Part shown: positions 1-64,000 of the stretch, piece after piece
Layout of the letters: the number at the start of each line of letters is the position of its first letter
Numbering within the stretch: the stretch's first letter is position 1
Source of the DNA: Escherichia phage NHEP1
Strand: one strand, 5' to 3'
Sequence record: PQ511146.1
Length of the DNA stretch: 64,000 bases
Notes under the pieces: generated by a model
Database searches by the model: none
Seen by the model: only the letters and a program-made list of their open reading frames with translations
What the model was told of the DNA's origin: nothing
Translations under genes and position numbers: made by a program

Positions 1-85
1 CTCATCTTAAAGCCCCCTTTTTCGCTTAGTTGAGACTAGTTTACTTTATTGATGGCCCTGGAGTCAAGGCCATCTAAAAATAAAC

Positions 86-490
86 TTAATAAGTTTTCAG
101 TACTTTACCGTCCAACCTGTCAAGCTGGATCTCAATAGCTGCAGAAAACCTATTGTACACCACGTCGCCCATGGAATCCAACCAGTCTATGACGTTATAC
201 ACCTGCTCTTTGTTCTTGCAGGTCCGGATCCGTTTCATGATGTAAGCCGGATCAATATTGGTACTTTCGTTGGTGTTCCCCTGTACCTGATTTGCCGTAT
301 TAGTTACATCTTTAATGGCCTTTACCACCACCTGGAAGGGCTTTAAGGTGCCTTTTGCGTTCATCTCACGCACTTTTGCGGCGCGGTTGTTATAGGTTAC
401 ACAACGGCGGCAAATGTTCACTAAGTGCATGTCAATAATTTTTTCATCGTTTGCCAGTTCGTTCATGATGCGGCGTACGTTCTTATTCAT
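86..490 (-). CDS. hypothetical protein (134 aa)
   Basis: ATG with AAGGA SD about 8 nt upstream; no recognisable motif. Confidence 0.6.
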   Translation of the reverse strand: MNKNVRRIMNELANDEKIIDMHLVNICRRCVTYNNRAAKVREMNAKGTLKPFQVVVKAIKDVTNTANQVQGNTNESTNIDPAYIMKRIRTCKNKEQVYNVIDWLDSMGDVVYNRFSAAIEIQLDRLDGKVLKTY

Positions 491-510
491 GATCTTTTTC
501 CTTTGTGTTG

Positions 511-533
511 GCGGGAAACATTCCCGCCTTTTG
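511..533. promoter_or_regulatory. GC-rich hairpin GGCGGGAA-aca-TTCCCGCC in 5'UTR of gene 86..490
   Basis: 8-bp inverted repeat seen in sequence; followed by T-rich tract on plus strand. Confidence 0.3.
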
Positions 534-538
534 TGATT

Positions 539-566
539 AGTTTACTTGAATTTTGCAGCGTGTCAA
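539..566 (-). promoter_or_regulatory. sigma70-like promoter (TTGACA-16-TAAACT)
   Basis: -35 consensus hexamer with acceptable -10 upstream of gene 86..490. Confidence 0.3.
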
Positions 567-572
567 CAATTT

Positions 573-971
573 TTATTCGTGGGCGCATGTTACAATGTGC
601 TTTTTATAGCCCAGGTGGTTAGCAAGTGCCGACAAAAACTCTTCTTCATAGATCCAGCCGTTGGCAGTGATCCCCATAGCATTTAATGCGCTCTCAAGTG
701 CTGCATTAGCTTTATCGTAACCGTGACCGCTCGCCTTCCCGCCAGTATAACCGTACTTATTGTTCTTGTTGTCGTGAATCCAAAAAACACAGTATTGAGT
801 GTTCCCGCTGGCGGCGGCATAATACCGGATCTCAGCTACTTCGTGCAAATTATTGTCATCGTCCAGGCCCACCAGATTATAAGCCTTGTAAAATCCACGA
901 TCACGGCGGCAGTTCTTGACATCAGAAAAAGAAAAGTCCGCATTATCAAAATTAAAGGTAGTGGTTTTCAT
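573..971 (-). CDS. hypothetical protein (132 aa)
   Basis: ATG with AAGAGGA SD 7 nt upstream. Confidence 0.6.
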   Translation of the reverse strand: MKTTTFNFDNADFSFSDVKNCRRDRGFYKAYNLVGLDDDNNLHEVAEIRYYAAASGNTQYCVFWIHDNKNNKYGYTGGKASGHGYDKANAALESALNAMGITANGWIYEEEFLSALANHLGYKKHIVTCAHE

Positions 972-1003
972 GATTTTATCCTCTTAGTGTCTTTTGTGCT
1001 TTT

Positions 1004-1032
1004 AGTGTATTTGGTGTCAGAATGTATGTCAA
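1004..1032 (-). promoter_or_regulatory. sigma70-like promoter (TTGACA-17-TACACT)
   Basis: consensus -35 with weak -10 upstream of gene 573..971. Confidence 0.3.
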
Positions 1033-1035
1033 TAC

Positions 1036-1233
1036 TTATTTTTTATTAAACCAGTGGTTGATCTGGCCTTTTGTCAGGGCGCAACGATTAAGCTGTTGCC
1101 GGGTGTAGCTCTGACCGCGACGGAATTTATAAAGGCCTTGCCCGTTGTTGATGGTTACGTCCACCTGGCAAATCATTTGATCGGTGACGGCCTGGCGAGT
1201 GTTGCGACGTACTTTAATTCCGTAGGCGTTCAT
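1036..1233 (-). CDS. hypothetical small basic protein (65 aa)
   Basis: ATG with GAGAGGA SD; R/K/Q-rich. Confidence 0.55.
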   Translation of the reverse strand: MNAYGIKVRRNTRQAVTDQMICQVDVTINNGQGLYKFRRGQSYTRQQLNRCALTKGQINHWFNKK

Positions 1234-1285
1234 GATTTTTATCCTCTCTGTTAATTAGTGTGGTGTTGTTCACCTTGCGAGGATA

Positions 1286-1313
1286 AGAATAACAGAACTA
1301 TCCGAGCTGTCAA
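1286..1313 (-). promoter_or_regulatory. sigma70-like promoter (TTGACA-16-TATTCT)
   Basis: consensus -35 upstream of gene 1036..1233. Confidence 0.3.
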
Positions 1314-1633
1314 CCATTAGTTAGAATTATTTTTTGGGCAGAATTCTCCAGCCGCCGCCACTGCCAGGTTAACCATCATTTTTTCGTACTCTTCTTTATG
1401 TTCCAACGCTCCCGCCATAGCCTTTTCAACCAGGGCGATAGCCTCAGCGTCATTAATCGCTACATTTTCCAGGGGGGATCCTATTACCTTTCATTTTTGT
1501 ACCTCTTCTTCAGTTGTTGCCTACCCTGCATAGGCCCACCAGGTTTGCAAGCCTTCATTCTCCCCTACCTGGTCAGTTAGGTCCTGCCAGGCTGGCCCCG
1601 CCAGGTTGCAACGGTTAGCGCATCAGGTTAGAA

Positions 1634-1647
1634 TTTTTTTTTTTTTT
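1634..1647 (+). repeat. homopolymeric T14 tract
   Basis: 14 consecutive T seen in sequence, immediately upstream of a TTGACA hexamer (possible UP element). Confidence 0.9.
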
Positions 1648-1654
1648 GAAAGTG

Positions 1655-1683
1655 TTGACAGCGGCCCCGCCAGGTGGCACAAT
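1655..1683 (+). promoter_or_regulatory. candidate plus-strand promoter (TTGACA-17-CACAAT) with upstream T-tract
   Basis: consensus -35, weak -10; no downstream ORF, would drive a non-coding transcript. Confidence 0.3.
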
Positions 1684-1754
1684 ATACCTATCGAAAGGAC
1701 GGCAGGCACCGGTGACGGGGGAGACAACCACCGGGGATGGGCGCTGCATAAAAT

Positions 1755-1773
1755 GAGAACGGTTATCATTATC
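1755..1773. promoter_or_regulatory. Fur-box-like site (GATAATGATAACCGTTCTC on minus strand)
   Basis: 11/11 contiguous match to the left half of the E. coli Fur consensus GATAATGATAATCATTATC, 16/19 overall. Confidence 0.35.
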
Positions 1774-1890
1774 ATTTAAAAATTTATGCAAAAAATCCTT
1801 GCTCTCTTTGTCCTGTGTGATACTATAATAACAAGCCGGGGCAACAGGGGCCGGGAGACAATCACCGGGGGTGCCTGTTATTCTGCAAAC

Positions 1891-1907
1891 GAGAATGATT
1901 ATCATTC
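1891..1907. promoter_or_regulatory. Fur-box-like perfect palindrome GAGAATGATTATCATTC
   Basis: 7-bp inverted repeat GAATGAT/ATCATTC; 14/19 to Fur consensus. Confidence 0.35.
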
Positions 1908-2029
1908 AAAATTCTAAATGAGAACTTCTCGCATTTCATAAATTTAATTAGCATGCTAATTACCTACCGTGACAATTCTATATAAAATAATACCTCCTTA
2001 AGTATTTCCATATACAAATTTTAAAAATC

Positions 2030-2210
2030 CATTTCCGAAAACGAAAAATCGCTTTCGTTCCCAAAAATTTCAGGTCGAGCGCCGGAACGATTTCCAGAAA
2101 ATCTGATTCAGAAAACGAAAAACAGATCGAGTACTGAGAAATTTATCGAGAAAAATTTTCAGAAAATTCAATCTTTGAAATGAAAAACAGATCGAGTACT
2201 GAGAGAGATG
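2030..2210. repeat. A-tract rich array with 23-bp perfect direct repeat GAAAAACAGATCGAGTACTGAGA (2117-2139 and 2182-2204)
   Basis: direct repeats 65 bp apart plus repeated GAAAACGAAAAA motifs; iteron-like. Confidence 0.6.
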
Positions 2211-2512
2211 TGCCTAAACTTCCTGATAATGATGGGCTTATTGTTATAAAAGGCCAGAAGTAAGTTGGGAAAGTTCTGGTAGATGGGTGAGAGTGTGTGC
2301 GGAAAATCTGGAACGGTGATTTGAAGTACGGTGCGAATGATAGAATGAGTAGCGCAGCTTATCGTGCCTGTCTTGAAAAAATCCATTTTAGTTTTCGATC
2401 CATTTTCTGATTTTCTAAGAATTTTAAAATATCCGACTAGGTAAAATATCAAAAGGAGGAAATCTATTTTAGAAACCCTCCTTATACTTGATGTGCCAGG
2501 GATTTTCAAGTA

Positions 2513-2842
2513 TCAACTATCTTTGTTTTTAGGCTTGTACATGCGTAGAGGTATAGTTTTTATAACACTCCATCTCCCCAGCCCTTCCCAGTTCCAGTTG
2601 TGGGCATGGTACCCGGTTATGCATGCACTGCTGGCGTGATCATAAGCATAAGAGAACGCTATGCGTAACAAACGAGGCCAGTCTTTCCATGGTTGTGGTC
2701 CGTAAGCTTTTCTCCAACACCGACACAAACTAAATGTCTCAAGAATAGGCAGGATAACAAATCCATACACCGCCACCAGAATGGTCAGCGCAATGATTGT
2801 CAGGAATACATACCCTGCAGTTGAAATAATGATCTCTGTCAT
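2513..2842 (-). CDS. hypothetical membrane protein (109 aa)
   Basis: ATG with AGGGGA SD; hydrophobic N-terminal helix; ATGA overlap with upstream gene. Confidence 0.55.
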   Translation of the reverse strand: MTEIIISTAGYVFLTIIALTILVAVYGFVILPILETFSLCRCWRKAYGPQPWKDWPRLLRIAFSYAYDHASSACITGYHAHNWNWEGLGRWSVIKTIPLRMYKPKNKDS

Positions 2843-3036
2843 TTGTCATCCCCTTTCTTACGGATATAGATGTGAGAGCCTGCTTGTACATAAATTTCCC
2901 GACCATCTTCTGCAAAGATGTGGAATACACGGTCACCTTCGTATTCAATACGAGATATCTTCATAACGGTCTTCCCACCCGGAATGCGGATCTCATCGCC
3001 TACAGCAATGTTCCATGCAGATTTAAGCTTAAACAT
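2839..3036 (-). CDS. hypothetical protein (65 aa)
   Basis: ATG 6 nt after AAGGAGG; track start GTG at 3042 sits directly on the SD. Confidence 0.55.
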   Translation of the reverse strand: MFKLKSAWNIAVGDEIRIPGGKTVMKISRIEYEGDRVFHIFAEDGREIYVQAGSHIYIRKKGDDK

Positions 3037-3274
3037 CGTCACCCTCCTTTGGGAACTTGAACTCTGGCATAGCCATATACGCTACAACAGGGTTGTGATC
3101 AAAGTAGAACTGACCATTAATTATCCCAGTTTTTTGCACATAGTCACCAGATCCTGCAAGAACAACCTCGCAAGCTCCGAAATCTACATTGCCATTCTCG
3201 TCAGCCATGGCTACGATATACTTTCCGAGAGGCATGTTTTTAACGCCGTCTACAAATGTCCACCCTTTGTTCAT
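3029..3274 (-). CDS. hypothetical protein (81 aa)
   Basis: ATG with GGAGA SD. Confidence 0.6.
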   Translation of the reverse strand: MNKGWTFVDGVKNMPLGKYIVAMADENGNVDFGACEVVLAGSGDYVQKTGIINGQFYFDHNPVVAYMAMPEFKFPKEGDDV

Positions 3275-3294
3275 ACTTTATCTCCTGCACTTTC

Positions 3295-3627
3295 TTAAGG
3301 TAACCAGTAAACAATCTCGCCTTTCAGTTCCATACCATTACCTACATAAATTTGCCAGCCATCCATCTTAGCTGCTGCAGGAGTAAAATCTTCAGAGCCT
3401 CTAACCTCTTTCCATGAGCCATAGTCTGGCTGCCAGATATAAAATCCACCTTCTTTGTCCCATGCGCAATACACCACGTTCAACCAGTTACCCATTGCAA
3501 CAATGGTGGGCCGTGGGAATAATACATCTACAGATGCGCAGCAATATCGGGTATCTTTTAAATTGCAATCCCAAAAGATGTCTGCCAGTGTGGCGGCGAT
3601 AGCTTTACGTCTTTCTAATGTTACCAT
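3295..3627 (-). CDS. hypothetical protein (110 aa)
   Basis: ATG start; operon context. Confidence 0.55.
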   Translation of the reverse strand: MVTLERRKAIAATLADIFWDCNLKDTRYCCASVDVLFPRPTIVAMGNWLNVVYCAWDKEGGFYIWQPDYGSWKEVRGSEDFTPAAAKMDGWQIYVGNGMELKGEIVYWLP

Positions 3628-3637
3628 GGTACGATAC

Positions 3638-3829
3638 TCACTTGTTGTTAAGAAGTTCTAAAACTTTCTGTTTTACTTTATCAAGATCTGTTGATTCAAA
3701 AACTGTGCGATATCCCCAACTTTGCCCATAGGAATGACTGCAATCACCGTAACACCATTGCTCAACCTGATAGTATTCAAGGAATGGGTGCTGTCTAACT
3801 ATGATACCGTCTCGATTAAAAATTACCAT
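3638..3829 (-). CDS. hypothetical protein (63 aa)
   Basis: ATG with GAGAGGGA SD. Confidence 0.55.
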   Translation of the reverse strand: MVIFNRDGIIVRQHPFLEYYQVEQWCYGDCSHSYGQSWGYRTVFESTDLDKVKQKVLELLNNK

Positions 3830-3860
3830 AATTTATCCCTCTCTGCTAGTTTATGTTTAT

Positions 3861-3888
3861 ATTATATACCGCAGTTTTCAGATGTCAA
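3861..3888 (-). promoter_or_regulatory. sigma70-like promoter (TTGACA-16-TATAAT)
   Basis: both hexamers consensus; intergenic, upstream of gene 3638..3829. Confidence 0.5.
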
Positions 3889-3892
3889 CCTT

Positions 3893-4087
3893 TTACAGGT
3901 TACTCCAGTATACTCGGCATTTACACTTCGGGCAATGAGGTTCTTTTATGTAATAACCGTCAGTCTTTGGAACACTTTTTGGTGCAGTTTTAAGATTGTA
4001 CCGAGTAAAGCAACGGAAGCAGGTTACCTCTCCTACCTGTTGATCGTTTATCCACTCGCCAGAGTAAAGCTCTTTCTTGTTTCTCAT
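3893..4087 (-). CDS. zinc-ribbon protein (64 aa)
   Basis: ATG with GGGGAGA SD; CxxC...CxxC; track GTG extension to 4144 is less likely. Confidence 0.5.
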   Translation of the reverse strand: MRNKKELYSGEWINDQQVGEVTCFRCFTRYNLKTAPKSVPKTDGYYIKEPHCPKCKCRVYWSNL

Positions 4088-4089
4088 AA

Positions 4090-4284
4090 TTATCTCCCCA
4101 AGCCTCTGCAATCTTCTACCAGAATCTCCAGCCAGAAAGCACACGGGAACACTTTGATGATTGAATCTTCACTCGGCTCGGAAGTTCTTTTTCCGTAGGG
4201 CAGGTAGAAATACCCTCCTGCAGATTCAAACATGGCTCCTTCTGTTGTATCTATCACAGCTAGAATTAAGATTTTAGTCTCCAT
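4090..4284 (-). CDS. hypothetical protein (64 aa)
   Basis: ATG with GGGGAG SD. Confidence 0.5.
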   Translation of the reverse strand: METKILILAVIDTTEGAMFESAGGYFYLPYGKRTSEPSEDSIIKVFPCAFWLEILVEDCRGLGR

Positions 4285-4313
4285 AGTGCTCCCCTGTCTT
4301 AATCGTTGTGGTG

Positions 4314-4342
4314 ACTATACCACCTTAAAATATAGCTGTCAA
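4314..4342 (-). promoter_or_regulatory. sigma70-like promoter (TTGACA-17-TATAGT)
   Basis: consensus -35 and 5/6 -10 upstream of gene 4090..4284. Confidence 0.5.
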
Positions 4343-4797
4343 CACTCTTTGTACTCCACCACGATAATATCTATATCAAAAGTGGCAAGGTTAATAATGT
4401 CCTCTACATGTTCCCACTTCAAACCGCCTATGCCGCACCCGATCTTAGGGATGTAGAATGGTAAAATCGACCCCTCAAATACTTCATTGACTCGCTCAAA
4501 TCCTTTCAGTATTGAGAAATATTCAGCATTAGGCCCTGGGTAGAACTGAGTATACAGATTTATTCCGTAGACAATACCTCTCGGAGATAAGTGCTCCCAG
4601 CGGGAGAACGCGCCCAGTTTACTTAGGCAACCGTGCATAGTCATTTTATCAGCTTCCAATGCTTGAGGGAACTCACGGGCAATCTGTTTTGCTACACCCT
4701 TACCCATTGTGTGGAAGCAGTTACAACCGTGGATCAGGTGACCATCACCGCTCTTAAAAAGGGAGATTAAATCTCCCTCTACAGTATCAATAATCAC
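4339..4797 (-). CDS. macro-domain (ADP-ribose binding/processing) protein
   Basis: IVIIDTVEGDL...HGCNCFHTMGKGVAKQI fits macro-domain N(x5)GxGVAxxI pattern; likely GTG start at 4797 after AGGAG, overlapping upstream stop; track ATG at 4878 lacks an SD. Confidence 0.5.
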   Translation of the reverse strand: MIIDTVEGDLISLFKSGDGHLIHGCNCFHTMGKGVAKQIAREFPQALEADKMTMHGCLSKLGAFSRWEHLSPRGIVYGINLYTQFYPGPNAEYFSILKGFERVNEVFEGSILPFYIPKIGCGIGGLKWEHVEDIINLATFDIDIIVVEYKEC

Positions 4798-5212
4798 GAT
4801 ATTCCAGCTCCTCTTCCACAATTTCAAAAAACTCAGTCCAGCACTGTGGCATATTGGAGTTACCGAAGTGGCTTTCATAGTAAAGGTTTTTACCGCTCGG
4901 AAGATAAAAATCTGTTACCTCATAAAATCCACAATCGTCGCACTCTCCCTCTTCAAACTTGGCCTTAACCTTAATGCCGAGGAAGGTGAAAAGTTTATGG
5001 ATATCTTCGGTCTCGAACTCCCAATTAATGTTGTTTTCCGCATCGGTGTAAAACTGGATCAGTAGGCCATCATCCATTTTTCCAAAATATTCTGTGAAGT
5101 AGCTTCCTTCCCAGAAGTCTTTGTGACAAATAATATCCATGCGCTTGCCCATAATAAAGGTGTGGGCGTTTCGTGCATCGTCACGAATCAGTTTTGGCAT
5201 TTCATAAATCAT
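4787..5212 (-). CDS. hypothetical protein (141 aa)
   Basis: ATG start; operon context. Confidence 0.6.
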   Translation of the reverse strand: MIYEMPKLIRDDARNAHTFIMGKRMDIICHKDFWEGSYFTEYFGKMDDGLLIQFYTDAENNINWEFETEDIHKLFTFLGIKVKAKFEEGECDDCGFYEVTDFYLPSGKNLYYESHFGNSNMPQCWTEFFEIVEEELEYRDY

Positions 5213-5277
5213 CGTAGTTCTCCAGGATCAATAGGTGGTGCTACAGGAAGATCATAAAACATGGCGATCACATTCTC

Positions 5278-5475
5278 TTACGCAGGGATTGCTTCAAACA
5301 GGCCGTTATCGATACCATCCTTCAAGTAAAGATTATACTCTATGTCAGTATCTGTGTAAAGGGCAGCATCTAGCATTCTATCTGTTAGTCCATCCATTGG
5401 GTGGAGAAACCACCACCCACGCCAGTCAAAGTAACAACCTGGTGCATCTTCTCTCACACGGATTCGATAAATCAT
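5278..5475 (-). CDS. hypothetical protein (65 aa)
   Basis: ATG with AGGAGG SD. Confidence 0.45.
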   Translation of the reverse strand: MIYRIRVREDAPGCYFDWRGWWFLHPMDGLTDRMLDAALYTDTDIEYNLYLKDGIDNGLFEAIPA

Positions 5476-5571
5476 GGGCAGTGGCCTCCTGTTAGTTACA
5501 CATCCCAGTTTTCTTCGTTCATTACATCCTCCAGCTCAACAAGGTTATAATTGCACACCTTACAACCCGTG

Positions 5572-5988
5572 TCAACAGAAAACTTCAACAAATTCTTCCA
5601 CAGTTTTAATGTCGTGGGAAAAAGGTTTGCGGCTATAACGGGCAATAGCACTGTCAACCACCGCCCGGTACTCCAAATCTTCAGAATATTTCATGAAGCA
5701 TTGCAACGTCTCTGGACAGATAGCCAGATAGCTCCACCACCCCTCTTCAGATTGGTAGTCAAATCCCATACTCTCTAGCCACGAAGCGTATACACCTGCA
5801 CCTTCCAGCCAGTGAGTATTTTCATCAAGGAACTTGTTCACAGTCATGTGAGCTTCTAAGCATTTATCCAACTCTTTTCCGTTAACCAGCCACGCACTGA
5901 CAGTGGCGCATCCAAGGTCCACAGATTGGGTTGATAGATTGTATTGGTCATAGTTCTCAGGTTTAACAATGATATCTTCTAATGTCAT
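5572..5988 (-). CDS. hypothetical protein (138 aa)
   Basis: ATG with AGAGAGGA SD 7 nt upstream. Confidence 0.6.
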   Translation of the reverse strand: MTLEDIIVKPENYDQYNLSTQSVDLGCATVSAWLVNGKELDKCLEAHMTVNKFLDENTHWLEGAGVYASWLESMGFDYQSEEGWWSYLAICPETLQCFMKYSEDLEYRAVVDSAIARYSRKPFSHDIKTVEEFVEVFC

Positions 5989-6005
5989 TTTTCAGTCCTC
6001 TCTAT

Positions 6006-6035
6006 ACAAAAATGCCCCACCCTTTCGGGCAGGGC
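6006..6035 (-). terminator. rho-independent terminator (GCCCUGCCC-GAAA-GGGUGGGGC + U-run)
   Basis: 9-bp stem with GNRA tetraloop followed by AUUUUUG on minus strand, just downstream of gene 6051..7277. Confidence 0.6.
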
Positions 6036-6050
6036 TATGTTGACTAGATG

Positions 6051-7277
6051 TTAAAAAGGTATGTCATCATCAAAGGCGTACTGTGCCGGATTCTGATCCA
6101 TCGGGTCGTCTTCCGCATCATCTACAGGAGGAGCGTCTACAGTGTTTTGCTGTGGGGCGGCTTCCTGTTTGGCAGCTTGAGGCTCTTGATGGTCAGTGAC
6201 TCCAGCACCGTTCTTGATCCAATCATACAACGGTTCAGCAAGATTAGTCAAGACATCTTTTGCCTCTGCAGTAATTGCTACTGCAAAATCATCAACTTTC
6301 GTTTTCTTGTCAATACGGCGACAAGCGTTCAATACCGCATTACCAACACTGGCACCTACTTCATCTTCAGTTCGGTTAGTGGCTTGAGCGTACTCTTTCT
6401 TAAGCTCGATGGTGACCACGTGCAGTGTTTTAGCCACATCTAAAGGACTGTCAATCTTAAACCCGCGATCCAGGATGATCTGCAATGCATTGATACTGTG
6501 CCCTGTCTCTACACCGATGGGGTCGTAAGAGGATTTACGCTTACCACCAGAACCTTGTGTACCGTTCTCTGCTTTAGGCGGGTAGGCCTTGAAGCCGCTG
6601 ATAATATTCCCGGTGTCTTTGTCAACAATAGCTGCAACACGACCACCTACCACCAGGTCTTTAAGCTGCTCATCAGAGACAACCATAGCACCTTCACCAA
6701 TCTTGTGATCATTGACAGTAACCACGTTGCCAACAATCTGAGTCACATCGCCATAGATGCGTAAAACGTCCTGATTGGCATTCTGCTGAGGTTTCTGCTT
6801 CTGGCCTTGTGATTGTGCACCTTGTTGCTGTTTTTGCTGCTGAGTCGCTGCTGGAGCCTCTCCTGCACCCAGCTTGACCATCTTAGCCAGGGAGCCTTTG
6901 TAATAGATCTTACCGTTATGCTCGTTTGCCTTCAAAGGGATATTTACGATCCATCCTGGCGTTACAGTTTCCCACTTGTCATCAATTTTAACAGAGACAG
7001 AGTCTTGATGACCCGGTTTAAGCAGCTTATCACCCATACTGATCCAAACTTCTTCACCACCTTGAAGCAGGTTATCAGAGGAATCCAGTTCAGAAATCAG
7101 TAAAGAGATGGTGTGGCTGGATTCAATTTTCTTACCTTGCCACACAGTGGTTTTAATACCTGTTGTAGGATCAGCACCTTTGATAGGCTTGATGCTGACA
7201 CGTTTAATCATGCCGTGAGCCAGTAAAACAGTTTCACGCGGATTCATCGGGTTAGCGAATTGTTGAATAACGCTCAT
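6051..7277 (-). CDS. putative ssDNA-binding / replication accessory protein with SSB-type C-terminal tip
   Basis: 408 aa; Q/G-rich low-complexity linker; ends ...QYAFDDDIPF, matching the E. coli SSB tip (DDDIPF); N-terminal fold not identified. Confidence 0.45.
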   Translation of the reverse strand: MSVIQQFANPMNPRETVLLAHGMIKRVSIKPIKGADPTTGIKTTVWQGKKIESSHTISLLISELDSSDNLLQGGEEVWISMGDKLLKPGHQDSVSVKIDDKWETVTPGWIVNIPLKANEHNGKIYYKGSLAKMVKLGAGEAPAATQQQKQQQGAQSQGQKQKPQQNANQDVLRIYGDVTQIVGNVVTVNDHKIGEGAMVVSDEQLKDLVVGGRVAAIVDKDTGNIISGFKAYPPKAENGTQGSGGKRKSSYDPIGVETGHSINALQIILDRGFKIDSPLDVAKTLHVVTIELKKEYAQATNRTEDEVGASVGNAVLNACRRIDKKTKVDDFAVAITAEAKDVLTNLAEPLYDWIKNGAGVTDHQEPQAAKQEAAPQQNTVDAPPVDDAEDDPMDQNPAQYAFDDDIPF

Positions 7278-7642
7278 TATTTATCTCCTTGTTCTTCGTT
7301 AGTGTTTGCCGTGTGTGCAAACCCTGCTTGAATTAATTTGTCCTGAACTTGAGCCAACAGGCCCATTGCAAAACTTGTGGTCCCAGAGAGGGCCATCAGC
7401 ATATCTCGTTGTTGAGCTACCCAACCTAAGGCATAGTCCAAACGACGATATTTTTCTTCTTCACGCAGAGCCTGGAATAATTGTTCAGCCTCTGGCTGTT
7501 GTGTAAGCTCCTGAAGTCTTCCCATGAAAGAAGAAAGCACTAGCAGAAGAGACACTTGATCTTTACTTAACCCTAAGAAAAATTCTTGAGGTTGTTCTTG
7601 CTCGTTCATCGCAACCGACGCTTGATCGTTCATTTGTTCCAT
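7277..7642 (-). CDS. hypothetical protein (121 aa)
   Basis: ATG 8 nt after GGAG; track TTG extension to 7753 covers hairpin and promoter-like sequence. Confidence 0.5.
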   Translation of the reverse strand: MEQMNDQASVAMNEQEQPQEFFLGLSKDQVSLLLVLSSFMGRLQELTQQPEAEQLFQALREEEKYRRLDYALGWVAQQRDMLMALSGTTSFAMGLLAQVQDKLIQAGFAHTANTNEEQGDK

Positions 7643-7686
7643 TATGGAATCTCCGATTTTATTTGAACAACATAGAAGGAGACACC

Positions 7687-7715
7687 ATTTTAGCATCTCC
7701 TTCTGCAAATTACAA
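7687..7715 (-). promoter_or_regulatory. candidate promoter (TTGTAA-17-TAAAAT) overlapping an inverted repeat
   Basis: hexamers derived from minus-strand reading; GAAGGAGA/TCTCCTTC inverted repeat overlaps. Confidence 0.3.
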
Positions 7716-7725
7716 CAGGTATTTG

Positions 7726-7971
7726 TTAGCCAATTACTTCGAAAGTACCCCAACTCCCGTTCAGCAGGCAGGTGATCGGATCACCATCATCGTCAATTAT
7801 TTCAAAGTTTTCAACATCCAGAATATGGTCATCGAACACAATGCTCTTATCGCCACCACCAGAAATAACAGCGTATTCCTTACCTTGTGTTAGGTTCTGG
7901 CAACCTTTGCCGCCGAAACCAACTTCAACACAACGTACTTTCTGTCCTGCGCGAGCAACTACTCCAGCCAT
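7726..7971 (-). CDS. hypothetical protein (81 aa)
   Basis: ATG start; operon context. Confidence 0.55.
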   Translation of the reverse strand: MAGVVARAGQKVRCVEVGFGGKGCQNLTQGKEYAVISGGGDKSIVFDDHILDVENFEIIDDDGDPITCLLNGSWGTFEVIG

Positions 7972-7988
7972 CTTAAGGTCTCCTGATA

Positions 7989-8291
7989 TTAATCGTCAAG
8001 TTCAAAATAGATTTTAACAGCTTCATCAAAGATTGGAATCCCGATGTTGTTGATAAGCTGCCAAACTACCATATCTTTTCCTGGATCTGGGAGAATGTCA
8101 ACCTTTCTCCATGCGCTATATATCCAGTTCGGACCGCCTTCTGCACTAACTGGTAGATTTTCACCAGCTTCTTGTAAATACTTATACAGCAAAAGGTATT
8201 CTGGGTACTCTAGAACACTGTCCTCTGTAGTATATAGCAGTTCACGGTATACTTTCAAGAATCCTGTTGGGTTGATGTTTTCAGTCTTCAT
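7989..8291 (-). CDS. hypothetical protein (100 aa)
   Basis: ATG 8 nt after AGGAGA; track start 8309 lacks an SD. Confidence 0.5.
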   Translation of the reverse strand: MKTENINPTGFLKVYRELLYTTEDSVLEYPEYLLLYKYLQEAGENLPVSAEGGPNWIYSAWRKVDILPDPGKDMVVWQLINNIGIPIFDEAVKIYFELDD

Positions 8292-8682
8292 TTGCTGCTT
8301 CTCCTGCATTCATCAGATCTGCCATAGCGTCACCAACGAAGAGGACAACCACGTCGTTGACAGCGTCAGCATCATCTTTATTGATGTTGCTGAATTTGGG
8401 GCACACTGCAATGACCATATAGACCCCGTTGCCCAACTGAACAGTGCGTGTAGTGCACATTAGTGTGGTGCTTGTGCCTTCTTTAAAGGCAAATCCTTGC
8501 AGACGTTCTTCCAGAGAGTCACCTGTGGATTTCAACAAGGCAAGATCGCCCAATGCGTAGGTAGTGTCCTCATAGGTCAGTCCAGAGGTCAATGTTGCCT
8601 TTCCATCAGAAACTATAATAACCCCATCGGCACCGTCAAGCTCAGAGGCTTCAAAGATATTAATATCCCAAATGTTTTTCAT
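8281..8682 (-). CDS. hypothetical protein (133 aa)
   Basis: ATG after GAGGAA; overlaps upstream stop. Confidence 0.55.
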   Translation of the reverse strand: MKNIWDINIFEASELDGADGVIIVSDGKATLTSGLTYEDTTYALGDLALLKSTGDSLEERLQGFAFKEGTSTTLMCTTRTVQLGNGVYMVIAVCPKFSNINKDDADAVNDVVVLFVGDAMADLMNAGEAANED

Positions 8683-8942
8683 CACGCTTCCTCGTCATCT
8701 AATGGGTTGAAGATTTCACCGAAGTATTCTAAGACTTCCAGCTCACGGGTGGTGCAGAAAACACAGTCCCCGTTGTCATCTTCGATAACGGCCTCTTTAC
8801 CAAGAACATCAACTTCAAATTCGTCGTTTAACAGAACGGAACCTGTGTAAACTTTATCTGCCGTGCAGTCCCGAAAAGCAGAGTCCTTCTCCAAGTAGTC
8901 TGGCTTAACCTTGGCTTTAATTCGTTGATATTGTTTGGTCAT
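8682..8942 (-). CDS. small protein, paralog family A (86 aa)
   Basis: ATG downstream of promoter; shares AF(R/K)DCT...DD(N/E)GD.V(F/W)CT motif with gene 9006..9260. Confidence 0.5.
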   Translation of the reverse strand: MTKQYQRIKAKVKPDYLEKDSAFRDCTADKVYTGSVLLNDEFEVDVLGKEAVIEDDNGDCVFCTTRELEVLEYFGEIFNPLDDEEA

Positions 8943-8973
8943 TGCTGTGGTCCCCTTTCGTTTTGATAGGGCC

Positions 8974-9002
8974 ATTATATTAGGCCCTATCGCTATTGTC
9001 AA
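8974..9002 (-). promoter_or_regulatory. consensus sigma70 promoter (TTGACA-17-TATAAT)
   Basis: verified through translation of the track ORF: its TTG 'start' is the -35 hexamer; spacer and -10 lie within palindrome ATAGGGCC...GGCCCTAT. Confidence 0.6.
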
Positions 9003-9005
9003 GTA

Positions 9006-9260
9006 TTAATGCTCAGGTTTTACAAAAACTACTTCGTTAACAGTGCACCAGACAGAATCCCCTTCATCATCTTTAAAGGTAAGACACTGGGCCGAGTTTT
9101 CCAACTCATCAAGTTCTTCTTGTGATAAATAGGTCCCTTCTTCCAGAAGGGCTTTTACCAGAGGGTTCTCACAAAACTCTGCTTCATAAATTGCACCGAG
9201 TGTGCAATCTTTAAAAGCTCGGTCATTTGCAACGCATTCTGGCTTCAAAGTAATTTTCAT
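9006..9260 (-). CDS. small protein, paralog family A (84 aa)
   Basis: ATG start; paralogous to gene 8682..8942. Confidence 0.55.
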   Translation of the reverse strand: MKITLKPECVANDRAFKDCTLGAIYEAEFCENPLVKALLEEGTYLSQEELDELENSAQCLTFKDDEGDSVWCTVNEVVFVKPEH

Positions 9261-9310
9261 CTTGGCGGTCTCCTTAATTATTTAAAATCAACGCTCTGTC
9301 TGTGTGGGGT

Positions 9311-9339
9311 ATCTTACATCTACCCCAACTTGTTGTCAA
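9311..9339 (-). promoter_or_regulatory. sigma70-like promoter (TTGACA-17-TAAGAT)
   Basis: consensus -35 overlapping stop of upstream gene; same -10 as the plus promoter at 29441. Confidence 0.45.
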
Positions 9340-9707
9340 CGACTATTTTCAATCATCCACCAAGGATCGAGATAAGTTTGTTGACTTTTTGCCCACTGGC
9401 AAACTTCATTGTACATCTGGATCTCTTTGTCCGTCAGTTCACGAATAGGCTCATCTATACCCTCATTTTTGTGGTAATCCCAGTCGGCATCGATTTCCCA
9501 CAACCATGACTTACGATCTTCACGTTTACGCACACAGAAGTCCCCAGGACGGCCTGCCAGTGCATTTAGGAACTCGTTCTCCGCTCGCTCCTGGAGAATA
9601 CTAAGGAGCAAAACGTTGGAGCATGACCGTAAAATATGCTTCAGCTCACAATCATCGATCTCAACTTCAATACGTTGCTTGACTGTGTGGGTACCTTTTA
9701 CTAACAT
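9336..9707 (-). CDS. hypothetical protein (123 aa)
   Basis: ATG 4 nt after GAGGAGG; track TTG start at 9734. Confidence 0.55.
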   Translation of the reverse strand: MLVKGTHTVKQRIEVEIDDCELKHILRSCSNVLLLSILQERAENEFLNALAGRPGDFCVRKREDRKSWLWEIDADWDYHKNEGIDEPIRELTDKEIQMYNEVCQWAKSQQTYLDPWWMIENSR

Positions 9708-9717
9708 TCTACCTCCT

Positions 9718-9912
9718 CTAGACGAACTCTGCAAGGGTTGTGTTGTTCACTGCACCGCAGTAGATGGAGTATCCCAACCCGTTAGGGTGTAGAAACCACG
9801 GCACACCTTGATCATCCTTCACGTATACATCTCCATTTTCCGTAAAGGGCCAATACTCTTCTCCAAGGGTAAAATACCTACTCATACCTTCAGCCAGATA
9901 CTTTACTTTCAT
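9718..9912 (-). CDS. small protein, paralog family B (64 aa)
   Basis: shares G..Y.V...D..G..WF/WY motif with the next two genes. Confidence 0.5.
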   Translation of the reverse strand: MKVKYLAEGMSRYFTLGEEYWPFTENGDVYVKDDQGVPWFLHPNGLGYSIYCGAVNNTTLAEFV

Positions 9913-10136
9913 AGATCCTCTTCAACAGCTACAAACTTGGCAAGTAGGGTGGTTCCATAGATATGATACTCACCGTTTGCCAGATGGGAGATAAACCAGG
10001 CAACACCGTCCTCGTCTTCGATCATATTGTTTCTGCGATCCTCGTCGTAATAAACCTTGTAGACCTTACCTTCTTCAAAGAATGATAGGTCTGTCATCTT
10101 CTCTTCTACAAATGTCGCTTTAACCAAAGTTGTCAT
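9909..10136 (-). CDS. small protein, paralog family B (75 aa)
   Basis: ATGA overlap with neighbours; paralog motif. Confidence 0.5.
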   Translation of the reverse strand: MTTLVKATFVEEKMTDLSFFEEGKVYKVYYDEDRRNNMIEDEDGVAWFISHLANGEYHIYGTTLLAKFVAVEEDL

Positions 10137-10417
10137 TGATCTGCCTCCTTCTTGTTGAGCCGGAACACTGCAATAATAGCATTTCCAAGATGCAGTGTCA
10201 AATCATTTCCCAGATACCATAACATTCCACGGTCATCTTTAATGAAAGGGTAACAATCCGGTGCCTTCCAGACATTATACACTTTGCCGACCTGAAAGAA
10301 ATCAGGCCCTGTTGGAATTTTAGTACCGGGCCATACTTGGGACACCTGAACGCATTCTACCTGCATAATGACAGGGATAGTCATGGAGGTAAATGTTTTT
10401 GTTGGTTCTACTACCAT
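10133..10417 (-). CDS. small protein, paralog family B (94 aa)
   Basis: ATG after GAGAGGAGA; track extension to 10507 would overlap the polymerase 3' end. Confidence 0.5.
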   Translation of the reverse strand: MVVEPTKTFTSMTIPVIMQVECVQVSQVWPGTKIPTGPDFFQVGKVYNVWKAPDCYPFIKDDRGMLWYLGNDLTLHLGNAIIAVFRLNKKEADQ

Positions 10418-10466
10418 AAAAGTCTCCTCTCTGTCTAACAACACTTCCGTGTGTTGATAGTTTACA

Positions 10467-13400
10467 TTAGTGACAATCACCCCAGTTACGACCGCACAAG
10501 TATTCACCTGTGATCTGGAACGGAACGCCCATCATTTTAGAAGCCTGCCAGAAGCAATGCACCACCATTTCGCCCACAGGGCTCCAGATAAGCTCAAGCT
10601 TTCCGTCATCATTCAAGATAGGATCGTATACCGTATTTCCATCCTTGTCAACCACTTCGTTTCCGTCCTCATCTTTGCGTGCCTTTTTGTACTTATGACC
10701 GTCGAACACATGAAGTTTAGCCTCTTGTTGGGCTTTAAATGTTTCCAGCTCTTCAATTGTGTCGAAGGTGTATACGGTTTTATACTTAGGTGTGTCAGGC
10801 ACTTGAAGCTGATATTCGTCATGGTAATAGATAATACGACGAACACCCTCATCATACCATCCACGCTTCACCATCTGGTGGTGCATGAGGATTCCGACCA
10901 AGTCGCACAACGATGCACCGCCATTTTGCTGATATGCATTAAGCAAAGAGTGTTTAGAGCGGGTCCAAATGGCATGCCCGTCAAAAGAGTAGATAAATTT
11001 CTTACCTGTTGCTTCCCAGAATTTCTCCAGATCCTCTTTACGCCCCTTAAGGCCCGGGTTGGCATCCCAGAGAGCATCAATTACTCTCTGTCCAAGTTCT
11101 GGAGAGATATCTAGCATATCTGCAACTTTATCTTTTTGTGCCCCGTACATAACCCCATATGTGACAGGCTTACCATCGTTACGGGAAATCTCCTTGCCTG
11201 CTACAGAAGAGTAAGCTTTGGCGTTATTACAGTTACCGCACACTGCCACTTTACCATTCCTTCTCACAATGATTGCTCCAGAAGGGACGGTAACGCAATA
11301 AACCAAAGAACCGCTCACCTCGACAGACTCTTTAGATAGTGTCAGCAACCCTGCTCTCTGTTTGCTACCAATCGTGATTCTGTGCTGTACGGAACGACCT
11401 TTTTTGTGAATCGCCACCGTATTATTCCGTAAACCACACTGAGTAGCCAGCGCAGACACAACCTCTACAGATTTCTTCCTGCACCCGGCCTGAGAGTAGT
11501 AGGCAACTTTTCCACCTTCGGAAGATACCCACCCGTCCCAGTTAGATAAAGAAGCTATAAACAGGTTTTTAGATTCTTTATCAAGGTCCATCAGGTTGTA
11601 GGTGAAATCCTTATTGCTGTCCAAAAACTCAAATACCCAGGACGGAACGTGGAATTGGAACCTTCTCGCCAGTAAGCCCCCTTTTGTGGTTTTCCCGCTC
11701 TGCTCTACATAACTAAGGCTTAGAGCAGAAAAAGTATCTAAAAGCGTTGCAACTTTTCTGCCCTTCCCGACCTGAATCCTGCACACGATGCTGCCGTCCT
11801 TATTTGTATGCAAGTGCCCATCATCGTGAATAGCAATAAGCAAATTAACCTGGGCAGGAGATAAGGTTGTATTCCCATAAAACTCTGCCGCATGGATAAA
11901 CCTTCTTCCTGAATTAGACCCTTTACCTGCTTTCAGGTCTTTTGCCAAATCTTCAAACAATTTATTGCTTCTGTGATCCACGGTCAGCATCCTGTGTTGA
12001 TCTGTAACCATAAAATCCACACTGCTGTTGTGGAAATGATACATATCCCCACAATAACTACGCTTAACGTAATTTAATGGAGTAACAAGGTTCATCGACG
12101 AGGTGTTGTGATCGTACTGGAACACCTGTGTTCCCGGATCAAGATCTTCAAACCTCACCCACCCTTTCTCCGTGAGAATTTGTGTATCTCCTGAATAACA
12201 GTGTGCATCGCCGTTACTTACAACATCATAATACAGACCGTTGTCAAACTCAAAGGCACCCCAGGCCCCGATGAGCTGCTCTAAGTTGGACCCGTCAATA
12301 CCGATCTCAAAGTATCCTGGAGGAACACCCCACAGACTACGCATCTCTTTACCCATAACCACTTTAGGAGATGGTTTAGGCATGTTTGCACAAATACTAT
12401 GTTTCTGTCTGGAAGTGTTTGTTAATCCAGAACTTTTAGCAGGAAGCTTGTGGTCAATCTTCAAACGTGGATGATTAAGAAGACCAGTATCAACCTTATC
12501 TTCCTTGATTGGATCAAGGACCGATCTGCGGTTTCGCAATGATAACCACAAAACGATATCTTTAGCCATCTCTCCGTTCAATTTTTCAAGATTCGGGCAC
12601 AGGTGTCCAAACGTATCTTTCAGTTGCGGAGAAGTAATAAGCGCTCTGGCTTTTCTACGTATCTTCCCAAACACTTCCTTTTTAATCCTTTCTGAGTTAG
12701 GGAAGCTTCGGAACTTATGCACAGTTGTCTGGAACTTGGCATCAGTTTTGTTCCAGAAGTTGATAATTAGATCACAATACTCTGACTCCAAAAGCTCGTC
12801 CATATATGCATATACTCGTGCATCAACATCTGCATCAGGTAAAGCTTTCTTCTTGCTGTCTTTAGTTACATCTTTAGTTCTCCACATTGTTGGGAGCCAA
12901 CCAGCACTGATCAGGTATCGCTTGATGTCGTCCTGATTGCTGATTTTCATAGGTATCTTGCAGTCAGGCATTCGCTTCTGCTGTAGGTCACTTATCGCCT
13001 GATCCATCAGCTCTTTAGGTAAAGGGTGTGGTGTAGAAGTTCCTTTGATATACCCCCTCAAGAAATCAGCCATCTTATCGGGGTCTTTACAGCCCATCTC
13101 TTCACACCATTTTATCCCCATCTTACTTACATCCCCTGTGGAGGTAAATGCTCGCTTAGGAGGAGCTTTGAACTCTAAAGCACTCATGTCCACAGGGTAG
13201 CCAAGCTTGTCTTTTAACCATTTCCAACCATTATTGGAGATTGTCCCATCTTGGTTAAACGGCTTTTCAGGGAACTTAGGCCGCTGAGACATTGATAACT
13301 CTTTTAAAGGAAGTTGTGGTTCAACACGATCAGCGATCTCTTTCATCCACGCATCGCAACGGTCACGTAAAGCAATAGCCCCATCTATGTCGAAATACAC

Positions 13401-14213
13401 CCCCTGTCGAGCCTGCAGCTCCATCAGGAAGTGCTGTAACATGCCTCGGCGTAATGCGTTCTTCCAGGTGATCTTCTTGAAGCCTTTCGGCTTCTCTTTG
13501 GCAGGATCGTACATAAAGTTCTGCATGTCAGATTTGCCGTAGAATACACCTTTTGATTCCGCTACCAACTCCTTCCAGAGCAACTCCTGGATGATAACGT
13601 CCTCGAACACACGATCCACATACTTCCACAGTGGAAGCTCACGCCAGTCATCGATTTGAACTTTCTGGTTACCAAGGGCATAGCCCCATGCCATAAGGCC
13701 ATGAGGCCCAACAGGCTGCATTTTCTTGGTAACTGGATTGAATACTGCGTCCGGACAACCTTTTGGCAAAGGGCGGTCAGGCCACAAGATTCGGCTCATC
13801 GCTAACGTATCAAACAGATTAACCGGGTGGTCGTTGATAGTCCCCATGCATTTAGGATCACGGAACATATCAAAATGAATACCGGATAATCTTTCCATCA
13901 GCATAAAGTCGTAACTGTAGCAGTTATGACAGTTCAAAGCCGTAGGTGACCAGTCTGAATTGCCTGTAAGCCAACCTTCCAACTCTGAAAAATCTGCTAT
14001 GCGAGCCTCAAAATCTGTATAAAGGGTCTTCTTTGCCAGAATGAAGTTCTTAGCTTTCTCCACATCCTCTTCAGAGTAGTGTGTGCGGTCATTTAGAGGA
14101 AGGAACAGCATAAAACGGTTCTTATTCAGCTCTTTAAACAAACCGCAGTGATAATAAAGATCTGGGTCTTCCAGCAGGCCAGAGGCCTCAAAATCGAACG
14201 ACCACATGCTCAT
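10467..14213 (-). CDS. family A DNA polymerase (3'-5' exo + pol) interrupted by an intein
   Basis: Exo I FDFEASGL; motif A IGIDGSNLEQL; motif B KPVTYGVMYG; motif C YYHDEY; AAGGAG SD; 1248-aa precursor. Confidence 0.9.
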   Translation of the reverse strand: MSMWSFDFEASGLLEDPDLYYHCGLFKELNKNRFMLFLPLNDRTHYSEEDVEKAKNFILAKKTLYTDFEARIADFSELEGWLTGNSDWSPTALNCHNCYSYDFMLMERLSGIHFDMFRDPKCMGTINDHPVNLFDTLAMSRILWPDRPLPKGCPDAVFNPVTKKMQPVGPHGLMAWGYALGNQKVQIDDWRELPLWKYVDRVFEDVIIQELLWKELVAESKGVFYGKSDMQNFMYDPAKEKPKGFKKITWKNALRRGMLQHFLMELQARQGVYFDIDGAIALRDRCDAWMKEIADRVEPQLPLKELSMSQRPKFPEKPFNQDGTISNNGWKWLKDKLGYPVDMSALEFKAPPKRAFTSTGDVSKMGIKWCEEMGCKDPDKMADFLRGYIKGTSTPHPLPKELMDQAISDLQQKRMPDCKIPMKISNQDDIKRYLISAGWLPTMWRTKDVTKDSKKKALPDADVDARVYAYMDELLESEYCDLIINFWNKTDAKFQTTVHKFRSFPNSERIKKEVFGKIRRKARALITSPQLKDTFGHLCPNLEKLNGEMAKDIVLWLSLRNRRSVLDPIKEDKVDTGLLNHPRLKIDHKLPAKSSGLTNTSRQKHSICANMPKPSPKVVMGKEMRSLWGVPPGYFEIGIDGSNLEQLIGAWGAFEFDNGLYYDVVSNGDAHCYSGDTQILTEKGWVRFEDLDPGTQVFQYDHNTSSMNLVTPLNYVKRSYCGDMYHFHNSSVDFMVTDQHRMLTVDHRSNKLFEDLAKDLKAGKGSNSGRRFIHAAEFYGNTTLSPAQVNLLIAIHDDGHLHTNKDGSIVCRIQVGKGRKVATLLDTFSALSLSYVEQSGKTTKGGLLARRFQFHVPSWVFEFLDSNKDFTYNLMDLDKESKNLFIASLSNWDGWVSSEGGKVAYYSQAGCRKKSVEVVSALATQCGLRNNTVAIHKKGRSVQHRITIGSKQRAGLLTLSKESVEVSGSLVYCVTVPSGAIIVRRNGKVAVCGNCNNAKAYSSVAGKEISRNDGKPVTYGVMYGAQKDKVADMLDISPELGQRVIDALWDANPGLKGRKEDLEKFWEATGKKFIYSFDGHAIWTRSKHSLLNAYQQNGGASLCDLVGILMHHQMVKRGWYDEGVRRIIYYHDEYQLQVPDTPKYKTVYTFDTIEELETFKAQQEAKLHVFDGHKYKKARKDEDGNEVVDKDGNTVYDPILNDDGKLELIWSPVGEMVVHCFWQASKMMGVPFQITGEYLCGRNWGDCH
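11232..12200 (-). other. intein (about 323 aa) within DNA polymerase, with LAGLIDADG-like endonuclease insert
   Basis: N-terminal CYSGDTQIL after extein ...GDAH; block B TDQH; block F VYCVTV; C-terminal ...VCGN followed by +1 Cys; LLIAIHDDGH and LFIASLSNWDGW resemble LAGLIDADG motifs. Confidence 0.7.
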
Positions 14214-14271
14214 ATACAGTTCTCCTTAAAGGGGAGGCGGTTGTACTACCCCTCCCACTCTTGGTTAAACA

Positions 14272-16350
14272 TTAAAAAGGTGTTTCGTCGTCTTCAAAAC
14301 CAGGAACGTGGTTAGAGGACGGATCATCATACTGAAGGTCTTCCTGTGTGTCAACAGGGTTAACAGCAGGGGTTATAACCTTATCAGCCACAACCTTGCC
14401 CACAGGTGTTTCTACAACTGCATGCTCCTGATCCTCAAACATAGCCTGAGGTCTCCAAACAACCTCCCCACCTTCCCCGTCTGTAAACATCTGCATTTCT
14501 TTGTCCCAGTACCAGTTGCTGGCATCATAGAACTTGCCTGTGTGGGGATCCATAACTAGAGTGTCCGCAATACCTAAGGTTTTTGCTGGGCGGTTTTTAA
14601 GACCTACCAGTCGGACACGTCCACGGGAACGATCCACCATCTCCTCTGCCTCTACCCCGACAACCACCCAGCTAAGTTGCTCCAATCCGGCACTACCGCG
14701 AAGGTTCTCTTTTCGTACAGGGTACCAGAAAGGTAACGGATTTCCATCCTTATCCTTCGGAGGTACAATCTCTGTGCGCTTCAGGTGAGCAATCACCAAG
14801 ATAAACACATTAAACTGCTTACAGAACGCGGCTAGTTGAGTCATAGCCATGTCAAGCTCTTTACGCTCATCCTTAACATTAAGCCCTGAAATCACCATAG
14901 ACAGGTGATCCAGCACAATGTAACGGCAGTGATACAGGCACACCATTTGTTTAAGCTTAGTGATCAGCTCATCTACAGGGATGGAGCCGAAATGCTTGAA
15001 CACTTTGATTTTTCCGGCCTTGGCCCAAGATTGATGAATCTCAGCGTGCTCCTGATCGGTCAGGAACTGACTGGGGTCTTCAACAAACTCTTTAACATCA
15101 AACCCCAGCTGGTTAGCGTACAGAGAGTTGATTGCTTCCTCAGGATCCTCTTCAAGGTGAATCAGGCACAGGCGATCATCCTCTTCATAATCATCAGCTT
15201 TAGGGCATGTTGGATCCATCAAGTATCTTGCAATGCAATGTTCCAGCTTCTTGGCTACAGTTGTTTTACCACCGCCAGACGGGCCTGTCAGCATCATCAA
15301 GGTGCCTTTGTGGAGTCCTTTCAGCATCTTCTGCAGTTTAGGGAACTCTGCACTGATATCTACGCCATTGGAAGTCTTCTTACGAAGAGATTCAATGGAG
15401 AAGTCTTCTAAATCAGATACAGCATCAGGCACATATTTGACTGGGTGACGGAACATGTTGACAATATCTTCCAGCTTTTTAGCCTTCAGCATGTCACGAA
15501 TATCTTTTACACCATCAGGGTCGTTTACCTCACCCGGGTATTCCACGTGGTAAACGTTATCAGCCATCAAAAATGCTGCGATATTATGTGTGGCTTCAAC
15601 ACCTTTAATAACGTGTTTTTGCTTCTCTACCTCGTTAGCTGCATCGTTGTCCATTGCAAGGACCACTGTTCCGTAGCTACGGATAAATTTCTCATTGTTC
15701 GCAAAAGTGTCTACGGCGTTTGCACACCCACAGTTAATTCCAACAAAAGGCAGGCATGGTTTTCCTGCCAGATCCCCGCCGTTGATAACTGCATCAATCC
15801 CATCCTGGACTTCTTTAGCCCACTGCTTCACCTTCGCTGGGGCTTTAGCATTGGTGAGAATTCCTTTTACTTGTATCTGATATGCAGCCTGCCACGCTGC
15901 AATAACATCTCCTTCTCCCTCACAAACGTTAATCTGCTTACGGTTGTTGGAGGATGCACACAGCTTTTGACCAAACATCTGGGAGTTGGCCTTTACTATG
16001 CCAACAACCGAGAAATGGCCCCTTTGCTCTTTAGGGATTGTCCAGTCACGCTTTTTAAAGCCAGATAGATTACCGTAGCGGTCATAATACGGAAAGTAGG
16101 TGGCAGTAACAGTTACACCATCCTCTTGGGATAGCGATGATCGTACACCAAAATATTGTGCAGCCATCAGTCCAATATTTTGTTGTGGAACAGGGACAAT
16201 TTTAGTGTTTTCTAAAACAGTCTCCACAGTTTCAACTTCTTTTTCATCACGATAGTCTCGTTTCACACTCCCCCCACTTTTATACTTAGTTGCTTTCGGG
16301 TTTGGCTCACCGAAACGGTTGTATGCAGATGCCATGAATTTACTGCCCAT
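14272..16350 (-). CDS. T7 gp4-like DNA primase-helicase
   Basis: TOPRIM-like VCEGEGDVIAAW; DnaB-type Walker A GPSGGGKTT and Walker B IVLDHL; acidic C-terminus ending DDETPF; AAGGAGAAG SD; no Cys4 zinc-binding domain seen. Confidence 0.85.
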   Translation of the reverse strand: MGSKFMASAYNRFGEPNPKATKYKSGGSVKRDYRDEKEVETVETVLENTKIVPVPQQNIGLMAAQYFGVRSSLSQEDGVTVTATYFPYYDRYGNLSGFKKRDWTIPKEQRGHFSVVGIVKANSQMFGQKLCASSNNRKQINVCEGEGDVIAAWQAAYQIQVKGILTNAKAPAKVKQWAKEVQDGIDAVINGGDLAGKPCLPFVGINCGCANAVDTFANNEKFIRSYGTVVLAMDNDAANEVEKQKHVIKGVEATHNIAAFLMADNVYHVEYPGEVNDPDGVKDIRDMLKAKKLEDIVNMFRHPVKYVPDAVSDLEDFSIESLRKKTSNGVDISAEFPKLQKMLKGLHKGTLMMLTGPSGGGKTTVAKKLEHCIARYLMDPTCPKADDYEEDDRLCLIHLEEDPEEAINSLYANQLGFDVKEFVEDPSQFLTDQEHAEIHQSWAKAGKIKVFKHFGSIPVDELITKLKQMVCLYHCRYIVLDHLSMVISGLNVKDERKELDMAMTQLAAFCKQFNVFILVIAHLKRTEIVPPKDKDGNPLPFWYPVRKENLRGSAGLEQLSWVVVGVEAEEMVDRSRGRVRLVGLKNRPAKTLGIADTLVMDPHTGKFYDASNWYWDKEMQMFTDGEGGEVVWRPQAMFEDQEHAVVETPVGKVVADKVITPAVNPVDTQEDLQYDDPSSNHVPGFEDDETPF

Positions 16351-17104
16351 TAATTCTTCTCCTTACTGCAGGCTCGTTTGCTAAGAATACAGCTCTTGCC
16401 CAGCCACGTGGTGTAAGGCTTCGAATCATCTTCGTCCTTGCACTCTTTCCACCTAGCTTAGCGTGTTGCATGGAATAACCACTAACCGCATCAACTATTT
16501 GCGGGACAGGTTTTGTGGCGGGGATTATAAATCCATTGCCTATCCAACCGCAAGTTATTTTTGGGTAGGCATCACGTGGAGCTATAAATTCAGGAAACCA
16601 TGGGTTTACATCATCCTCTGGTAAATACCCACCATAATCCGAAGGATGAAAACGGTAATCAGGTTTTCGCCACAGTGTTGACATAACTCCTACAGGGTTC
16701 TCTACATGCCACGGGCAATCGTAAATCTCTCCCAACTCTTCTGCAACCCGAGCATCTTTCACAGCATTAATTTGGATCAGAGGATCCTTAGCCAGCTTTT
16801 TCTTAAAGTGTGCAGCTCCGGATACTGCTAAATGCGTGCACGGAGGAAATGCAAGAATAAAGTCTGGAGCCGGATACATGCAAAAAGTTTCTTGAGGGAA
16901 CCATGGATCAATCCAATAATCCACATAGTGAATGTTAGGATGATCGGTTATCACCTCTACATAACTACCGTGGTCAGCACCTTCTGCATTAAAGCACAGG
17001 CACAGGTACCCAGCTTTTGCCCAGTCAATAACTGCACCACCGGACCCGTCAAATAGACTCCACACGACACCTTTGTGGTAGTGTTCTTTGTAGATAAATT
17101 TCAA
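16340..17104 (-). CDS. DNA (cytosine-5)-methyltransferase-like protein
   Basis: motif I FDGSGG, motif IV FPPC, motif VI HVENPVG; TTG start 7 nt after AGGAGA; track GTG at 17134 lies inside the terminator hairpin. Confidence 0.5.
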   Translation of the reverse strand: MKFIYKEHYHKGVVWSLFDGSGGAVIDWAKAGYLCLCFNAEGADHGSYVEVITDHPNIHYVDYWIDPWFPQETFCMYPAPDFILAFPPCTHLAVSGAAHFKKKLAKDPLIQINAVKDARVAEELGEIYDCPWHVENPVGVMSTLWRKPDYRFHPSDYGGYLPEDDVNPWFPEFIAPRDAYPKITCGWIGNGFIIPATKPVPQIVDAVSGYSMQHAKLGGKSARTKMIRSLTPRGWARAVFLANEPAVRRRINGQ

Positions 17105-17120
17105 TTTGCTGTCTCCTAAT

Positions 17121-17149
17121 GCAAAAAGCCCCACCCTTTCGGGCAGGGC
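17121..17149 (-). terminator. rho-independent terminator (same GAAA-loop hairpin as at 6014)
   Basis: GCCCUGCCC-GAAA-GGGUGGGGC + UUUUUG on minus strand downstream of gene 17156..17638. Confidence 0.55.
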
Positions 17150-17155
17150 ATAGTG

Positions 17156-17638
17156 TTAAACCCGGATACCTATTGTATACTCGGTGGATACCAATGTCAA
17201 ATCTAAATTTAAAATTTCTTGCATCTCATAGTATGCGTCCAGGGTGAGATACATTTCACCATCCTTTTCTACATACTTGTCAAGGTGTTTTAGGCACTTT
17301 GGATAGCTATCAAGGGCAGCCTTTAGGCACTCAAACTCCGTGCTGTTGATGAATCCTTCCATCTTGGCTACCCGTTCCGGAGTAACGATAGCACTGTAGT
17401 GAGATTTAGCTTCCTGAATGCAATGGGTCCAAGCATCAACTTTCTCTTCGAAAAGTCCGAAGAACTTCTTCTTGGTGAGCTTCAGATTCTTTAAGTGCTT
17501 AAGAACTCGGTTGCCGATTACAGACACATCACGAAACTTAAGGATCACTTTGTCAATATCCTCGCGGCCTATTTTCACAAAGCAGGCCTCACACATTTCA
17601 GGAGAGGCATAGCCTACTTTCCACATAAAATCTGACAT
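17156..17638 (-). CDS. hypothetical protein (160 aa)
   Basis: ATG start; operon context. Confidence 0.6.
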   Translation of the reverse strand: MSDFMWKVGYASPEMCEACFVKIGREDIDKVILKFRDVSVIGNRVLKHLKNLKLTKKKFFGLFEEKVDAWTHCIQEAKSHYSAIVTPERVAKMEGFINSTEFECLKAALDSYPKCLKHLDKYVEKDGEMYLTLDAYYEMQEILNLDLTLVSTEYTIGIRV

Positions 17639-17650
17639 AGCACTCCCTCC

Positions 17651-18049
17651 TTATTCCTGAAAAGCAACGATATCGTATGAGCTTGCAGACGAGCCGGGGG
17701 AAGAGTGACTCCAGTCTAGATCATCAGAGAAGTCAGCATACTGTGCACCACTCCGCAGTTTATATTTTACCCACTTACCTGGTGCAGGGTTTTCACCACC
17801 CTCCCATACTTCCCAACCTTCTGGCAAGCCGTTATCTTGGGAGTAACCATCAACTTCACTAGTGATCTCTGGGTTTGGCACCAAGATCCATGCAGGCTCT
17901 TCCTTCTTAGCAAGTGTCCACACAATGTATGTGTCTGAGCAGGAGCATGTCAGTAAAGTATACCCACTGTTCAGAACTTCTGCAAGCTCTTTTTCAGCAT
18001 CTTCTAATTTGGTTAGGTGGTATTGGATAATCTTCACATCTGTAATCAT
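17651..18049 (-). CDS. hypothetical protein (132 aa)
   Basis: ATG start; operon context. Confidence 0.6.
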   Translation of the reverse strand: MITDVKIIQYHLTKLEDAEKELAEVLNSGYTLLTCSCSDTYIVWTLAKKEEPAWILVPNPEITSEVDGYSQDNGLPEGWEVWEGGENPAPGKWVKYKLRSGAQYADFSDDLDWSHSSPGSSASSYDIVAFQE

Positions 18050-18351
18050 TAGAAGCCTCCTACTTCTTCAGCAAATGCTGCCGCTGTCGTCGCTGCATCC
18101 AGATAGGACTCTAGTTCACGTGCTGCACGTTTGTAAATCGAGTGGCGCAGATCGTTTGGTAACTGGTGAAAATCCACCTCTTCTCCGTTGTGGTAAACAT
18201 GCACATCAGTAATCTGTCTAAATCCATAATAATCAACATCAGAATCACGGCACTCCAGATCTGGCAACTGGACAACTGCCTGAGCCTCTACAGTGAGCAT
18301 ATCGTCAAGTTCGAAATCGATTTCAAAAGTGTATGGTTTATAACGCTTCAT
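18049..18351 (-). CDS. hypothetical protein (100 aa)
   Basis: ATG with AAGGAGAA SD. Confidence 0.55.
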   Translation of the reverse strand: MKRYKPYTFEIDFELDDMLTVEAQAVVQLPDLECRDSDVDYYGFRQITDVHVYHNGEEVDFHQLPNDLRHSIYKRAARELESYLDAATTAAAFAEEVGGF

Positions 18352-18410
18352 TATTCGGTGTTCTCCTTATCTTGTGTGAAGAGTAGACCTCTCCTTCGAT
18401 ATTTTAAATA

Positions 18411-19754
18411 TTACTCTAAATCTTCTTCTGAGTCAAGCTTATCTTTCACAGCTAAATTAGGGGCAAGTTTGTAATAGCGAAAGCCCCCACCGCCTTGCCA
18501 GTTTACAGATTTAGAAATACCACTTTGATCTTCACCATCGATCACTTTTTGCAAGCGTGGAATAATATGGGTATGACAATGATCTCCTAGCTCAACCGAG
18601 ATCCAACGTCTTTTCATCTTGTGAGCTACAGCAGCAGTAGTTCCAGAACCACCAAATGAATCCAATACTAAATCTCCTTCTCGCGTACACATTTCTAAAA
18701 TCCGCTTCAAAAGCGCTTCAGGTTTTTTTCCATTTTTGAAACTAACGCCCCCTTCATTTGCTATTCCATTCCAACTAATGTCAGTCCAAACATCAGTTAT
18801 TAGTTCAGCAGGCTGCATCTCACCGTCAATTTCCAAAAGCCTGTTGGAATAAAAGACCATTTGCCTACCATTTGCGATATAAAAGCCTTCGACATCCTCA
18901 TTTGGATGTACATAAACCTTATCCCTATCTTTCTTTGACTTCTCGATAGTTTCTTTTCTCTTTATTTTGGCACCACCGCCAATTGCAACGGATTGAAATA
19001 CACGTTCTGCATTATCAATTGCAAATTGTGCTAATTCATCATCAAATGTATCAGGCAGTTTTTTCTTGGCTTCTTTTGTATCTTTATAGCCATTGGCCTT
19101 TGCAAACGCATCGGCAATACCGCACCACGTCCAACTTTTATAATGGTCATCTGGGTTTAATAGATATTTGTTATATCCCGTATCATACTCTTTAGGTATA
19201 TAGATTTTGTTAAGTGGTTTCTTGGTACGATCTTTTGCATATACAAGCAAAAAGTTTGCTGTGGAGAAAACTGTAGTTCCTGTTGCCTTAAAGCCTGAAG
19301 GGCAATTTGTAGTCATCGATATGGTATTTAACTGATTTGCACGACCAAAAATCTCGTCCATCAAGACTTTTAAATAAGCCATTTCGCAGTCATCTAAGTG
19401 AACGAATATCACTCCATCATCGCTTAGCAGATTACGAATTATTTCTAATCTGTCCCGCATTAAGCCCAGCCAAAGGGAGTGCTCCAGGCTATCATCGTAG
19501 TGCTCAAAATCCCTTCCGGTATTGAATGGCGGGTCTATGTAAACACACTTCACTTTGCCTGCATACTCTTGCTCTAGTGCCTTCAATGCCAGTAAGTTAT
19601 CTCCAAAAATCAGTTTATTATCAAAAATATCGTTTTCGGTCACCTTTTTACTGGCGTGATAAGACTTGCTCGAATCTTCTAACAAAATGTGAGGCTCTAG
19701 CTTTTTGCGCTCGTTCTTACCTATCCAGGTAAGTTCTAATTTGGTTTTACTCAT
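18411..19754 (-). CDS. DNA N6-adenine/N4-cytosine methyltransferase (beta class)
   Basis: motif IV CVYIDPPF precedes motif I VLDSFGGSGTT; AAGGAGAG SD. Confidence 0.75.
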   Translation of the reverse strand: MSKTKLELTWIGKNERKKLEPHILLEDSSKSYHASKKVTENDIFDNKLIFGDNLLALKALEQEYAGKVKCVYIDPPFNTGRDFEHYDDSLEHSLWLGLMRDRLEIIRNLLSDDGVIFVHLDDCEMAYLKVLMDEIFGRANQLNTISMTTNCPSGFKATGTTVFSTANFLLVYAKDRTKKPLNKIYIPKEYDTGYNKYLLNPDDHYKSWTWCGIADAFAKANGYKDTKEAKKKLPDTFDDELAQFAIDNAERVFQSVAIGGGAKIKRKETIEKSKKDRDKVYVHPNEDVEGFYIANGRQMVFYSNRLLEIDGEMQPAELITDVWTDISWNGIANEGGVSFKNGKKPEALLKRILEMCTREGDLVLDSFGGSGTTAAVAHKMKRRWISVELGDHCHTHIIPRLQKVIDGEDQSGISKSVNWQGGGGFRYYKLAPNLAVKDKLDSEEDLE

Positions 19755-19780
19755 CGTTTGGTGCTCTCCTTAGTTTTTGT

Positions 19781-19798
19781 GGGGAGGAGTGCCTCCCC
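19781..19798. promoter_or_regulatory. GC hairpin GGGGAGG-AGUG-CCUCCCC in 5'UTR of methyltransferase gene
   Basis: 7-bp stem; T-run follows on the plus strand only. Confidence 0.3.
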
Positions 19799-19815
19799 TT
19801 TATACTCACATCTTA

Positions 19816-20157
19816 CTACTCAAGGTCTTCAGAGTCAAGCTCAAAAAGAATCAAACTGTGCATGCCTGCAGAGAGATCAACACACCCTGCAACAATAAGG
19901 GTTTGATAGTAAGGTTCAGCACCCTCAATATCTTCGTTAAAATCCACAACAAGGTAGTCACCTTTGTTAAAGGTGTATTTGTCCGATGTAAACGCAAAAC
20001 CTGCCCAGTCCCCTACTGCAGGATCTTTATCAGTCACCTTTGTTAGCAGTAGATCTTTTTCACGAGATCTTTTAGTAAAATCGTGAATCACAACATCCTT
20101 CTCTTCAGGAGTCGGATTGCCACACACGTAGTTAACGATATTTCTCCACAAACTCAT
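19816..20157 (-). CDS. hypothetical protein (113 aa)
   Basis: ATGA overlap with helicase gene. Confidence 0.55.
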   Translation of the reverse strand: MSLWRNIVNYVCGNPTPEEKDVVIHDFTKRSREKDLLLTKVTDKDPAVGDWAGFAFTSDKYTFNKGDYLVVDFNEDIEGAEPYYQTLIVAGCVDLSAGMHSLILFELDSEDLE

Positions 20158-21524
20158 ACGTCCCCCTTTTCTGCTCTAGTTTCAAAATCTTTCCTGACTT
20201 TCTCGTCTAAGCCAGGGAAAGTTGTATTATAAAACTCTACGACTCTCGGGTCAACAATAATATCCACCTCTCTTAATGGACGCAACAAGTTTATTCCTTG
20301 TATCGTCTTAACCCGACTCAAGGCAACATACGTCATTCCGGGAGAGAAAGCTCCGTTCTTTCCGAGGTCTAGGTTGTAACAATCTAACGTAAGTCCTTGA
20401 CTTTTATGCGATGTTACTGCGTACCCAGATTTCAAAGGAAGTTGCTCATAAGACCCGATCACAACCCTCTCTATGAACTTCTCCATCTTCCTTTCGGCAA
20501 TATTGTACCTCTGGGAAGGTTTGTACTCGTTATTCTCCCACAATCTCGGCTCAATTTCAACCTGTGTCCCGTCTTCCAGCTCAACCACCACAGACTTGGT
20601 CTTGAATTTTACCACTGTGGCGCGTGTCCCGTTGACATAGTACGGAACTTTATGTGTCGGGTCAACATCGTTTGAGGTTATCATAACCTTCATCCCTATC
20701 TTCAGCCTCATTTCCTGCTCCACAGGCAGTGTGGAGGGGAACTTACCTTTCATTTTACCAATGTAGGTCTTCTCTGGGGCCTTGATGGCATCATAGAAAC
20801 GTCTGTTCACCTCCTCTGCTTGCTTATTGGTGGCACAGATGGTCAAGGCATCTGTTGGGACACCACCATGATAGCAACGAGTGTTAAGCTCTGCTACAAC
20901 CTCTTTTATGCGACGACCTTCACGAACACAGTTCAACATTGTGGCGAAGCGAACAGATTCCTGACGGAACTGGTCTACTAATGCTATATTGTGAAGATTA
21001 AGATCCTCCCAAGATTTTGTATAGCAACACAGGTCTGTGTGGTAGAAGTTGAAGTAGGCTTCTTTCTCCATAGAAGAGACAACTGGGGGTGCTTGGTAGA
21101 AATCTCCAAACAATAGCACCTGAATGCCTCCGAAAGGTTTGTCATTTTTCCGAAGAAAGCGGAGTTTTCTATCCATCTCTATGAACTTGTCAGCACGGAT
21201 CATAGAGATTTCATCGATAATTAGGATGGTAAATGCCTTGCTTTTCAGAGGCTTTGCTGTTTTTGCCCTTATTGCTGTCCAGTCTGACTCCATGCTCACA
21301 CCTGCGGCAAGATCGAAAGTTCGGTGCGCTGTTGCTCCATTAACGTTTAAAGCGGCTACCCCTGTCGGGGCAACCGTTATGCAAGAGTCTCCATACATGG
21401 ACTGGATCATGTTGATAAGATATGTCTTCCCGGTTCCACCGGGTCCACTTACGAAGACATTCTCACCACTCATGATTGCAACAAGGGCAGCATCTGTGCC
21501 TACATCGTACTGCCCTTTTTCCAT
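20154..21524 (-). CDS. SF1B DNA helicase (Dda/RecD/Pif1-like)
   Basis: Walker A GPGGTGKT, Walker B IIDEISM, C-terminal TSHKSQGLTLD and YVALSRVK motifs. Confidence 0.85.
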   Translation of the reverse strand: MEKGQYDVGTDAALVAIMSGENVFVSGPGGTGKTYLINMIQSMYGDSCITVAPTGVAALNVNGATAHRTFDLAAGVSMESDWTAIRAKTAKPLKSKAFTILIIDEISMIRADKFIEMDRKLRFLRKNDKPFGGIQVLLFGDFYQAPPVVSSMEKEAYFNFYHTDLCCYTKSWEDLNLHNIALVDQFRQESVRFATMLNCVREGRRIKEVVAELNTRCYHGGVPTDALTICATNKQAEEVNRRFYDAIKAPEKTYIGKMKGKFPSTLPVEQEMRLKIGMKVMITSNDVDPTHKVPYYVNGTRATVVKFKTKSVVVELEDGTQVEIEPRLWENNEYKPSQRYNIAERKMEKFIERVVIGSYEQLPLKSGYAVTSHKSQGLTLDCYNLDLGKNGAFSPGMTYVALSRVKTIQGINLLRPLREVDIIVDPRVVEFYNTTFPGLDEKVRKDFETRAEKGDV

Positions 21525-22729
21525 TACGCCTCCTCGTAGATAATGTCGATAGTATTACCGTCGCGGTCAACCACGTACTCAATTGGGTCGCCATCTTTGC
21601 GTGATTCTGGAGCTACTACGATTTCGTAGCGGCATGCACGGCACTTGGCGCTGTTGTGTTGGTAAGGTACACTAACTACATCAGCAGGGTCAACCATGAC
21701 CGTCATCACAGTTCCGTAGCTCTTTGCATACTCTTTGCTGGCACAGTGCAGGCCATAAGAGCATGCAGCTTCCGGATCATCCTCTACAAAGTTACGGGGC
21801 ATGGATACAAAAGCTCCCTGGTATTGTGGGACTTTACCACTGTGCCAATCCACCCACTTGTCGCCGTTAAACTGAACCCCTTTGTAGCAAATGATTCGAC
21901 CATCTTCTGCAATCTGAATGTCGTTTGCCTGCATAAAATCGTAGAGCATGTTTACAGATTTTGCAGAAGGATTGCGTAGCAGGCGAACGAGGAATTTCAC
22001 ATAGCGGTCATCCAGTGTTCCGTCTGCATAATCTTTCTCAATTTTCTTTGCAATGGTGGATCGCATCTCTACACCGTAGTAGTAGAGCTTACCATCTTTC
22101 ATGATCAGGTTGTCTGCAAGTGTGGTGAACTCATTCTTGCGTTCCAGCCAGACAAGGATTTCACCAATTGCCTCGTCATATTCCTGAACAGAGATATGGT
22201 CGAAGACTTTCTGGTAAACTTCCTCACTTTCACTGCGGCGAATTTCAAAAATACCTTCGTTGCAGGTGATCTGGAGGAGTTCCCCGCAAATAACCACCAA
22301 AGGCTCGATGCTTCGGGTCTGTTGCTGAGACACACTGCTCACCACCTCCAGCACCGGGTCTTTTACTTCTACTAAAGGTTCTTCTGACTTGATTGCTACC
22401 CCAGTGAACCCTACACCGTGAACAACACACAGTGGATATACCACACCCCAACGTTTAACGGAACCTTCTCCTGAATCTAAGATCATGGCGTACTTACCGT
22501 TATCTTCCAGCCCATATCGAAATAAACGGGCCTCTTCACGGGTTTCAAAATCCTCACGGGTGTAGCAGACGCTGTCACGGTCAGGATCGAACAACTCTGG
22601 GGCACCTACTGCCAGTGTCCAGGTTGTGTTACCTTTCTCAATAGCGCATGTGAAACCCTTCTTCTCAAGCTCTGCACGGCGGTCACGTGCTTCTTTACGA
22701 GTTTTGAAATGTTCGTAGATGAAAATCAT
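21524..22729 (-). CDS. rIIB-like partner protein (putative) with tandem N-terminal repeats
   Basis: immediately follows the GHKL ATPase; ATG 5 nt after AGGAGA (track TTG at 22765); two about 45-aa repeats at N-terminus; assignment by synteny only. Confidence 0.4.
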   Translation of the reverse strand: MIFIYEHFKTRKEARDRRAELEKKGFTCAIEKGNTTWTLAVGAPELFDPDRDSVCYTREDFETREEARLFRYGLEDNGKYAMILDSGEGSVKRWGVVYPLCVVHGVGFTGVAIKSEEPLVEVKDPVLEVVSSVSQQQTRSIEPLVVICGELLQITCNEGIFEIRRSESEEVYQKVFDHISVQEYDEAIGEILVWLERKNEFTTLADNLIMKDGKLYYYGVEMRSTIAKKIEKDYADGTLDDRYVKFLVRLLRNPSAKSVNMLYDFMQANDIQIAEDGRIICYKGVQFNGDKWVDWHSGKVPQYQGAFVSMPRNFVEDDPEAACSYGLHCASKEYAKSYGTVMTVMVDPADVVSVPYQHNSAKCRACRYEIVVAPESRKDGDPIEYVVDRDGNTIDIIYEEA

Positions 22730-22739
22730 CTTGGTCTCC

Positions 22740-24722
22740 TTATTTGATGTTATTCTTTGTATCAATCAGTTCACGGTATTCAATCATAGCAGGAGTGTCC
22801 CAATATTTCAAGCCTACATGCTTCAAAAGTGGATATTTCTTTTCCAATCTTGCAATATAGGCCTTCCCGCACTTAACCCGGTTGGCGATTAAGATTTTGG
22901 CACGATGATTTAGCTCACCGTACTTCCACGTGGTGCTACCTTCCCACTTGTGGAAATGTGGCCGATAACTTCCAAAATCCTGCATGGGGATAATTTTACC
23001 TAACTGTCTGTACAGGCTGTCATATGAAGTTTCATTTGCTGCGCGAGTTAGTAAGAATTTCCAAGCATCCTCTTTCAACAAATGTTCCACATTCTTCTCT
23101 GTAACATATTGGCAATCAGGATCAGTCCAAAGCAGACGAGATTCCGACACCAGGTACAGATCTTCCCCTTCAGGAATCTGGAGTGCCGCACGCACACGGT
23201 CATAATCTTGCTGGTAGATGTTGCTCATCTGCCCTAGCCAACAACTTCCGCGTTGGATATCCCCCTCATACGGTATGCAGTGCTTAATCTTCCTGAACTC
23301 TGCCTTAGTAATACGCTCACGCCGGAAGTAACCATCCTTCTCAAGTTTTTTAACCCAATAGCCTGGTTCGTAACGGGTTTTGGTTTCACCTTTCTTCGTA
23401 GGTCGGCGTGGAAGCTCCGATAACAATTTGACCGTATCTGCAAAAAACGGATGGTGTGCCGCCTCTTTAAACTCTTTCACCAGATCCGTGTTACGGCAAT
23501 AGAAAACGTTGCGTCCGGTAATCTCGCTTAAGTAGTTACACTTATTCCGGTTATATTTGCCGTCTCCGTCGTTAAATACTAAATAAACTCCCCGTAAGAA
23601 TTCTACCTTTCCGTAGCAGGCGTAACCTATGCGGCCTTTATTTAAGCCGCCAGCGAAGATCTCGCAGTCCCCCAAATTTCCTAGCCCTGTTTCTTCCCAG
23701 CGGTCATACATAAAATTCTTACCGAAGATGTGCCCGAACACTCCACTGTTCTTCATCATCTCGCGTGCTTCTGAGGATGTTTTTGCTGTCTCCAGTTCTG
23801 CAACAACTTCTGCTCCACGAAGGCGAATGCCTTCTTTGACAAAAGCTTCCAAACGCTCTTGGAATCCACCATCGTCGTGACCTTCTATGGTCCATTCACG
23901 CCCTGGGTTAATATTGCAATCTCCGATAGGGATCTCTACACAAATTGCAGGATAATCTATTAGTGTCTCCAGGAACTTAGAACGGTAAGGTTGGTGACCC
24001 ATTACCACACGACTCTCGTCAGAGCTGGTATAACCCTTCAGGATGGTCATCTTCCAACCATCTTTTTCATAATAATACTGCGCCTCTACTTTGTCTCCCT
24101 CCAGCATCTTGCTCGTCATCGGGTCGGTGACAGTGAACGGAAATTTTGCATAGCGCAGGCATGATGCAATAGCGGTGCGATATTTCAGAACATGCTCTTT
24201 CTTAACATGAAACTGAACTTTTACCCCGTTGTGCTCTTCAGTCTTCCGCTCACGGATCTTGGTGACATTTGGGATACCCTGGTCCAAGAACAATAGGTAT
24301 GTGCTTTCCACACCGTTGTGCACACTGATTACATCGAAAGTGTCCACCATACTGAACGGGGCCTTTGAACCAACACCTTTATTGCCTACCAGAGCGTTGC
24401 TGTTGCGCTTGGTTGACTCTCCGAGGTTCATGAAGGTGTTGCGGACCATCTCTTCTGACATGCCTAATCCAACGTCCTGCACAAAGAAGTATGGTTCAAG
24501 GTCTGTAGGAGAGTGAATGATGATCGGAACATCACCCCGTCCAGACTCAACATGGGAGTCCACAGCATTGAAGATCGGTTCACGGCAGCTTGCCAGCACC
24601 TTATCTTCATAAATCCCTTTGATGATTAGCCCAAAAGTCTCTTTGTTCAGAGAAATTGATCCCCTGGTTACCTCCATATTCCCAGTTAGCACCGCTTTAG
24701 TTTCACTGCTGTTTACAATCAT
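22740..24722 (-). CDS. GHKL-family ATPase, rIIA-like
   Basis: Bergerat-fold motifs: N-box EPIFNAVDS, G1 VQDVGLGM, G2 NKGVGSKAP; 660 aa. Confidence 0.6.
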   Translation of the reverse strand: MIVNSSETKAVLTGNMEVTRGSISLNKETFGLIIKGIYEDKVLASCREPIFNAVDSHVESGRGDVPIIIHSPTDLEPYFFVQDVGLGMSEEMVRNTFMNLGESTKRNSNALVGNKGVGSKAPFSMVDTFDVISVHNGVESTYLLFLDQGIPNVTKIRERKTEEHNGVKVQFHVKKEHVLKYRTAIASCLRYAKFPFTVTDPMTSKMLEGDKVEAQYYYEKDGWKMTILKGYTSSDESRVVMGHQPYRSKFLETLIDYPAICVEIPIGDCNINPGREWTIEGHDDGGFQERLEAFVKEGIRLRGAEVVAELETAKTSSEAREMMKNSGVFGHIFGKNFMYDRWEETGLGNLGDCEIFAGGLNKGRIGYACYGKVEFLRGVYLVFNDGDGKYNRNKCNYLSEITGRNVFYCRNTDLVKEFKEAAHHPFFADTVKLLSELPRRPTKKGETKTRYEPGYWVKKLEKDGYFRRERITKAEFRKIKHCIPYEGDIQRGSCWLGQMSNIYQQDYDRVRAALQIPEGEDLYLVSESRLLWTDPDCQYVTEKNVEHLLKEDAWKFLLTRAANETSYDSLYRQLGKIIPMQDFGSYRPHFHKWEGSTTWKYGELNHRAKILIANRVKCGKAYIARLEKKYPLLKHVGLKYWDTPAMIEYRELIDTKNNIK

Positions 24723-25219
24723 TTATTGCGCTCCTTGTAGTAGATATGACTCCCGAATTGAGCTGTCCTCTGCATCTTTTTTGCCCATTTCGGTCGTACT
24801 TTTGTTGTATGGTAGTGTGTTGCTCCGCCTGTTATATCCATAGCCATGTATGCAACATGGTTGTTATTATAGACCTTTAGAAGCATCTTTGCAAGACTTT
24901 TAGCGTGATCCCATGAATCTTTTTCTGTCACCTTAAAAGTTTTGCCGTGGTTTGTCCACGAAAACTGGTTAGGTTGGTAGACAATCTTTCTTATAGTGTC
25001 TGGGTATTTGGGGTGAGATTTCCTGTTTAGTGTGGCAAACCCAGATGCCAGCATACCCATCGTGCCATCCCCTCTAGCCTCCCTGTAGATATTGCATGCC
25101 AGAATGTTTTCCTTAGTATCCGACGGCTTGCAGGTGTGATATACTTTTTGTTTTGGTGCTGCAACAACAGGCAGCGATAAAAATGCGCTCAAAATAATAG
25201 CAAAGATCTTAGTTTTCAC
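24719..25219 (-). CDS. secreted cell-wall hydrolase (SleB/CwlJ-like, Hydrolase_2 family)
   Basis: signal peptide MKTKIFAIILSAFLSLPVVAAP; NIYREARGDG...ATLNR...IVYQPNQFSW motif; GTG start after GGAG. Confidence 0.65.
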   Translation of the reverse strand: MKTKIFAIILSAFLSLPVVAAPKQKVYHTCKPSDTKENILACNIYREARGDGTMGMLASGFATLNRKSHPKYPDTIRKIVYQPNQFSWTNHGKTFKVTEKDSWDHAKSLAKMLLKVYNNNHVAYMAMDITGGATHYHTTKVRPKWAKKMQRTAQFGSHIYYKERNK

Positions 25220-25230
25220 AATAGCTCCAA

Positions 25231-25256
25231 ATAGAAAATCCCCGCCGAAGCGGGGT
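25231..25256 (-). terminator. rho-independent terminator (CCCCGC-UUCG-GCGGGG + U-run)
   Basis: 6-bp GC stem with UUCG loop followed by AUUUUCUAUUU on minus strand. Confidence 0.55.
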
Positions 25257-25268
25257 GTGTCTTAGAAA

Positions 25269-25649
25269 TTAATCGTAGTGTGCCAAAATCTCTCCATCGT
25301 TGCAAGTCCCCTCTACGAAGTTGTGAAGATTCATGCATTCATCTTGATAGAAGAATTTACCGCTTTTCAGCCGTAGACCAAACAACTCCGCATCTCCACG
25401 ATGGCAAGCCTCTACAAGTTCATAGATTTCATACGGTAACTCTCCATCGTCATGGAAGAACCCCGCTTTATCGTTGACATAGATGAAGAAATAGTCACTG
25501 CTGTCGCAAGCGTCCAGTATTTTAAACCAGATTTCATCCACATCTTTTTCTCGGATATCGATCACACAAGTGGAGCTGCATTCGTACTCCTTCTCCGGCT
25601 CCTCGGTCAATACCACCAAGTAGTTTCCCCGCTTACCTACTTTAGCCAT
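25269..25649 (-). CDS. hypothetical protein (126 aa)
   Basis: ATG start; operon context. Confidence 0.6.
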   Translation of the reverse strand: MAKVGKRGNYLVVLTEEPEKEYECSSTCVIDIREKDVDEIWFKILDACDSSDYFFIYVNDKAGFFHDDGELPYEIYELVEACHRGDAELFGLRLKSGKFFYQDECMNLHNFVEGTCNDGEILAHYD

Positions 25650-25658
25650 ACAACCTCC

Positions 25659-26843
25659 TCAAGCTTTAGCTAAAATGGCGCTAAACTCTTCACCAAACTC
25701 TTTTACAATCTTCATCAGGTTTGGGTATGCTTTGATCAGCTGAGCGACGATCTTGTCCCTGCCTTTACCAATAAGTAAGGCATTTCCTAAGGCGTTAGGT
25801 TTCATCATCGCCATAAAGACTGAGAATACAAAGTCTCGGTTCTCATCCTTGAAATTTTCCCAAAGGAAATCAAGGAAGTTTGCCACACAGCTGACAAGAT
25901 CTTCGTCGGAGATACTTGCATTTTCCATCATATTACGAATAGCGATACAACCTTCTGACCCCAGAATCCACAAGATGTCTGGCTGCTTAGGACCTACATA
26001 TTCTTTGCAGCCTCCTGCCATAATCCGACCGATTTCTGGCAAGTTTCGTTTCTTGGTGTGGTAGGTCCAAATTTCTACCGCTGCAGTGTGACCAATTGCA
26101 CCTTGTAGAAGGACACGGGCCATAGCGTCAGAAATAATACCGCTGTCAAAATCGTGCAGGATGTCAGATGCAGCAACCCAAGATCGCGGTGTGGCAAAAG
26201 ATGGACAATTAATCTCAGCCATGGCCTCATAATTATCAATGGCTGATGGGACTCTTTTCAGATATCCAATTACAGAGGAGTGCACCCCATTAAGGAATGC
26301 ATAGTCCTCAATAAACACCTCTGCACTGCTTGTAACTTCTACAATGATAAAGCGGTTAGCTAGAGGAGCTTCGAGCGCCGAAAGAACAGCACCGTCTGTA
26401 GCACGGTTACCTGCAGCTACAAAAACAGAGCCCTTAGGAAATGCATAGGTGCCGCACTTGTGGTCGAGCATAATTTGCATTGCAACCTTCTGCAGGTAGT
26501 TATCTGCATGAGTAAGCTCGTCTAGAAAGATAATTCCGCTCCAGTCCGGATCTGCAGGCCAAAATTCTGGAATTGCAAACACTGTACGTGTAGTCCCATC
26601 CGACTCTACAGGGATAGGTAGCCCAGATAAGTCAGCAGGGTCTTTATCTGACAGTCGCACGTCAACAAGGTTGTCATCTCGCTCACCGAACATATTATCA
26701 GCGATCTGCTTCATCACCTGACTTTTACCCACACCCATTGGTCCCAAAATTAGGACAGATCGGCTATGACGTTGGGCAAACTGAATAATGGCTGGCAACT
26801 CACGGACAGTGATTTGACCACTTTCGAATACGTTTCTTGACAT
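25659..26843 (-). CDS. MoxR-like AAA+ ATPase
   Basis: Walker A GPMGVGKS, Walker B IFLDELTHAD, sensor AAGNRATD; 394 aa. Confidence 0.8.
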   Translation of the reverse strand: MSRNVFESGQITVRELPAIIQFAQRHSRSVLILGPMGVGKSQVMKQIADNMFGERDDNLVDVRLSDKDPADLSGLPIPVESDGTTRTVFAIPEFWPADPDWSGIIFLDELTHADNYLQKVAMQIMLDHKCGTYAFPKGSVFVAAGNRATDGAVLSALEAPLANRFIIVEVTSSAEVFIEDYAFLNGVHSSVIGYLKRVPSAIDNYEAMAEINCPSFATPRSWVAASDILHDFDSGIISDAMARVLLQGAIGHTAAVEIWTYHTKKRNLPEIGRIMAGGCKEYVGPKQPDILWILGSEGCIAIRNMMENASISDEDLVSCVANFLDFLWENFKDENRDFVFSVFMAMMKPNALGNALLIGKGRDKIVAQLIKAYPNLMKIVKEFGEEFSAILAKA

Positions 26844-27112
26844 TAGTAAAAGTCCTCTACTTGTGTGTAAGTGTTTTCAAAGTTTTCCAAAACAGATGTC
26901 ACATCGGATCTGTCAATATCGTACACAACTTCCCAGTTGTATGCAACCCTTTCTGCTGTTGCTTCTTCGGGACTTAACCGCCTACTGGGGTGAAAGAATG
27001 TTGGAGTGCACTTTCTTAGCTGTTTCCCGATTTTCCCATAACAATACCTGTGGATAATTTTGTCAAAATTTAACTCTTTTTCTGCACAAAGTTCATGTTT
27101 CTGGTATAGCAT
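26843..27112 (-). CDS. hypothetical protein (89 aa)
   Basis: ATG after AAAAGAG; track GTG at 27145. Confidence 0.5.
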   Translation of the reverse strand: MLYQKHELCAEKELNFDKIIHRYCYGKIGKQLRKCTPTFFHPSRRLSPEEATAERVAYNWEVVYDIDRSDVTSVLENFENTYTQVEDFY

Positions 27113-27151
27113 GTTTATTACTCTTTTAAGTGGCCTCCTTGCCACTACCTG

Positions 27152-27532
27152 CTAGAATGCAGTTCGAATCCAAACAAGGTTTTTATCTGCCCAATCATAA
27201 AGGCAAGTCATTGCACTGTTGAATTGCTCGCATGGTGGATAATCCTCTTCCATTCGGCGCATACCAGAACCTTGAGGGAAAAGACTCATTGCTGCAAACC
27301 ACGAATCGTAGTCATCCACAGTGTCGAAGTAGTATACAACATCCTCCAATTCAGGGTCGAATTTTAAATTATCAGGATCCAGCAGCTCAGGAAACTTGGC
27401 ACGTAACTTGCCAGCTACGATACTTGCCAGCTCGCTAACATGCTTGTTGTCCCAATCTACCAGTTTCCCGTCTTCATCGATGCGTCCTAGCCACTGTTCA
27501 TGGAGATCAACTGTTGTCTTCCACTGTGCCAT
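27152..27532 (-). CDS. hypothetical acidic protein (126 aa)
   Basis: ATG start; operon context. Confidence 0.6.
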   Translation of the reverse strand: MAQWKTTVDLHEQWLGRIDEDGKLVDWDNKHVSELASIVAGKLRAKFPELLDPDNLKFDPELEDVVYYFDTVDDYDSWFAAMSLFPQGSGMRRMEEDYPPCEQFNSAMTCLYDWADKNLVWIRTAF

Positions 27533-27534
27533 TA

Positions 27535-27792
27535 TCAGTCTACCTCTTCTTCCCGTTGCAGCTCAAGATACCCATAGGTCTGGATATCTTCAAGGGTGTG
27601 AAACTCCCCGTCAGCAGCCAAGGCGCGAACAACTTGGCGCAAAACTTTATGAGGGACTTCATCCAGCCCTAGATTCAGTGCAGGAAACACCTTATCTAAG
27701 TCAACAAAATAAACGAACTGTAGTTCACCAGCTTCAAAAGGTGTATCTTCAATAAACATCTTCTCGGCATTGGTCAAGATCTGCACTTTCAT
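27535..27792 (-). CDS. hypothetical protein (85 aa)
   Basis: tightly packed, 1-nt overlap. Confidence 0.55.
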   Translation of the reverse strand: MKVQILTNAEKMFIEDTPFEAGELQFVYFVDLDKVFPALNLGLDEVPHKVLRQVVRALAADGEFHTLEDIQTYGYLELQREEEVD

Positions 27793-28148
27793 TATTCTAC
27801 CCCCTCTTCTTTTTCTTCAGCATTAGTTTCAGTGCTACCCCACTCTGGAGTTTCCACCTCGATAGTAAACTCACGCACTACACGGTAATTGCCCATGAAG
27901 CGCTCCACTTCTTCAAGGCTTATGGAGAGGCCATTGGCAACCAAGTCTGCAGCACCCTTCTCTACCAGGTAGTCCAGATTGGCTTCCAAGGCTTCAGGCT
28001 CAAACCCTGTCAATGCAATCATATAACCTTCCCCTTCATCAGGGAGGGCAATACAGCCCAACTGATTTTCTTTAAAAAAGCAGTGACCATCATTATTGAT
28101 TGGGTGCTCATTGCAGTAAATAGCTGCACGATAAGTAACTTTAGACAT
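27792..28148 (-). CDS. hypothetical protein (118 aa)
   Basis: operon context. Confidence 0.55.
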   Translation of the reverse strand: MSKVTYRAAIYCNEHPINNDGHCFFKENQLGCIALPDEGEGYMIALTGFEPEALEANLDYLVEKGAADLVANGLSISLEEVERFMGNYRVVREFTIEVETPEWGSTETNAEEKEEGVE

Positions 28149-28160
28149 TGATAGGCCTCC

Positions 28161-28439
28161 TTAGGCAACTGTCATTTTACATTCTTTGAATTTTAGCACA
28201 AGACGGTGATTGTGTCTAGTGTCTAAAAAGATTTTTTCAACCATCAGGCACACGGTGTAACCGTCCATCTTATTGACAACAAAATCTCCAGGGTAAGGGA
28301 GAATGTCACCTGGACTGGGGAAACATAGCCCACTCAAGAAGGCATCGTCGGTGGTGGATTTAATGGATTTCCACACACTGTCTGCCTGAATATTTTCACC
28401 CACATAATATACACTACCACATGCCTTCATCATAGTCAA
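28161..28439 (-). CDS. hypothetical protein (92 aa)
   Basis: ATGA overlap with upstream gene. Confidence 0.55.
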   Translation of the reverse strand: MTMMKACGSVYYVGENIQADSVWKSIKSTTDDAFLSGLCFPSPGDILPYPGDFVVNKMDGYTVCLMVEKIFLDTRHNHRLVLKFKECKMTVA

Positions 28440-29335
28440 ATCTCCGCGTAAATTAAACTGGAATCAGTATACTTCTTTAGTGGGTAAATATCCTGTCCAT
28501 AGATGCCGTCATTAAACACCTCATCTACCCAAAGGCTACACTTATATCCCATCATCTCTAAAACACCCATCTCTTCTTCGGTAAACTTATCACCGCTCTT
28601 GCAAGATGTCAATACCTCATTCTGTACTCTTGCCACCTCGAAGCGGTTATTGGCAATATCGCTATTAGCGATCAAATACTCACCCAAAGGGTGTGCGGCA
28701 TTAAAGATGCACAGTGGACGGTTGACGTAATAGTCTCCAGGTGTATAAAAATTATTGAGGTCTTTCACTAGAACATTCTTATCAGTCACTTCATTCATAA
28801 CATCATGCATATCGCACATCTTTATATGTTTGAGGATTCCATCCCCCATCACAAAATAAAAACTTGCTGAAACACTTTCGGCATAGATCTTACTAGATCC
28901 GTTGTAGTTGTATTTTACTCGGATGCTAACGGGGGTTTTTCCTGTCGCGTTAGCCATCATCCAAAGAAATGGCAGCTCATACTTCTCCTCTGAGGAAACA
29001 AAAGGTGAAGTTGCCAGAGATCGGAAACCTCCAGAGAAGTTGAAAGTTACAGAACCGCTCCGGCGGTATGATACTGCGTATTCCACTTTTATATCAACAT
29101 ATCCGTTGGAGTAAGTATGCCCTCCATTATCAAGGTATGTCCACTTATCGGACCCAGATACCAACCTCCGCTCAATTACCTTCATCACTACAGGGATTAG
29201 CGGATTAGTACAAACCGATTTTGAAGTAGCTTTATCATCCAAAGCCTCGTAAATTGCAGAAAGGATATCACCTGCTGAGAGATTGGTTGTGATATCTTGT
29301 TTCCACCTGGTGCTAAAACTGTTAAGATTTGCCAT
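28436..29335 (-). CDS. hypothetical protein (299 aa), first gene of the long minus-strand operon
   Basis: ATG with AGGAGC SD directly downstream of promoter 29376..29404. Confidence 0.65.
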   Translation of the reverse strand: MANLNSFSTRWKQDITTNLSAGDILSAIYEALDDKATSKSVCTNPLIPVVMKVIERRLVSGSDKWTYLDNGGHTYSNGYVDIKVEYAVSYRRSGSVTFNFSGGFRSLATSPFVSSEEKYELPFLWMMANATGKTPVSIRVKYNYNGSSKIYAESVSASFYFVMGDGILKHIKMCDMHDVMNEVTDKNVLVKDLNNFYTPGDYYVNRPLCIFNAAHPLGEYLIANSDIANNRFEVARVQNEVLTSCKSGDKFTEEEMGVLEMMGYKCSLWVDEVFNDGIYGQDIYPLKKYTDSSLIYAEI

Positions 29336-29375
29336 GAGTAAGTGCTCCTATGTTAGTTTTCTTTTGAATGGGTGC

Positions 29376-29404
29376 ACTATATCGTGGATTTAGAGTAAAG
29401 TCAA
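29376..29404 (-). promoter_or_regulatory. sigma70-like promoter (TTGACT-17-TATAGT), divergent partner
   Basis: hexamers seen in the intergenic strand-switch region. Confidence 0.55.
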
Positions 29405-29417
29405 CACGTTTTTCAGG

Positions 29418-29446
29418 TTGACATCTTCTCAGGCACTTGGTAAGAT
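29418..29446 (+). promoter_or_regulatory. sigma70-like promoter (TTGACA-17-TAAGAT), divergent partner
   Basis: the track TTG 'start' at 29418 is the -35 hexamer; real ATG is at 29478. Confidence 0.55.
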
Positions 29447-29477
29447 TTCTCCACCCACAGAGAACAAGAGACAACTC

Positions 29478-30467
29478 ATGAATCTTGAAAAATATTATAC
29501 ACCAGAAGAGTTAGAGCGCTTGCTCAAAAAATACAGACGCAAACAGAATAACGCACGGAAACGGGATATAGAGTTCAACCTGTCATGGGAAGAATATCTC
29601 CTATTTGGTAAAAAACTTTTAGGAGAGGGAGTATGCGACTATACCCTTATACCTTTCGACATGCACACAGATGAAAACGGACTGGGAAATCCTTTCTACC
29701 CATCTCTGGAGCGGATAGATGATGAAGGTCCTTATGCGGTTGACAATTGTTGTGTGGTGGGATTGAGATGCAACTCCCTAAAGGACTGCCTGGTAGATAA
29801 AAAGACCGCAGTCTTGATTAAAGACAAAACTGATCGAAAAATTGTCCAGCAGATGATGCTCCACCTGAGCGAAGAGCGTATGGAGAAATTGAAAGGTGAT
29901 TACACTTTTGAAGATTTCATCTTGCAATATGGAACGGAAGAGGATAAACTAGCACTCTTTGACGAAGAATGGGAGGAAGATATGTCACCGATGCAGGATT
30001 TTAAAAACTTCATGGCTAATCGTGGAGCCAACAAGCACATTTCTGACATTGTAAACGAGCCTGTAGTAGAGGAGATTGGAGAGATGACGCAACAGGCTTA
30101 CGAAGAGGAAAAAGAGCCTCAAGTGGTCGAAGAAGAGCTTACAGAAGAGGTTCCTGCACTGCCTGACGATGTTGAGATTGCCAAAGCTTACACTTTCTAT
30201 TGCCAGACGTTCTACGATGCAGGTATGAAAGTTGATCTGTCATTCAGCCAGTTTAAGAGCACATACATTCGAAAATGTTGTGCTTTAACTGGTGAACGTC
30301 TCGGTGCCGGACTTAAACCCCTATTAGTTACCGACTGGAACAAAGGTTTCACCAAAGGTAACTTCATGGTAGTATCTCCAATCATGGAGAAGGCTATGAC
30401 AGACCTTATGAAGACCACTCGCATGACAATGACCGAGTTGGCTGGTATTTTCAAGCACGTTAAATAA
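29478..30467 (+). CDS. hypothetical protein, possible HNH-like nuclease (330 aa)
   Basis: ATG 8 nt after AAGAG; F.LSWEEY...C.YT and SLERIDDEG...DNCCVVGLRCNSLK resemble HNH_3 / endonuclease VII-type motifs, with R in place of the catalytic H. Confidence 0.55.
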   Translation: MNLEKYYTPEELERLLKKYRRKQNNARKRDIEFNLSWEEYLLFGKKLLGEGVCDYTLIPFDMHTDENGLGNPFYPSLERIDDEGPYAVDNCCVVGLRCNSLKDCLVDKKTAVLIKDKTDRKIVQQMMLHLSEERMEKLKGDYTFEDFILQYGTEEDKLALFDEEWEEDMSPMQDFKNFMANRGANKHISDIVNEPVVEEIGEMTQQAYEEEKEPQVVEEELTEEVPALPDDVEIAKAYTFYCQTFYDAGMKVDLSFSQFKSTYIRKCCALTGERLGAGLKPLLVTDWNKGFTKGNFMVVSPIMEKAMTDLMKTTRMTMTELAGIFKHVK

Positions 30468-30471
30468 TGAC

Positions 30472-30488
30472 AGGGGCCATTGGCCCCT
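30472..30488 (+). promoter_or_regulatory. intergenic hairpin GGGGCC-ATT-GGCCCC (possible attenuator)
   Basis: near-copy of the bidirectional terminator stem at 36187 but without a clean U-run. Confidence 0.3.
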
Positions 30489-30500
30489 TCTGGAGTTTTA

Positions 30501-31961
30501 ATGGATAGCAGAAGTTCAGAAATCATTACCGCACAAAAAGATGATGCCTTGCGAATGCTGCAGGCCGCTCGCATGTACCTTCTTGAAAAGCTGCCGTTTT
30601 ATGGCACACTGTTGTCAGGGTTGCAGTTCGTAGAAAACCACACATGGTGCTCCACTATGGCAACAGACCATAAACGCATCTACTACAGCCCTGAGTTCAT
30701 TATGGGGTTGGCAGATGAGCGTAAAACCATTCTTAAAGCATCTCTGACTGACAAGCAGTTTGAGATGGCTGAAGTTTTCTATTCCCCAAAATCTGTGAAA
30801 GAGGTGGCCTTTCTTCTGTCACATGAGGTGGGGCATATTATCTGTGATCATCTGGTCCGTGGTAAAAGCTTTGAGCCGGAACTGTTCAATATTGCTTGTG
30901 ATCACGTTATCAACACAGGTCTTGTGGTTGACTTTAGCAAGCCTCCTTGTGTTTTCTTCCCGAAGGGGAAAAGCACTGAGTTCGTAAAAGGTAAGCCTTT
31001 TGGCTTCTTAGCTAATTGCTACTGCGACATGAAGTTTCATGGATGGATTGCGGAGAACGTCTATGCAGTTCTTGATAAACAAAGAGATCAGAATGGCGGT
31101 AAAAGTAAGAACGGTAAAGGTGAGAACTCCCAAGGAGATAAACGACAAACCGATGATCACATGAGCGGGAACGGTGGCACTAGTGATGATCTTGGAAAGG
31201 CTATGGGGTATGATCAGCCGCAACCAGTAATCAGTCAATCGGATAAAGATCAGGCCATGCAGGACTCTGGTGACATGTTGGAAGCAGCAATGCAAGCTTC
31301 AGGAGGTCGTTGCCCCGAGGCGGTGCGCGAGTTTGTCAAAAACAGAGGCAAGCCTGTAATCAATTATATAGATATTATTAAGCAACGTATGTTATCTAAA
31401 AGAAAGGCTGAGTTAACCTACAGAAAACCTGGTCGCCGATCTGGGTCTTTGACCACCACAATGCGAAAAGTTGGAGCTATAAACAAGAATCAACACGTTA
31501 TTGTTCCTGGTCGTAATCCGGAAAACACTATAGATATTGTAGTGGCTTTAGACGTTTCTGGGTCGATCTCACAAAGAACTTTAAAGAAAATGTTCAATGA
31601 GATCACCGGGTTGTGCAATTTGTATAAAGAGTTTAAGGTTACGATGTTCTGTTGGTCAACCGAGGTTGGAGAGGTTAAAGTATACACTCGCGGTAACATC
31701 GATGAGATGATCAACTATGAGGTCCACTCAACATGGGGCACAACAGCCGCCTGCGTGTTCGAGTATCTTGATGCTAACATACCGAATGCAAAAGATGTCA
31801 TCGTCCTTACCGACCTCTACTTTGAGCATAACTTTGAACAAAAGGCTGTTGACAACAAGTGGAAAAAGTACGATACTTTATGGGTTCTCACCGAAGGGTA
31901 TAATAAAAATTATATCCCGAGCTTTGGGAAAACTGTGGAATTAATCGAGTACGCTAAGTAA
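30501..31961 (+). CDS. DUF2201-type putative metallopeptidase + VWA domain protein
   Basis: N-terminal TMATDHKRIYYSPEF, HEVGHIICDH (HExxH) and NIACDHVIN; C-terminal VWA with MIDAS-like DVSGS; ATG after GGAG (track TTG at 30480). Confidence 0.8.
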   Translation: MDSRSSEIITAQKDDALRMLQAARMYLLEKLPFYGTLLSGLQFVENHTWCSTMATDHKRIYYSPEFIMGLADERKTILKASLTDKQFEMAEVFYSPKSVKEVAFLLSHEVGHIICDHLVRGKSFEPELFNIACDHVINTGLVVDFSKPPCVFFPKGKSTEFVKGKPFGFLANCYCDMKFHGWIAENVYAVLDKQRDQNGGKSKNGKGENSQGDKRQTDDHMSGNGGTSDDLGKAMGYDQPQPVISQSDKDQAMQDSGDMLEAAMQASGGRCPEAVREFVKNRGKPVINYIDIIKQRMLSKRKAELTYRKPGRRSGSLTTTMRKVGAINKNQHVIVPGRNPENTIDIVVALDVSGSISQRTLKKMFNEITGLCNLYKEFKVTMFCWSTEVGEVKVYTRGNIDEMINYEVHSTWGTTAACVFEYLDANIPNAKDVIVLTDLYFEHNFEQKAVDNKWKKYDTLWVLTEGYNKNYIPSFGKTVELIEYAK

Positions 31962-31976
31962 GAGAGGATGGTATTT

Positions 31977-32234
31977 ATGGCAACAGAGGTAGTAATTAAA
32001 GCTGAACGCCCAGTTAAAAAAGCTATCAACACGTTCCCTGTAGGAACCATTGTGAGCATGATTACAGAGTCAGGCCGTGTATCTACACTGCTAATCGTGA
32101 AATCTGCATGCTCATCTTGTGTGTGGGCATACGATCTTGACGAGAAAGAACTGAAAGATTTTGTCGGGGAGCTGAAAGCAACAGAGCTTGACGCTCGTAT
32201 CGAAGTATTTGGTGAAACTATGAAGGAAGAGTAA
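31977..32234 (+). CDS. hypothetical protein (85 aa)
   Basis: second ATG, 9 nt after GAGAGG; first ATG at 31968 abuts the SD. Confidence 0.5.
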   Translation: MATEVVIKAERPVKKAINTFPVGTIVSMITESGRVSTLLIVKSACSSCVWAYDLDEKELKDFVGELKATELDARIEVFGETMKEE

Positions 32235-32497
32235 TGACTACAAAAATCACTATTGCAGAACCGAAAGCTAACACGCAACCTATCGAAAAGTTTAAATGCG
32301 GCGAGGTGGTAACATTTACACCAGATAATGAAGATGCTAAGATTTTTGCCATGGTAACAGCCGAGTGGATGTGTGACAATACCACACAGGTGCTGCGTTT
32401 TGACACCTATCTTACAGATGAAATCAGGAACGACAAGATCGTGACTGGTGTGGATACTGAGATCATTTTCTACAAGAGCTTTTTAGAGGGTTTCTGA
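32234..32497 (+). CDS. hypothetical protein (87 aa)
   Basis: TAATG overlap with upstream gene. Confidence 0.55.
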   Translation: MTTKITIAEPKANTQPIEKFKCGEVVTFTPDNEDAKIFAMVTAEWMCDNTTQVLRFDTYLTDEIRNDKIVTGVDTEIIFYKSFLEGF

Positions 32498-32498
32498 T

Positions 32499-32732
32499 AT
32501 GGCAAAAATTCGTAAATTATCCAGCAATCAGGTTGTGAAAGACTTTGAATCTGGAGAGATTCTGTATGTTCGTGATGCAGATGATGAAGGTGAAGATCTT
32601 GTTATGCTGGTAGGGCACGCTGAAGACGGATGCATCCAGGCTGTTTTTCTTGAAACAGCTGTGGTACACTGGATAGAGCTGGACCTGAAAGCACGAAAAC
32701 CTAAAGCAGAAATCATTATTTACGAAGATTGA
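32499..32732 (+). CDS. hypothetical protein (77 aa)
   Basis: ATG 8 nt after GAGGG. Confidence 0.55.
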   Translation: MAKIRKLSSNQVVKDFESGEILYVRDADDEGEDLVMLVGHAEDGCIQAVFLETAVVHWIELDLKARKPKAEIIIYED

Positions 32733-32748
32733 CAAAAAGGAGAGAGCC

Positions 32749-33198
32749 GTGTTGAGCAAACGTGAATGCGACAGCATTAGTCTGAATTCCTATAAGAAAC
32801 AATGGTTTGGGGTAGAAGTTTGCCGACTGCGGCTAGGCTCCTACTTGAACTTCGTCTATTATGAGAGTGACAGCCGTATCGTCTCTTATGAAGTGTTCTA
32901 CACTAAGAATACATTCGAGCTGAGACGTAAGGTGGATGGCGGGAGATCTACCGCCCAGAATAATTGGGAAACTATTCTACCTCCAGATGTTATAGGAAGC
33001 CCCCTGAATGTATCTGAAGATGAAAATCTTATGGTTCATGCTATGATGGGACTTGACAGCTTAGAGCTGGCGATCTATGATATGTCTATCGAAGCAGTTA
33101 AGCTGGACTACATCGAAAACACTTTAGAGGAAGGTATCAAGAAGTTTCTCGGTGAGAAATTGAAAGCCCACTTTCATAAGGAGCTATATCTGTTATGA
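32749..33198 (+). CDS. hypothetical protein (149 aa)
   Basis: GTG after AAAGGAGAGAG. Confidence 0.55.
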   Translation: MLSKRECDSISLNSYKKQWFGVEVCRLRLGSYLNFVYYESDSRIVSYEVFYTKNTFELRRKVDGGRSTAQNNWETILPPDVIGSPLNVSEDENLMVHAMMGLDSLELAIYDMSIEAVKLDYIENTLEEGIKKFLGEKLKAHFHKELYLL

Positions 33199-33440
33199 AG
33201 ACCCGTAAAGAACGTAACAAGATTTTACCTGGCGCTCTCGAACACATGATGAAGTGCAGATCTATCTGGCACTCTGCCAAGGAGGGGCAGCATGTGGTCG
33301 TGGTTAGTGATAATGCCAACCCATTCGGTGATTATGTCACCATGATGACTCCATACATCCGCGACGGTGTTGTGGAAGTGGTTCCTTATAACGGTCTGCA
33401 TGAGAGGCATTTTGAGAGCACTTTGCTAGTGGAGCTATAA
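33195..33440 (+). CDS. hypothetical protein (81 aa)
   Basis: ATGA overlap with upstream gene. Confidence 0.5.
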   Translation: MKTRKERNKILPGALEHMMKCRSIWHSAKEGQHVVVVSDNANPFGDYVTMMTPYIRDGVVEVVPYNGLHERHFESTLLVEL

Positions 33441-33442
33441 TC

Positions 33443-34009
33443 ATGGCGGTCAATGTGGCTTACAACACAGGAAAGCTTGACAGAGACATTGGGTGTCTTG
33501 TCCTTTCAGATACAGAGGAGTATTGGGGTTATGGGTTGCTGTCAGACCCACACCCGAGCAACCTTGTATCAACAGTGCTATATCGCTACGACCCTGTACC
33601 AACGGTACACGACAAAGACATTCACGACCTTCGGATCAAGTGTCTGGAAGATCTTCTGAACAATGGCTGCAACGATCTGCGGGTAGCCAAGGAGAAGCTT
33701 ACAAACATTCACAAAGAGGAAGTGATGAGCACCCTCAGTAAGAGATCAGTGCACAAAAAGATGATGCTGAACTTTGCAATGGGTATCTACATGGATGGGT
33801 ATAAGGGAGGGGATCCGATCCTCAAGCTTCGCTGCCCAACACTGTGGGAAAGAGTGGTTGACAGTAAGGACGGTACTGCCCTGCTAGAACTCCACACTGC
33901 AGGTTGGATTTGGCGGTATGTAGACGGATACCCTCTGTGGGCATGTGGGCCCGGTGAGTTTGTTGACAGACCTAGCGCGGTAGTGGATTTGCTATTGCAG
34001 TTTGAATAA
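33443..34009 (+). CDS. hypothetical protein (188 aa)
   Basis: ATG 8 nt after GGAG. Confidence 0.55.
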   Translation: MAVNVAYNTGKLDRDIGCLVLSDTEEYWGYGLLSDPHPSNLVSTVLYRYDPVPTVHDKDIHDLRIKCLEDLLNNGCNDLRVAKEKLTNIHKEEVMSTLSKRSVHKKMMLNFAMGIYMDGYKGGDPILKLRCPTLWERVVDSKDGTALLELHTAGWIWRYVDGYPLWACGPGEFVDRPSAVVDLLLQFE

Positions 34010-34065
34010 AAGGTGAGTTATAAAGCATTCATACACCTATCAACAATACAACAAGAGAGACTGAG

Positions 34066-34341
34066 ATGACGAAAGAAGAAGCTGACGTATTAGACTTTGC
34101 ACTAGAGGCTACGCAAGAGGCTCTAGTGTTAGCTTGGAAAATGAACCAACGTGCTGCAGAATGCAACCGCCGAATCAATGAGATCCTGGGTATGTCTATG
34201 TATGATTTCACCATGCATGCTGGAGAGATTCCTGAATTAACTGCTGAGATGAATGATCTTGACAATAAAATTAATATCATTCTGAAGACAGCAGAAACAA
34301 CTCACCAAACCGCCCGTAAATTTATCAACGAGAAGGTGTGA
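34066..34341 (+). CDS. hypothetical protein (91 aa)
   Basis: ATG after AAGAGAGA. Confidence 0.5.
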   Translation: MTKEEADVLDFALEATQEALVLAWKMNQRAAECNRRINEILGMSMYDFTMHAGEIPELTAEMNDLDNKINIILKTAETTHQTARKFINEKV

Positions 34342-34343
34342 AT

Positions 34344-34817
34344 ATGGACTACAGCTACTGCGGAGAAGAAGTACCTTTTAACTACAGCAATCTCGCCACG
34401 AGTAATCCATATGAGACTCGTCACGGCACACACATCATTGCTATTGACTTTGATGGAACGTTTAATGCGAGCCCTTTCATCTTCTCCCGCCTTATTAAGG
34501 ACCTGAAGAAGGAAGGGTGGACAGTCTATCTTGTGACTTTCCGATTCATCACTCAAGACAACGTGGACATCGAATACTGGCGCAAGGAGTTAGATGTTGG
34601 AGTGTTTTATACTGGAGGCGTTCAGAAGGCCGCTTATCTGGCGCAGTTTGATATCTACCCAGACATCTGGGTTGATGATTCTCCAGCTTGCATTCCGGCT
34701 AAGAATCAGTTAGAGTTTGCAATGAAGGAGATTGAGTATAAGTCTGACGCTAAGCGTAACGGATGGCCCTTTATTATTGAAGATTACCCAGATCCTGAAC
34801 CGGAGAAAGAACCATGA
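34344..34817 (+). CDS. HAD-superfamily phosphatase (putative nucleotidase)
   Basis: motif I IAIDFDGT, motif II LVTFR, motif IV IWVDDSP; ATG 7 nt after GAGAAGG. Confidence 0.55.
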   Translation: MDYSYCGEEVPFNYSNLATSNPYETRHGTHIIAIDFDGTFNASPFIFSRLIKDLKKEGWTVYLVTFRFITQDNVDIEYWRKELDVGVFYTGGVQKAAYLAQFDIYPDIWVDDSPACIPAKNQLEFAMKEIEYKSDAKRNGWPFIIEDYPDPEPEKEP

Positions 34818-34984
34818 AACGAAGATACCATTACGTGATGTGGAAGTTATATCATGGTGCTGCTAAGGCTTATCGAGCCGTGTTTGGTAATGACAATCAC
34901 TGCATTATGTTACACCTTACATCCATTGAGCATCACAATGAGTGGATTCGTGCAATCGTAATAGGTGACAAAGACTTTAAGTAA
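34814..34984 (+). CDS. small hypothetical protein (56 aa, not in ORF track)
   Basis: ATGA overlap with upstream stop suggests translational coupling; below the track length cutoff. Confidence 0.35.
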   Translation: MKRRYHYVMWKLYHGAAKAYRAVFGNDNHCIMLHLTSIEHHNEWIRAIVIGDKDFK

Positions 34985-35014
34985 AGTATGGCTTTCGAGA
35001 TGGAGACTGACTAA

Positions 35015-35398
35015 ATGTGCAAGTGTAAATCTTATAATTGGAAAGTGAAAGGTGCCAAGCATCCAAATGTTATCGTTGATGTGCCTAAAAAGCTCCGTGA
35101 CGGCAAAAAACGTGTGTGCCTTGATAAGTGCATGGCTAAACCTATCATGAGCCTATGGGCGGCAGGATTGAAGACCTTAAACTGCTGCTGTGGTCATAAC
35201 AAACGCCCACCAAGCATTATCATACCGGAGAATGCAGATCCTAAAGCATATGCCAAGATACTGACCCGCTACTACAGCACCTTCTTGATTGGAAAATGGT
35301 GCCACGATGAACTCCAGTGGTGGATAGCGTATGGCGGTCTTGGTGCTGCTTTAGGTTTCCCAGCTTTATCAGATAAATCTGTCAAGGTATCGTCGTAA
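35015..35398 (+). CDS. Cys-rich hypothetical protein (127 aa)
   Basis: ATG 8 nt after GGAGA; CxCx...CLDKC...CCCGH. Confidence 0.5.
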   Translation: MCKCKSYNWKVKGAKHPNVIVDVPKKLRDGKKRVCLDKCMAKPIMSLWAAGLKTLNCCCGHNKRPPSIIIPENADPKAYAKILTRYYSTFLIGKWCHDELQWWIAYGGLGAALGFPALSDKSVKVSS

Positions 35399-35502
35399 CC
35401 TATTTTAAGGCCTCAAACGAGGCCTATGCCTTCATAAACTACCTGCCTCTGTGTGATTACCCTTCTAAATAAAATACCCTCTCAAATTGCTTAAAATTAA
35501 GC

Positions 35503-35531
35503 TTGACATCAACACCAGATTTATATATGAT
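35503..35531 (+). promoter_or_regulatory. sigma70-like promoter (TTGACA-17-TATGAT)
   Basis: intergenic; consensus -35, 5/6 -10; the track TTG start at 35487 lies upstream of it. Confidence 0.55.
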
Positions 35532-35561
35532 TATCTCATCAACCAAGCAGAGGAGATTGTC

Positions 35562-35969
35562 ATGGATAATCTTGCGAGTGTGAACGTCGAAATTGTTAAA
35601 CTAAAGTTCTTGGGCTTTCGAGACCCTAATTCTCTAACAGCTATACTGATGGATACCCACTTCACACCTGGGAAAGAGTACACTGCCTTCCGTTATATTT
35701 GTGGAGATCACGAATCGGCCTATAGTGTGAATACAAACCTCGGCGAGGGATATTTCATCAAAGATATCACAGATCACTTGTGGGGTATGTGGGAATTGGT
35801 GGAAGAAGAGAATAAATCCCTTCCCAAAGAGATTTGGGTGCACACCTTCCACACAGGTAAGTTCGGAGGTACGGAACATAAGTCTATCCACTATGAAGAA
35901 GAAAGTGCCATCAAACAACAAGCTGTGCTTGGTGGATCTGTAGAAAAATTTGTTAAATGCGAGGACTGA
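35562..35969 (+). CDS. hypothetical protein (135 aa)
   Basis: ATG 5 nt after AGGAGA. Confidence 0.55.
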   Translation: MDNLASVNVEIVKLKFLGFRDPNSLTAILMDTHFTPGKEYTAFRYICGDHESAYSVNTNLGEGYFIKDITDHLWGMWELVEEENKSLPKEIWVHTFHTGKFGGTEHKSIHYEEESAIKQQAVLGGSVEKFVKCED

Positions 35970-35972
35970 GAA

Positions 35973-36173
35973 ATGGCTGATTTTTGTAAAGATTGCTCTG
36001 AAGAGTTGTTTGGCTTTGACTGCAAAGATTTGGAAGGTCTGATCACTGAGGATCAGTGGAAGGAAGGCTATGCAGCACCTGTTATTTGTGAAGGTTGTGG
36101 CTATACCTATGTTGACCATAAAGGTAAGCGCGTCAAGCCGTCTGAAGATGGGGCATGTTGGGAGTATTACTAA
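35973..36173 (+). CDS. zinc-ribbon protein (66 aa)
   Basis: ATG 7 nt after GAGGA; CKDC...CEGC. Confidence 0.5.
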   Translation: MADFCKDCSEELFGFDCKDLEGLITEDQWKEGYAAPVICEGCGYTYVDHKGKRVKPSEDGACWEYY

Positions 36174-36176
36174 CTA

Positions 36177-36210
36177 TAAAAAGAAAGGGGCCATTTGGCC
36201 CCTTTTTTAT
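36177..36210. terminator. bidirectional rho-independent terminator (GGGGCC-AUUU-GGCCCC flanked by A-run and U-run)
   Basis: lies between the convergent plus module (ends 36173) and minus structural operon (ends 36221). Confidence 0.7.
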
Positions 36211-36220
36211 CTACTACTTG

Positions 36221-39200
36221 TTAAAGAGAGAAAGTCGCGTAGGCTCCCAGACGATACTGCTGATCACCAGGGAACATAACACCTATAGAGGCTGTCCCTA
36301 GAATCCTGCCTTCCTTTCCAGACTCCATTCTGAACCCTACCCATCCGGAACTCCTTGCAGCCTCGATGTTGTCGCTATACCCAAAAGTGGCAAGCTCGTC
36401 AACACCAGCTCCAAACAGCAACTGAAGCTGACTTCTCGGAAGCCCTATAATTTCAGGAATATATGCACCAAAGTACACCATCTGCCCTACCTTAGGACCG
36501 CTGCCGTACTCCATCGGCTTGCTTGTAGAGAAAGTCTTCATACCAGAAGTCCCTGCCGGATTAGGGTATGCCCCGTTTGTTGCTGTGCCTATCCACATTC
36601 TCCACTGAGGTGCCATCTGTCTGACAGTGAAAGATGTTGAAGACGTTTTGCGGCCTGCATCATCCGTAACTACAAACTTTATAGTGACATTACCAGGGGC
36701 TTTAAATGTTACCAATCCTGTGGTAGCATCCACTGTTGCAATGTTAGTATTACTACTTTCCCAAGTCTTTCTAATCCCTGGCACATTGGAAGGGGTAATA
36801 GAAGGTTCCTGCATCTGCAGTTTACCGCCCACAATCCCTATGCCGTTACCTGGATTATACAACGCACCAACTTCATCTACAATGTTACCTGCCTTGAGGC
36901 TGTACTTTTTAGAGAAGTTGTAAGTGCCGTTATATGCGTGTGTCCCTGAGAAGGTTACATCTGCCTTGCCGTTGGAGATGCAAACCAAAGCATACTTCCT
37001 GTCAGGCAACTGTGCCCCAGTTTCTGGGTGAGTTTTACCCACCTGGAACACGCTCGGGTCAGTAGAGTCGTGGCTATCACTAACAGAGCTTGGACCACCC
37101 ATCAACTGTGACAAGCAATTCCTTACCCATGTCCAGTTATTGTCACTGGAGAAGTCTACAGTCAAATCAAACACAACCCACTCATTTGGCTTCCACACAG
37201 GTGTTGTGATCAACTTACCAACACCCCCACCCTGAAGAGTAGGAGATTGTTCAGTGATCAGGGCAGAGTATGCCAGAGTGCCCAACTGCATAGTCTGGCT
37301 TGCTGTCCTCACTACCTTAGAATCAGCATCTGTGAAGTTGTTGATGATCTGGAATGTGCCATAAGTGTTTTTACAGGTAATTCTGGCGTTCAGTGTGTCA
37401 ATCTTCCTCACATCTGCCATAGCAGTGTTAGACACAGAGAAGTCAGAAGCTTTAGCTGAGTTTGCTGCAACAGCCGGATCAACGTTGAGGGTTGCGTTGA
37501 ACTGGCAGGCAGGAGTAACCAGCAGCTTGTTATCACCTATTTGCTTCCATGAAACACTTTGAACAGGGAGATTCCATTTAATACCTGAGAAAACTTTAGC
37601 AACCCTTGGTCCCAGAGCTCCCGTCCTGTTGTCTTTACAGCACATGGACATAGTGATCGTTGACGGGGTGGCCTGACCAAACAATTGTTGTGCTTTTGCA
37701 GAGGACATGGTGTAGAAATTGTCCTTAACAAACTCATCAGCCGCTAACGATCCGTCAGATCTCCACCATTGCACCTGGTACCCAGTCTTATCCCAGCCAC
37801 CGACCTGCTTTAAGTCCTCCCAAGAGATTTCCAAATCTCCGGTGGTAGGGTTAATTGCCGCAGTTCCTGGTGTTCCAGATGACCATATTGGGATATCGAA
37901 CCACGCTGGTTTAACAGACTGCACTGCGTTAGGTCCTATTGCAGCAGCAAGTTGTTGACCCATCAATACGCGAGCATCTTTCACCAGACCCCACTCAATC
38001 ATAGACCCAGAGTAACCCTCTTTCTTATATGCGGATGACCCATTCAAGTGAATAAGTCTACTTGTGCCGAAGTTATGTGCTCCACCGCCGTTGTCGTCTG
38101 CAAAATTGGTTATGATTCTATCCCTGATGTTTTTCCATGCCCTGCCCCCAATCTCGTAGTCATGGTCATAACATCTTTGCAGCGTTGTCCAGCAAATGAT
38201 CGCCATCCTTCTGCCGTTACTGAAGCCAAAAGCCTGATCGTTAAGCTCTCTCCACAAATAGCAGTTAGTGGTCCACATAGCTCTGTGAATGTTGAACCAG
38301 TTTATAGACTTGGCTGAGTTATCCCACTGAGTCCCAGGTAATTCAGGCCACACTGCATTAACCAGCATGTCTTCTGTTCCTGCATCAACCAAGAACCCTC
38401 TTACCTTTTTACCCATGCCTACCCTGTCTTTTGCAATCCAACTGCCAAACAATCTCAGTTTTGGACCGTAAACAACATCTTCCGGATGCTCAAAAGAGAC
38501 ATACTTCAGATATACTGTAGGGTCACCATAGGTGCCATCACAAACAGCTTTGTGCATGTTCTCGCCAAGGTCTAGACGAAGTCCTGTTACAACTTTTGAC
38601 GTGTCGGTGAATTTGTCTGTTAAATCAAATTCATACCACCACCAACCTGCACCCAACAATACCTTCTTACAACGCTGCGCATCTGTATCAGATATTCTCT
38701 TATCTCCTGAAAAAGGTGAGTCAGCAAACTGATAGTGCAGAGCAATTTCAAAAGGATGTGTGGAGGTCCCGTTTTCTGCAAGGACTTGTTTACCTATTAA
38801 GTCACACTTAATAATCATCACAACACGTTTGTACCCATTTGTTACTGGGATCTGCATAGACATAGATGTCCCGTCCATGTTTGATCTCAGCGCAGTCATG
38901 ATGATATAAGGATCAACGGCATTACCAAGAGTTTCAGGCCCTGGAATTATCTTATACTTCTTAACCTGCCCCATGATGTAATCACTGGCGTAAGTTGCAG
39001 CCTCGAAGCAAGATCCCCCGTTAGGCAGTTCCCCTGGCCCCCAGAAAAATGCGCCATAACAGTTATAAAACCACTTGTTAGGGTCGTATTTGTTCTTGAA
39101 GGTCTGAACCTCGTTGGCCTGTTTTGTCAAGAAAACCTGCGTATCTGTAAAGATTGCAGGGTTTACTCTTGACTGTCGATTAGCATACCCGGTTTGGTTA

Positions 39201-41854
39201 AACCATTGATTGCAAGAGTAATCCCTCATATAATCGTAATCAGAGTATTTGTTTGCATCCTCGTTCCAACACATGTTGAGGTTGGTGCCGCCCATGCATA
39301 CAATATATTCTTCAACGTATTTATCACTTCGAGTGGGAATTCCTATGAACCATCTGTTAACAGGCTCGTCCCAAGCGGTACGTTCATCTTTAACGCAGAT
39401 TGCAATCCAGTCATGTGTCCCTGTTTTCTTGCACACATCCCGTTTCATACCGTAGTAGAATTCTTTGGTATTTGGCTCAGGTGCGCTTATCAGGTAGCTC
39501 CACGCTTGGTCTGCATAGGTTCCGTCAGTGCGTGGGTCGTGATCAAAGGCGTACATGATGATCCTTTCCCCGCCAAGATGTTCACCAAGAGTAACTTTGA
39601 TGTTCACATCTCCGTAACCGTTGCGAACAACATCCATATTGTCAATAGAGATGCCTCTAGGGGTGTAGGCAATTTTCAGTGAGTTATCCTCACTGGTGCC
39701 CCCAAGTGTAATCCCTATGTTGTTTGTTGTCCCGTCGGCATATCTTACTGTGGCTTCCCAGCGTATTCCGAAATATCCTGCATCATGGCTGACAATTTTC
39801 AGTGTACGAGCACCTGGGTGAGGTTTTCCAGGATCAGGCCAAGGGTCTGGGTGTTCGTGGACAGTCAACGACGTTCCGTTTTGCTCGTTAACCTGCAACA
39901 TTTTACCACCTCTGCCGTTAGGGTTGAACTCCCATACGGCCTGTGTCTGCACTAAGTTGTTGTAGGTATTTCGTCTCTGATCATAAATCTCTTGGGTAAC
40001 ATCATAAGTGACTGATCCAGCATCCATTCTGTGGAGTCGGACCATATACGATGTATCTCCTTCTACCGCAGGCTGAGTCCCATTCAGCCCGAAGTATACA
40101 GTGTCATTAACATGGAACTGTTTGTTTCTACCGACAGTATGCCACTTACCGTCAGAAGGATACGCAGGAACTATGGTGTTCCAGTTCAAGGTCCTTGTCG
40201 TGTGCGTTCTGCCTGTGCCATGCTTGTCATGATAGGTTATTTTTACAGAGTACAGGCCACGTCTGTTCACATTCCTGTTATACTGAGTAACAACAACTTC
40301 GTTGGCCCCGCCGTGGTTCCAGTTGGTGGAGAATTGGTAATTTGCATCTGTAACAACCGTACCTGCAGCATTTACCAGTTCAATCTTGTCAATAATGAAC
40401 GTAGCTCCCTCTGGCTGAGGCTTCAATTTCATCTTGACCGTGTCACCAATGTAGATATTGCTAACGCTGCTAACACCGTTAACGTCAAAAATATCATCAA
40501 CACCCCAACTATCTACTGGGACATTTTTATACCAATTCTCAGGAACCTCTGTGAACCCTTGACTATTAAGTCTGCCACCAAACAGGTTATTAGAACCTGC
40601 AAAACTTCCCCTTGGGATGCCTGACCACCAAAGTTTACCATTAACAACAGTAAAGGTCCCTAAGAAACCTTCTCTGTGAATGCCTTGGAAATAAACACTC
40701 TCTGTCCAGCTAACTGGGAGGCGTTGCTCAACGTATTTAGCCGTAGCAAGGGCCTGGTAATGAACAAAATCGGCACGGGGGTTATTGTTTGCAGATTGTG
40801 CGCCAATATCGTTGCACAGGTTTCGAGAGAAGCCACGATACTGCTTAGTACCATTGTTGAAGAAAATGCCACTTGTGCCGTACCCACGAGCCATTATCAC
40901 CTCATGGGTGTAGGTTATATTCAAAGCACGCCAGGCATCATCCCCCCAAACGTTTTGACCATAAAATACGTTAACAAGTTGTTGGTCATCAGGTCTGTGC
41001 ATTCTTTGTGTTGCAACCACTGCCCCGTTCGGACCACACATGAATCCTTTCCACTCCTCATCTGCAGGAATGCCTTTCAAATCGTTGCGAGTAATCTGAG
41101 CAGGGGGCCAAACAAGGTCGTTTCTACTGTTGTTTCTCAGAAAGTCGTATCCAGCAATCCAAAAACCTCTAGGCCCACCGAAAATAACAGAGTTGTCATG
41201 CACCTCGCAGTTGATACTTGGGTTTTTCCAAGGGCCTGTTTCAGGATTTTCTGATGTTTCACCAATCTTTACAGGAGTTGCATGCTGGTTCTTATCTACA
41301 TGTAAAGATCCGTAGGTGTTGTTACCAGACCCGTACAGGTGTAAAATGCCGTCACCCTCAGCCTCTGCCATAACCCAAACAGTGTTGTTAATACCACCCA
41401 TTACCTCGATAAGGCGCTCTGGGTGGGTGTCAAGGTGCAATCCTTGAACAATCTGTTCCGGAAGAGGTGTCCACTCGTTTACGCAAACATCGTTACCACC
41501 TGCCGCAGTGGATCCGATAAGACCTGCAGTGCAACCGATGTAGAAAAACTGGTTATCAAAAGTCCGGATCACAAACGCACGGTCTGCTCTCCACACATGA
41601 TCAACATTCCAGGCCGTCTCGCTCGGGTAGTTTATAGGGTTACGATCCCCAGTGCGACACTCCCCGAACTTGTTATAGCCAGTAATATTAAGCTGACCGT
41701 CGTCAAAAAGTATAGCTAAGCTATTTACATAAGCTACTGTAGTGCTTGTACCGTCACTGTTGTCTATTGGGTATGACAGAACAGCAAGTTCCTTAACTCC
41801 ACCCCTCTTATCGAGGAAATGACGACCAAGTTTTAGCAAAGGGATTGGAAGCAT
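36221..41854 (-). CDS. giant tail fibre / adhesin-like structural protein (1877 aa)
   Basis: ATG 6 nt after GGAG; Big_2-like Ig segment near C-terminus; RCC1-like glycine-rich repeats near N-terminus; last gene of structural operon. Confidence 0.7.
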   Translation of the reverse strand: MLPIPLLKLGRHFLDKRGGVKELAVLSYPIDNSDGTSTTVAYVNSLAILFDDGQLNITGYNKFGECRTGDRNPINYPSETAWNVDHVWRADRAFVIRTFDNQFFYIGCTAGLIGSTAAGGNDVCVNEWTPLPEQIVQGLHLDTHPERLIEVMGGINNTVWVMAEAEGDGILHLYGSGNNTYGSLHVDKNQHATPVKIGETSENPETGPWKNPSINCEVHDNSVIFGGPRGFWIAGYDFLRNNSRNDLVWPPAQITRNDLKGIPADEEWKGFMCGPNGAVVATQRMHRPDDQQLVNVFYGQNVWGDDAWRALNITYTHEVIMARGYGTSGIFFNNGTKQYRGFSRNLCNDIGAQSANNNPRADFVHYQALATAKYVEQRLPVSWTESVYFQGIHREGFLGTFTVVNGKLWWSGIPRGSFAGSNNLFGGRLNSQGFTEVPENWYKNVPVDSWGVDDIFDVNGVSSVSNIYIGDTVKMKLKPQPEGATFIIDKIELVNAAGTVVTDANYQFSTNWNHGGANEVVVTQYNRNVNRRGLYSVKITYHDKHGTGRTHTTRTLNWNTIVPAYPSDGKWHTVGRNKQFHVNDTVYFGLNGTQPAVEGDTSYMVRLHRMDAGSVTYDVTQEIYDQRRNTYNNLVQTQAVWEFNPNGRGGKMLQVNEQNGTSLTVHEHPDPWPDPGKPHPGARTLKIVSHDAGYFGIRWEATVRYADGTTNNIGITLGGTSEDNSLKIAYTPRGISIDNMDVVRNGYGDVNIKVTLGEHLGGERIIMYAFDHDPRTDGTYADQAWSYLISAPEPNTKEFYYGMKRDVCKKTGTHDWIAICVKDERTAWDEPVNRWFIGIPTRSDKYVEEYIVCMGGTNLNMCWNEDANKYSDYDYMRDYSCNQWFNQTGYANRQSRVNPAIFTDTQVFLTKQANEVQTFKNKYDPNKWFYNCYGAFFWGPGELPNGGSCFEAATYASDYIMGQVKKYKIIPGPETLGNAVDPYIIMTALRSNMDGTSMSMQIPVTNGYKRVVMIIKCDLIGKQVLAENGTSTHPFEIALHYQFADSPFSGDKRISDTDAQRCKKVLLGAGWWWYEFDLTDKFTDTSKVVTGLRLDLGENMHKAVCDGTYGDPTVYLKYVSFEHPEDVVYGPKLRLFGSWIAKDRVGMGKKVRGFLVDAGTEDMLVNAVWPELPGTQWDNSAKSINWFNIHRAMWTTNCYLWRELNDQAFGFSNGRRMAIICWTTLQRCYDHDYEIGGRAWKNIRDRIITNFADDNGGGAHNFGTSRLIHLNGSSAYKKEGYSGSMIEWGLVKDARVLMGQQLAAAIGPNAVQSVKPAWFDIPIWSSGTPGTAAINPTTGDLEISWEDLKQVGGWDKTGYQVQWWRSDGSLAADEFVKDNFYTMSSAKAQQLFGQATPSTITMSMCCKDNRTGALGPRVAKVFSGIKWNLPVQSVSWKQIGDNKLLVTPACQFNATLNVDPAVAANSAKASDFSVSNTAMADVRKIDTLNARITCKNTYGTFQIINNFTDADSKVVRTASQTMQLGTLAYSALITEQSPTLQGGGVGKLITTPVWKPNEWVVFDLTVDFSSDNNWTWVRNCLSQLMGGPSSVSDSHDSTDPSVFQVGKTHPETGAQLPDRKYALVCISNGKADVTFSGTHAYNGTYNFSKKYSLKAGNIVDEVGALYNPGNGIGIVGGKLQMQEPSITPSNVPGIRKTWESSNTNIATVDATTGLVTFKAPGNVTIKFVVTDDAGRKTSSTSFTVRQMAPQWRMWIGTATNGAYPNPAGTSGMKTFSTSKPMEYGSGPKVGQMVYFGAYIPEIIGLPRSQLQLLFGAGVDELATFGYSDNIEAARSSGWVGFRMESGKEGRILGTASIGVMFPGDQQYRLGAYATFSL

Positions 41855-41902
41855 TGTGTTCTCCAGATAAGAAAACCGCCCCGTCAGGAGCGGTCAGATA
41901 TA

Positions 41903-43648
41903 TTAACGTTGTGCAATAACCACATCCACAATATCACCAACACCACAATATGTCAATTGTAGCAAGGTGACACTGTTGGCTTTGTTGTTAATAACAGGAG
42001 TAGCCGACAGTATGGCATATTTATCGTGTAAGGTCACGTTGTGGCCTACAGCATCCTGAATGACATAGATGATTGCAGTGAACGGGTAAGGTTTATCTTC
42101 AGCCGATGTTCCAGGCCATTGCCCTATTGTAAAATCCCCTTTCGCGTGGACAACATACATATTGGCCTGCCCGTTAGGTGTCCATGTCCCACTAGATGCG
42201 TCAGCCTCCTCTAAGTCAAACTCCACCTTCCCTGCATGGAAAGCAGGGGCAGTAATAGTTTTACCAGCTTCAATTTCTTGAGAGGTGGTTATCTTGCCAC
42301 TGGAGTTAATGCCATTACAGACAAAGTTGACATTAGAGAAGTCTGGCAGCCACCCAGTCACTGTACCTGATATTTCAAGGTTGTGAAGGTAGGTGGTGCC
42401 CGTCCCTGCTGCGTTTAAACTAACATCTCCATTTACCTGCAAGTTTCTGGTAACGTTGCAGTTTTCAGAGTTTGCAGTTGTTGCAGTTAGAGTGGTGGTT
42501 GTCAGCTCGGTAATTGCACCTTTGTTGGCTGTAAGCCCTTCTCCTTCAAAAGTGGCACGCTCATTCACCCTCAGAGTATTTAAAGATATGTTCTGGACAG
42601 ATGCTGTGCCACGAATGACTATAGATCCGCCAACCTCTAAATCTCCATTGATCAGTGCATCTCCCGTGCTTTCAATATAGCTAGGGTAGATCATGGTGCC
42701 ATCTACAGAGTAGGTTATCCCTGTAACGGTGCCTGTCACCTCAAGGTTCTTAACCCTGGTGGTCCCATCAACCTGCAATGTCGGTTCGGTGGCTGCCTTC
42801 ATGGCATTACCGCGAATGTACACGTAGTCAAAAAAGTTATTACCTAGACCATCAAAATGCACATCGTTGTTATTAGCCACTGGTTTCCCAGAAGTTATAG
42901 TGTCAGCTATAGCTCTGTGAGTTGATACTTCATGAGGTTGCAGCTCTGTGCTTCTCCAGTCTGCATGCTTAGGATCGCTCCACGCAAAGGTTAGTGTAGA
43001 AGTATTTGCAGTAAGGATTAGGTTCCTGAAGCGTGCAGTAGAATCTGCTCCATTAACAGGCCCGTGTAAGGTAAGGGTGCCCCCAACTATGGTGTTGGCA
43101 AGTTCTGTAAGACCTTTTACCACCAAAGATCCTACAGTAACTTTCATCCCCTCCATGGCTTTAAATATGCTATCCACATAGTCAACAACAAACTCTGTGT
43201 TTGCTATAGATTCGGACTTATCGTCCATTGGAGGTGTAGGTACTCTCGGGTCACCTTCGAACCTTGGACTGTTAAGTTTTGCGTAGTATTTTGCCATTAC
43301 TGCAGAATCGGTATATAATCTCCAGTTCGGAGATCGTGAAGGATCTGCTGGCATCCTAACCGGGTTAGATTTTGATGCTGCTGGGGCGTACCACCACTGA
43401 GTGCCTGTATCCCCTTTAAACTCATACAACTGGTTAAAAACTGTTGTGGATGCACCATACGCCCAAGGGATTGGTGGCGTTTTAAAATAAAGGGTGTCAA
43501 GCATGGCTTTTCGTACCGTAGGGATGGTGGTCCCATCCTCTACGACAACTTCATCCACAGCGTTACCGTTGACAATCAAGTGCAAACGTTCAGAATCAAC
43601 AATTACTTGATCTACCGCCTGCTCAAAGCTTGTCATGTCTTGCGCCAT
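41903..43648 (-). CDS. tail fibre/spike protein (581 aa)
   Basis: beta-rich repetitive sequence typical of fibre shafts; position in tail module. Confidence 0.6.
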   Translation of the reverse strand: MAQDMTSFEQAVDQVIVDSERLHLIVNGNAVDEVVVEDGTTIPTVRKAMLDTLYFKTPPIPWAYGASTTVFNQLYEFKGDTGTQWWYAPAASKSNPVRMPADPSRSPNWRLYTDSAVMAKYYAKLNSPRFEGDPRVPTPPMDDKSESIANTEFVVDYVDSIFKAMEGMKVTVGSLVVKGLTELANTIVGGTLTLHGPVNGADSTARFRNLILTANTSTLTFAWSDPKHADWRSTELQPHEVSTHRAIADTITSGKPVANNNDVHFDGLGNNFFDYVYIRGNAMKAATEPTLQVDGTTRVKNLEVTGTVTGITYSVDGTMIYPSYIESTGDALINGDLEVGGSIVIRGTASVQNISLNTLRVNERATFEGEGLTANKGAITELTTTTLTATTANSENCNVTRNLQVNGDVSLNAAGTGTTYLHNLEISGTVTGWLPDFSNVNFVCNGINSSGKITTSQEIEAGKTITAPAFHAGKVEFDLEEADASSGTWTPNGQANMYVVHAKGDFTIGQWPGTSAEDKPYPFTAIIYVIQDAVGHNVTLHDKYAILSATPVINNKANSVTLLQLTYCGVGDIVDVVIAQR

Positions 43649-43657
43649 GATTTCTCC

Positions 43658-43924
43658 TTAAGCTTTTTGCTCTTCGTTTTTAACGTGGTCAGGGTGCTGG
43701 CAACCCCACCGGAGCGAGATGAATTTGCTAATAAGCTGGGGGCAAGCTACCGAAGGTGCGTATATCCACGCATACCATTCAGGAAGCGTATCATTGTACC
43801 CCATATGAATAAACACCCCAGTCATCACTGCCATGCCTATGTTTGACCATAGCTTAGATTGGGACACTTTCGTAGGGTCATCAGATGCCGCAACCAACCC
43901 CCATAAAAACTGAGTTAATTTCAT
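43658..43924 (-). CDS. small membrane protein (88 aa)
   Basis: hydrophobic segments; function not assigned. Confidence 0.45.
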   Translation of the reverse strand: MKLTQFLWGLVAASDDPTKVSQSKLWSNIGMAVMTGVFIHMGYNDTLPEWYAWIYAPSVACPQLISKFISLRWGCQHPDHVKNEEQKA

Positions 43925-43933
43925 TTACCCTCT

Positions 43934-44977
43934 TTAAGCATAAGATATGGTGATCCATTGACCGTTTACAAATTTTTGAATAGCACCAGTCCAATAGTCA
44001 CCTTGATACGGGTGTTTATAGGCGTAATTGCCGGAGCACATTACATGCCCAGGGTATACTCTTGATTCTCTGTAGGTGGTTCTGAAACGGTTTGCTATCC
44101 TTACATCTTCAACACCCCTACTAGGCATAGGGATAGTAAGGTTACCACTGCTATCTGCGCTACTACCATTTACCCTGCGGACCACGTTTCTCCCACCAAC
44201 TGTTGCATATTGACCCCTGGCGGTTTTATCGTTACAATCTACTCTTCCACCTATTTGAGCGCTGCCGCAGGATTGTTGTCCATTAACAGTGGCTCTTGGT
44301 ATCGTTACCGCATTGGCATTTGCAGAGGAGCTTTTTGCATCATTGCATTCAAGATTTCCTTGGATAGCCAGTCTTGCACGGTTGGCAGTTATAGCATTGA
44401 GCTTCATAGCCGAAAACACAGGCTGCCCACCAGAAGGTTGAAATCTCCAACGGAAACCGTCTATTTGGTGAGAAGGATCATCAAGGTCTGTGCCGTCAGC
44501 GCCACCGATGTTGTCCATAATCCAGAAATCCATCATCGTCTTGTCTGGAGTTATGGTGGTGTATATCGCCGCATTGTCTGTTGACGCAGATGCAAACTCA
44601 ATTCTTTGAAGACCTAAAGTTTGAGTCTGGATCATTGTGTCTCCAGTCTTGTCAACATAAAGGTCATCCATTTCTTCAGGCGAGTATACATTGAGAACTT
44701 GACGTGCAGCAGCTTTGTCTGGAACGTCTGCCAGATTATTAGTGACCCTTAAGAATCTATTATCCCATCCAGGGACAACATCTTCTGTTAAATGCTTTAG
44801 CCACGCAGAGAGCATGTGGAGTTCAAAGTTAACAACTTCACATGCTATCCTTTGTGTCACATCCCAACCTTTCAATCTCTCTTCTTTGTTCGGTTGAGAT
44901 TTGTTCAACTCTCCTGTATTTTCAAGCACAACATCCTGATTGGCCCAAATATCGAGAGGGATAACTGGTTTAGTCAT
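43934..44977 (-). CDS. tail fibre protein, paralog 1
   Basis: ATG 5 nt after AGGAGA; N- and C-terminal similarity (...VNGQWIT.SYA) to gene 45993..47033. Confidence 0.65.
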   Translation of the reverse strand: MTKPVIPLDIWANQDVVLENTGELNKSQPNKEERLKGWDVTQRIACEVVNFELHMLSAWLKHLTEDVVPGWDNRFLRVTNNLADVPDKAAARQVLNVYSPEEMDDLYVDKTGDTMIQTQTLGLQRIEFASASTDNAAIYTTITPDKTMMDFWIMDNIGGADGTDLDDPSHQIDGFRWRFQPSGGQPVFSAMKLNAITANRARLAIQGNLECNDAKSSSANANAVTIPRATVNGQQSCGSAQIGGRVDCNDKTARGQYATVGGRNVVRRVNGSSADSSGNLTIPMPSRGVEDVRIANRFRTTYRESRVYPGHVMCSGNYAYKHPYQGDYWTGAIQKFVNGQWITISYA

Positions 44978-45036
44978 CACGTTCTCCTGAGAAAATTCCT
45001 TAAGGACTATTTTAACACTTTAGAGAACAAAATGCA

Positions 45037-45058
45037 AGAACGGCATCCTTGCCGTTCT
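45037..45058 (-). terminator. putative terminator hairpin (9-bp stem, AGGA loop, U-rich tail)
   Basis: AGAACGGCA-ucc-UGCCGUUCU followed by UGCAUUUUGUUCUCU on minus strand. Confidence 0.45.
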
Positions 45059-45067
45059 GACCTTTGT

Positions 45068-45382
45068 TTACCTTTTACTATGCTCTACAAGCATGTGTAA
45101 AATCTTTTGTACATCAGCTCTGATACCGGAGACATCTGTCCTGACATCTTGCTTAAGGTCGTTAATATCGGCCTCTAGCTTACTTAGCCGGGTCTCAATA
45201 ATGGAATCAAGTCTATCTTTTGTAACCATGCTATTTTTCACTAAAATGAGGTCTTTCTCCAGCTCATCCAGCCTCTTGGAAATGCCTTTCCATTTGGTGT
45301 GCCACTGGTTGAAAGCCCATACACAGATCGGGACAACGGTACCCATGCAGATACCGTACAGTGCCGCCAAATCCAACTCCAC
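45068..45382 (-). CDS. small membrane protein (104 aa)
   Basis: GTG 4 nt after AAGAGGAGG; N-terminal TM helix then coiled coil. Confidence 0.5.
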   Translation of the reverse strand: MELDLAALYGICMGTVVPICVWAFNQWHTKWKGISKRLDELEKDLILVKNSMVTKDRLDSIIETRLSKLEADINDLKQDVRTDVSGIRADVQKILHMLVEHSKR

Positions 45383-45393
45383 AACACCTCCTC

Positions 45394-45978
45394 TTAGAGG
45401 GTAGGTCGTTCCGGGAAGAAAATGTCAGGGGCTTTAGATGTATCTATTTCAAGAAGTTTTACCCTGTACATTTTCAAATCTCTGATGTTGCGTTTTTGGT
45501 CATCAGTGAGATCGTATTCAAGGTCAATCATGTCTTGATAGGCACCAATTCTAGCAGTAGCCCAAGCAAGTTCTGTCTCTATGACACCCTCTGCCTGTTG
45601 AACAAAGAATTCATTGTCTGTGACAAATTCATCACCAACTAAACGCAAAGCGTCGTGGTGGAGCATAATGTTTTCTGGTACCTCTTCTTTTTTGGCGATA
45701 ACCACACGAAGACCTGGAGCAGGCCACAAGGCATCGGGTTCTTCTGTAGATGTCTTAAGAATACCCTTCTCGTCAACAAGTAGGAAGATACAACCCGGAT
45801 TTTCTTGTCGTAATGCTCGTGATTGCACATACCAATCGCCATCATCATTACGTAAAAAATATCCAGTGTATGCCGTGTAATCCTCAACCTCCTGAGGAGT
45901 CAACTCCTTGGTCTCCTTGTTGGTGTAGTATTCGCCAGATCCCGGCTGGTAAAGCTTAAACTCTTGAAGTATTTTCAT
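45394..45978 (-). CDS. tail fibre assembly (chaperone) protein
   Basis: about 190 aa directly downstream of a fibre gene; C-terminal pattern ...W...YR..L..ID..APDIFFPERP typical of Tfa proteins. Confidence 0.55.
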   Translation of the reverse strand: MKILQEFKLYQPGSGEYYTNKETKELTPQEVEDYTAYTGYFLRNDDGDWYVQSRALRQENPGCIFLLVDEKGILKTSTEEPDALWPAPGLRVVIAKKEEVPENIMLHHDALRLVGDEFVTDNEFFVQQAEGVIETELAWATARIGAYQDMIDLEYDLTDDQKRNIRDLKMYRVKLLEIDTSKAPDIFFPERPTL

Positions 45979-45992
45979 GCTAGTCCTCCGAT

Positions 45993-47033
45993 CTACGCAT
46001 AATTAACAGTGATCCATTGACCATTTACAAGTTTTTGTAAAGGACCTGCCCAGTAGGTTGAACCACGCATCTCTTTTTTATCACCAAAATGCCAACCTGT
46101 GACAACGTAGCCGTTGCGAACTGGAGATTCAGAAACACCATCAACAAGTCTTGCACCGATTCTGATATCCTGTACCCCTGTCTGCGGGATGGTGATCGTT
46201 ACATCGCCGTTACCGTTAGCCGTCACTCCATTCACAGAGCGCACCACATTTCTGTTACCGACAACACAGTGCTGGCTTCTTACAACCATACTGTCACAAC
46301 TTGCGCCGCCATTAACATATACTGACCCAGCCGTCAACTGACTAGCTACATTGCAGTTGGTGAATGTTGCTGTGCTGCTAATGGTGAGGTTATTACATCG
46401 CATGTTATCAACAACTTCAACATTGCCCACCACTTTCAACAACGCACGATTAGCCGTGATCGCGTTCAGGTACATCAGAGTGAACTCTGGGTTAATGTCC
46501 GGCTGAGTTGGCTGGAATCTCCAACGGAACGCATCTACTGTAGATGTACCACCATCATCGAACGCCCCAATATTATCACTTAACCCAAAGTCAAGAGTTG
46601 TCTTATCTGGGCCAATAGTTGTCTCTATCCAAGCCTTATCTGTCTCGGCAGCTTTAAAGTTGATACGTTGCAAACCCAATGGGCCTGTCATTGTATCACC
46701 TGTAACTTTTACATACCTGGCGTCTGCCTCTTCCTTAGTAATAATCCCAAGGTTTCTACGGGCAACAGGGATGTTTAAAAGATCACTCAAGTTATTATCA
46801 CGTACCAGATAACGCCCTTCTTGAGCGGGGATCTGCTCGTCAGCAATGTATTTTGCCCAAGTTCCGAGCATATTGAAAATATAGTTAAGTTCTTCACAGG
46901 ATGGCTTTTGACCAAGATCCCAACCTTTTCTCCACAAATCATCAATCGGGCGTAGCCTGTTCTGTCTGTGGGTGTTAGGCAGAACCTGATCCTCCTCTGC
47001 CCAAATCTCTAATGGAAAACTAGGTTTTGACAT
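45993..47033 (-). CDS. tail fibre protein, paralog 2
   Basis: paralog of gene 43934..44977; AGGAGA SD. Confidence 0.65.
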   Translation of the reverse strand: MSKPSFPLEIWAEEDQVLPNTHRQNRLRPIDDLWRKGWDLGQKPSCEELNYIFNMLGTWAKYIADEQIPAQEGRYLVRDNNLSDLLNIPVARRNLGIITKEEADARYVKVTGDTMTGPLGLQRINFKAAETDKAWIETTIGPDKTTLDFGLSDNIGAFDDGGTSTVDAFRWRFQPTQPDINPEFTLMYLNAITANRALLKVVGNVEVVDNMRCNNLTISSTATFTNCNVASQLTAGSVYVNGGASCDSMVVRSQHCVVGNRNVVRSVNGVTANGNGDVTITIPQTGVQDIRIGARLVDGVSESPVRNGYVVTGWHFGDKKEMRGSTYWAGPLQKLVNGQWITVNYA

Positions 47034-47045
47034 TTTATCTCCTGA

Positions 47046-49118
47046 TTATGAGAAGTCTGGCGGAACAACATCTTCTACATACCCTTTCAGAGCAACCTGT
47101 CCCATATGCAGAACAGTAGAATCTCTGGCGGTAACAGTGATGCTGTCAGACATTACTTGCGGGTATGCCCACACATACTGTTTTACCTCAGGGTATCTAT
47201 ACTCTATGGTTGCCATGTTTCCGCAGATACATCTCCATAAAAATTCTTGGTAATTCCTGGTTGGGTCGTAGCCATATACCGGAGCAAGCTCTTTGCTAGG
47301 AACGAACCCTGCAAGGTATTGTATTTCAGACGGTTGCCAACCTAACTTAACGATAGGTATGTTTACAGACTCTTTTGCCTTTTCAATACCGCCCTGCATC
47401 ACCCAATCGTAGCACTCGGTGCAGAAGAAATCAAGAGCGCCTGCTTCCTTTTTATATTGGTCGGCAAGGTTCAGTTTTTGCGTAAGCTCGGTTTCCATAA
47501 TGGTCGGGAAAAACAGCAAAGCTGTCATCTGAGCCGATGCAGCATGTGCTTTTATTGCCTTTGAAATAGCTGCAATACGAGCTCCAAGCTTACCACGACA
47601 AAATGCTACATACTTGTCATAAACACCGCCAGTTTTAGGATCGTCAATAGTCCCAATGTCTAGTGCATATTCACCAGTCTCATCATAAAACGCCTGCTTT
47701 GTAGGGTAGTCATAAATACAAGGCTTACGAGTATCGGTATTGAACCACCACCACGGTTCACCAATCTGCATAATCACTGGCAGGTTGTTTCTCATAGCGG
47801 CTGATGCAAAATTCTTAAATACTGCAGTAAGGAAATTCATACCCTCTTCAATGGTTGGAGACAGGAGGTAACTACAAGGCGTATAGCCTGTTTTAGCATA
47901 GTTATCGTTCCAGTCTCTCTGGGTCCATTCCAACGGACAGGCATCGCTATAAAGCTCAAAGCTTACAGACTGCATAACGTCGAAGTCATGTCGTTTGGCA
48001 TTGTACATAAAATCATCATGCCATTTATAAGCTGCAGCGTTTAGAGCTCCTGTTTTGTTTATAGACCATTGGGTTCCTGACCATGTGTAGTCATAATAAT
48101 GGCTCATACCAACATAATGGTTTATGGTTCCTGTATAGCCCAGACGCTTGATATTACTCAACACCCTTAAAGGGGATACGTTCCACATATCGTCATATGC
48201 TGTGCAGATCCCAACATCGTGTTCTTTCACCTGAATATTGTTAAGTTGCATCATTTTCCAGCCTGTGTCCGGCTGAAGAAGATCTAGACGCAACTCACAC
48301 TCTACATTTTCCGTTCTCGGGTCTGTGCTATTACCTACCCAATCTTTAGGCATAAGTGGTATTAGAATCCTTCTCACCTGCCGGGGATCAACACCCATCA
48401 TGTTGTTGTTCTGGTCCATCCCGACGCAGTCCTCGAAATCAATATGAATTTCTGCAACATTCTTATCCTCTGAGATGCTGACAGCATATTGAGCTAAAGG
48501 AACATAGATGATTGTACCATCAACAAGGTCTACAGTCATAATCATCTTTTCAGGGGTGGAGAAGTTGCTGGCATTGGTTATTGACATTCTGAACCAAAGC
48601 TTGGTGTTTCTCATCTCGTAGTGATCATCAAATCCAATGCCGAAATGGTCATACTTGTCAACTGTTTCCCAAATGCACCCAGCCATGCCCCCATATGTTC
48701 TTGACACTAAACGATTAATACAGCAGTTATTATCCGCAACAATACAGGTGCTTTCAGTCTGCTGTGTGGTTGTAACCCAGTATCTTGGGTGAAACATTCT
48801 CTCCTCAACGGTATCCCAAGATATTCTGTCAAGATTTTCATCTGAAACTATTGTACATTTCGCTCTTTGTGTTCCAATCATAACCCCTTGGGAGTTTGAT
48901 GAAAACTCCATAAAGAAGCTCCTTGGCAACCTGTTTGGCAATTTGTCAACAATTTCTACAGGGATCTCGATACTGGTTGCCCCAACCGGGATAGTTACAT
49001 CGCCCTCAACATGATCATAATCCCTACCCGGAACTGCAGTATCCTGAACTGTGCGGTAATGAAACCGTGCAGCCATTGTAGAGTAATCACGGTAAGGTTT
49101 AAAAACAGCTGTTGCCAT
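47046..49118 (-). CDS. tail/baseplate-associated structural protein (690 aa)
   Basis: large ORF inside the structural operon; no diagnostic motif. Confidence 0.6.
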   Translation of the reverse strand: MATAVFKPYRDYSTMAARFHYRTVQDTAVPGRDYDHVEGDVTIPVGATSIEIPVEIVDKLPNRLPRSFFMEFSSNSQGVMIGTQRAKCTIVSDENLDRISWDTVEERMFHPRYWVTTTQQTESTCIVADNNCCINRLVSRTYGGMAGCIWETVDKYDHFGIGFDDHYEMRNTKLWFRMSITNASNFSTPEKMIMTVDLVDGTIIYVPLAQYAVSISEDKNVAEIHIDFEDCVGMDQNNNMMGVDPRQVRRILIPLMPKDWVGNSTDPRTENVECELRLDLLQPDTGWKMMQLNNIQVKEHDVGICTAYDDMWNVSPLRVLSNIKRLGYTGTINHYVGMSHYYDYTWSGTQWSINKTGALNAAAYKWHDDFMYNAKRHDFDVMQSVSFELYSDACPLEWTQRDWNDNYAKTGYTPCSYLLSPTIEEGMNFLTAVFKNFASAAMRNNLPVIMQIGEPWWWFNTDTRKPCIYDYPTKQAFYDETGEYALDIGTIDDPKTGGVYDKYVAFCRGKLGARIAAISKAIKAHAASAQMTALLFFPTIMETELTQKLNLADQYKKEAGALDFFCTECYDWVMQGGIEKAKESVNIPIVKLGWQPSEIQYLAGFVPSKELAPVYGYDPTRNYQEFLWRCICGNMATIEYRYPEVKQYVWAYPQVMSDSITVTARDSTVLHMGQVALKGYVEDVVPPDFS

Positions 49119-49804
49119 TAACCCTCCTGTCTAGTTGCGTTTACTGTAATACTTTCACAATAAATGGTTGTAGTGTCCCAATCAGGTCTTACGTCAGGAA
49201 CATATAACAAAGTAGCCAGCCCACCAACCCCGAACTGATTTTCTTCCCACACTGATCCAAAGCCGAGAGCTGTAGAGTCCCCTTCAAAACCAAAAGCTTG
49301 CCCTTGCGACTCCGTAAGACGCAAATGACAAGGCAATGGCAGCATATCCAAGATCTGGTCGATAGACTGCAATATGTCAAAGCAAGTTTTTCTAATGTTT
49401 ATGTCAAACCTGAAATTGTCACCTTTCCACGTATCGAAATTATCTCTTCCGAACAACTGTCGTAAGGTGGAGATGACATCTTCGCGAGTACCACCTCTTG
49501 ATGATGCTGCCTGCTGAATAATCAGTGTAGCACGAAAATCCGCATCTGAAAGCCCATTCCGAAGAATACCAAGTTGATTACCAACTTCGTCAAGGTATCT
49601 TCCGCTGGCATTGTTAAGCAGTCTTCCTTCAGCCAAACCTACCAGCATCTTATCAACATTCTCCAACCTTTTAAGGTACACGGTTAAGAATGTGACTAAA
49701 TTAACCTTCTCAGCCAGAAAATCTCCAGGTAGGTAGTCAAGACCCCCCTGAACAAAATCTGGCAGAGTGTGGATGTGGTTGACATCCGACTTAATCTCTG
49801 CCAT
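49118..49804 (-). CDS. structural protein, possibly baseplate gpI-like (228 aa)
   Basis: size and position after a J-type baseplate-like gene; tentative. Confidence 0.45.
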   Translation of the reverse strand: MAEIKSDVNHIHTLPDFVQGGLDYLPGDFLAEKVNLVTFLTVYLKRLENVDKMLVGLAEGRLLNNASGRYLDEVGNQLGILRNGLSDADFRATLIIQQAASSRGGTREDVISTLRQLFGRDNFDTWKGDNFRFDINIRKTCFDILQSIDQILDMLPLPCHLRLTESQGQAFGFEGDSTALGFGSVWEENQFGVGGLATLLYVPDVRPDWDTTTIYCESITVNATRQEG

Positions 49805-49815
49805 ATCTCGCCGCC

Positions 49816-51306
49816 TTAAATAGTTTGTTGGAAAGTTATATTACTTTCGTCGAGGTCAAACACCTCGGTCATGTTTGCAACAATATCGTTTGTAGTGTAA
49901 GCTTCGTCAGAGGCTCCTACAGGTTTAACTTGAATTACCAATCTGTTAAATCTGCCTATCGACACAGCAGCGGATGCAGCACCTACCAATTGGATATTGT
50001 ACAACGTATCGGCGACATCCAAGCCGTTAACAACCTGTAAAAGAGCCTCTACAATGGCATCTTTTTCGGTTGTGGAAAGCGCAGCACCTGAGTAGGTAAT
50101 TCTTACATCTAGGCGGTAGGTATTTGCCTTGGAGTAATAAATCCTTTCAGTCTGACCGTCTGATGTGGTAATATCGTAGAAGATATTCCCATAAGTTCTG
50201 TTTGTGCAAGCTATGGTTTGATACAGTGCCTGACAGATATCCTCTGTTGCACCACCAAACACCACCACTTGAAACTTATAAGGTGGTATACCTTTCGCAT
50301 CCGTTTTATCGGTGTTGTTGGAGAACACTCTTACTTTCTCAACACCTTTCACCTCGCTTACAGCGCTAAGGATTGCAGGACGGGTAGCTTTAGATGTCAG
50401 CTGTTTAGTGCTGGAAGCTCTTAAGCGATACTCAGAGTCTTTCTCAACATCCCTACCCTCATTGAATCTTTCTCGGTTGGTAAGCTTGATAAATCCACTG
50501 GGAGTAGGTGACATTGTTGTCACGGTTTCTGCCTCTCTTGACAGCTCACCAGCCTCGTTAGCGATAACATCTAGGGTGATAGTTCTTTCCCCTACAATCG
50601 GGGATACTCTGAAATCTACCCTGCTATTAAGTCCAACTTGATCAAGATTCGAATTGTACCCTATCCACAACGTCCCTGTCAACATATCTATCTGAATTAG
50701 ATCATCATTCAGCAGGGTTGTATTATCGACAATGAATTGCTTAATCTCGCCGTAAAAGCTTGGCAAATCAGAAGAGTCCAGAGCCTTATCTGTTAAAACC
50801 AGACTTTTTGTTTTGATACTTCCGTCTGTCTGGTTGGTAATTTGAAAGTTGTATTTCCCAATTCTTAGGTCTGGAGCGTTTATTCTGTGAGCAATAAGAT
50901 TTCCCGCCACCTGCACATCGTTGCTAAGAACAAAGTTGCCACTGTCCAGCGTATAAGTTTTGGAATCATAAATCATATTGTACGGCACAGTTGTGTTGAT
51001 TGTCAACTGGCAGGTACCTGATGATTTAGAACGGCCTCTTCGGTAAATACCCTGTCTTCCAAGAAGCTCATCCAGGTAAATACCTTCTGCCCCATATAGC
51101 GTCTGTGATGCGTATACAGATGCTGCCATAAGAATAAGTTGATATTCTCGCTCGTTGAAAATAGTGGTCAGCTTATCTGCAACTGAGTTACTTTGTACGT
51201 TGAAGTTTTCGCCAAAAGCACGGATCAGGCTTTGCTTAGTTTCAACGATTAGGTCATTTAGGGTTGGTATAACGAAACCAGCCTCTGTCAATCCATACTT
51301 AGCCAC
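49816..51306 (-). CDS. structural protein, possibly baseplate J-like (496 aa)
   Basis: GTG 4 nt after GGAGGAG; first gene after internal promoter; tentative family call. Confidence 0.5.
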   Translation of the reverse strand: MAKYGLTEAGFVIPTLNDLIVETKQSLIRAFGENFNVQSNSVADKLTTIFNEREYQLILMAASVYASQTLYGAEGIYLDELLGRQGIYRRGRSKSSGTCQLTINTTVPYNMIYDSKTYTLDSGNFVLSNDVQVAGNLIAHRINAPDLRIGKYNFQITNQTDGSIKTKSLVLTDKALDSSDLPSFYGEIKQFIVDNTTLLNDDLIQIDMLTGTLWIGYNSNLDQVGLNSRVDFRVSPIVGERTITLDVIANEAGELSREAETVTTMSPTPSGFIKLTNRERFNEGRDVEKDSEYRLRASSTKQLTSKATRPAILSAVSEVKGVEKVRVFSNNTDKTDAKGIPPYKFQVVVFGGATEDICQALYQTIACTNRTYGNIFYDITTSDGQTERIYYSKANTYRLDVRITYSGAALSTTEKDAIVEALLQVVNGLDVADTLYNIQLVGAASAAVSIGRFNRLVIQVKPVGASDEAYTTNDIVANMTEVFDLDESNITFQQTI

Positions 51307-51339
51307 GTCACTCCTCCGGTATGAAAATCTCTACAAGGT

Positions 51340-51368
51340 ATTTTACCAAATTTTGTAACAATAGTCAA
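51340..51368 (-). promoter_or_regulatory. sigma70-like promoter (TTGACT-17-TAAAAT) inside the structural module
   Basis: hexamers between terminator 51376..51404 and gene start 51306. Confidence 0.55.
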
Positions 51369-51375
51369 TCTGAGC

Positions 51376-51404
51376 ATAAAAATAAACCCCGCCGAAGCGG
51401 GGCT
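51376..51404 (-). terminator. rho-independent terminator (CCCCGC-UUCG-GCGGGG + U-run)
   Basis: same hairpin as at 25240 and 57198; follows the J-like gene. Confidence 0.6.
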
Positions 51405-51411
51405 TTAAAGG

Positions 51412-54400
51412 TTAGTCGTGAGACTCGTTCCAAGGTCCCTGGAAGCTTGAGTTAGAACGACTAACGATCACAGTGGGACAGGAGATTGTGACACCTGTCA
51501 CGCTAGACGTTGACCACGGTGTGTAAATCTCGATAACAATGTCTATAGTTTGTTCACCCAGACCTGTTATCCCTACCGCACACATGCCGTTGTTGTCGTT
51601 AAAATACTTCTTGCCAGCAAGGATCTGATGACCAGCTATCCATGCATTCAGCTGGGAGCTGGCAAGAGTACCATTCAGTTTAAAGAAGAATGTTACGTTC
51701 TTACCCTGACCTGAAACGTTATCTACGTATCTCCACCTCCAACGGCAAACCCTTTGCCGGGAGTTGTATACTGGAGCACAATCTCCGTAAGTCCTGTGTG
51801 CAACAATCGCACCTTCGAACTGGTTAGCACGGATAACGGAAGCTTCTACACGTCCACGGAATGTACCTCCTGTTGCATCTATGGTTCCTCTAAAGCTACC
51901 GTTGTTGGCATAAACATCCCCACGGAAGGTGCCACTGGTAGCGTTAACTGCCCCTGTGAAGTTACCTGCACTAGCGTTGATGTTACCTTTCACCCACACA
52001 TCCATAAACTGGGCGTGCCCGTTCTTGTTAATATACCAACCGTATTTGTGGTACCCGTTGCCATCGTAGTTGTTTGACGAAATTTCTTGCGCGATCTTGG
52101 CAGAAGAGATCGTGCCGTTCTCTATAAAAGCGTCTTTCAAGAACGCTTGGTTGTTCTTGATTGCGAAAGCAAGGGTTGCTGTTCCATTGCCTGGGTTGTA
52201 TACCGCAAAGTTGTTTGCGCTAACCATGAAATATGACTGAACTTGGCCTCCAGAGCCTTCCATGCCTAACTGGATACCTGCCACATACTTATTCCCTGCG
52301 GAGTCTACCTGTATTTTTGTGCCCCATTGAGCATTTACTTTGCCCTCTAAGTCGGTCACAGCCTTAGATGTTGTAGCCACTGCAGCTCTGAGTTCGGTCA
52401 CATCTCCAACATCATCAATAATCTCCTGCTTAGCAACAGCAAGTTCTTGACGAATAGCTGACGCTGTGCCATTAATAAGGTCAACAGTAGACTTATTAGT
52501 TTCAGAAATATTCGCAGACAATTCTTTCTTAGTCTGAGTCAGCTTATTATCCAACCCGTTAATGTTATTGGTGTTGGTTGTAATCTGCCCTTTAGCAGTG
52601 GTTAACTGCTCAGTCAAAGCTGCCGTTTTCTGATTCAATAGGTCAGTTGTGGCCTTGTTGGTGGTAGAAATCAACGTATTAAGATCAGACTTGGCGGTGT
52701 TTATCTTACCATCAAGCGTGGTGTAGTTTTTGGACACTGTGGCGTTGGTCTGGCTAATCTTCTGGTCAAGAGTCTCAGAAGTTCTGTTCAGCAAGTCCAC
52801 AGTGGCCTGGTTAGTGCTCAGAATGCTCGCATCCAACTCAGATCTTTGAGTATTCAACTTGCCCTCTAGGCTCTTATCACCAGCCAGATAGCCTTTTTCA
52901 ACATCTCCGATCTGCTCAGTCAACTCTCCCTGTGCAGCAACCAGTTTTTCATCCAACGCCTCTGTTTTCTTATTAAGAAGATCAGTGGTGGATTTGTTGG
53001 TTGACTCAATCAAGGATGATAGTTTAGCACTCTCATTTTGCAGGTTGTTGGTCAACTCACCTTTCGTTGCTGTCAGCTTGTTATCTAAAGCCTCAGTTTT
53101 CCGATTAAGGAGATCTGTAGTCGTTTTATTGGTTGAAACAATTAGAGAGTTCAGCTCAGAGCTTTCCTGTGCCAAAGCATCTTCCAATTCACCCCTTGTT
53201 GAAACAATCTTCTCGTCCAAAGCTTCAGTTTTCTGATTTAACAGATCGGTTGTAGCTTTGTTAGTGGTCTGTATTAGAGAAGTCAGCTTACCACTTTCTT
53301 TAGAAAGATCATCTGCAAACTTGTTCTGAGTGGCTACCAGTTTCTGGTCTAGAGTGGTAAGCGTTCCATTAACGTCCTGGAAGTTGTCGTGGGTTTCTTG
53401 GATGAATATTCCAACCCTATTCCCCAACTGAGCATACAGCTTGTCTACTCTAGAGAACTCACCTTCCATGTGGTCAAAAGCCTCGTCAACTCTACCATCC
53501 ATGTACCTGTTAAGTTCTGTGACACGATTTTCAACCTCTTCAATAGAGGAATCTAAAGTGCTCATCAACTCTTTATAAGTTTCTGTCTTTTTAAATTCAG
53601 CATCTATCTGAGGCATCAAATCTTCAATAGAGGTGTAGCAGCGTGCAGCGCATTCTATAAACTGAGAACTACCAAAAGCGTTTGTGGTTCGAATATACCA
53701 ATAATAGATCTTATCGTTCTGCAGACCTTCAGATGTCCAAGTTGAACCAACACCCATACGAGTGGCTTTTGAAGTAACGGTTGCATCACTTGTGTCTGGC
53801 AACCTTGTCATACCAGATGTCCAAAAGTCATACTGGGTGCTTACACTTGCTAAGTCCCTGCTGTGCGGAATCAAGGTGATAGCAAAGTATCCCTGCTTAA
53901 CTTCTACAGAAACCGGAGCTTCAGGTGCCTGAATGTTAAACTCGCAGTACGCTTCTGGAGATACACCACCTTTATAAGATGTTGCAACCACGGTTGCTGT
54001 GTATGACCCTTTGGTCAATCCTTCTACACGGACAAACTGCTCTACTGTTTGTGCTGTCCAAATAATTTCTCCGTTCTTTCTTACCTGCACAATATTTTGA
54101 GCATAAGTTCCAACGTTGTCCCAAGCCAAAACACCATGAGTTACTTCCCCAGCTTGAAGAACAGAGTATCTGAAGTTTTGCGGTTGAGCTACGCCGGACG
54201 GGGATATCGGAATATCCACATCGCCAGAATCCGGAAGTTGCCCTGTGGCATCATTCCACTCTTTAGCATCTTGACGGAGTTTTACCTTGACACCGCCCTT
54301 TTTGGTGAACTCCCACTCAAGAACCCTCATTTCTTGGCCCACTATACCAATACTTGGAAGGTCCATCGTAACGTAACGCCCAGGCTTAAATTTAAAACCC

Positions 54401-55557
54401 CGCATATTGCAGGTTACTTCAATAATCCTACCAGCTCTGGCACGTCTTAAGAAGATTGCAGAAACACGCTGAGCTTGATAAGGACTGGTAACAAAGCGAT
54501 AATCTATATCGATTATCTTTCTTTCTCCATCCTTCTCTATCCACTCTGGGACAAACACTGATGGAAAATCTGTTTCAGAATATCCTTTAGCCGGACTAGT
54601 GAATCTGCCAGTTATTGTGTTGGATCTTTTGTCGAAGGAGGCTTCAGGATAGATCTTAACCTCACCGCAAACACAGTCCTCACTCAGTGTCATTGTTGCC
54701 GGGCCATAGTATGCACCTACCAGCAGACCATATTTGCCAGCTACATAGCTAAGGTCTGCACCACAAGCTTTCAGCATCTCTGCCATAATGCTTGCTGGTG
54801 CTTCATCCATGTCGAACTCGCCATTAATGGTGTAACGGCGCTCACTGGTTCCGTCCGCGTTTTTTACAGCCTCGTCGCATATGTTGGCAGCTTCCTTGAA
54901 GGACTCCCAGTTGATGGTTTCGTCAGGACATTTAAGGTACGTTCTTAGATAGTCCAGAATCACCAAGGCAGCGTTGTTGGTATACACCTCTTTACTGATA
55001 CGAGGATCATAACATTTTTTACCAACCTTGACGAGTGTAACGTTTGGCAACCCAAAAGGAAACTTGTTAGGGTCAAACTTAAAGCTGGCACGTAGCCAAC
55101 TGATCCCTCTACCTATCATGTCTGGTGACCACGAAGGGCAGTGTGTGCCCATGAAAGGATCAGAGGTTTTCCTGTCGTTATGCAACTCCCACGATACCAA
55201 ATCCCCATACGAGGAAATAGGATTACCGTCGATAAGTATATCTTCTATACCTTCCAAGGGATGATTGGCAAGAACAATAGCACAATGAAGGGTTCTGTCC
55301 CTGTCCTGCTCTAAAAACGCAAGCAATCCAGATGTGCGTGTCTTCCCATATACTACAGAGCAAGGTGCAGCAGAAGATCTGAGAAGTTTTTGTCTATCTT
55401 GTTGACTTCTGTAAGATTTGTTGCCTTCGAAAATCTTATCAAGGGTTCTGGTGGTAACAGTGTTCAGGCTGTCAGCCAGAGCTGCCTTGGATGCGTTCCA
55501 GTCATAGCTCGAAGATCTTGCAGAAGCAACGATGTTATCAATCATTGCAATTGGCAT
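51412..55557 (-). CDS. lambda J-like tail tip / host-specificity protein (1381 aa)
   Basis: segments APEAPVSVEVKQGYFAITLIPH, DFWTS, YYWYIRTTNAFGSSQFIE parallel lambda gpJ as recalled from memory; GGAGG SD; internal coiled-coil repeat array. Confidence 0.65.
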   Translation of the reverse strand: MPIAMIDNIVASARSSSYDWNASKAALADSLNTVTTRTLDKIFEGNKSYRSQQDRQKLLRSSAAPCSVVYGKTRTSGLLAFLEQDRDRTLHCAIVLANHPLEGIEDILIDGNPISSYGDLVSWELHNDRKTSDPFMGTHCPSWSPDMIGRGISWLRASFKFDPNKFPFGLPNVTLVKVGKKCYDPRISKEVYTNNAALVILDYLRTYLKCPDETINWESFKEAANICDEAVKNADGTSERRYTINGEFDMDEAPASIMAEMLKACGADLSYVAGKYGLLVGAYYGPATMTLSEDCVCGEVKIYPEASFDKRSNTITGRFTSPAKGYSETDFPSVFVPEWIEKDGERKIIDIDYRFVTSPYQAQRVSAIFLRRARAGRIIEVTCNMRGFKFKPGRYVTMDLPSIGIVGQEMRVLEWEFTKKGGVKVKLRQDAKEWNDATGQLPDSGDVDIPISPSGVAQPQNFRYSVLQAGEVTHGVLAWDNVGTYAQNIVQVRKNGEIIWTAQTVEQFVRVEGLTKGSYTATVVATSYKGGVSPEAYCEFNIQAPEAPVSVEVKQGYFAITLIPHSRDLASVSTQYDFWTSGMTRLPDTSDATVTSKATRMGVGSTWTSEGLQNDKIYYWYIRTTNAFGSSQFIECAARCYTSIEDLMPQIDAEFKKTETYKELMSTLDSSIEEVENRVTELNRYMDGRVDEAFDHMEGEFSRVDKLYAQLGNRVGIFIQETHDNFQDVNGTLTTLDQKLVATQNKFADDLSKESGKLTSLIQTTNKATTDLLNQKTEALDEKIVSTRGELEDALAQESSELNSLIVSTNKTTTDLLNRKTEALDNKLTATKGELTNNLQNESAKLSSLIESTNKSTTDLLNKKTEALDEKLVAAQGELTEQIGDVEKGYLAGDKSLEGKLNTQRSELDASILSTNQATVDLLNRTSETLDQKISQTNATVSKNYTTLDGKINTAKSDLNTLISTTNKATTDLLNQKTAALTEQLTTAKGQITTNTNNINGLDNKLTQTKKELSANISETNKSTVDLINGTASAIRQELAVAKQEIIDDVGDVTELRAAVATTSKAVTDLEGKVNAQWGTKIQVDSAGNKYVAGIQLGMEGSGGQVQSYFMVSANNFAVYNPGNGTATLAFAIKNNQAFLKDAFIENGTISSAKIAQEISSNNYDGNGYHKYGWYINKNGHAQFMDVWVKGNINASAGNFTGAVNATSGTFRGDVYANNGSFRGTIDATGGTFRGRVEASVIRANQFEGAIVAHRTYGDCAPVYNSRQRVCRWRWRYVDNVSGQGKNVTFFFKLNGTLASSQLNAWIAGHQILAGKKYFNDNNGMCAVGITGLGEQTIDIVIEIYTPWSTSSVTGVTISCPTVIVSRSNSSFQGPWNESHD
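52400..53300 (-). repeat. intragenic tandem repeats encoding about 33-aa coiled-coil units (S.L.SLI..TNK.TTDLLN.KTEALD.KL)
   Basis: at least six repeat units in the translated J-like protein; bounds approximate. Confidence 0.5.
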
Positions 55558-55982
55558 TAATACCTCCAGACATCAACAACGATAGAATCTTTCATGTCGA
55601 ACATAAAGATCCCTTTATCACCTTTCGCCCAAATCTGGTTGTTCCAGAACACACCAGCGGTGAGCCCGTTCAGACCTTCGAAAATAACAATATCACCACG
55701 CTGAACCTGTTTAGGAGTATCCAGTCGAGTCAAAAAGAGATCAAAAATAGTAGGCAGATGTGTGGTTTTGAAACGAAGCATGCACCATCTCTTGCTTTCC
55801 AACTCTGTTTTATACGTTCCTTCAAAGTTAGAAAGAAAATCTGTTCCGTATTGGGCATCAACACACTTAGCCGCAAAAGTGCAGCAATCGTGGAATCCCC
55901 ATTCAAACGGGATGGTGGCTTCTTCGTCAAACACTTTCCACAATCTTTCTTGCCAGTCCACTAAACGAGGGTGTGTGCTCAT
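55557..55982 (-). CDS. tail tip-associated protein (141 aa)
   Basis: ATG 4 nt after GGGAGG (track TTG at 55994); FHDCC segment, peptidase assignment not supportable. Confidence 0.5.
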   Translation of the reverse strand: MSTHPRLVDWQERLWKVFDEEATIPFEWGFHDCCTFAAKCVDAQYGTDFLSNFEGTYKTELESKRWCMLRFKTTHLPTIFDLFLTRLDTPKQVQRGDIVIFEGLNGLTAGVFWNNQIWAKGDKGIFMFDMKDSIVVDVWRY

Positions 55983-56533
55983 TAAACCTCCCAAATGATC
56001 GGGCGGCTTGCCACCTGATCCACATATTTAAAAAATCTGTCATTATCGTTTCTTGAGCTATGGCTCTCCTCTGTGTACCGATAAGGAAAACCTCTTAACC
56101 AGCTGTTGAAGATGGAAGATATGGATATGGACAAAGCACTATTCTCCCCTGTCTGAATAGCCATGTCTGTTATAAGGCCGTCAAACAAGCCATTGGTTGT
56201 AACAGGTAAACCATTCTCCATAGCTGTGATATACAACGTGGCACGACAACCCGAATACTCCGTCTTCAGCAGATCACCTACATACTTGGGATCAAACCCG
56301 TTCAATGTTGCTACCACAGATCCGAAGTTGGTGGCATCTTTCTCAGACACAGCAGTCAATGTTGCTGATCCACCTATCCCTATAAAATGTTGCCCCTCAA
56401 TCACCACAACACCAGTTCCTGAGCACACCCTGACAGTCCCTGTTGGTAGCTCTAGCTTTGCAGCAATTAAGATCTCAACACTATCAAGCTCCAGCTTTTC
56501 AAGAAATAAATTATCTAATGGCGCTCTAATCAT
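55982..56533 (-). CDS. tail tip-associated protein (183 aa)
   Basis: ATG 8 nt after GAGGA (track TTG at 56548). Confidence 0.5.
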   Translation of the reverse strand: MIRAPLDNLFLEKLELDSVEILIAAKLELPTGTVRVCSGTGVVVIEGQHFIGIGGSATLTAVSEKDATNFGSVVATLNGFDPKYVGDLLKTEYSGCRATLYITAMENGLPVTTNGLFDGLITDMAIQTGENSALSISISSIFNSWLRGFPYRYTEESHSSRNDNDRFFKYVDQVASRPIIWEV

Positions 56534-56534
56534 C

Positions 56535-57125
56535 TTAGAAATCCTCAAAGAAGTTGATAACTATATTATCACCTTTTTGCATAGCATCGACTTTTTGCTT
56601 AATTTTATAAATATCTCTGATATGAAACCTACCCTTTGGGGATTGAGTTATTATCTTCATAGTGTCCCCTGCGGCAATAGGTTTTCTAAGTCTTGGAGAT
56701 ATGCTTATAACAGCAGACCCAACACCATCGCTGCGCACTGGAGCTGTTACCACTTTCAATTCATCGTTAACAGATATTTTATCCCCAGCTCTGGCTATGT
56801 CTCTGTTTGGCTCCCATCCGACCGTCTTCAAAAAATCGTCGTTACCAGTAGGCCCAAGGGCGATTGGCTCATTAGCTGTTACTGAGTGACCGTACGTTTT
56901 AATAAGAAAAATGTTCCCATCTTTATACACCTGATCAACAAAGCTCTTAAGCTCTAGCAGTTGTGACTCGCTGATATTGGAAACCGTCAAAGTGCCTTTC
57001 CAGTTAGGTGTGGCATAGGTCACTTTTTGCGTTTTACCTGTAAACGGACTTTTAAACGTAACAATATCTGCCAGCAGCTCCAATCTGATGTCTGGAAGGT
57101 ATCTAGGCCTTTCCCATAAAAACAT
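56535..57125 (-). CDS. tail tip-associated protein (196 aa)
   Basis: ATG 4 nt after GGAGG; first gene after terminator 57187..57217. Confidence 0.55.
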   Translation of the reverse strand: MFLWERPRYLPDIRLELLADIVTFKSPFTGKTQKVTYATPNWKGTLTVSNISESQLLELKSFVDQVYKDGNIFLIKTYGHSVTANEPIALGPTGNDDFLKTVGWEPNRDIARAGDKISVNDELKVVTAPVRSDGVGSAVISISPRLRKPIAAGDTMKIITQSPKGRFHIRDIYKIKQKVDAMQKGDNIVINFFEDF

Positions 57126-57186
57126 TGTGCCTCCAGGTTAAACAATCATGATAGTTATTTTACCAGATTTTGAGTTAATACGCAAT

Positions 57187-57217
57187 ACAAACAAAAAGCC
57201 CCCGCCGAAGCGAGGGC
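57187..57217 (-). terminator. rho-independent terminator (GCCCUCGC-UUCG-GCGGGGGC + U-run)
   Basis: hairpin and UUUUUGUUUG on minus strand after the 1272-aa fibre gene. Confidence 0.6.
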
Positions 57218-57224
57218 AAAACAG

Positions 57225-60200
57225 TTACTTCAGTTTCTCTTGCAGCCCAGTAACAACCTCTGTCAATTTTTTAACCTGTTCCTCAAGGGCGGTTATTTTA
57301 TCATCCTGTTCCCTACAAACTTGGACAAGCAAGCCTGTCACAGCTGCGTAATCCACGCTGTAGAATCTTTCCTCTGTTATCAAAGGAGTTCCATCTTGCG
57401 TGGGATCAGGAGCCTCTTTCCTTTGCACGAAAGATCCAACCGCTTCAGGTAATGCTTCCATAACCTCTTGAGCAATTACCCCTGCGTAAGGCATACCATT
57501 CTCTTTTAAAGTGTAGGTATAGCCATTCATCTTCCGGATAGCTTCTAACGCGTTAGGAATAACTTCTATGTTATCCTTCAGGTCGCGGTCAGAGTTTTGG
57601 TTCACGGATACACAGTTTACTGCACCGTTTACAGAAAGATATCTTGATTTATCCGGCAAGGTACCACAATGCCATACCCAATTTGCTTGAGAATCGTCAA
57701 GAACCTTAAACTCCAACACGTTTGGACGATTTCCTGTGCTGCCGTTGCCCCAATAGTGCATATGAGCGCTATTCGCAGGCATGTTGCCACCGTTATTAGT
57801 GACATGGCTTCCAGAAATATATACCTTTAACTCTGGGGTCGGTATTTCCCCTTCTGGGGTTGTTCCTCCATACCTGAAGCTAACACCGTTACCGCCTGTT
57901 TGGGTCCACGGTCCCCAAGTAAAGACCTGCTTCACCATATTCCCATAACGTATAAATCTATCGCCGTGATAGGTAATATACTCTTGAACACACCCATTAC
58001 CGTTATTGGCGTTATTTTGTAACACAATGAGTGTCCCGGCCTCATTTACGGGATAATGACGATCATTTGTTGCATCATTATTTGCAGGCTGATGGTAAAT
58101 ACCCTCCCACAATCCGTGATAGGTATTAAGGTCTGAAGTACCAAGGCCTTGACCCCTGTGCTGCATGGCCTTATTCCAGGGGTGATGATTACCACCTTCT
58201 ATAGACCTGGTGTATAAGTTACTTTGTCTGCCAGCAATCTGGAAAGCGTAGTTTCCTGAGAATCCTACAGATAAGCCACCTACAACCATGGTGTCTTGTG
58301 GACCGTTAACATTACCAGCTATTATTTTTGACGGGTTGTTAGGCCCGAACTGGTTGTTCCAGTCTGCACCAGTATGACATACAAAACCACCAGGAGCTGA
58401 GAAAGTACCGTCCTTGTTGAAGTTGTAGAATCTATGAGCTGTGCCTACCACATCACGAACAATAACTTGACCAGCCTCTGGGGTGGATCTGAACTCTGCC
58501 TGTCCTTGCAGTCTTGCACCATTACCACATTTAGAGGTAAAGGTGTTGTTGATCAGATCCTCTGTTCCTTCCGATGCAGCTTGGAACCCTGCGTTAGAGA
58601 ACAGTGCTTTCCTGGTGGTTTGGCTACCTGGACAAATGTAGTTAAGACCATTATACCACATCTCTACAGGAGGCATCTCTGTCTTACTCATCAGAACCAT
58701 TCTGTCAGGTGTGCCTATATAGTGCCAGCCTGCGCCACCCCCAGTATAGAACCCTGATGTTCCCTTGAACTCAGCAAGAGGTCTGGTGTTTGTTACATCA
58801 TCACCTTTAATTGCAAGACTTAAATTATCTGATGCAAGAGGGGCGCAAAACTTGACACCATCTTGGTTGTTAGTTACATTCCCTACCTGCCAGTCATTTT
58901 CTCTGGTAAATACCTCAAGAACGTTTCTGCTTGCGTAGATACTAACAGGGAAAGCACGCGCCTCAACATAGAATGCAACATACTCCTGCTTTCCTCTGGT
59001 TGGAGCTATGCACCCAAGAATTGCTTTCTCGTTTTGGTAGAAATTAATAACACCTTGGAAAGAATCCCCCCTATCCGTCCAGCCACCAGTTCTGTAGTGA
59101 CACTGCAAGGTAGCACAGTTCATAGGGTCATTTCCAGATGAAGATCTGGTGACTATAGTAATATCCGTACCTGTCGAAGGGGCGTAATACGGATCTGTTC
59201 TAACGATGATTGGGTAGTATTTCCCATCTTCCATCCCTGCGGTTCTTGGCAGTGTTAAGAAATCTTTTACACCTGCTGCTACAGGAACTCTAAACATATT
59301 CTGAGCTTCTGCCAGAGTTGTAACCCCAGTACCACCTGCTGCCTGAGGTAAAGGTTCCCACTTGGCCTTCCGGTTGTTATAAACACCCCATTCCAGAGTA
59401 CCATTACCGGATTCATCCATCCCTCCATCCCAGATTACCATTTTTGCGGCTTTCTTGGATCCCCAGAACCCTCTTTCTGCTCCTGAACTACGGATCCATT
59501 CTCCGAGTCCCCAGTTTGTCAGCTGACCAGTAAGATCCCCAACCTGCATGTATTTAGGACAGTCTAATACGCCGTCTTCGCGGAAACCTAAATATCTATG
59601 GGTTTCAGATCCTTTTGCACCTTTGTGTAGGTGGATTGTTAACCACGCCTTATTGTCGTTTCTTACCTCGGAATAGATCCTATACCCATGCTCAAGGACA
59701 CCGTCAGCACTGTATTTGTCCCCGTGAACAATGCCAGATGCCGACTTGACATCAGCAGAGCTTTGAGACAGGTAAAGGTGCCCGAAGGTAGGAGAATTCC
59801 TAGACCCAAGACCTATGTGCGATCTAAAGGTCTCATCGTTACGAGGTCTGACCATCGGCTGCCATGCAGTCCACTGGTTTGTGTTGGCCTGATAAGTTCT
59901 CAAATACCAAACATCTACGTTAGAGAATGGGTAGTATTCCTGACGACAGCCTGTGCCGCCGTTAGCATTGTTCTGCCAAACAATTAGGTGACCCGCACCA
60001 GAACCTGCAGGGTAACCATTTGCCTCAGTTGCATTAGCAGTCATCGGCTGGTAGTATACACCATCCTGATTACCAGTCAAGTTATTGATATTGAAATTTG
60101 CCTCAAGGGCTGCACGTTGCTTATAGAAAGCCCCTAAGTTAATGCGTGCACCTGCGGCATCTTTGGCCCCTGTACCACCCTGCTCTATAGCAAGAGGTTG

Positions 60201-61043
60201 CCACGAAGCTGTTTGTTGGTTCCACATACCCCAACGGCCTGTTGCATCAAGCTGCAAGTACCCTGCCGTGTTTAAATCATCTCCGGCACGGATAACTGTT
60301 CTTGTTGGGTTGTTTGCCTCCAGGCGTTTAAATTCGTCACGAAGTGCTATTCTTTTTGTTGTTGCTACACCGTTGGTTACTGCAATGGTATACATGGCTC
60401 CAGAGGTAGCGCCACGGAAAATGCCATCAACAGTTGTAGTATCACGACGAGATACCACACCGTTCAGAAATTTTTCACCAGCTGCTTCAGAAGGGTAGTT
60501 AGTAGTTCTTCCCTCTTCAATAACTGCAGGACCAACAAAGTTGACAAGGTGAATAACATCACCTACAGTATGCACTGTACCAAAATCTACCCGCTGTGCA
60601 AGTGCTTTAGCATCGTTGGCTGTCTGAACAGTAACATCCATTACATCCTGGACAGACTGCCCTTCGGCTGTCATGATCATAGATGCGCCAATGGTAGATT
60701 CTAGCTCCTCCCTTAGGGACGGGTCAGTATATACCATCCACGCAGCGTCAGTAATCCCACCGTCAGAATATGGTGAAGACAGTGCAGGGACAGTGTGTGG
60801 AAATTCGCCTTTCCAACGCAGGTATAGATCTTCCTCTTCGAAGTAGGCAAAATCCATTGGGCCGTTTAACTTACCACCTTCCTTAAAGGAGATTACATGA
60901 GAAACAGTCCCATCCACATGGACAACATCGCCAATTTTTACACGACGGGTCAGGTCTGGTTGTTGAACAACCAGGTAATCATCCTCTGTCACTGCGGTAG
61001 TGGCAGGAAGAGATTCAATTCTGACAACTTTAATATCAGCCAT
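57225..61043 (-). CDS. long tail fibre with C-terminal intramolecular chaperone (peptidase S74-like) domain
   Basis: C-terminal ...NSDRDLKDNIEVIPNALEAIRKMNGYTYTLK...AGVIAQEV...PEAV signature (about 57228-57650); AGGAGA SD. Confidence 0.7.
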   Translation of the reverse strand: MADIKVVRIESLPATTAVTEDDYLVVQQPDLTRRVKIGDVVHVDGTVSHVISFKEGGKLNGPMDFAYFEEEDLYLRWKGEFPHTVPALSSPYSDGGITDAAWMVYTDPSLREELESTIGASMIMTAEGQSVQDVMDVTVQTANDAKALAQRVDFGTVHTVGDVIHLVNFVGPAVIEEGRTTNYPSEAAGEKFLNGVVSRRDTTTVDGIFRGATSGAMYTIAVTNGVATTKRIALRDEFKRLEANNPTRTVIRAGDDLNTAGYLQLDATGRWGMWNQQTASWQPLAIEQGGTGAKDAAGARINLGAFYKQRAALEANFNINNLTGNQDGVYYQPMTANATEANGYPAGSGAGHLIVWQNNANGGTGCRQEYYPFSNVDVWYLRTYQANTNQWTAWQPMVRPRNDETFRSHIGLGSRNSPTFGHLYLSQSSADVKSASGIVHGDKYSADGVLEHGYRIYSEVRNDNKAWLTIHLHKGAKGSETHRYLGFREDGVLDCPKYMQVGDLTGQLTNWGLGEWIRSSGAERGFWGSKKAAKMVIWDGGMDESGNGTLEWGVYNNRKAKWEPLPQAAGGTGVTTLAEAQNMFRVPVAAGVKDFLTLPRTAGMEDGKYYPIIVRTDPYYAPSTGTDITIVTRSSSGNDPMNCATLQCHYRTGGWTDRGDSFQGVINFYQNEKAILGCIAPTRGKQEYVAFYVEARAFPVSIYASRNVLEVFTRENDWQVGNVTNNQDGVKFCAPLASDNLSLAIKGDDVTNTRPLAEFKGTSGFYTGGGAGWHYIGTPDRMVLMSKTEMPPVEMWYNGLNYICPGSQTTRKALFSNAGFQAASEGTEDLINNTFTSKCGNGARLQGQAEFRSTPEAGQVIVRDVVGTAHRFYNFNKDGTFSAPGGFVCHTGADWNNQFGPNNPSKIIAGNVNGPQDTMVVGGLSVGFSGNYAFQIAGRQSNLYTRSIEGGNHHPWNKAMQHRGQGLGTSDLNTYHGLWEGIYHQPANNDATNDRHYPVNEAGTLIVLQNNANNGNGCVQEYITYHGDRFIRYGNMVKQVFTWGPWTQTGGNGVSFRYGGTTPEGEIPTPELKVYISGSHVTNNGGNMPANSAHMHYWGNGSTGNRPNVLEFKVLDDSQANWVWHCGTLPDKSRYLSVNGAVNCVSVNQNSDRDLKDNIEVIPNALEAIRKMNGYTYTLKENGMPYAGVIAQEVMEALPEAVGSFVQRKEAPDPTQDGTPLITEERFYSVDYAAVTGLLVQVCREQDDKITALEEQVKKLTEVVTGLQEKLK

Positions 61044-61078
61044 TCTTTCTCCTGAAAGGGGGCAAACAGCCCCCTATG

Positions 61079-63676
61079 TTAAAGGTACAATCCACGGTAT
61101 TGAGCATAAAGTCCCAGACCGCGAAGGATTTCGCCAGAGTGATAGCCTACCGGATCAGAAACTGCCCAGCAGCCGTTTAAAACATTATCCCCGTTAATGA
61201 AGTGGTGCTTTTGCAGTAACTTCATACAGGCTTCTACAACAATATCTATTTGAGGTATTGTCTCTGAATACCCGCAAAGACCTAGCCAGCAGCAACCTGC
61301 AAGCCATTCACCTACCACCCACATCCTGTCTCCTCTGTCCTGATAAGAGTATCCTCCAGAGGTGTTAAAGTCTGTAGGTAGATTTCCTGAATGAGATGAC
61401 TGGAATCTGTTGAGGAACCATGCCCATTTCTGGCAGAACAGGAACAGTCTTTCATCAACAGGTTCTTTATGTTTCTTGAGCTCATATATTGTGCGGCACG
61501 CAGCAACAAAAGATCTTGACTGGAGCTTAGAGTTATCTACCATCTCCCACCAACCAGTCAACCCTTCATTACCTCTTTGCCATACATAACGTGAGGCAAC
61601 TGGACCCTCTGTCTTAAATGTATTATTATACCAGACTTGAGAGTCGTACAGAAAGCCTATTGTATTTGACAATCTATGGCGATCTATGTTTTCTGCACCC
61701 ATGCAGTAGACTGCTGGGTATTGCATGCCAGGGTAGGGCCAATTTGGCTTTTCCTCTAAGAGATAGTTTTCCTTATCTATCACCTTCCCAGCAGGGAACA
61801 CACCAGGAGTGTGTCTGTATGCTCCTTGCTTGTAGTTTCTGACATAGCAATCACCAACCTTGGCGGTTGATTCTGTCTTGCTTGCCATCCATACACTAAA
61901 CCAGATCAGATAAGCATCCCTATCTGCAACATAAAATTGCGGCAGCGTGTTGACGCAATACAGATCGAACAAGCCATTGCCTATCTGCCTGTCGCTCAGA
62001 CTGAAATCTACAGAGGTAATTCCTTTAGGGTTAGCAAAGAAAGGTTTAATCTCATCTTCTGTGTGATGAGGTTGTGTTGGGTCTAGTTTAAAATCGCCCA
62101 GGGTAAGAGTTTCTGTTATCCATTGCCCGTTAGTAGCATATAGATCAGCATACCATAACCAACGGTCTTTGTCAAGAAATTTGACCCTTACCATCTCATC
62201 ATCTGACCGATAAGTCACTGAGTTTAAAGAAATCTCTCTTCCAAAATTGAAAGTTACCTTGCCTCTTACTATGTTGCAACGGGTGAAGTTGTCAGAGTGG
62301 TTGTAAATGTCGGTATCATACTGCATACTGACACTCGCGCCACCGCTTACGGTAATGTTTTCCTCTTTTGGCAAGAGATACGGGTTACCGTCTTTACCAA
62401 CCACCTCCACGAAATCGGTGACCTTGGCAACTGTCTCTGTTACCTCTGACCCTCCAAAAGGGACCCCTATCCTATACTGTTTTTTGTTATTGTTGCCATC
62501 ATTAAGGATGAAATGTGGCTGAAACAGAACCCCTTCTCCTCCGAAATTCATAACAATTTCAGCATCTCTGCCTATTTTGTATGTAATCCCTTTTTGGATT
62601 ATTTCGCAAGGCTGGCGTGCGTTCATTCTAAAATTGATATATCCGTCACTATCCCTACTCATGACAGGTACTGTTCCTGCAACTAGACAGGTGCCATCTG
62701 TGAACGGAGCCTTAATCAACGTGGTCTTTCTAAACAGTTTGTCGTAGGCATTTATATCACTGAAATTAAGCAGCTTGTTGTAAGATTGCTTAAACGCTGT
62801 GTAATACTTTTCCTCACCTGTCAAGGTATAGAGTTGATAACAAGCGTCACACCACATTTCTTCCCCGTCCAACTCTGGGGCTTGATTGTCTGCAACCACG
62901 TTTATAGGATTTACAATTACAGGGGATCCAGCAGGTATCACCGATCCACCCTGCTCTTGTGGCAATCTCACACAGTAGGTTACCTTGTGGCTGCCTGTAA
63001 CACCCTTATCCTGCAGTTGGATTGTGCCGAACTCTGCAGACGTATGACCACTATCGGCTATGCTACCATTGGCCCAATAGCGGTTACCATCCCATGCTAT
63101 ATACCACTCAACCCACCAACTTAATCCAGATGTTGTCCAATTTGGGTTAGCATCTGTGCCGCCGTAAACATCAGAGTCTACAGTGTTTCTTCCTAGCACA
63201 CCGTTATACGCTTGGAATGCCTTGTCTAAGTATTCTCCCCATGTCGGGGATCCAGCTGGGATTTTTCCTCTACCATTGGTGAAAGACACCACTACATCTT
63301 TAAACCCACCATGTGATGGAACCCCATCTGTGGATAACGGGTAGTGGGACAATCTTTGCATTTTACTTTCTACTGCATATACGCCCAGAAGATGACTGTT
63401 GTAGGCTTCCCAAGCCTCTTTGGCCCTATCTAGATAAAAATCGCTTTTTGATGCCCTGTATGCCTCAATGTACCCCAGAATCAACACAGCCTGAGCTTCA
63501 TGCATTGCCCAATCATTATTTATCTTACTCCCTGACCAACCTGACGCTATAAGTCCATCCTGGTTTACCAGTTTGTTCTGCGTGGGGAGATTGGTAATGC
63601 CTGTGTTGTTATCGAGGCACTTCCTGTGCCCCTCAATCATCTGAAATACGTTATCAATGTTGTGTTGAATACGCAT
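61079..63676 (-). CDS. large tail-associated protein (865 aa), possibly a glycan-binding/degrading spike
   Basis: AGGAGC SD; aromatic/Trp-rich; no diagnostic catalytic motif. Confidence 0.55.
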   Translation of the reverse strand: MRIQHNIDNVFQMIEGHRKCLDNNTGITNLPTQNKLVNQDGLIASGWSGSKINNDWAMHEAQAVLILGYIEAYRASKSDFYLDRAKEAWEAYNSHLLGVYAVESKMQRLSHYPLSTDGVPSHGGFKDVVVSFTNGRGKIPAGSPTWGEYLDKAFQAYNGVLGRNTVDSDVYGGTDANPNWTTSGLSWWVEWYIAWDGNRYWANGSIADSGHTSAEFGTIQLQDKGVTGSHKVTYCVRLPQEQGGSVIPAGSPVIVNPINVVADNQAPELDGEEMWCDACYQLYTLTGEEKYYTAFKQSYNKLLNFSDINAYDKLFRKTTLIKAPFTDGTCLVAGTVPVMSRDSDGYINFRMNARQPCEIIQKGITYKIGRDAEIVMNFGGEGVLFQPHFILNDGNNNKKQYRIGVPFGGSEVTETVAKVTDFVEVVGKDGNPYLLPKEENITVSGGASVSMQYDTDIYNHSDNFTRCNIVRGKVTFNFGREISLNSVTYRSDDEMVRVKFLDKDRWLWYADLYATNGQWITETLTLGDFKLDPTQPHHTEDEIKPFFANPKGITSVDFSLSDRQIGNGLFDLYCVNTLPQFYVADRDAYLIWFSVWMASKTESTAKVGDCYVRNYKQGAYRHTPGVFPAGKVIDKENYLLEEKPNWPYPGMQYPAVYCMGAENIDRHRLSNTIGFLYDSQVWYNNTFKTEGPVASRYVWQRGNEGLTGWWEMVDNSKLQSRSFVAACRTIYELKKHKEPVDERLFLFCQKWAWFLNRFQSSHSGNLPTDFNTSGGYSYQDRGDRMWVVGEWLAGCCWLGLCGYSETIPQIDIVVEACMKLLQKHHFINGDNVLNGCWAVSDPVGYHSGEILRGLGLYAQYRGLYL

Positions 63677-63677
63677 C

Positions 63678-63965
63678 TTAGATAGCTCCTGCTATAATCA
63701 GTGCCCCGTACCAAGTTAGCCCGTTGTCGTAGGTTTCTAACTTGAAAATATCTGTTGCACCAGCTGTAAATGTTAGGATAGGATCTCTTCCGTATGCCCA
63801 TTTAACATTATCAGGCCAATAGACTTTGTTACCGCCAGAGGTCTGAGTAATGCATACGGTTATAGTTCTCGCTACCCCTTCAAGACCTTCTGTCTGATTT
63901 TCAAAAGAGATTGTGGTATTTGAAGTTAGTCGAACTTTAAAAGTGTCCGCAACTTCAAGATCCAT
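63678..63965 (-). CDS. hypothetical structural protein, possibly 5'-truncated by window edge
   Basis: no SD before the ATG at 63965 and the frame stays open upstream to 64000. Confidence 0.4.
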   Translation of the reverse strand: MDLEVADTFKVRLTSNTTISFENQTEGLEGVARTITVCITQTSGGNKVYWPDNVKWAYGRDPILTFTAGATDIFKLETYDNGLTWYGALIIAGAI

Positions 63966-64000
63966 ATCAAGCTGACCACCAATAGATCCGTAATCAACTA

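Follow-up and report, generated by a model that had tools for sequence, protein, structure and literature searches.

The counter-oriented block of genes at 29478-36173 of Escherichia phage NHEP1 belongs to an rV5-like Vequintavirus, of which it forms the second transcriptional unit, the counterpart of rV5 genes 11-26. It has already been published and is not new. Very probably, this second rV5-type unit is vertically inherited and carries laboratory-dispensable cargo, with exchange confined to a cassette made up of its internal promoter and its thirteenth gene. The window analysed here comprises 64,000 nt of NHEP1 (record PQ511146.1). Fourteen plus-strand ORFs, g1 to g14, occupy the block, and a Shine-Dalgarno-like sequence stands before every one. 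Outside the block, every gene-like ORF of 150 aa or more in the 64-kb window lies on the minus strand, and the sign of the GC skew changes only in the 29-36 kb region, in agreement with the first-pass annotation, which had described a plus-strand module among leftward genes. The convergent minus-strand gene, encoding 1877 aa, has its stop at 36221. In rV5, genes 11-26 were reported as one unit, with promoters P010, P011, P020 and P025 and terminators t026 and t027 named, and the GC-skew switches and the Srd homology of gp11 were described in the same work (Kropinski et al. 2013, Virol J 10:76, PMC3606486). The two units have genus, gene order, orientation and skew switch in common, and the bidirectional promoters P010/P011, the internal P025 and the bidirectional terminator t026/t027 (Table S4) are all matched in the NHEP1 block, at a nucleotide identity of ~92%. 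The differences are small: 16 genes are annotated in the rV5 unit versus 14 in NHEP1, the -10 hexamer of P011 is TACGAT in rV5 versus TAAGAT in NHEP1, and the P011 spacer and the terminator loop differ as well.

The block begins at a pair of back-to-back sigma-70-type promoters, both located where they had been annotated at first pass, with their -35 hexamers 13 bp apart. The leftward promoter, equivalent to P010 (29376..29404, minus strand), reads TTGACT (29404..29399)-17-TATAGT (29381..29376) and is predicted to serve a fucosyltransferase-like gene, MoxR, rIIA/B and replication genes. The rightward promoter, equivalent to P011 (29418..29446, plus strand), reads TTGACA (29418-29423)-17-TAAGAT (29441-29446) with a TG extended -10. 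The internal promoter, equivalent to P025 (35503..35531, plus strand; TTGACA-17-TATGAT), scored 11/12 and likewise bears out the earlier call. At the distal end, the bidirectional intrinsic terminator equivalent to t026/t027 (36184..36205) consists of GGGGCC-ATTT-GGCCCC (36187-36202), has a T-run on each strand, and folds stably in either direction (plus strand, -19.7 kcal/mol, z -4.05; minus strand, -17.3 kcal/mol, z -3.3). It was thus rightly recognised as bidirectional, and would end both the rightward unit and the convergent tail-fibre operon. Exact matches to the late-type motif TGGTAAAATA are restricted to the minus strand of the structural region.

The regulatory elements exceed chance, since their hexamers and stems are fixed while spacers and loops vary among genomes of the genus. 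Both hexamers of the leftward promoter are unchanged in 7 genomes, with a variable spacer; in the rightward promoter neither the -35 nor the TG varies, the -10 does so at position 3 alone, and the spacer varies at 7 of its 17 bases. The terminator stem is unchanged, with a loop of ATTT, GTTT or AAAC. Across nine genus genomes, hexamers, TG and both stems show either no change or change confined to the weakest position, and drift is seen in the loops and the 7 of 17 spacer bases. The second of these stems belongs to a GC-rich hairpin between g1 and g2 (30472..30488; AGGGGCC-ATT-GGCCCCT), the stem of which is invariant and the loop of which is ATT or AAT. The pattern GGGGCC-N3-4-GGCCCC has exactly two occurrences in the 64 kb, at 30473-30487 and in the terminator, versus 0 occurrences expected by chance. 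The hairpin had been read as an attenuator-like copy of the terminator stem; the repeat is real and non-chance, but a canonical U-tract is absent on the plus strand, and the terminator scan scored it on the minus strand only. It is possibly a partial terminator or an RNA-stabilising structure. Seunavirus and Mydovirus also have the rightward promoter and a pre-vWA hairpin. In 4MG and AV124, a TTGACA-17-GATAAT promoter stands upstream of the g1 homologue, and an unrelated hairpin with a T-run occupies the position of the g1-g2 hairpin. A promoter scan of these two genomes gave no leftward promoter reaching the threshold, and the back-to-back pair may thus be confined to the genus.

Since a literature search gave no transcript data for Vequintavirinae, we infer promoter use, timing and hairpin read-through as follows. 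Host sigma-70 RNA polymerase would initiate at the rightward promoter (29418-29446), which sits in one 71-bp control region together with the leftward promoter of the MoxR, rIIA-B and replication arm. After g1, transcription would encounter the conserved pre-g2 hairpin, which may lower read-through; g2-g12 would be transcribed next, the internal promoter would boost g13-g14, and transcription would end at the bidirectional terminator common to the tail-fibre operon. The promoter type suggests early or middle timing. The cargo would then consist of the Srd-like g1, the vWA-zincin g2, the small HAD-type phosphatase candidate g10 and 11 other small proteins.

The first gene, g1 (29478..30467, plus strand), encodes a 329-aa Srd-like protein in which a disordered acidic linker connects two degenerate domains of HNH type. 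BLASTP matched it to T4 Srd at aa 8-143 (E 8e-8) and aa 253-299 (E 5e-4), and it also matches phrog_1400 (E 9.6e-10). Its N-terminal domain is homologous to T4 Srd residues 4-133, and the C-terminal half of T4 Srd does not align with g1. Thus, g1 is a T4 Srd homologue; its putative Srd-like function is drawn from 24% identity across about 135 residues. T4 Srd binds the N-terminal half of RNase E and speeds host mRNA decay, according to Qi et al. 2015 as cited in PMC4980113. Like T4 Srd, g1 is the first gene behind a strong sigma-70 promoter and is laboratory-dispensable; unlike T4 Srd, it bears a second, more degenerate domain copy and the acidic disordered linker. T4 Srd is a host-takeover protein, and g1 may, by analogy, modulate host RNA metabolism. 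The earlier description of g1 as HNH-like holds for the fold, which is of HNH type, but not for a conserved histidine: no His is invariant among 12 homologues, the CxxC pairs are lost, 'ERID' takes the place of the 'DHDH' of endonuclease-VII-type HNH proteins, and a Pfam search of g1 gave no HNH match. An HNH (beta-beta-alpha-Me) endonuclease was accordingly rejected, because the fold is present but the conserved catalytic histidine and the metal/zinc ligands are gone.

The second gene, g2 (30501..31961, plus strand), encodes a 486-aa zincin metallopeptidase (DUF2201_N) fused to vWA (DUF2201), with Pfam matches above the cut-off (E 1e-28 and 3.5e-11). The HExxH motif and the complete MIDAS (H108, E109, H112, H117; D351, S353, S355, T414, D438) are invariant across 8 phages, as expected of the metallopeptidase-VWA protein named at first pass, and homologues of g2 are present in 625 phage records. 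A MoxR-type AAA+ ATPase is encoded outside the block (25659..26843, minus strand; phrog_1297 and weak AAA/bpMoxR Pfam matches). In five distant phages (CR3, phiTE, RaK2, PBM-2 and 2L372D), the g2 homologue is immediately preceded, on its own strand, by a MoxR homologue; the NHEP1 MoxR lies on the opposite strand to g2 and 3.6 kb off, so the two are not operon neighbours. g2 is predicted to be a co-factor of the MoxR ATPase. It represents one half of an ancient two-gene MoxR/vWA cassette, here split by the divergent promoter, and is not accessory-like, since conservation of the pair extends from N4-like podoviruses as far as jumbo phages. The zincin and vWA architecture of g2, its cognate MoxR and its invariant catalytic and MIDAS residues are shared with the jumbo-phage MoxR AAA+/vWA-metallopeptidase pair and the N4 gp24/gp25-like genes (Iyer et al. 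2021, PMC7824862). In contrast to that adjacent pair, the genes of NHEP1, Seunavirus and Mydovirus lie on opposite strands, flanking the divergent promoter, 3.6 kb apart.

The genes that follow are small and all on the plus strand. g3 (88 aa; 31968..32234; phrog_10698) has a dN of 0.010-0.020 versus a dS of 0.15-0.32, and its orthologue in phage Bas54 was called non-essential. Next come g4 (87 aa; 32234..32497; phrog_12861) and g5 (77 aa; 32499..32732; phrog_12046), each, like g3, with its Shine-Dalgarno sequence. A homologue search found g6 (149 aa; 32749..33198) to be genus-restricted, with 125 homologues among 5.8 billion proteins, at least 93% identical in all but one case (61%). It overlaps by 4 nt with g7 (81 aa; 33195..33440; phrog_4868), which is followed by g8 (188 aa; 33443..34009; phrog_12232; dN 0-0.009) and g9 (91 aa; 34066..34341; phrog_12604). 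g10 (159 aa; 34338..34817), with a GTG start and an ATG at 34344, is a candidate small cap-less HAD-type phosphatase. All four catalytic motifs (DxDxT; S/T; K; DD) are present, as D37, D39, T41, T67, K97, D113 and D114, and these residues are invariant in 5 sequences at identities down to 59%. The earlier assignment of g10 to the HAD phosphatases thus stands as a candidate supported by its invariant motifs rather than by a match to a family model or a confident fold. The Cys-rich g12 (127 aa; 35015..35398; phrog_12958), preceded by g11 (56 aa; 34814..34984; phrog_12006), has diverged more than any other conserved gene in the block (nucleotide identity 85-89%, dN 0.045-0.069), and a PDB sequence search with it gave no match.

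The block is vertically inherited, selectively maintained and genus-wide, and is neither a mobile nor a variable island. Of 120 matching phage records, 113 contain at least 80% of it at 92-98% identity. Four relatives have the complete set of 14 genes, and the gene tables of rV5-like genomes agree with the NHEP1 block. Variability or mobility of the module among relatives, which the first-pass annotation had put up for checking, is therefore contradicted. Pooled dN/dS was 0.047-0.055 for the module, 0.029-0.046 for the left flank and 0.026-0.037 for the right flank; a block value of about 0.05 resembles the flanks and reflects purifying selection. Sister genera keep the junction, g1, g2 and g10, and the equivalent block there is without homologues of the other 11 of the 14 genes. 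Conservation and synteny in all relatives, named at first pass as a result that would speak against the proposal, thus hold for the block within the genus, although its genes are without known core function.

Is the block, then, a host-takeover or anti-defence island of early effectors, each directed against one host system, as had been proposed? Orthology with Bas54 was checked in this analysis, with 13 of 14 block proteins 89-100% identical. In published transposon sequencing of Bas54 on E. coli K-12, 14 of 15 block genes (bas54_0042-0056) were non-essential and bas54_0043 showed 'reduced fitness'. Strong purifying selection on laboratory-dispensable genes implies functions in natural hosts, and the proposal gains from this pairing as well as from the Srd-like g1, the 11 genus-specific small ORFs and the behaviour of g2 and MoxR. 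Bas54 MoxR (bas54_0063), required against the DS-28 defence, is a validated counter-defence gene (HIDEN-SEQ preprint, 10.1101/2025.11.20.689424); it is 99% identical to NHEP1 MoxR, which neighbours the block but lies outside it. The Bas54 g2 orthologue (99% identity), non-essential on K-12, was depleted on a defence-rich clinical host (log2FC -2.20, q 0.009), as recorded in the supplementary data only and absent from the main text (10.1101/2025.11.20.689424). In the same host comparison this effect is much weaker than that of MoxR (log2FC -2.2 versus -7.2); depletion of the two together is an indirect hint that the proteins may interact. The other 13 of 14 orthologues were not significantly depleted on this one defence-carrying clinical host; the g6 orthologue reached log2FC -2.28 (q 0.195, not significant), and apart from g2 and g6 the values were near zero (10.1101/2025.11.20.689424). 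A defence-related family search over the 14 block genes gave no match, the genus-wide fixed gene content is unlike typical anti-defence hot-spots, g2 is broadly conserved, and Vequintavirinae are reportedly exceptionally sensitive to restriction-modification. Counter-defence evidence exists for one block gene only, g2. Overall, the separate unit, its dispensability on K-12, the Srd homology of g1 and the mostly genus-specific content support the proposal in part, and an anti-defence role for the whole module is rather unlikely.

It is highly improbable that MoxR and g2 form a chaperone/protease pair for virion assembly, with the head of the module being morphogenetic. Such a role was proposed for the same domain architecture in jumbo phages (Iyer et al. 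2021, PMC7824862), and conservation of the pair across very different phage morphotypes with invariant zincin and MIDAS sites is consistent with it. However, insertions were tolerated at 94% of TA sites in both Bas54 orthologues on K-12, indicating that neither is needed there for infective virions; unlike that proposal, these data speak against an essential assembly role, and both genes are located in sigma-70-promoter regions among replication and early-type genes, outside the structural operon. A horizontally acquired or mobile element placed between the replication and tail-fibre regions, as the contrary orientation, the sharp boundaries and the hairpin repeated at 30473 and 36187 might suggest, is close to refuted: the GC content of the block is normal, a search for repeats bracketing it was negative, the profile matches include neither an integrase nor a transposase, its junction and three of its genes are shared with sister genera, and the orientation switch that splits the ancestral MoxR-vWA operon indicates inversion rather than insertion.

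Within the vertically inherited second rV5-type unit preferred here, the internal promoter and g13 form the sole exchangeable slot. g13 (135 aa; 35562..35969, plus strand; phrog_15992, phrog_30425 and phrog_3955) is a two-module protein conserved in 7 genus loci. In Bas54, two genes stand instead, with a match limited to aa 13-82 at 51%; the Bas54 homology ends exactly at the internal promoter, and TTGACA-18-TATTCT stands in its place. The slot, in which a conserved hairpin is followed by a separate promoter with one or two genes and which is swapped as a unit in Bas54, is similar to morons, the promoter-gene-terminator cassettes of temperate phages. Unlike these, it sits in a lytic phage, with one alternative cassette among nine genomes. 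A hairpin 3' of g12 (35408..35425, plus strand; AGGCCTC-AAAC-GAGGCCT, without U-tract; -13 kcal/mol, z -3.5), absent from the first-pass description, is invariant in 7 genomes and kept in Bas54. The last gene, g14 (66 aa; 35973..36173, plus strand; phrog_2210), carries two CxxC pairs, reads as zinc-ribbon-like and is 89-100% identical in relatives.

The 14 plus-strand genes at 29478-36173 (g1-g14) constitute the rightward unit of rV5-like phages, which carries sigma-70-type promoters and is dispensable in the laboratory. When 29300-36300 was searched by megablast against 50,697 phage records, 120 records matched, 113 of them with at least 80% query coverage at 92-98% identity; nearly all of these 113 are Escherichia phages of the genus Vequintavirus (rV5-like myoviruses). 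Sixteen records in the range MG065644-MG065690 are titled 'Campylobacter phage', with C. jejuni as the listed host, and are 92-93% identical across the full block; this host assignment is doubtful. Left of the block, the leftward genes are those for a fucosyltransferase-like protein, small ORFs, a MoxR-type ATPase, a cell-wall hydrolase, rIIA/rIIB, helicases, a primase and a DNA polymerase, and to its right leftward genes for lateral tail fibres and baseplate proteins. Elsewhere in the window, every gene-like ORF of 150 aa or more is on the minus strand, and positive GC skew is confined to 29-36 kb.

Because a 2013 publication already describes the unit and its signals, nothing here is new as a genome feature. 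Four transcriptional units were proposed for rV5, one of them "11-26", with gp11 as a probable Srd homologue, and the sequences of P010, P011, P020, P025, t026 and t027 in Table S4 of that work correspond to elements of the window (Kropinski et al., 2013; PMC3606486). A T4-late-like motif was described 5' of the structural genes in the same study (Kropinski et al., 2013; PMC3606486). Exact matches to this motif were found in the window on the minus strand of the structural region only (51339, 57156), and none in any intergenic part of the block, a distribution that fits sigma-70 transcription of the unit at early or middle times. No transcriptome of any Vequintavirinae phage was found in the papers searched.

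The rightward unit is thus a known and ordinary feature, correctly described by the first-pass annotation: the promoters, the terminator, the internal promoter, the stem copy and the run of plus-strand genes were all found at the positions given there. The leftward promoter (TTGACT-17-TATAGT; 29404..29376, minus strand) and the rightward promoter (TTGACA-17-TAAGAT with a TG extended -10; 29418-29446, plus strand) are separated by 13 bp between their -35 hexamers. The interval downstream is filled by 14 ORFs with Shine-Dalgarno-like sequences and several 4-nt overlaps, and is closed at 36187-36202 by the GGGGCC-ATTT-GGCCCC terminator, which has a T-run on each strand, folds much more stably on both strands than shuffled sequences do (z -4.05 and -3.3) and lies next to the stop, at 36221, of a minus-strand 1877-aa gene. 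The internal promoter (35503-35531, plus strand) matches 11 of the 12 consensus positions. In a non-coding alignment of nine genus genomes, no change is seen in the four boundary hexamers or the TG except at -10 position 3, whereas the rightward promoter has seven variable bases in its 17-base spacer, and both GGGGCC stems are invariant with changing loops. Two further strong promoter-like matches within the block were set aside: that at 33053 lies within fully conserved coding sequence and is uninformative, and that at 33412 decays in most relatives and was judged incidental.

The second copy of the terminator stem is at 30473-30487; GGGGCC-N3-4-GGCCCC has just these two occurrences in the window, and 100 shuffles produced none. 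Earlier called attenuator-like, this copy lacks a canonical plus-strand U-tract. The idea is nonetheless supported in general terms, since the position of a hairpin before g2, the vWA-zincin gene, is conserved: Seunavirus 4MG and Mydovirus AV124 have an unrelated hairpin with a proper T-run immediately 5' of the vWA gene, as well as a TTGACA-17-GATAAT promoter 5' of the g1 homologue. A third hairpin, absent from the earlier account, was found directly 3' of g12 (AGGCCTC-AAAC-GAGGCCT; 35408-35425; -13 kcal/mol, z -3.5, no U-tract); it is invariant in all relatives compared and may serve in processing or stabilisation. Nothing was detected by Rfam (E up to 1) or tRNA scans. The terminator loop, ATTT in the window, is GTTT in some relatives and the reverse complement AAAC in others (loci L001, L002 and L006-L009), and the loop of the upstream hairpin is ATT or AAT. 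Because the stems are perfect palindromes, these loops seem, from the alignments, to have undergone inversion, an outcome expected from template switching at a hairpin.

The view of the block as a variable or mobile island does not hold: all 14 genes are present in each of the four genus members compared, pooled dN/dS (0.047-0.055) is like that of the flanks (0.029-0.046 left, 0.026-0.037 right), GC content is unremarkable, no terminal or bracketing repeats were found around the block, and no recombinase is present in it. The variable gene of the window, as against this fixed 29-36 kb block, is a 447-aa N6/N4 DNA methylase outside it (18411-19754, minus strand; PF01555, E 5e-44); among relatives covering its position, L006 and L008 have no counterpart and L009 has a match of 10% coverage. 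Homologues in the equivalent block are confined to g1, g2 and g10 in 4MG and AV124, and to g2 in Certrevirus CR3. Among 5.8 billion proteins, relatives of g6 were found at genus level only, plus one at 61% identity, and no alignment fit for structure prediction could be built from genus members alone. The unit thus has an old head and a tail of small ORFs that is genus-specific but fixed. Paralogy among g3-g5 and g7, suspected by eye, was unsupported by all-against-all BLASTP.

The single exchange seen in the block concerns the slot of g13, a gene conserved in seven genus loci. In the related phage Bas54 (MZ501093; locus L016, 996-1580, against window 35495-35969), homology breaks exactly at the internal promoter, which is replaced by TTGACA-18-TATTCT, and g13 gives way to two genes: bas54_0044, novel and 109 aa long, and one of 62 aa whose only relation is to the N-terminal half of g13. 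The 35408-35425 hairpin and g14 are kept around the exchanged cassette.

Bas54 (MaxBurger, MZ501093) has also been analyzed by transposon sequencing (HIDEN-SEQ preprint; 10.1101/2025.11.20.689424), and its genes can be read across to the window, g1-g12 and g14 being 89-100% identical to bas54_0056-0045 and bas54_0042, and the MoxR ATPase (25659-26843, minus strand) 99% identical to bas54_0063. On K-12, bas54_0042-0056 were all classed as "non-essential", except bas54_0043 with "reduced fitness" (Extended Data Table 8; 10.1101/2025.11.20.689424), and MoxR was also non-essential (10.1101/2025.11.20.689424). The term "accessory" is apt in that the block is dispensable and, for most genes, lineage-specific, but not in the sense of variable or mobile.

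MoxR and bas54_0140 were stated in the main text to be required against DS-28, a predicted defence system of the clinical strain CFE311 (10.1101/2025.11.20.689424). In the resampling sheet, MoxR shows a log2FC of -7.23 (adjusted p 0) and the g2 orthologue (bas54_0055) one of -2.20 (adjusted p 0.009), the latter without mention of the metallopeptidase in the main text; the g6 orthologue (bas54_0051) is at -2.28 (adjusted p 0.195), the g1 orthologue (bas54_0056) at -0.08 (not significant), and the remaining genes of the block are near zero (10.1101/2025.11.20.689424). The sheet ('Data S6', Extended Data Table 8) is titled "K-12_vs_CFE303", and its command line sets the BW25113 library against library "311". 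It was read as the CFE311 comparison because the command line and data files name "311" and the top matches fit the text on CFE311; the sheets were probably mislabelled or swapped. The g2 effect is not assignable to DS-28, since there are many differences between CFE311 and K-12, with 27 genes reaching significance. The DNA helicase bas54_0068, non-essential on K-12, has a log2FC of -6.32 (q 0) on the clinical host (10.1101/2025.11.20.689424), and is thus another conditionally required gene of the leftward arm, unmentioned in the matching passages of the preprint; its putative orthologue, by position after rIIB and by length, is the 456-aa ORF at 20154-21524.

The g2 product (486 aa) is the sole protein of the block recognised by Pfam, with DUF2201_N (zincin) and DUF2201 (vWA) domains. 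A homologue is present in 625 phage records that range from N4-like podoviruses to jumbo phages; in eight of these homologues (24-49% identity), HExxH, a further His and a complete MIDAS are invariant. In CR3, phiTE, RaK2, PBM-2 and 2L372D, a true homologue of the window's MoxR ATPase lies directly upstream of the g2 homologue on the same strand; the RaK2 pair is annotated as N4 gp24/gp25-like, PBM-2 is N4-like and 2L372D is an Aeromonas phage. In Vequintavirus, Seunavirus and Mydovirus, MoxR is instead on the opposite strand, across the divergent promoter. From this gene order, the counter-orientation of the block seems to reflect an inversion, which separated the two genes of an ancestral operon, and not an insertion.

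We tentatively suggest, as a possible but not the probable reading, that g2 and MoxR, whose divergent transcription starts from a single 71-bp control region, would form a single ATP-driven proteolytic counter-defence machine that inactivates DS-28 or another host immune protein, with the hairpin before g2 setting its dosage relative to g1. Because the g2 phenotype is much weaker and the host comparison is multi-factor, there is room for other explanations. A virion-assembly role was proposed for the MoxR/vWA pair in jumbo phages (Iyer et al., 2021; PMC7824862); the non-essentiality of both MoxR and g2 argues against such an assembly chaperone in this lineage. Comparative genomics and the published transposon data together suggest that the pair is dispensable, conditionally beneficial and possibly counter-defensive, rather than an assembly chaperone. 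The counter-defence machine, if real, would supply a function for a gene pair that more than 600 phage genomes carry and would displace the virion-assembly hypothesis. A preprint on CBASS and a phage protease (PMC12991175) concerns the prohead protease, not g2.

For the anti-defence role ascribed to the block as a whole, the evidence is indirect and concerns g2 alone, through its partner MoxR, encoded outside the block. No defence-system family matched any of ten proteins tested (eight from the block), and neither PADLOC nor NCBIfam gave a meaningful match for the larger proteins. Phages of this group have been reported as exceptionally sensitive to restriction-modification systems (Maffei et al., 2021), a sensitivity that offers no hint of potent anti-restriction content.

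Host takeover, also proposed earlier, is plausible for g1 alone. The g1 product (329 aa) has two matches to T4 Srd residues 4-133, at aa 8-143 (E 8e-8) and aa 253-299 (E 5e-4); an alignment of 12 sequences has parallel motifs in two blocks and an acidic linker that varies, no histidine is invariant in it, and the AF2 model has a pLDDT of 79 with the linker disordered. Direct BLASTP of the N-half against the C-half was negative, and the duplication is visible only via the T4 Srd match and the family alignment. On these grounds g1 is assigned to the Srd family, on a predicted, catalytically degenerate HNH-type fold. T4 Srd is reported to bind RNase E and speed host mRNA decay (Qi et al., 2015, as cited in PMC4980113), and a takeover role for g1 may be envisaged by analogy. 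Database labels for g1 include anti-sigma factor, HNH endonuclease, anti-termination protein and type II restriction endonuclease, and those for g2 HNH endonuclease or anti-sigma factor. The degenerate HNH-type fold in g1, together with annotation drift, would explain these conflicting names, which can now be corrected.

Among the other products, g10 (159 aa), a HAD-type phosphatase candidate labelled polynucleotide kinase in databases, has all four HAD motifs invariant; it matched no family model, its fold model was of low confidence and the fold search was non-discriminating. The g12 protein is Cys-rich and g14 has two CxxC pairs. Sequence searches of the PDB with g1, g2, g10, g12 and g14 returned nothing significant. 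The labels tail protein or holin (g6), 'methyltransferase TYW3' (g12) and 'alpha-aminoadipate carrier protein' (g14) were not supported in this analysis. In the left arm, 10467-14213 (minus strand) is occupied by one 1248-aa ORF with a weak family-A DNA polymerase match; phage navn has in its place a DNA polymerase (810 aa) and a separate 'HNH endonuclease' gene, and YP-6 has one 1132-aa ORF, a pattern that points to a homing-endonuclease or intein-like insert, either fused to a polymerase or interrupting it.

Follow-up and report, generated by a model that had tools for sequence, protein, structure and literature searches.

The multi-fibre host-recognition cluster of Escherichia phage NHEP1 follows the standard Vequintavirus plan

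Does the crowding of large fibre-like genes in Escherichia phage NHEP1 mark an exceptional adsorption apparatus, and which of its products contact the host? An earlier note on this DNA had described positions 36221-47033 of the window (the whole stretch of 64,000 nucleotides analysed here, record PQ511146.1) as an unusually rich set of receptor-binding proteins with shuffled modules and a broad host range. We found a genuine multi-fibre host-recognition cluster, yet one that is ordinary within the Vequintavirus group. Its content has already been published in the rV5 paper (2013), the BASEL collection study (2021), and the cryo-EM work on relatives (2025), and all functional statements on the NHEP1 locus are carried over from these relatives. 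What the sequence comparisons add is that the 1877-aa giant appears to be no classical fibre and that modules are shared between genera and not inside the NHEP1 genome.

Gene content and conservation of the cluster

All ORFs named earlier (1877, 581, 347/348, 194, 346, and 1272 aa) are present on the minus strand, where the range reads, in transcriptional order, 346-aa fibre, 194-aa Tfa, 104-aa membrane protein, 347-aa paralog, 88-aa membrane protein, 581-aa fibre, and 1877-aa giant. The list of fibres was sound as far as it went, and 3 further proteins of 690, 1381 (gpJ-like), and 865 aa also belong to the apparatus. The genes rV5 gp27-gp33 correspond gene for gene to those in the range, with the same order and lengths continuing through gp42, and the in-range proteins are 96-100% identical to their counterparts in rV5, Murica, EmilHeitz, and S127. 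At the nucleotide level, the region has a full-length match at 92-98% identity in more than 100 deposited Vequintavirus genomes; 108 records span at least 80% of it at 92-98% identity, and the flanking DNA is similar. Judged from these comparisons, the cluster is very probably the standard set of tail-fibre and baseplate genes of an rV5-like Vequintavirus myophage, rV5 gp27 to gp43.

The set is rich when compared with phages in general, but a high fibre number is the normal, highly conserved equipment of every Vequintavirus. The suggestion of shuffled modules likewise holds on one scale only: exchange is visible between genera, but within the genome, BLASTP of 16 tail proteins against one another returned the paralog pair and nothing else.

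Short tail fibre paralogs and their chaperone

The 2 short tail fibres, paralog A (45993..47033, minus strand; 346 aa; rV5 gp33 homolog) and paralog B (43934..44977, minus strand; 347 aa; rV5 gp30 homolog), both match PHROG 4465 (E = 2e-171 and 1.5e-162, respectively). Paralog B has 348 aa when read from the GTG at 44980 in the mechanical ORF list and 347 aa from the ATG annotated in relatives. As proposed earlier, the 2 are paralogs and are not identical throughout, with 43% identity over their full length (BLASTP, E = 2e-95); the rV5 paper (2013) gave 42.3% for its pair and also reported the S74 fibre. The proposal that they share their N- and C-termini captures part of the pattern, as the termini do align and the final ~14 residues are almost identical, but similarity extends throughout and peaks mid-protein (60-67% at residues 106-150). 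Similarly, alignment had been suggested as a way to locate diverged receptor-binding tips; minima at residues 211-255 and 301-330 agree with that expectation, but a further minimum lies at residues 46-90 and the extreme C-terminus is conserved.

The tail fibre assembly-like gene reported between the paralogs is there (45394..45978, minus strand; 194 aa; rV5 gp32 homolog). This chaperone of the Mu GpU/lambda Tfa type carries Caudo_TAP (PF02413) at residues 121-192 (E = 7e-12, 46 bits against a cut-off of 22.1), matches the PHROG 136 tail fibre assembly protein (E = 2e-36), and starts 15 nt beyond the end of paralog A. Since the last ~14 residues of A and B are nearly the same, we suggest that one Tfa serves both. 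The 2 paralogous short fibres with a chaperone homologous to Mu GpS/GpU were presented by BASEL (PMC8594841) as a hallmark of the genus.

Two small membrane-protein genes also lie in the paralog region. The first, between Tfa and paralog B (45068..45382, minus strand; 104 aa; rV5 gp31 homolog; PHROG 5345, function unknown), encodes a transmembrane segment at the N-terminus followed by a coiled-coil tail; its homolog is entered in the rV5 table with "1 TMD", and 34% identical homologs follow the Tfa gene in GAP31, SPLA5a, and P8734. The second, after paralog B (43658..43924, minus strand; 88 aa; rV5 gp29 homolog; PHROG 1322 membrane protein, E = 3e-32), has counterparts at 51-56% identity in GAP31, SPLA5a, and Klebsiella phage P8734, where they immediately precede the 581-type fibre gene; the 37% identical phi92 gp144 is placed elsewhere, upstream of the wedge gene gp145.

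In PDB sequence searches, residues 1-108 of paralog A and 1-83 of paralog B match the N-terminus of the phiTE short tail fibre (E = 2e-19 and 3e-8), and residues 286-343 of A match Mu GpS (5yvq, E = 4e-6). Paralog B gave no sequence match to Mu GpS at E below 1, and its extreme C-terminus is common with A. Outgroup fibres are matched more strongly by A than by B, A being the copy nearer the single-copy fibre of related genera; tblastn found 2 places per record in Vequintavirus records only and 1 place in other genera. No T4 gp12 chain appeared among the PDB sequence matches of the paralogs at E up to 1, and no Pfam family matched; the HHpred match of the short fibre to gp12 in the rV5 paper (2013) was not reproduced here. 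The functional analogy to gp12, as an LPS-binding short fibre, stands.

How the pair is used can be read in 3 ways. The reading we rate highest, at somewhat less than an even chance, is that both paralogs are in virions, either as mixed homotrimers on the 6 wedge sites or on 2 distinct sites, each recognising its own LPS core chemotype and so widening the host range of the irreversible step. Both copies are intact at 43% identity and are kept in every Vequintavirus, related genera have 1 copy, both retain the wedge-docking N-terminal domain, and the most divergent stretches, 211-255 and 301-330, fall in the C-terminal, tip-proximal half; 2 LPS chemotypes were already suggested by the rV5 authors (2013). 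On the other side, phiTE has a single wedge-1 docking site per wedge, so that A and B, alike in docking domain, would compete for it. Virion mass spectrometry of rV5 is weak as well: both proteins are listed as detected in the text, but the 347-aa and 346-aa rows are absent from the 19 proteins of the deposited table. In addition, all group members tested by BASEL (PMC8594841) need the same LPS-core glucose together with enterobacterial common antigen (ECA), from which the phage may, by analogy, be effectively monovalent on E. coli K-12. The multi-receptor adsorption claimed earlier is accordingly upheld for the multi-fibre apparatus, which is accepted in the literature (PMC8594841 and the available part of PMC12143355), but tempered by this common requirement. 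The paralogs also show almost no allelic variation between genomes, and for this reason do not look like an obvious host-range variable part.

A second, rather unlikely reading makes the Tfa-adjacent paralog A, closer to the ancestral single copy, the sole baseplate short fibre and gives B another role, for example as a connector or accessory fibre. The stronger docking-domain match of A, its exclusive match to Mu, and the greater closeness of outgroup fibres to A all point this way, as does a terminator-like hairpin (45037..45058, minus strand; pattern scan) within the 87 nt that separate paralog B from the 104-aa gene; it parts an A-Tfa-104-aa unit from a B-88-aa-581-aa unit and so groups B with the lateral fibre gene. 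This hairpin is a pattern match only, and B aligns with A end to end, from the N-terminal docking region to the extreme C-terminus. The available part of the cryo-EM report on relatives (PMC12143355) describes a single short-fibre class, but at 7-9.5 Å, a resolution too low to tell the paralogs apart.

Third, each virion might carry one paralog type, the two taking turns as the S/U and S'/U' sets do in the invertible G segment of Mu. The fibre tip and chaperone are indeed homologous to Mu GpS and GpU, but both fibre genes lie on the same strand in the same direction and the chaperone gene is single; no inverted repeats were found in 43500-47200, and no recombinase is annotated in or beside the locus in the relatives examined, which together make this reading extremely improbable.

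The 581-aa fibre and the 1877-aa giant

The 581-aa lateral tail fibre (41903..43648, minus strand; rV5 gp28 homolog; PHROG 4549 and 15437, tail fibre) has a region for baseplate anchoring at its N-terminus and ends in a "head" domain. Chain 9cuy_g, the long tail fibre of phiTE, aligns with residues 8-325 (E = 1.6e-77), and the C-terminal 130 aa are common to phAPEC8 gp87, phi92 gp151, and Seunavirus fibres.

The giant (36221..41854, minus strand; rV5 gp27 homolog) is very conserved over its N-terminal ~480 aa and moderately so in the middle; its C-terminal third is built of beta-sandwich/Ig-like domains. PHROG 15684 spans the whole protein, PHROG 11922 "tail protein" matches residues 38-197, and a single Big_2 domain was identified at 1685-1732 (E = 6e-8, 33 bits against a cut-off of 22.8). 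We considered and rejected an intimin assignment, as intimin matches were confined to the Big_2 domain and far under the family cut-offs. For 13 of 15 homologs (45-96% identity), the BLASTP alignment is confined to the first 76% of the query. Sub-threshold matches of the N-terminal region to the RCC1-like family PF25390 were found in 12 of 16 family members (best E = 1e-4), and none in the NHEP1 giant itself at E up to 0.01. AlphaFold2 models were poor and unfit for fold assignment, with pLDDT below 50 in that N-terminal region, and Foldseek with these models returned only strings of beta-sandwich domains with TM below 0.2.

The earlier note had counted the giant among the receptor-binding fibres. 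We did not find fibre-type domains to bear this out, and mass spectrometry of rV5 virions gave its homolog gp27 three low-quality non-tryptic peptides, the level of the non-structural rIIA; the giant may thus be called a putative receptor-binding fibre at most. The opposite view, which we consider unlikely, places it outside the receptor-binding apparatus, as an Ig-like decoration on the capsid or neck, similar to Hoc, or as no virion protein. Besides the poor peptides, this view draws on the C-terminal 285 residues, which match PHROG 215 "structural protein with Ig domain" of the category head and packaging, on the lack of fibre-type domains and coiled coils along with a C-terminal half that in the models resembles a beta-sandwich chain, and on the available part of the cryo-EM report on relatives (PMC12143355), where the giant is not located. 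The gene is also a separate terminator-flanked unit in the pattern scan, with terminator-like hairpins at 41874..41895 (minus strand), between the 581-aa and 1877-aa genes, and at 36184..36205 (minus strand; GC hairpin and T run), closing the fibre operon; terminators are annotated at the equivalent positions in Murica for the former and in rV5 (rho-independent) for the latter. Against it, every relative has this gene at the end of the fibre operon, and Phapecoctavirus and Seunavirus carry, at the equivalent place in the gene order, annotated "tail proteins" that share its N-terminal 197 residues. Conservation also drops sharply toward the C-terminus, beyond the first 76%, as is usual in receptor-binding proteins. 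Moreover, it is one of the 3 allelically variable large fibre genes of the conserved locus described by BASEL (PMC8594841).

For a giant that does belong to the adsorption apparatus, we tentatively propose that it is the distal partner of the 581-aa fibre, its conserved N-terminus (M-[LFY]-P-I-P) sitting on the C-terminal head to form a composite lateral fibre tipped by a non-fibrous Ig-like adhesin. In 4 genera, the head-domain gene is directly followed by a gene starting MxPIP while the rest of both proteins is exchanged; in phAPEC8, the fibre that bears the head has another type of N-terminal anchor, and the phi92 downstream protein keeps only the N-terminal peptide and Ig domains. These observations support docking. 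The available cryo-EM text on relatives (PMC12143355) further describes a fibre class whose head touches density that no fibre model could fill, and we infer, by matching descriptions, that this class is of the 581-aa type. On the other hand, the gene order may be mere inheritance, the partner gene is missing from one Klebsiella phage that does have the head, and in jumbo phages the head is on the long-fibre proximal subunit with a neighbour that lacks the motif.

Other proteins of the apparatus

Upstream of paralog A, we identified a 690-aa fibre or sheath-like glycan-processing protein (47046..49118, minus strand; rV5 gp34 homolog) with an NCTSP TIM barrel (PF23845, E = 8e-80), NCTSP_N, and Calx-beta. 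BASEL lists its homolog among the lateral tail fibres and gives it glycosidase and deacetylase domains; coverage in rV5 mass spectrometry was 10.3%. Next come a 228-aa baseplate protein (49118..49804, minus strand; PHROG 4056 and PHROG 6 matches for the baseplate gene pair) and a 496-aa Baseplate_J wedge protein (49816..51306, minus strand; PF04865, E = 4e-9); the pair would be the docking platform of the short fibres. The 1381-aa gpJ-like "central tail fibre" (51412..55557, minus strand; rV5 gp37 homolog; PHROG 31 central tail fiber J) carries Phage_Tail_Tip (E = 7e-39) and Ig_J_second (E = 3e-30); its central coiled coil is variable, so that the rV5 and EmilHeitz proteins have 1279 aa and that of Murica 1199 aa. 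Three small tail-tip-type genes lie beyond it (55557..57125, minus strand), namely, DUF6950 (145 aa, E = 1e-33), a "tail protein" (188 aa), and a distal-tail-protein-like product (196 aa), with matches to PHROG 2048 and PHROG 1302 "distal tail protein". Together with the gpJ-like gene, these 3 genes make up a siphovirus-style module.

S74 domains help trimerisation and are then cut off. The S74 fibre announced earlier was confirmed, but at 57225..61043 (minus strand), ~10 kb outside the range in which it had been listed. This 1272-aa lateral tail fibre (rV5 gp41 homolog) has an N-terminal Tail_spike_N anchor (E = 2e-10) and, at its C-terminus, the endosialidase-type intramolecular chaperone Peptidase_S74 (PF13884; residues 1151-1202, E = 5e-15, 55.9 bits against a cut-off of 22). 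Its identity is 93% with rV5 gp41 and 84% with the Murica counterpart. In the homologous fibre of Bas54, the peptidase domain is missing from the map according to the available cryo-EM text (PMC12143355). The last of the set, an 865-aa tail protein (61079..63676, minus strand; rV5 gp42 homolog; PHROG 2871), gave no Pfam or NCBIfam match; annotations of relatives give it a glycosidase-like domain.

Proposed adsorption mechanism

BASEL (PMC8594841) pictured the group as carrying 3 co-expressed lateral fibre sets, a "nanosized Swiss army knife" whose domains bind and hydrolyse glycans. RBPseg cryo-EM of Bas49 and Bas54, in the part available (PMC12143355), places a short fibre, a helical-bundle/beta-helix/head fibre, and an S74 fibre on the baseplate, 3 of 9 annotated fibres being located. 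Following these relatives, NHEP1 would carry several different trimeric fibres on each of the 6 baseplate wedges. The ~346-aa short fibres would dock through their conserved N-terminal 80-108 residues, as the phiTE short fibre does in the model of wedge 1, and their Mu GpS-like C-terminal tip would be folded by the single Tfa, which possibly stays bound. The 581-aa fibre would use its N-terminal helical bundle to anchor on wedge and sheath initiator, as in phiTE, and the 1272-aa fibre would trimerise with the help of its S74 domain, which would then be removed, as the behaviour of the domain family and the missing density in relatives suggest.

During the reversible first step, the fibres together with the 690-aa, 865-aa, and gpJ-like proteins would bind or degrade surface glycans (ECA, capsules, O-antigen). 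The short fibres would then mediate the terminal, irreversible step on LPS outer-core glucose, which has been shown genetically in relatives. The giant, whose gene closes the operon as a separate unit between terminator-like hairpins, would be a non-fibrous multi-domain adhesin-like protein with a conserved N-terminal module followed by beta-sandwich/Ig-like domains, and is a candidate virion protein.

Comparison with known systems

The closest systems are rV5 (Vequintavirus V5, gp27-gp43), FV3, Murica, LL12, S127 BCL3, and BASEL Bas49-Bas59, which have the same gene order and orientation as NHEP1. Common lengths are 1878/1877, 581, 88, 347, 104, 194, 346, 690, 228, and 496 aa, then the gpJ-like protein, 1272, and 865 aa, and the differences are allelic only, for example, in gpJ-like length and S74 fibre identity.

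With Mu GpS/GpU (PDB 5yvq, 9ki1), the likeness covers the tip of paralog A (286-343) and a Caudo_TAP chaperone gene after the fibre gene, a homology stated earlier by BASEL (PMC8594841), and a Mu-like C-terminus appears in RBPseg models in the available part of PMC12143355. Unlike Mu, NHEP1 has neither an invertible G segment nor a second chaperone, its fibre genes are tandem same-orientation paralogs, and the N-terminal domain by which its short fibres would dock belongs to the phiTE/Vequintavirinae type, not to that of Mu.

Pectobacterium phage phiTE (Certrevirus, Vequintavirinae; PDB 9cuy/9mjn) has N-terminal docking domains homologous to both paralogs and to the 581-aa fibre. There, the short fibre (modelled residues 3-92) docks on wedge 1 and the long-fibre N-terminus (14-171) on wedge 2A and the sheath initiator. 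In contrast to the 2 genes of NHEP1, phiTE has 1 short-fibre gene. The distal parts of the fibres are also unlike those of NHEP1; the phiTE short fibre has 554 aa, with a long coiled coil and Ig-like domains, and this fibre is thought to bind flagella.

The synteny of phi92 and phAPEC8 (Stephanstirmvirinae) resembles that of NHEP1, running from wedge and baseplate protein through short fibre, Tfa, small protein, and large fibres to a last "tail protein". Common modules are the short-fibre tip, the 581-aa N-terminal anchor on the colanidase gp88/gp150, and the 581-aa C-terminal head on gp87/gp151; phAPEC8 gp86 also carries the N-terminal module of the giant. Cryo-EM of phi92 distinguished 3 fibre types, with the single Mu-like short fibre gp147 as fibre III. 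Both phages differ from NHEP1 in having a single short-fibre gene, endosialidase and colanidase spikes in place of the Vequintavirus versions, and a last gene of 891 aa in phAPEC8 and 202 aa in phi92 as against 1877 aa in NHEP1.

Conservation and published status of the tail-fibre locus

The stretch of Escherichia phage NHEP1 under study (36221-47033, minus strand) is the tail-fibre locus of rV5-like phages, which is conserved and already published. For 108 phage records, the match covered 80% or more of the 10.8-kb region at 92-98% identity; the best-matching record was that of Escherichia phage S127 BCL3 (97.9%), and the flanks of the region gave the same pattern of matches. These matches come from Vequintavirus genomes (rV5, FV3, Murica, LL12, and the BASEL phages), and the NHEP1 genes agree with rV5 gp27 to gp42 in order and in protein length (PMC3606486 supplementary table; RefSeq annotation). 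Within the range, every encoded protein shares 96-100% identity with its counterparts in EmilHeitz, S127, rV5, and Murica, and the only proteins that vary against these 4 phages are the S74 fibre (84-93%) and a gpJ-like protein (81-86%, local alignments). Approximately 16-20 GenBank records of the MG0656xx series, deposited as "Campylobacter phage" with Campylobacter jejuni as host, were also ~93% identical to the query 36221-64000; these deposits look like mislabelling or contamination and not a real host jump.

Several parts of the apparatus have been described. The endosialidase-type C-terminal domain of the 1272-aa rV5 gp41 was reported in 2013 (PMC3606486), and 3 lateral fibre sets were attributed to strict-sense Vequintavirinae in the BASEL study of 2021 (PMC8594841). 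The 2025 RBPseg paper (PMC12143355) presents cryo-EM data for Bas49 (EmilHeitz), which is 95% identical to the region, and Bas54 (MaxBurger), which shows 93.6% identity to the neighbouring stretch 47034-64000. It counts 9 annotated fibres and locates 3 of them near the baseplate: a short fibre whose C-terminus is Mu-like, a fibre with an N-terminal helical bundle, 2 beta-helices, and a C-terminal head contacting unassigned density, and the S74 fibre, whose S74 domain is without density. In the phi92 structure (2026), the single short fibre gp147 forms the downward-pointing fibre III, resembling the Mu fibre. The earlier note had read the region as a multi-receptor adsorption apparatus, which broadly agrees with this literature; given the rV5, BASEL, RBPseg, and phi92 papers, both the observation and its interpretation are already in print.

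Gene content of the tail cluster

We identified an unbroken minus-strand series of tail genes spanning 36221-63676. It includes, from its upstream end, an 865-aa tail protein (61079-63676), the 1272-aa S74 lateral fibre (57225-61043), 3 small tail-tip-type genes of 196, 188, and 145 aa (55557-57125), the 1381-aa gpJ-like protein (51412-55557), a 496-aa Baseplate_J wedge protein (49816-51306), a 228-aa baseplate protein (49118-49804), and a 690-aa NCTSP TIM-barrel protein (47046-49118). These are followed by the 346-aa short fibre A (45993-47033), a 194-aa Tfa tail fibre assembly chaperone (45394-45978), a 104-aa membrane protein with an N-terminal transmembrane segment and a coiled coil (45068-45382), the 347-aa short fibre B (43934-44977), an 88-aa membrane protein (43658-43924), the 581-aa lateral fibre (41903-43648), and an Ig-like giant of 1877 aa (36221-41854).

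The fibre coordinates and lengths listed in the earlier note were correct overall, with 3 small exceptions. The length of 348 aa for short fibre B came from an upstream GTG start, whereas annotated relatives all use the ATG that gives 347 aa; the 1272-aa gene had been placed among the fibres of 36221-47033 and lies well outside; and the list, though every ORF it named exists, omitted the large fibre-type proteins of 690, 865, and 1381 aa. Domain searches bore out the Tfa-like gene proposed between the 2 paralogous short fibres (Caudo_TAP tail fibre assembly protein, E = 7e-12; PHROG 136) and the S74 domain proposed for the 1272-aa fibre (Peptidase_S74, E = 5e-15), which also carries Tail_spike_N. 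No tRNA or Rfam match was found, nor any tandem repeat in 36000-64000.

Next to the cluster, a block of small plus-strand genes (29418-35969) breaks the otherwise minus-strand genome, and the sign of the GC skew flips at this block (window positions ~28400-36200). Its genes are mostly hypothetical in relatives, the first 2 being annotated by BASEL as an anti-sigma factor and a putative metallopeptidase.

A siphovirus-style tail-tip module lies inside this myovirus fibre cluster (51412-57125, minus strand), composed of a distal-tail-protein-like protein (196 aa), a "tail protein" (188 aa), a DUF6950 protein (145 aa), and the gpJ-like protein; the rV5 annotation records likeness to tail genes of the Yersinia siphophage PY54. 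The gpJ-like protein has Ig_J, Ig_J_second, and Phage_Tail_Tip domains, and its length is 1381 aa here, 1279 aa in rV5 and EmilHeitz, and 1199 aa in Murica. Because its ends are ~99% conserved and a central coiled coil (~650-1050) varies in sequence and length, the variable part is central and not a C-terminal tip.

Terminators and small membrane proteins

Pattern matching identified 4 strong terminator-like hairpins on the minus strand (51405-51384, 45058-45037, 41895-41874, and 36205-36184), with terminators annotated in relatives at 3 of the 4 sites. The hairpin at 45058-45037 falls in the 87-nt gap ahead of paralog B, which groups B with the 88-aa and 581-aa genes and not with A and Tfa; by the same hairpin positions, the giant gene is a separate unit. 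Judged from sequence, the hairpins could set relative fibre amounts.

The equivalent positions of the 88-aa and 104-aa membrane proteins are kept in Seunavirus and Klebsiella phages, and the 88-aa protein also matches phi92 gp144, which is located elsewhere in the phi92 locus. Neither degenerate Tfa copies nor homologs of the phAPEC8 lipoprotein were recognized in them, no similarity being found. By analogy with genes beside receptor-binding genes in other phages, our guess is that they may act in receptor masking or superinfection exclusion.

Short-fibre paralogs

The 2 short fibres are paralogs, as had been proposed, with 43% identity over their full length (BLASTP, E = 2e-95). Their final ~14 residues are near-identical, and the 3' ends of the 2 genes share a 63-nt direct repeat of 78% identity; the likeness is not confined to the termini, running along the whole protein, with a peak in the middle (60-67% at residues 106-150) and minima at residues 46-90, 211-255, and 301-330. 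The corresponding rV5 proteins, gp30 (347 aa) and gp33, were described as 2 similar short-fibre-like proteins with 42.3% identity, and the authors proposed that they may recognize 2 LPS chemotypes (PMC3606486). According to BASEL, strict-sense Vequintavirinae encode 2 paralogous short tail fibres plus a chaperone (homologs of Mu GpS and GpU), and the paralogs have no considerable allelic variation (PMC8594841).

Two short-fibre copies were found only in Vequintavirus records, with a single copy in Seunavirus, Phapecoctavirus, Justusliebigvirus, and related Klebsiella phages. Paralog A adjoins the Tfa gene, as does the single copy in the other genera, and outgroup fibres, phiTE, and Mu match A better than B; on these comparisons A is probably the ancestral-like copy. 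The N-terminal and C-terminal parts of short fibres were also found separately when genera were compared. A Mu-type invertible switch between the paralogs was ruled out, as inverted repeats are absent from 43500-47200, the 2 genes share a strand, and only one chaperone gene is present.

In paralog A, residues 1-108 match the N-terminal end of the phiTE short fibre (E = 2e-19), as do residues 1-83 in paralog B (E = 3e-8), and the 581-aa protein matches the phiTE long fibre over its residues 8-325 (E = 1.6e-77); both phiTE fibres are of solved structure. Wedge protein 1 holds the N-terminus of the phiTE short fibre, and wedge 2A holds the helical bundle at the N-terminus of the long fibre, with a sheath initiator helix joining the bundle; by homology, the 2 short fibres and the 581-aa fibre would be directly anchored to the baseplate in the same way. 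Since phiTE offers one docking site per wedge and A and B carry the same docking domain, the site would be shared between them, be occupied by mixed trimers, or leave one paralog attached elsewhere.

The tip of paralog A (residues 286-343) matches Mu GpS (E = 4e-6), which, with the Caudo_TAP gene directly downstream, fits a Mu-type tip assembled with the help of a chaperone. The C-terminal extreme common to A and B suggests that the single Tfa may serve both. By analogy with relatives, the order of receptor contacts would be ECA first and LPS-core glucose last.

The 1877-aa giant protein

The giant, a homolog of rV5 gp27, is not a classical fibre. Pfam identified one Big_2 domain (1685-1732), on which alone the "intimin" label of some annotations rests, and an NCBIfam scan of 9 proteins returned nothing beyond sub-threshold intimin matches on this domain. 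Among 15 homologs, 13 match just the first 76% of the query (BLASTP). Across the family, the first ~480 residues are near-invariant and the C-terminal part is far more divergent yet alignable, with weak RCC1-like matches in 12 of 16 members; a family profile had no match below E = 0.2 among PDB sequences. AlphaFold2 models of the 2 halves, each built from a 16-sequence alignment, reached mean pLDDT values of 43.8 for the N half and 57.5 for the C half, which are too low to assign a fold. Searched against the PDB with Foldseek, the C half matched nothing but multi-domain beta-sandwich proteins (cadherins, S-layer proteins; TM 0.1-0.2), and its better-modelled parts look like a chain of beta-sandwich or Ig-like domains.

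In rV5 virion mass spectrometry, gp27 is represented by 3 low-score non-tryptic peptides, no better than rIIA (PMC3606486, Additional file 5). The deposited table of 19 proteins has no rows for the 347-, 346-, and 194-aa proteins (Additional file 5); the main text names gp30, gp32, and gp33 as detected in virion proteomics (PMC3606486).

Modularity between genera

The shuffled modules suggested by the earlier note were not seen within the genome, with the paralogs the sole pair sharing sequence among 16 tail proteins compared all against all (BLASTP). Modularity is visible between genera. The N-terminal anchor of the 581-aa fibre (6-112) also occurs on the colanidase spikes phAPEC8 gp88 and phi92 gp150, and its C-terminal head (452-581) on phAPEC8 gp87 and phi92 gp151, two proteins with N-termini similar to that of the 1272-aa fibre. 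Residues 1-197 of the giant are also found on phAPEC8 gp86 and on Seunavirus "tail proteins".

A constant gene order was seen in 4 genera (Vequintavirus, Phapecoctavirus, Seunavirus, and Justusliebigvirus): directly after the gene that ends in this head comes one whose product starts with M-[LFY]-P-I-P (MxPIP). Together with the unassigned cryo-EM density on the fibre head, this order suggests docking of the giant on the 581-aa fibre, an arrangement we consider possible but rather doubtful. The order may instead be inherited and not selected; the partner gene is missing from a Klebsiella phage that has the head, and jumbo phages carry the head beside a different neighbour, so that the rule of head then MxPIP fails in them.

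The protein downstream of the 581-type fibre differs in size, being 202 aa in phi92 (9334-9942 of its locus), 567-573 aa in Seunavirus, 891 aa in phAPEC8, and 1877 aa here; in Klebsiella phage P8734 (5489-7249 of its locus) there is none and a terminator comes immediately. The MxPIP N-terminal peptide is kept wherever a downstream protein exists. In phi92 gp152 it precedes Ig-like domains only; homology of this protein to the N-terminal module of the giant was rejected, as it matches the Ig-domain part of phAPEC8 gp86 and GAP31_232 and has only its first ~7 residues in common with the giant.

Significance

The value of the finding lies in correct annotation of NHEP1 as a Vequintavirus with the standard 9-fibre apparatus. 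Phage cocktails directed at E. coli O157 and other pathogens make use of vequintaviruses, and engineering would therefore benefit from identifying the protein that sets host range. Questions of paralog occupancy and of the giant's location refine a known system and do not amount to a new kind of system.

Follow-up and report, generated by a model that had tools for sequence, protein, structure and literature searches.

The question raised by this locus is how a contractile-tailed phage comes to encode a lambda J-like protein considerably longer than lambda gpJ itself, what the extra length is made of, and whether it varies. The gene occupies an unbroken minus-strand open reading frame with exact bounds in the 64,000-nucleotide stretch of Escherichia phage NHEP1 DNA (PQ511146.1) that was analysed (the window). 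Its 1381 residues exceed the 1132 of lambda gpJ by 249, in agreement with an earlier note, made from the sequence by itself, that put the excess at about 250. The source genome is a Vequintavirus, that is, an rV5-like phage with a contractile tail. (The earlier note overlooked this, so that its placement of the protein at a 'tail tip' is an assumption.) The product is a J-family member, matching PHROG 31 ('central tail fiber J') at 9e-161 over residues 143-1237, and is the ortholog of rV5 gp37, a 1279-residue protein detected in virions by mass spectrometry; electron microscopy of rV5 occasionally makes thin fibres of ~70 nm visible (PMC3606486). Vequintavirus orthologs are variously annotated as 'central tail fiber J', 'tip attachment protein J' and 'lateral tail fiber protein with fibronectin type III domain'. 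The nearest deposited copy, in phage ECP32, is 97.6% identical in nucleotide sequence and likewise has six of the repeat units described below. The features are collected in Table 1.

Table 1. Features of the J-type fibre gene and its surroundings (window coordinates).
Feature	Residues	Nucleotides	Strand	Basis
J-type fibre CDS, rV5 gp37 ortholog	1381 aa	51412..55557	-	ORF, PHROG 31, ECP32 identity
Hub-like N-terminal region	1-490	54088..55557	-	T5 pb3, 9g J, PHROG 31 and 5616
Ig/FNIII-like domain 1	493-545	53923..54081	-	Pfam Ig_J PF24421; lambda J FNIII alignment
Ig/FNIII-like domain 2	547-652	53602..53919	-	Pfam Ig_J_second PF24489; lambda J alignment
Alpha-helical shaft (predicted), 434 aa	645-1078	52324..53625	-	No proline, 3.64 period, AlphaFold2 helix, lambda alignment split
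Array of six repeat units	753-1051	52405..53301	-	Coordinates checked by translation
Unit 1	753-796	53170..53301	-	Unit alignment; unit profile E 6e-21
Unit 2, within 88 aa missing from the 4-unit allele	797-840	53038..53169	-	Alignment, profile
Unit 3	841-884	52906..53037	-	Alignment, profile
Unit 4	903-946	52720..52851	-	Alignment, profile
Unit 5	954-997	52567..52698	-	Alignment, profile
Unit 6, most diverged	1008-1051	52405..52536	-	Alignment, profile
Phage_Tail_Tip/DUF1983 domain	1059-1199	51961..52383	-	PF09327; lambda J 846-990 aligned
C-terminal region, presumed receptor-binding end	1200-1381	51415..51960	-	No significant PDB or Pfam match; 95-99% identity among alleles
Upstream gene, DUF6950	145 aa	55557..55994	-	45% identity to 9g gp67
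Upstream gene, tail protein (phrog_2048)	188 aa	55982..56548	-	40% identity to 9g gp66
Upstream gene, distal-tail-protein-like (phrog_1302)	196 aa	56535..57125	-	31% identity to 9g gp65
Terminator-like hairpin closely preceding the four-gene module		57198..57217	-	Consensus scan only
Terminator-like hairpin directly past the J-type gene's stop codon		51384..51405	-	Consensus scan only

Outside the shaft, the protein is organised along J-family lines. Sequence comparison identifies N-terminal baseplate-hub domains (residues 245-472 match the T5 hub protein pb3, 8hqz, E 8.3e-5, and PHROG 31 and 5616 both cover the N-terminal region). Behind the hub lie two FNIII/Ig-like domains, the first matching Ig_J at E 4.7e-5, which is under the curated cut-off, the second matching Ig_J_second at E 3.4e-30, over its cut-off. 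A full-length Phage_Tail_Tip match (E 6.9e-39) supplies the counterpart of the beta-prism of lambda's central straight fibre. Alignment with lambda gpJ is significant (8iyk, E 8.6e-28) and pairs residues 497-680 with J 666-846 and 1061-1217 with J 846-990, which upholds the segmental parallel that had been noticed beforehand. The order of parts is thus shared with lambda gpJ (8iyk, 8xci and related entries): hub, two FNIII domains, helical shaft, beta-prism and distal domain. Similarity reaches significance in the FNIII and beta-prism parts; the N-terminal part is ~170 residues shorter than lambda's, the C-terminal domain is unrelated to lambda's, and the phage, unlike lambda, has a contractile tail. 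The lambda alignment stops near residue 1217 and a lambda-type C-terminal receptor-binding domain is not found; a search of residues 1221-1381 against the PDB gave no significant match, and the Pfam scan found nothing C-terminal of residue 1199. The C-terminal receptor-binding domain varies within the lambda gpJ family, and the C-terminal region is presumed to be the receptor-binding end here as well; residues 1221-1381 are 95-99% identical among Vequintavirus alleles.

The shaft between the second FNIII domain and the beta-prism is predicted to be helical. Proline is absent throughout residues 651-1100, and hydrophobicity has a period of 3.64 residues (power 250, where shuffled sequences reach at most 53 +/- 12), or 3.68 in units 1-3. 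At the 3.50 period of a heptad repeat there is no signal (power 5.2), and a canonical heptad coiled coil was accordingly rejected. The observed period, near 3.67, together with a unit length of 44 residues (4 x 11), points to a hendecad-type helical bundle. AlphaFold2 places helix over residues 632-1078 with three short breaks, among them a Gly-rich one at residues 892-896, in the 18-residue linker that follows unit 3, and another at 1051-1052. (This is a low-confidence prediction for a single-sequence monomer, mean pLDDT 47.7, and is silent on whether the helices form a straight trimeric bundle or fold back.) The only matches, all of them weak, are with coiled-coil families and the P22 tail needle.

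The alignment with lambda gpJ splits at J residue 846, to which residues 680 and 1061 of the NHEP1 protein both map. Since this lies within the helical shaft of lambda J (residues ~809-861; PMC11101478), the expansion sits inside a lambda-type shaft, of which the Vequintavirus shaft is an enlarged counterpart, ~434 residues long as compared with ~53, or about eight times the length. Long shafts have also been described elsewhere in the family. The J homologue of the F2 pyocin has an exceptionally long one, whose structure is that of a coiled coil with three strands and which bears an insertion domain and docked side fibres (PMC13455828); residues 982-1184 of this protein (PyoF10/BHP1, PDB 25vf) align to residues 966-1180 here (E 1e-17), and the two shafts have no repeat unit in common. 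The BASEL fibre atlas (PMC12143355) describes, in its classes TC3, TC4 and TC9, 'tail needle' J-type fibres with a T5-hub-like N-terminus, a coiled coil of varying length and a beta-helical C-terminus, and in TC5 a fibre from Vequintavirinae whose N-terminus is central-fibre-like and whose coiled coil is large. The latter resembles the present protein by description and may be its exact ortholog; the atlas mentions neither a 44-residue unit nor differences in unit number.

Most of the extra length comes from the repeat array. Six xTNKxTTDLLN anchors lie at residues 764, 808, 852, 914, 965 and 1019, at spacings of 44, 44, 62, 51 and 54 residues, and self-similarity gives a signal at an offset of 44 only. 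A conserved core of ~33-36 residues accordingly recurs with a period of 44 in units 1-3 and of 51-62 in units 3-6. Mean pairwise identity of the 36-residue cores is 0.48 (0.092 +/- 0.013 after shuffling, z = 30.7), and the polar residues T13, N14, T17, D19 and N22 of the unit are invariant. The repeat is visible at the protein level only: identity between units at the DNA level is 62-64% at best, and Tandem Repeats Finder reported no array. A profile of the unit found no match beyond Vequintavirus. The earlier note had thus correctly recognised the open reading frame, its J-family kinship, a helical-repeat origin of the additional length and at least six motif copies (six diverged copies are counted here). 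Its 33-residue unit corresponds to the conserved core alone; its long coiled coil is borne out indirectly, as predicted helix, and not as a heptad type; its 'inserted' array is not foreign but enlarges a shaft that lambda J already has; and, where it called a length-variable tip fibre unusual for the family, the F2-pyocin and BASEL fibres show that a long helical shaft is not.

Unit number differs among relatives, which carry 6, 4, 3 or 2 units in proteins of 1381, 1279, 1199 or 1174 residues (gene spans of 4146, 3840, 3600 and 3525 bp in the phage database). The window allele has 6 units, rV5 4, JeffSchatz 3 and O157 typing phage 14 2; most relatives are like rV5. All are the same gene at the same locus, with 93-99% protein identity in the regions flanking the shaft as against 46-86% in the shaft. 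The difference between 6 and 4 units includes exactly 88 residues (2 x 44), joined at TTNKA|TTDLLN. That between a 2-unit and a 4-unit allele (of HMD-6) is one clean 315-nucleotide deletion between unit cores that have GTGGATCTT in common, and the sequence on either side of its junction shares 99.4% identity with the 4-unit alleles of C2, PDX and WalterGehring; this sole recent contraction is found in one 'partial genome' record and could be an assembly error. Every indel is in frame and in register, and the junctions fall inside the conserved core. Because unit number differs among close relatives and the junctions are in register, expansion and contraction by recombination, as proposed in the earlier note, is a fair reading.

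The variation is not, however, that of an array that slips freely. Shaft length is constant within each allele class, and this, with the low DNA identity between units, led to rejection of a slippage-prone contingency array at the DNA level. Synonymous divergence (dS) is 1.8-2.7 in the shaft and 0.17-0.38 in the flanks, third-codon-position identity in the shaft is ~0.3-0.45, and between the window-allele shaft and that of the 4-unit allele synonymous divergence is saturated; dN/dS is 0.04-0.09 in the shaft and 0.01-0.09 along the whole gene. These comparisons support a few discrete alleles in place of a hypervariable array, and show the shaft cassettes to be of long standing, far older than their flanks, and to evolve under purifying selection. 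In phage V18 the gene appears to have lost the entire shaft and to have a broken frame.

A J-type Vequintavirus fibre whose repeat-built shaft is an extended spacer, with units and cassettes changing by recombination, is the probable explanation, held with some reserve. Such a fibre would run from hub-like domains through two Ig/FNIII domains and a very long helical shaft to the beta-prism and a C-terminal end domain, with most of its extra length contributed by six diverged units, each amounting to four 11-residue turns-of-register. Homology to lambda J and to the J homologue of the F2 pyocin makes one extended three-stranded helical bundle the likeliest form of the shaft, and it is as such a bundle that the shaft would set the reach of the distal binding end from the particle. 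Each unit would add ~6.5 nm; alleles with 6, 4, 3 and 2 units are predicted to have shafts of ~64, 49, 37 and 34 nm, respectively. Units would be gained and lost by recombination between conserved cores of different units, while homologous recombination in the conserved regions on either side would let phages swap whole shaft cassettes. The data show which domains are present, the repeats, a helical periodicity, unit differences that are in register, and a cassette-like divergence with purifying selection; that the shaft is trimeric, straight and extended, that it acts as a spacer and that it may affect host range are inferred. The Gly-rich break predicted after unit 3, the fixed length within each allele class and the apparently shaft-less gene of V18 were counted against this explanation.

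A mere spacer would not obviously need amino acid conservation as strong as that of the units in the face of saturated synonymous sites (up to ~90% protein identity between alleles over residues 841-960). The units might instead be docking sites, the shaft serving as a trunk for other fibre proteins or as a binder of host surface polymer, with unit number specifying sites in place of reach. This is unlikely, though it has the most to recommend it among the alternatives: the F2 pyocin carries three side-fibre trimers on the shaft of its J homologue at a glycine kink (PMC13455828), to which the Gly-rich break in the linker invites comparison; the polar residues of the unit are invariant; and Vequintaviruses have genes for about nine fibre proteins, for which no order of assembly is established (PMC8594841; PMC12143355). 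The conserved Thr and Asn lie on or beside the 3.67-period core stripe, however, so that a purely structural role would explain them, and the number of units ranges from 2 to 6.

It is improbable that the helical region doubles back to form antiparallel bundles like those of spectrin or apolipoproteins, making a compact knob or elbow in which unit number hardly affects fibre length. Apolipoproteins have an 11-residue periodicity, as does the shaft, Pfam gives sub-threshold matches to Apolipoprotein (2.9e-7) and Spectrin_7, and helix breaks are predicted at residues 892-896 and 1051-1052. The Pfam scores are far under the family cut-offs, however, and the flanking domains are, to our knowledge, trimeric in all solved J-type proteins. 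Furthermore, the homologous lambda J and F2-pyocin shafts each have three parallel helices bundled about a three-fold axis, and the model of the Vequintavirinae fibre of this type in the BASEL atlas is elongated, with a large coiled coil.

The surroundings of the gene bear on its origin. Together with the three genes upstream it forms a module homologous to and collinear with gp65-68 of the siphovirus 9g (Queuovirinae), where the Dit-like, tail-protein and DUF6950 genes follow one another as they do here and whose J protein, gp68, is the closest relative found outside Vequintavirus (identity is 52% across residues 48-712 and 39% in the C-terminal third). The 9g protein, 1029 residues long, lacks the unit, and its shaft spans only ~110 residues. 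In 9g the module comes after the tape-measure gene of a non-contractile tail; here the gene upstream of the module encodes a 1272-residue fibre protein, and beside the J-type gene neither a tape-measure gene nor a homologue of lambda gpI or gpK was recognised. It is very doubtful that these genes are a dispensable leftover from a horizontally acquired siphovirus tail-tip cassette, with neutral, functionless repeat differences, for although the collinearity with 9g, the flanking terminator-like hairpins, the disrupted V18 copy and a cryo-EM study of two Vequintaviruses that did not locate the J-type fibre (PMC12143355) are compatible with such a history, the low dN/dS extends over the entire gene including the shaft, all indels keep frame and register, the rV5 ortholog is found in virions, and 116 phage records match the gene, which approaches full length in 58 of the 60 sampled (those 58 being neither split nor cut by the end of a record). 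The annotation of HMD-6 includes contractile-tail hub and spike genes of the phage's own, which leaves the place of a J-type hub protein unexplained and was also held against the extended-spacer explanation.

Databases and the literature already contain the protein and its family and record long helical shafts among J-family members, and the locus is a tidy yet fairly ordinary instance of fibre-length variation: a known protein with modest new detail, opening no new kind of system. Absent from the literature searched are a shaft built of a lineage-private 44-residue unit, a unit number that sorts the alleles of an otherwise almost invariant protein into a few kinds (6, 4, 3, 2), and shaft cassettes far older than their flanks. 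The unit-number alleles form a natural series in which fibre reach can be set against adsorption through O-antigen or capsule layers, and the in-register junctions point to safe sites for engineering fibre length. More interesting is the adjacent question of the role that a hub-and-fibre module of siphovirus type plays in a phage with a contractile tail. As a tentative answer, which we regard as rather unlikely, Vequintaviruses may carry a complete siphovirus-type tail-tip module (Dit-like protein, hub partner, DUF6950 protein and J) as an extra appendage on the baseplate of a contractile tail; the 44-residue units would determine how far this appendage extends or how many docking sites it offers to other fibres, and selection imposed by host surface layers that differ in depth would maintain the old cassettes of 2-6 units.

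The 1381-aa product of the J-type gene matches the PHROGs family 'central tail fiber J' (E 9e-161), and its best relative of solved structure is lambda J (8iyk, E 8.6e-28). Alignment to lambda J, which the earlier note had proposed as a check, is significant and falls into two blocks, pairing query residues 497-680 with J 666-846 and query residues 1061-1217 with J 846-990. (What this means is that the blocks are contiguous at one lambda residue and 380 residues apart in the window protein.) Because the break at J 846 lies within the helical shaft of lambda J, the ~434-aa helical region of the window protein is its homologous counterpart, approximately eight times longer. The ORF length and the Pfam, PHROG and 8iyk matches thus bear out the claim that the protein is J-like and exceeds lambda J, which has 1132 aa, by ~250 aa. 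Similarity to the T5 hub protein pb3 is found in the N-terminal part (E 8.3e-5); the C-terminal 161 residues have no significant match in the PDB. The ortholog in rV5 is gp37 (1279 aa, 'COG4733 tail component'). In DNA, the window gene shares 97.6% identity with its counterpart in Escherichia phage vB_EcoM-ECP32 and 90-95% with those in ~100 other Vequintavirus records, rV5 included.

The J-type gene of the window, features of its product, and neighbouring features (nucleotide positions refer to the window; aa positions to the J-type protein)
Feature	Position	Strand	Remarks
J-type gene	55557 to 51412	minus	unbroken ORF, 1381 aa
Ig_J	aa 493-545		weak Pfam match
Ig_J_second	aa 547-652		Pfam, E 3.4e-30
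Phage_Tail_Tip	aa 1059-1199		Pfam, E 6.9e-39
xTNKxTTDLLN motif, six occurrences	aa 764, 808, 852, 914, 965, 1019		spacings 44, 44, 62, 51, 54 aa
Gly-rich linker DVEKGYLAGDKS	52870-52905 (aa 885-896)	minus	between units 3 and 4
Dit-like (distal-tail-protein-like) gene			196 aa; upstream of J-type gene
phrog_2048 tail protein gene			188 aa; upstream of J-type gene
DUF6950 gene			145 aa; upstream of J-type gene
Siphovirus-type tail-tip module	51384-57217	minus	collinear with 9g gp65-68
Terminator-like hairpins	57217-57198; 51405-51384		flank the module
690-aa fibre gene	47046-49118	minus	Calx-beta, NCTSP_N, 'non-contractile tail sheath TIM barrel'; GMSHY motif
1272-aa fibre gene	57225-61043	minus	N-terminal Tail_spike_N, C-terminal Peptidase_S74 intramolecular chaperone; rV5 gp41 ortholog; directly upstream of the module, strong terminator-like hairpin at its end
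Baseplate_J			neighbour

The adjoining genes agree with the baseplate and fibre locus as annotated in rV5-type phages. The three genes immediately upstream of the J-type gene have overlapping ends and make up with it a complete siphovirus-type tail-tip module, set among the baseplate and fibre genes of a phage with a contractile tail. In siphovirus 9g all four genes recur in this order after the tape-measure gene, with identities of 31% (Dit-like), 40% (phrog_2048), 45% (DUF6950) and 52% (J). The J protein of 9g has a length of 1029 aa, a shaft of ~110 aa and zero copies of the unit. A virion position for this module in a Vequintavirus was not found in the literature searched, and the designation 'tail tip protein' is an assumption taken over from siphoviruses. 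In the neighbouring 690-aa protein, the GMSHY motif is one that a 2026 preprint ties to N4 glycan receptor binding in Vequintavirus and N4-like phages.

Self-comparison of residues 651-1070 of the J-type protein gives a signal at an offset of 44 and at no other, so that the 33-aa period originally proposed for the array is rejected; the unit has 44 aa, of which the 33 aa represent the conserved core alone. The number of copies, six, stands. In the alignment of the six units, eight columns are invariant: L6, I10, T13, N14, T17, D19, L20 and N22. Mean pairwise identity of the 36-aa unit cores is 0.48, as against 0.092 +/- 0.013 in composition-preserving shuffles (z = 30.7). Units 1-3 are 61-66% identical to one another in protein and 62-64% in DNA, other pairs of units are 27-55% identical in protein, and the last three units are set apart by linkers of 18, 7 and 10 aa. 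Tandem Repeats Finder did not detect the array in 51000-56000 because the units are too diverged in DNA.

The prediction of a long coiled coil is supported indirectly: the region is predicted to be helical, and its period is not that of a canonical heptad. Residues 651-1100 are free of proline and rich in polar and aliphatic residues. Over residues 645-1075 the hydrophobicity spectrum has its peak at a period of 3.64 residues, where the power is 250 (maximum in shuffles 53 +/- 12), and no signal at 3.50; for units 1-3 alone the peak is at 3.68, and no such peak is present in the N- and C-terminal regions of the protein. This spectrum rules out a heptad coiled coil; the period of 3.64-3.68 and the 44-aa unit (4 x 11) indicate hendecad-type packing instead. 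AlphaFold2, run on the single sequence of residues 631-1381, gives a low-confidence model (pLDDT 47.7 on average and 55-73 within the repeats) that is helical over residues 632-1078 with short breaks only, one of them at Gly-rich residues 892-896; the linker DVEKGYLAGDKS is the main break in the model of the long helix.

Long shafts are documented in J-type proteins, and the view that a long, variable one is unusual for the family does not hold. The J homologue of an F2-pyocin has an 'exceptionally long' shaft, a three-stranded coiled coil with a glycine kink at which side-fibre trimers dock (PMC13455828, August 2026); its residues 982-1184 align with query residues 966-1180. For J-type fibres the BASEL fibre atlas reports coiled coils 'of varying lengths' and, in Vequintavirinae, a fibre with a central-fibre-like N-terminus and a large coiled coil (PMC12143355). 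The linker of the window protein recalls the F2-pyocin kink, and the shaft might accordingly be read as a trunk on which other fibres dock. In two Vequintaviruses studied by cryo-EM, only three fibres were located, all of them other than the J-type (PMC12143355), and the assignment of genes to fibres in these phages is stated to be unclear (PMC8594841). The phi92 and phiTE structure papers do not describe a J-type component, and no description of the 44-aa unit or of its copy-number alleles was found in the literature searched. Another reading would make the helical region a folded-back bundle. Sub-threshold Pfam matches to Apolipoprotein, Spectrin and Fib_alpha, together with weak similarity to the P22 tail needle, accord with the general composition of helical bundles; by analogy with its homologues, the shaft would be trimeric, parallel and extended.

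By the span of the gene, copies in the phage collection form classes of 4146, 3840, 3600 and 3525 bp. The unit profile gives a count of 6 for the window protein; the 1279-aa protein of the rV5/HMD-6 type has 4 units, the 1199-aa protein of the JeffSchatz type 3, and the 1174-aa protein of O157 typing phage 14 (KP869112) 2. ECP32 and BP9 also carry 6 units, and EmilHeitz carries 4. The suggestion that such arrays expand or contract thus has support among relatives; within the 6-unit allele only one length is found among full-length copies. Relative to the window protein, the 4-unit form is short of exactly 88 aa, equal to two units, at the junction TTNKA|TTDLLN inside the conserved core, and of another 14 aa farther upstream. 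Read by eye, its first unit resembles a hybrid, with an N-half like that of window unit 1 and a C-half like that of unit 3, which suggests that the 4-unit allele originated from a 6-unit-like ancestor by deletion. A single clean 315-nt deletion, with end points in two unit cores with common GTGGATCTT, distinguishes the 2-unit gene from the 4-unit gene of HMD-6; in the flanks of the junction, the 2-unit gene shares 99.4% identity with the 4-unit forms in C2, PDX and WalterGehring. Since it is represented by one 'partial genome' record only, an assembly error is possible.

In the protein collection, 4 units were counted in 120 proteins and 6 units in 13 full-length ones. The 6-unit shaft is uniform in length in 12 phage records, and its 90% cluster contains no other unit number. 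Hypervariability within this allele is rejected on the same length in 12/12 phage records and all full-length cluster members. Cluster members of 1199 and 1139 aa still have 6 units, the missing length being outside the array, and are most likely truncated or frameshifted calls. Several 6-unit records (A147, A135, A142, A141 and A13b) have a span of 4145 bp, one base under the window gene, and the 1139-aa product (P0134) is called from contigs like these, which suggests a frameshift or homopolymer sequencing error. In phage V18 (KY683736, 301-3044) the orthologous gene lacks ~1 kb, corresponding to residues ~641-987 of the 4-unit form and thus the whole shaft, and a frameshift divides it into two ORFs; this is either an assembly error or a natural knock-out, and in the latter case the phage could do without the fibre under laboratory conditions. 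Eighteen MG0656xx 'Campylobacter phage' records, with Campylobacter jejuni as stated host, carry the E. coli Vequintavirus gene at 90-95% identity, and their host labels look doubtful.

Vequintavirus alleles are 93-99% identical in protein outside the shaft and 46-86% inside it. Between the window and 4-unit alleles, dS rises from 0.17-0.28 in the flanks to 1.8-2.7 in the shaft (the latter possibly inflated by alignment of paralogous units). Third-codon-position identity falls to ~0.3-0.45 at about residues 691-1020, some stretches of which share 90% identity in protein. Such a pattern marks a segment that diverged long ago under purifying selection and was transferred among genomes by recombination in conserved flanks. 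Positive selection on the shaft is ruled out (dN/dS 0.04-0.18), and high dS with low dN/dS does not fit fast adaptive change. It might also be held that the module is a dispensable remnant; dN/dS between the window and 4-unit alleles remains 0.04-0.09. Searched against 1.84 billion representative proteins, the six-unit profile finds nothing beyond two allele forms of the Vequintavirus protein and one unrelated coiled-coil protein (E 3e-4) judged spurious. The unit is thus not a shared domain and arose within the Vequintavirus lineage.

Most likely, then, this is a trimeric J-type fibre whose modular helical shaft would set its reach. At 0.1485 nm per residue, a unit would contribute ~6.5 nm, and predicted shaft lengths are ~64, 49, 37 and 34 nm for the 6-, 4-, 3- and 2-unit alleles, respectively. 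Thin fibres of 70 nm are reported for rV5, and its shaft of ~49 nm, with beta-prism and end domain added, would be of that order. The earlier note was largely right in observation and partly right in interpretation. The protein itself is already known, from a well-sampled phage genus and a family with documented long shafts; the modest addition to knowledge lies in the construction of the shaft from units, its discrete copy-number alleles and its cassette-like history.
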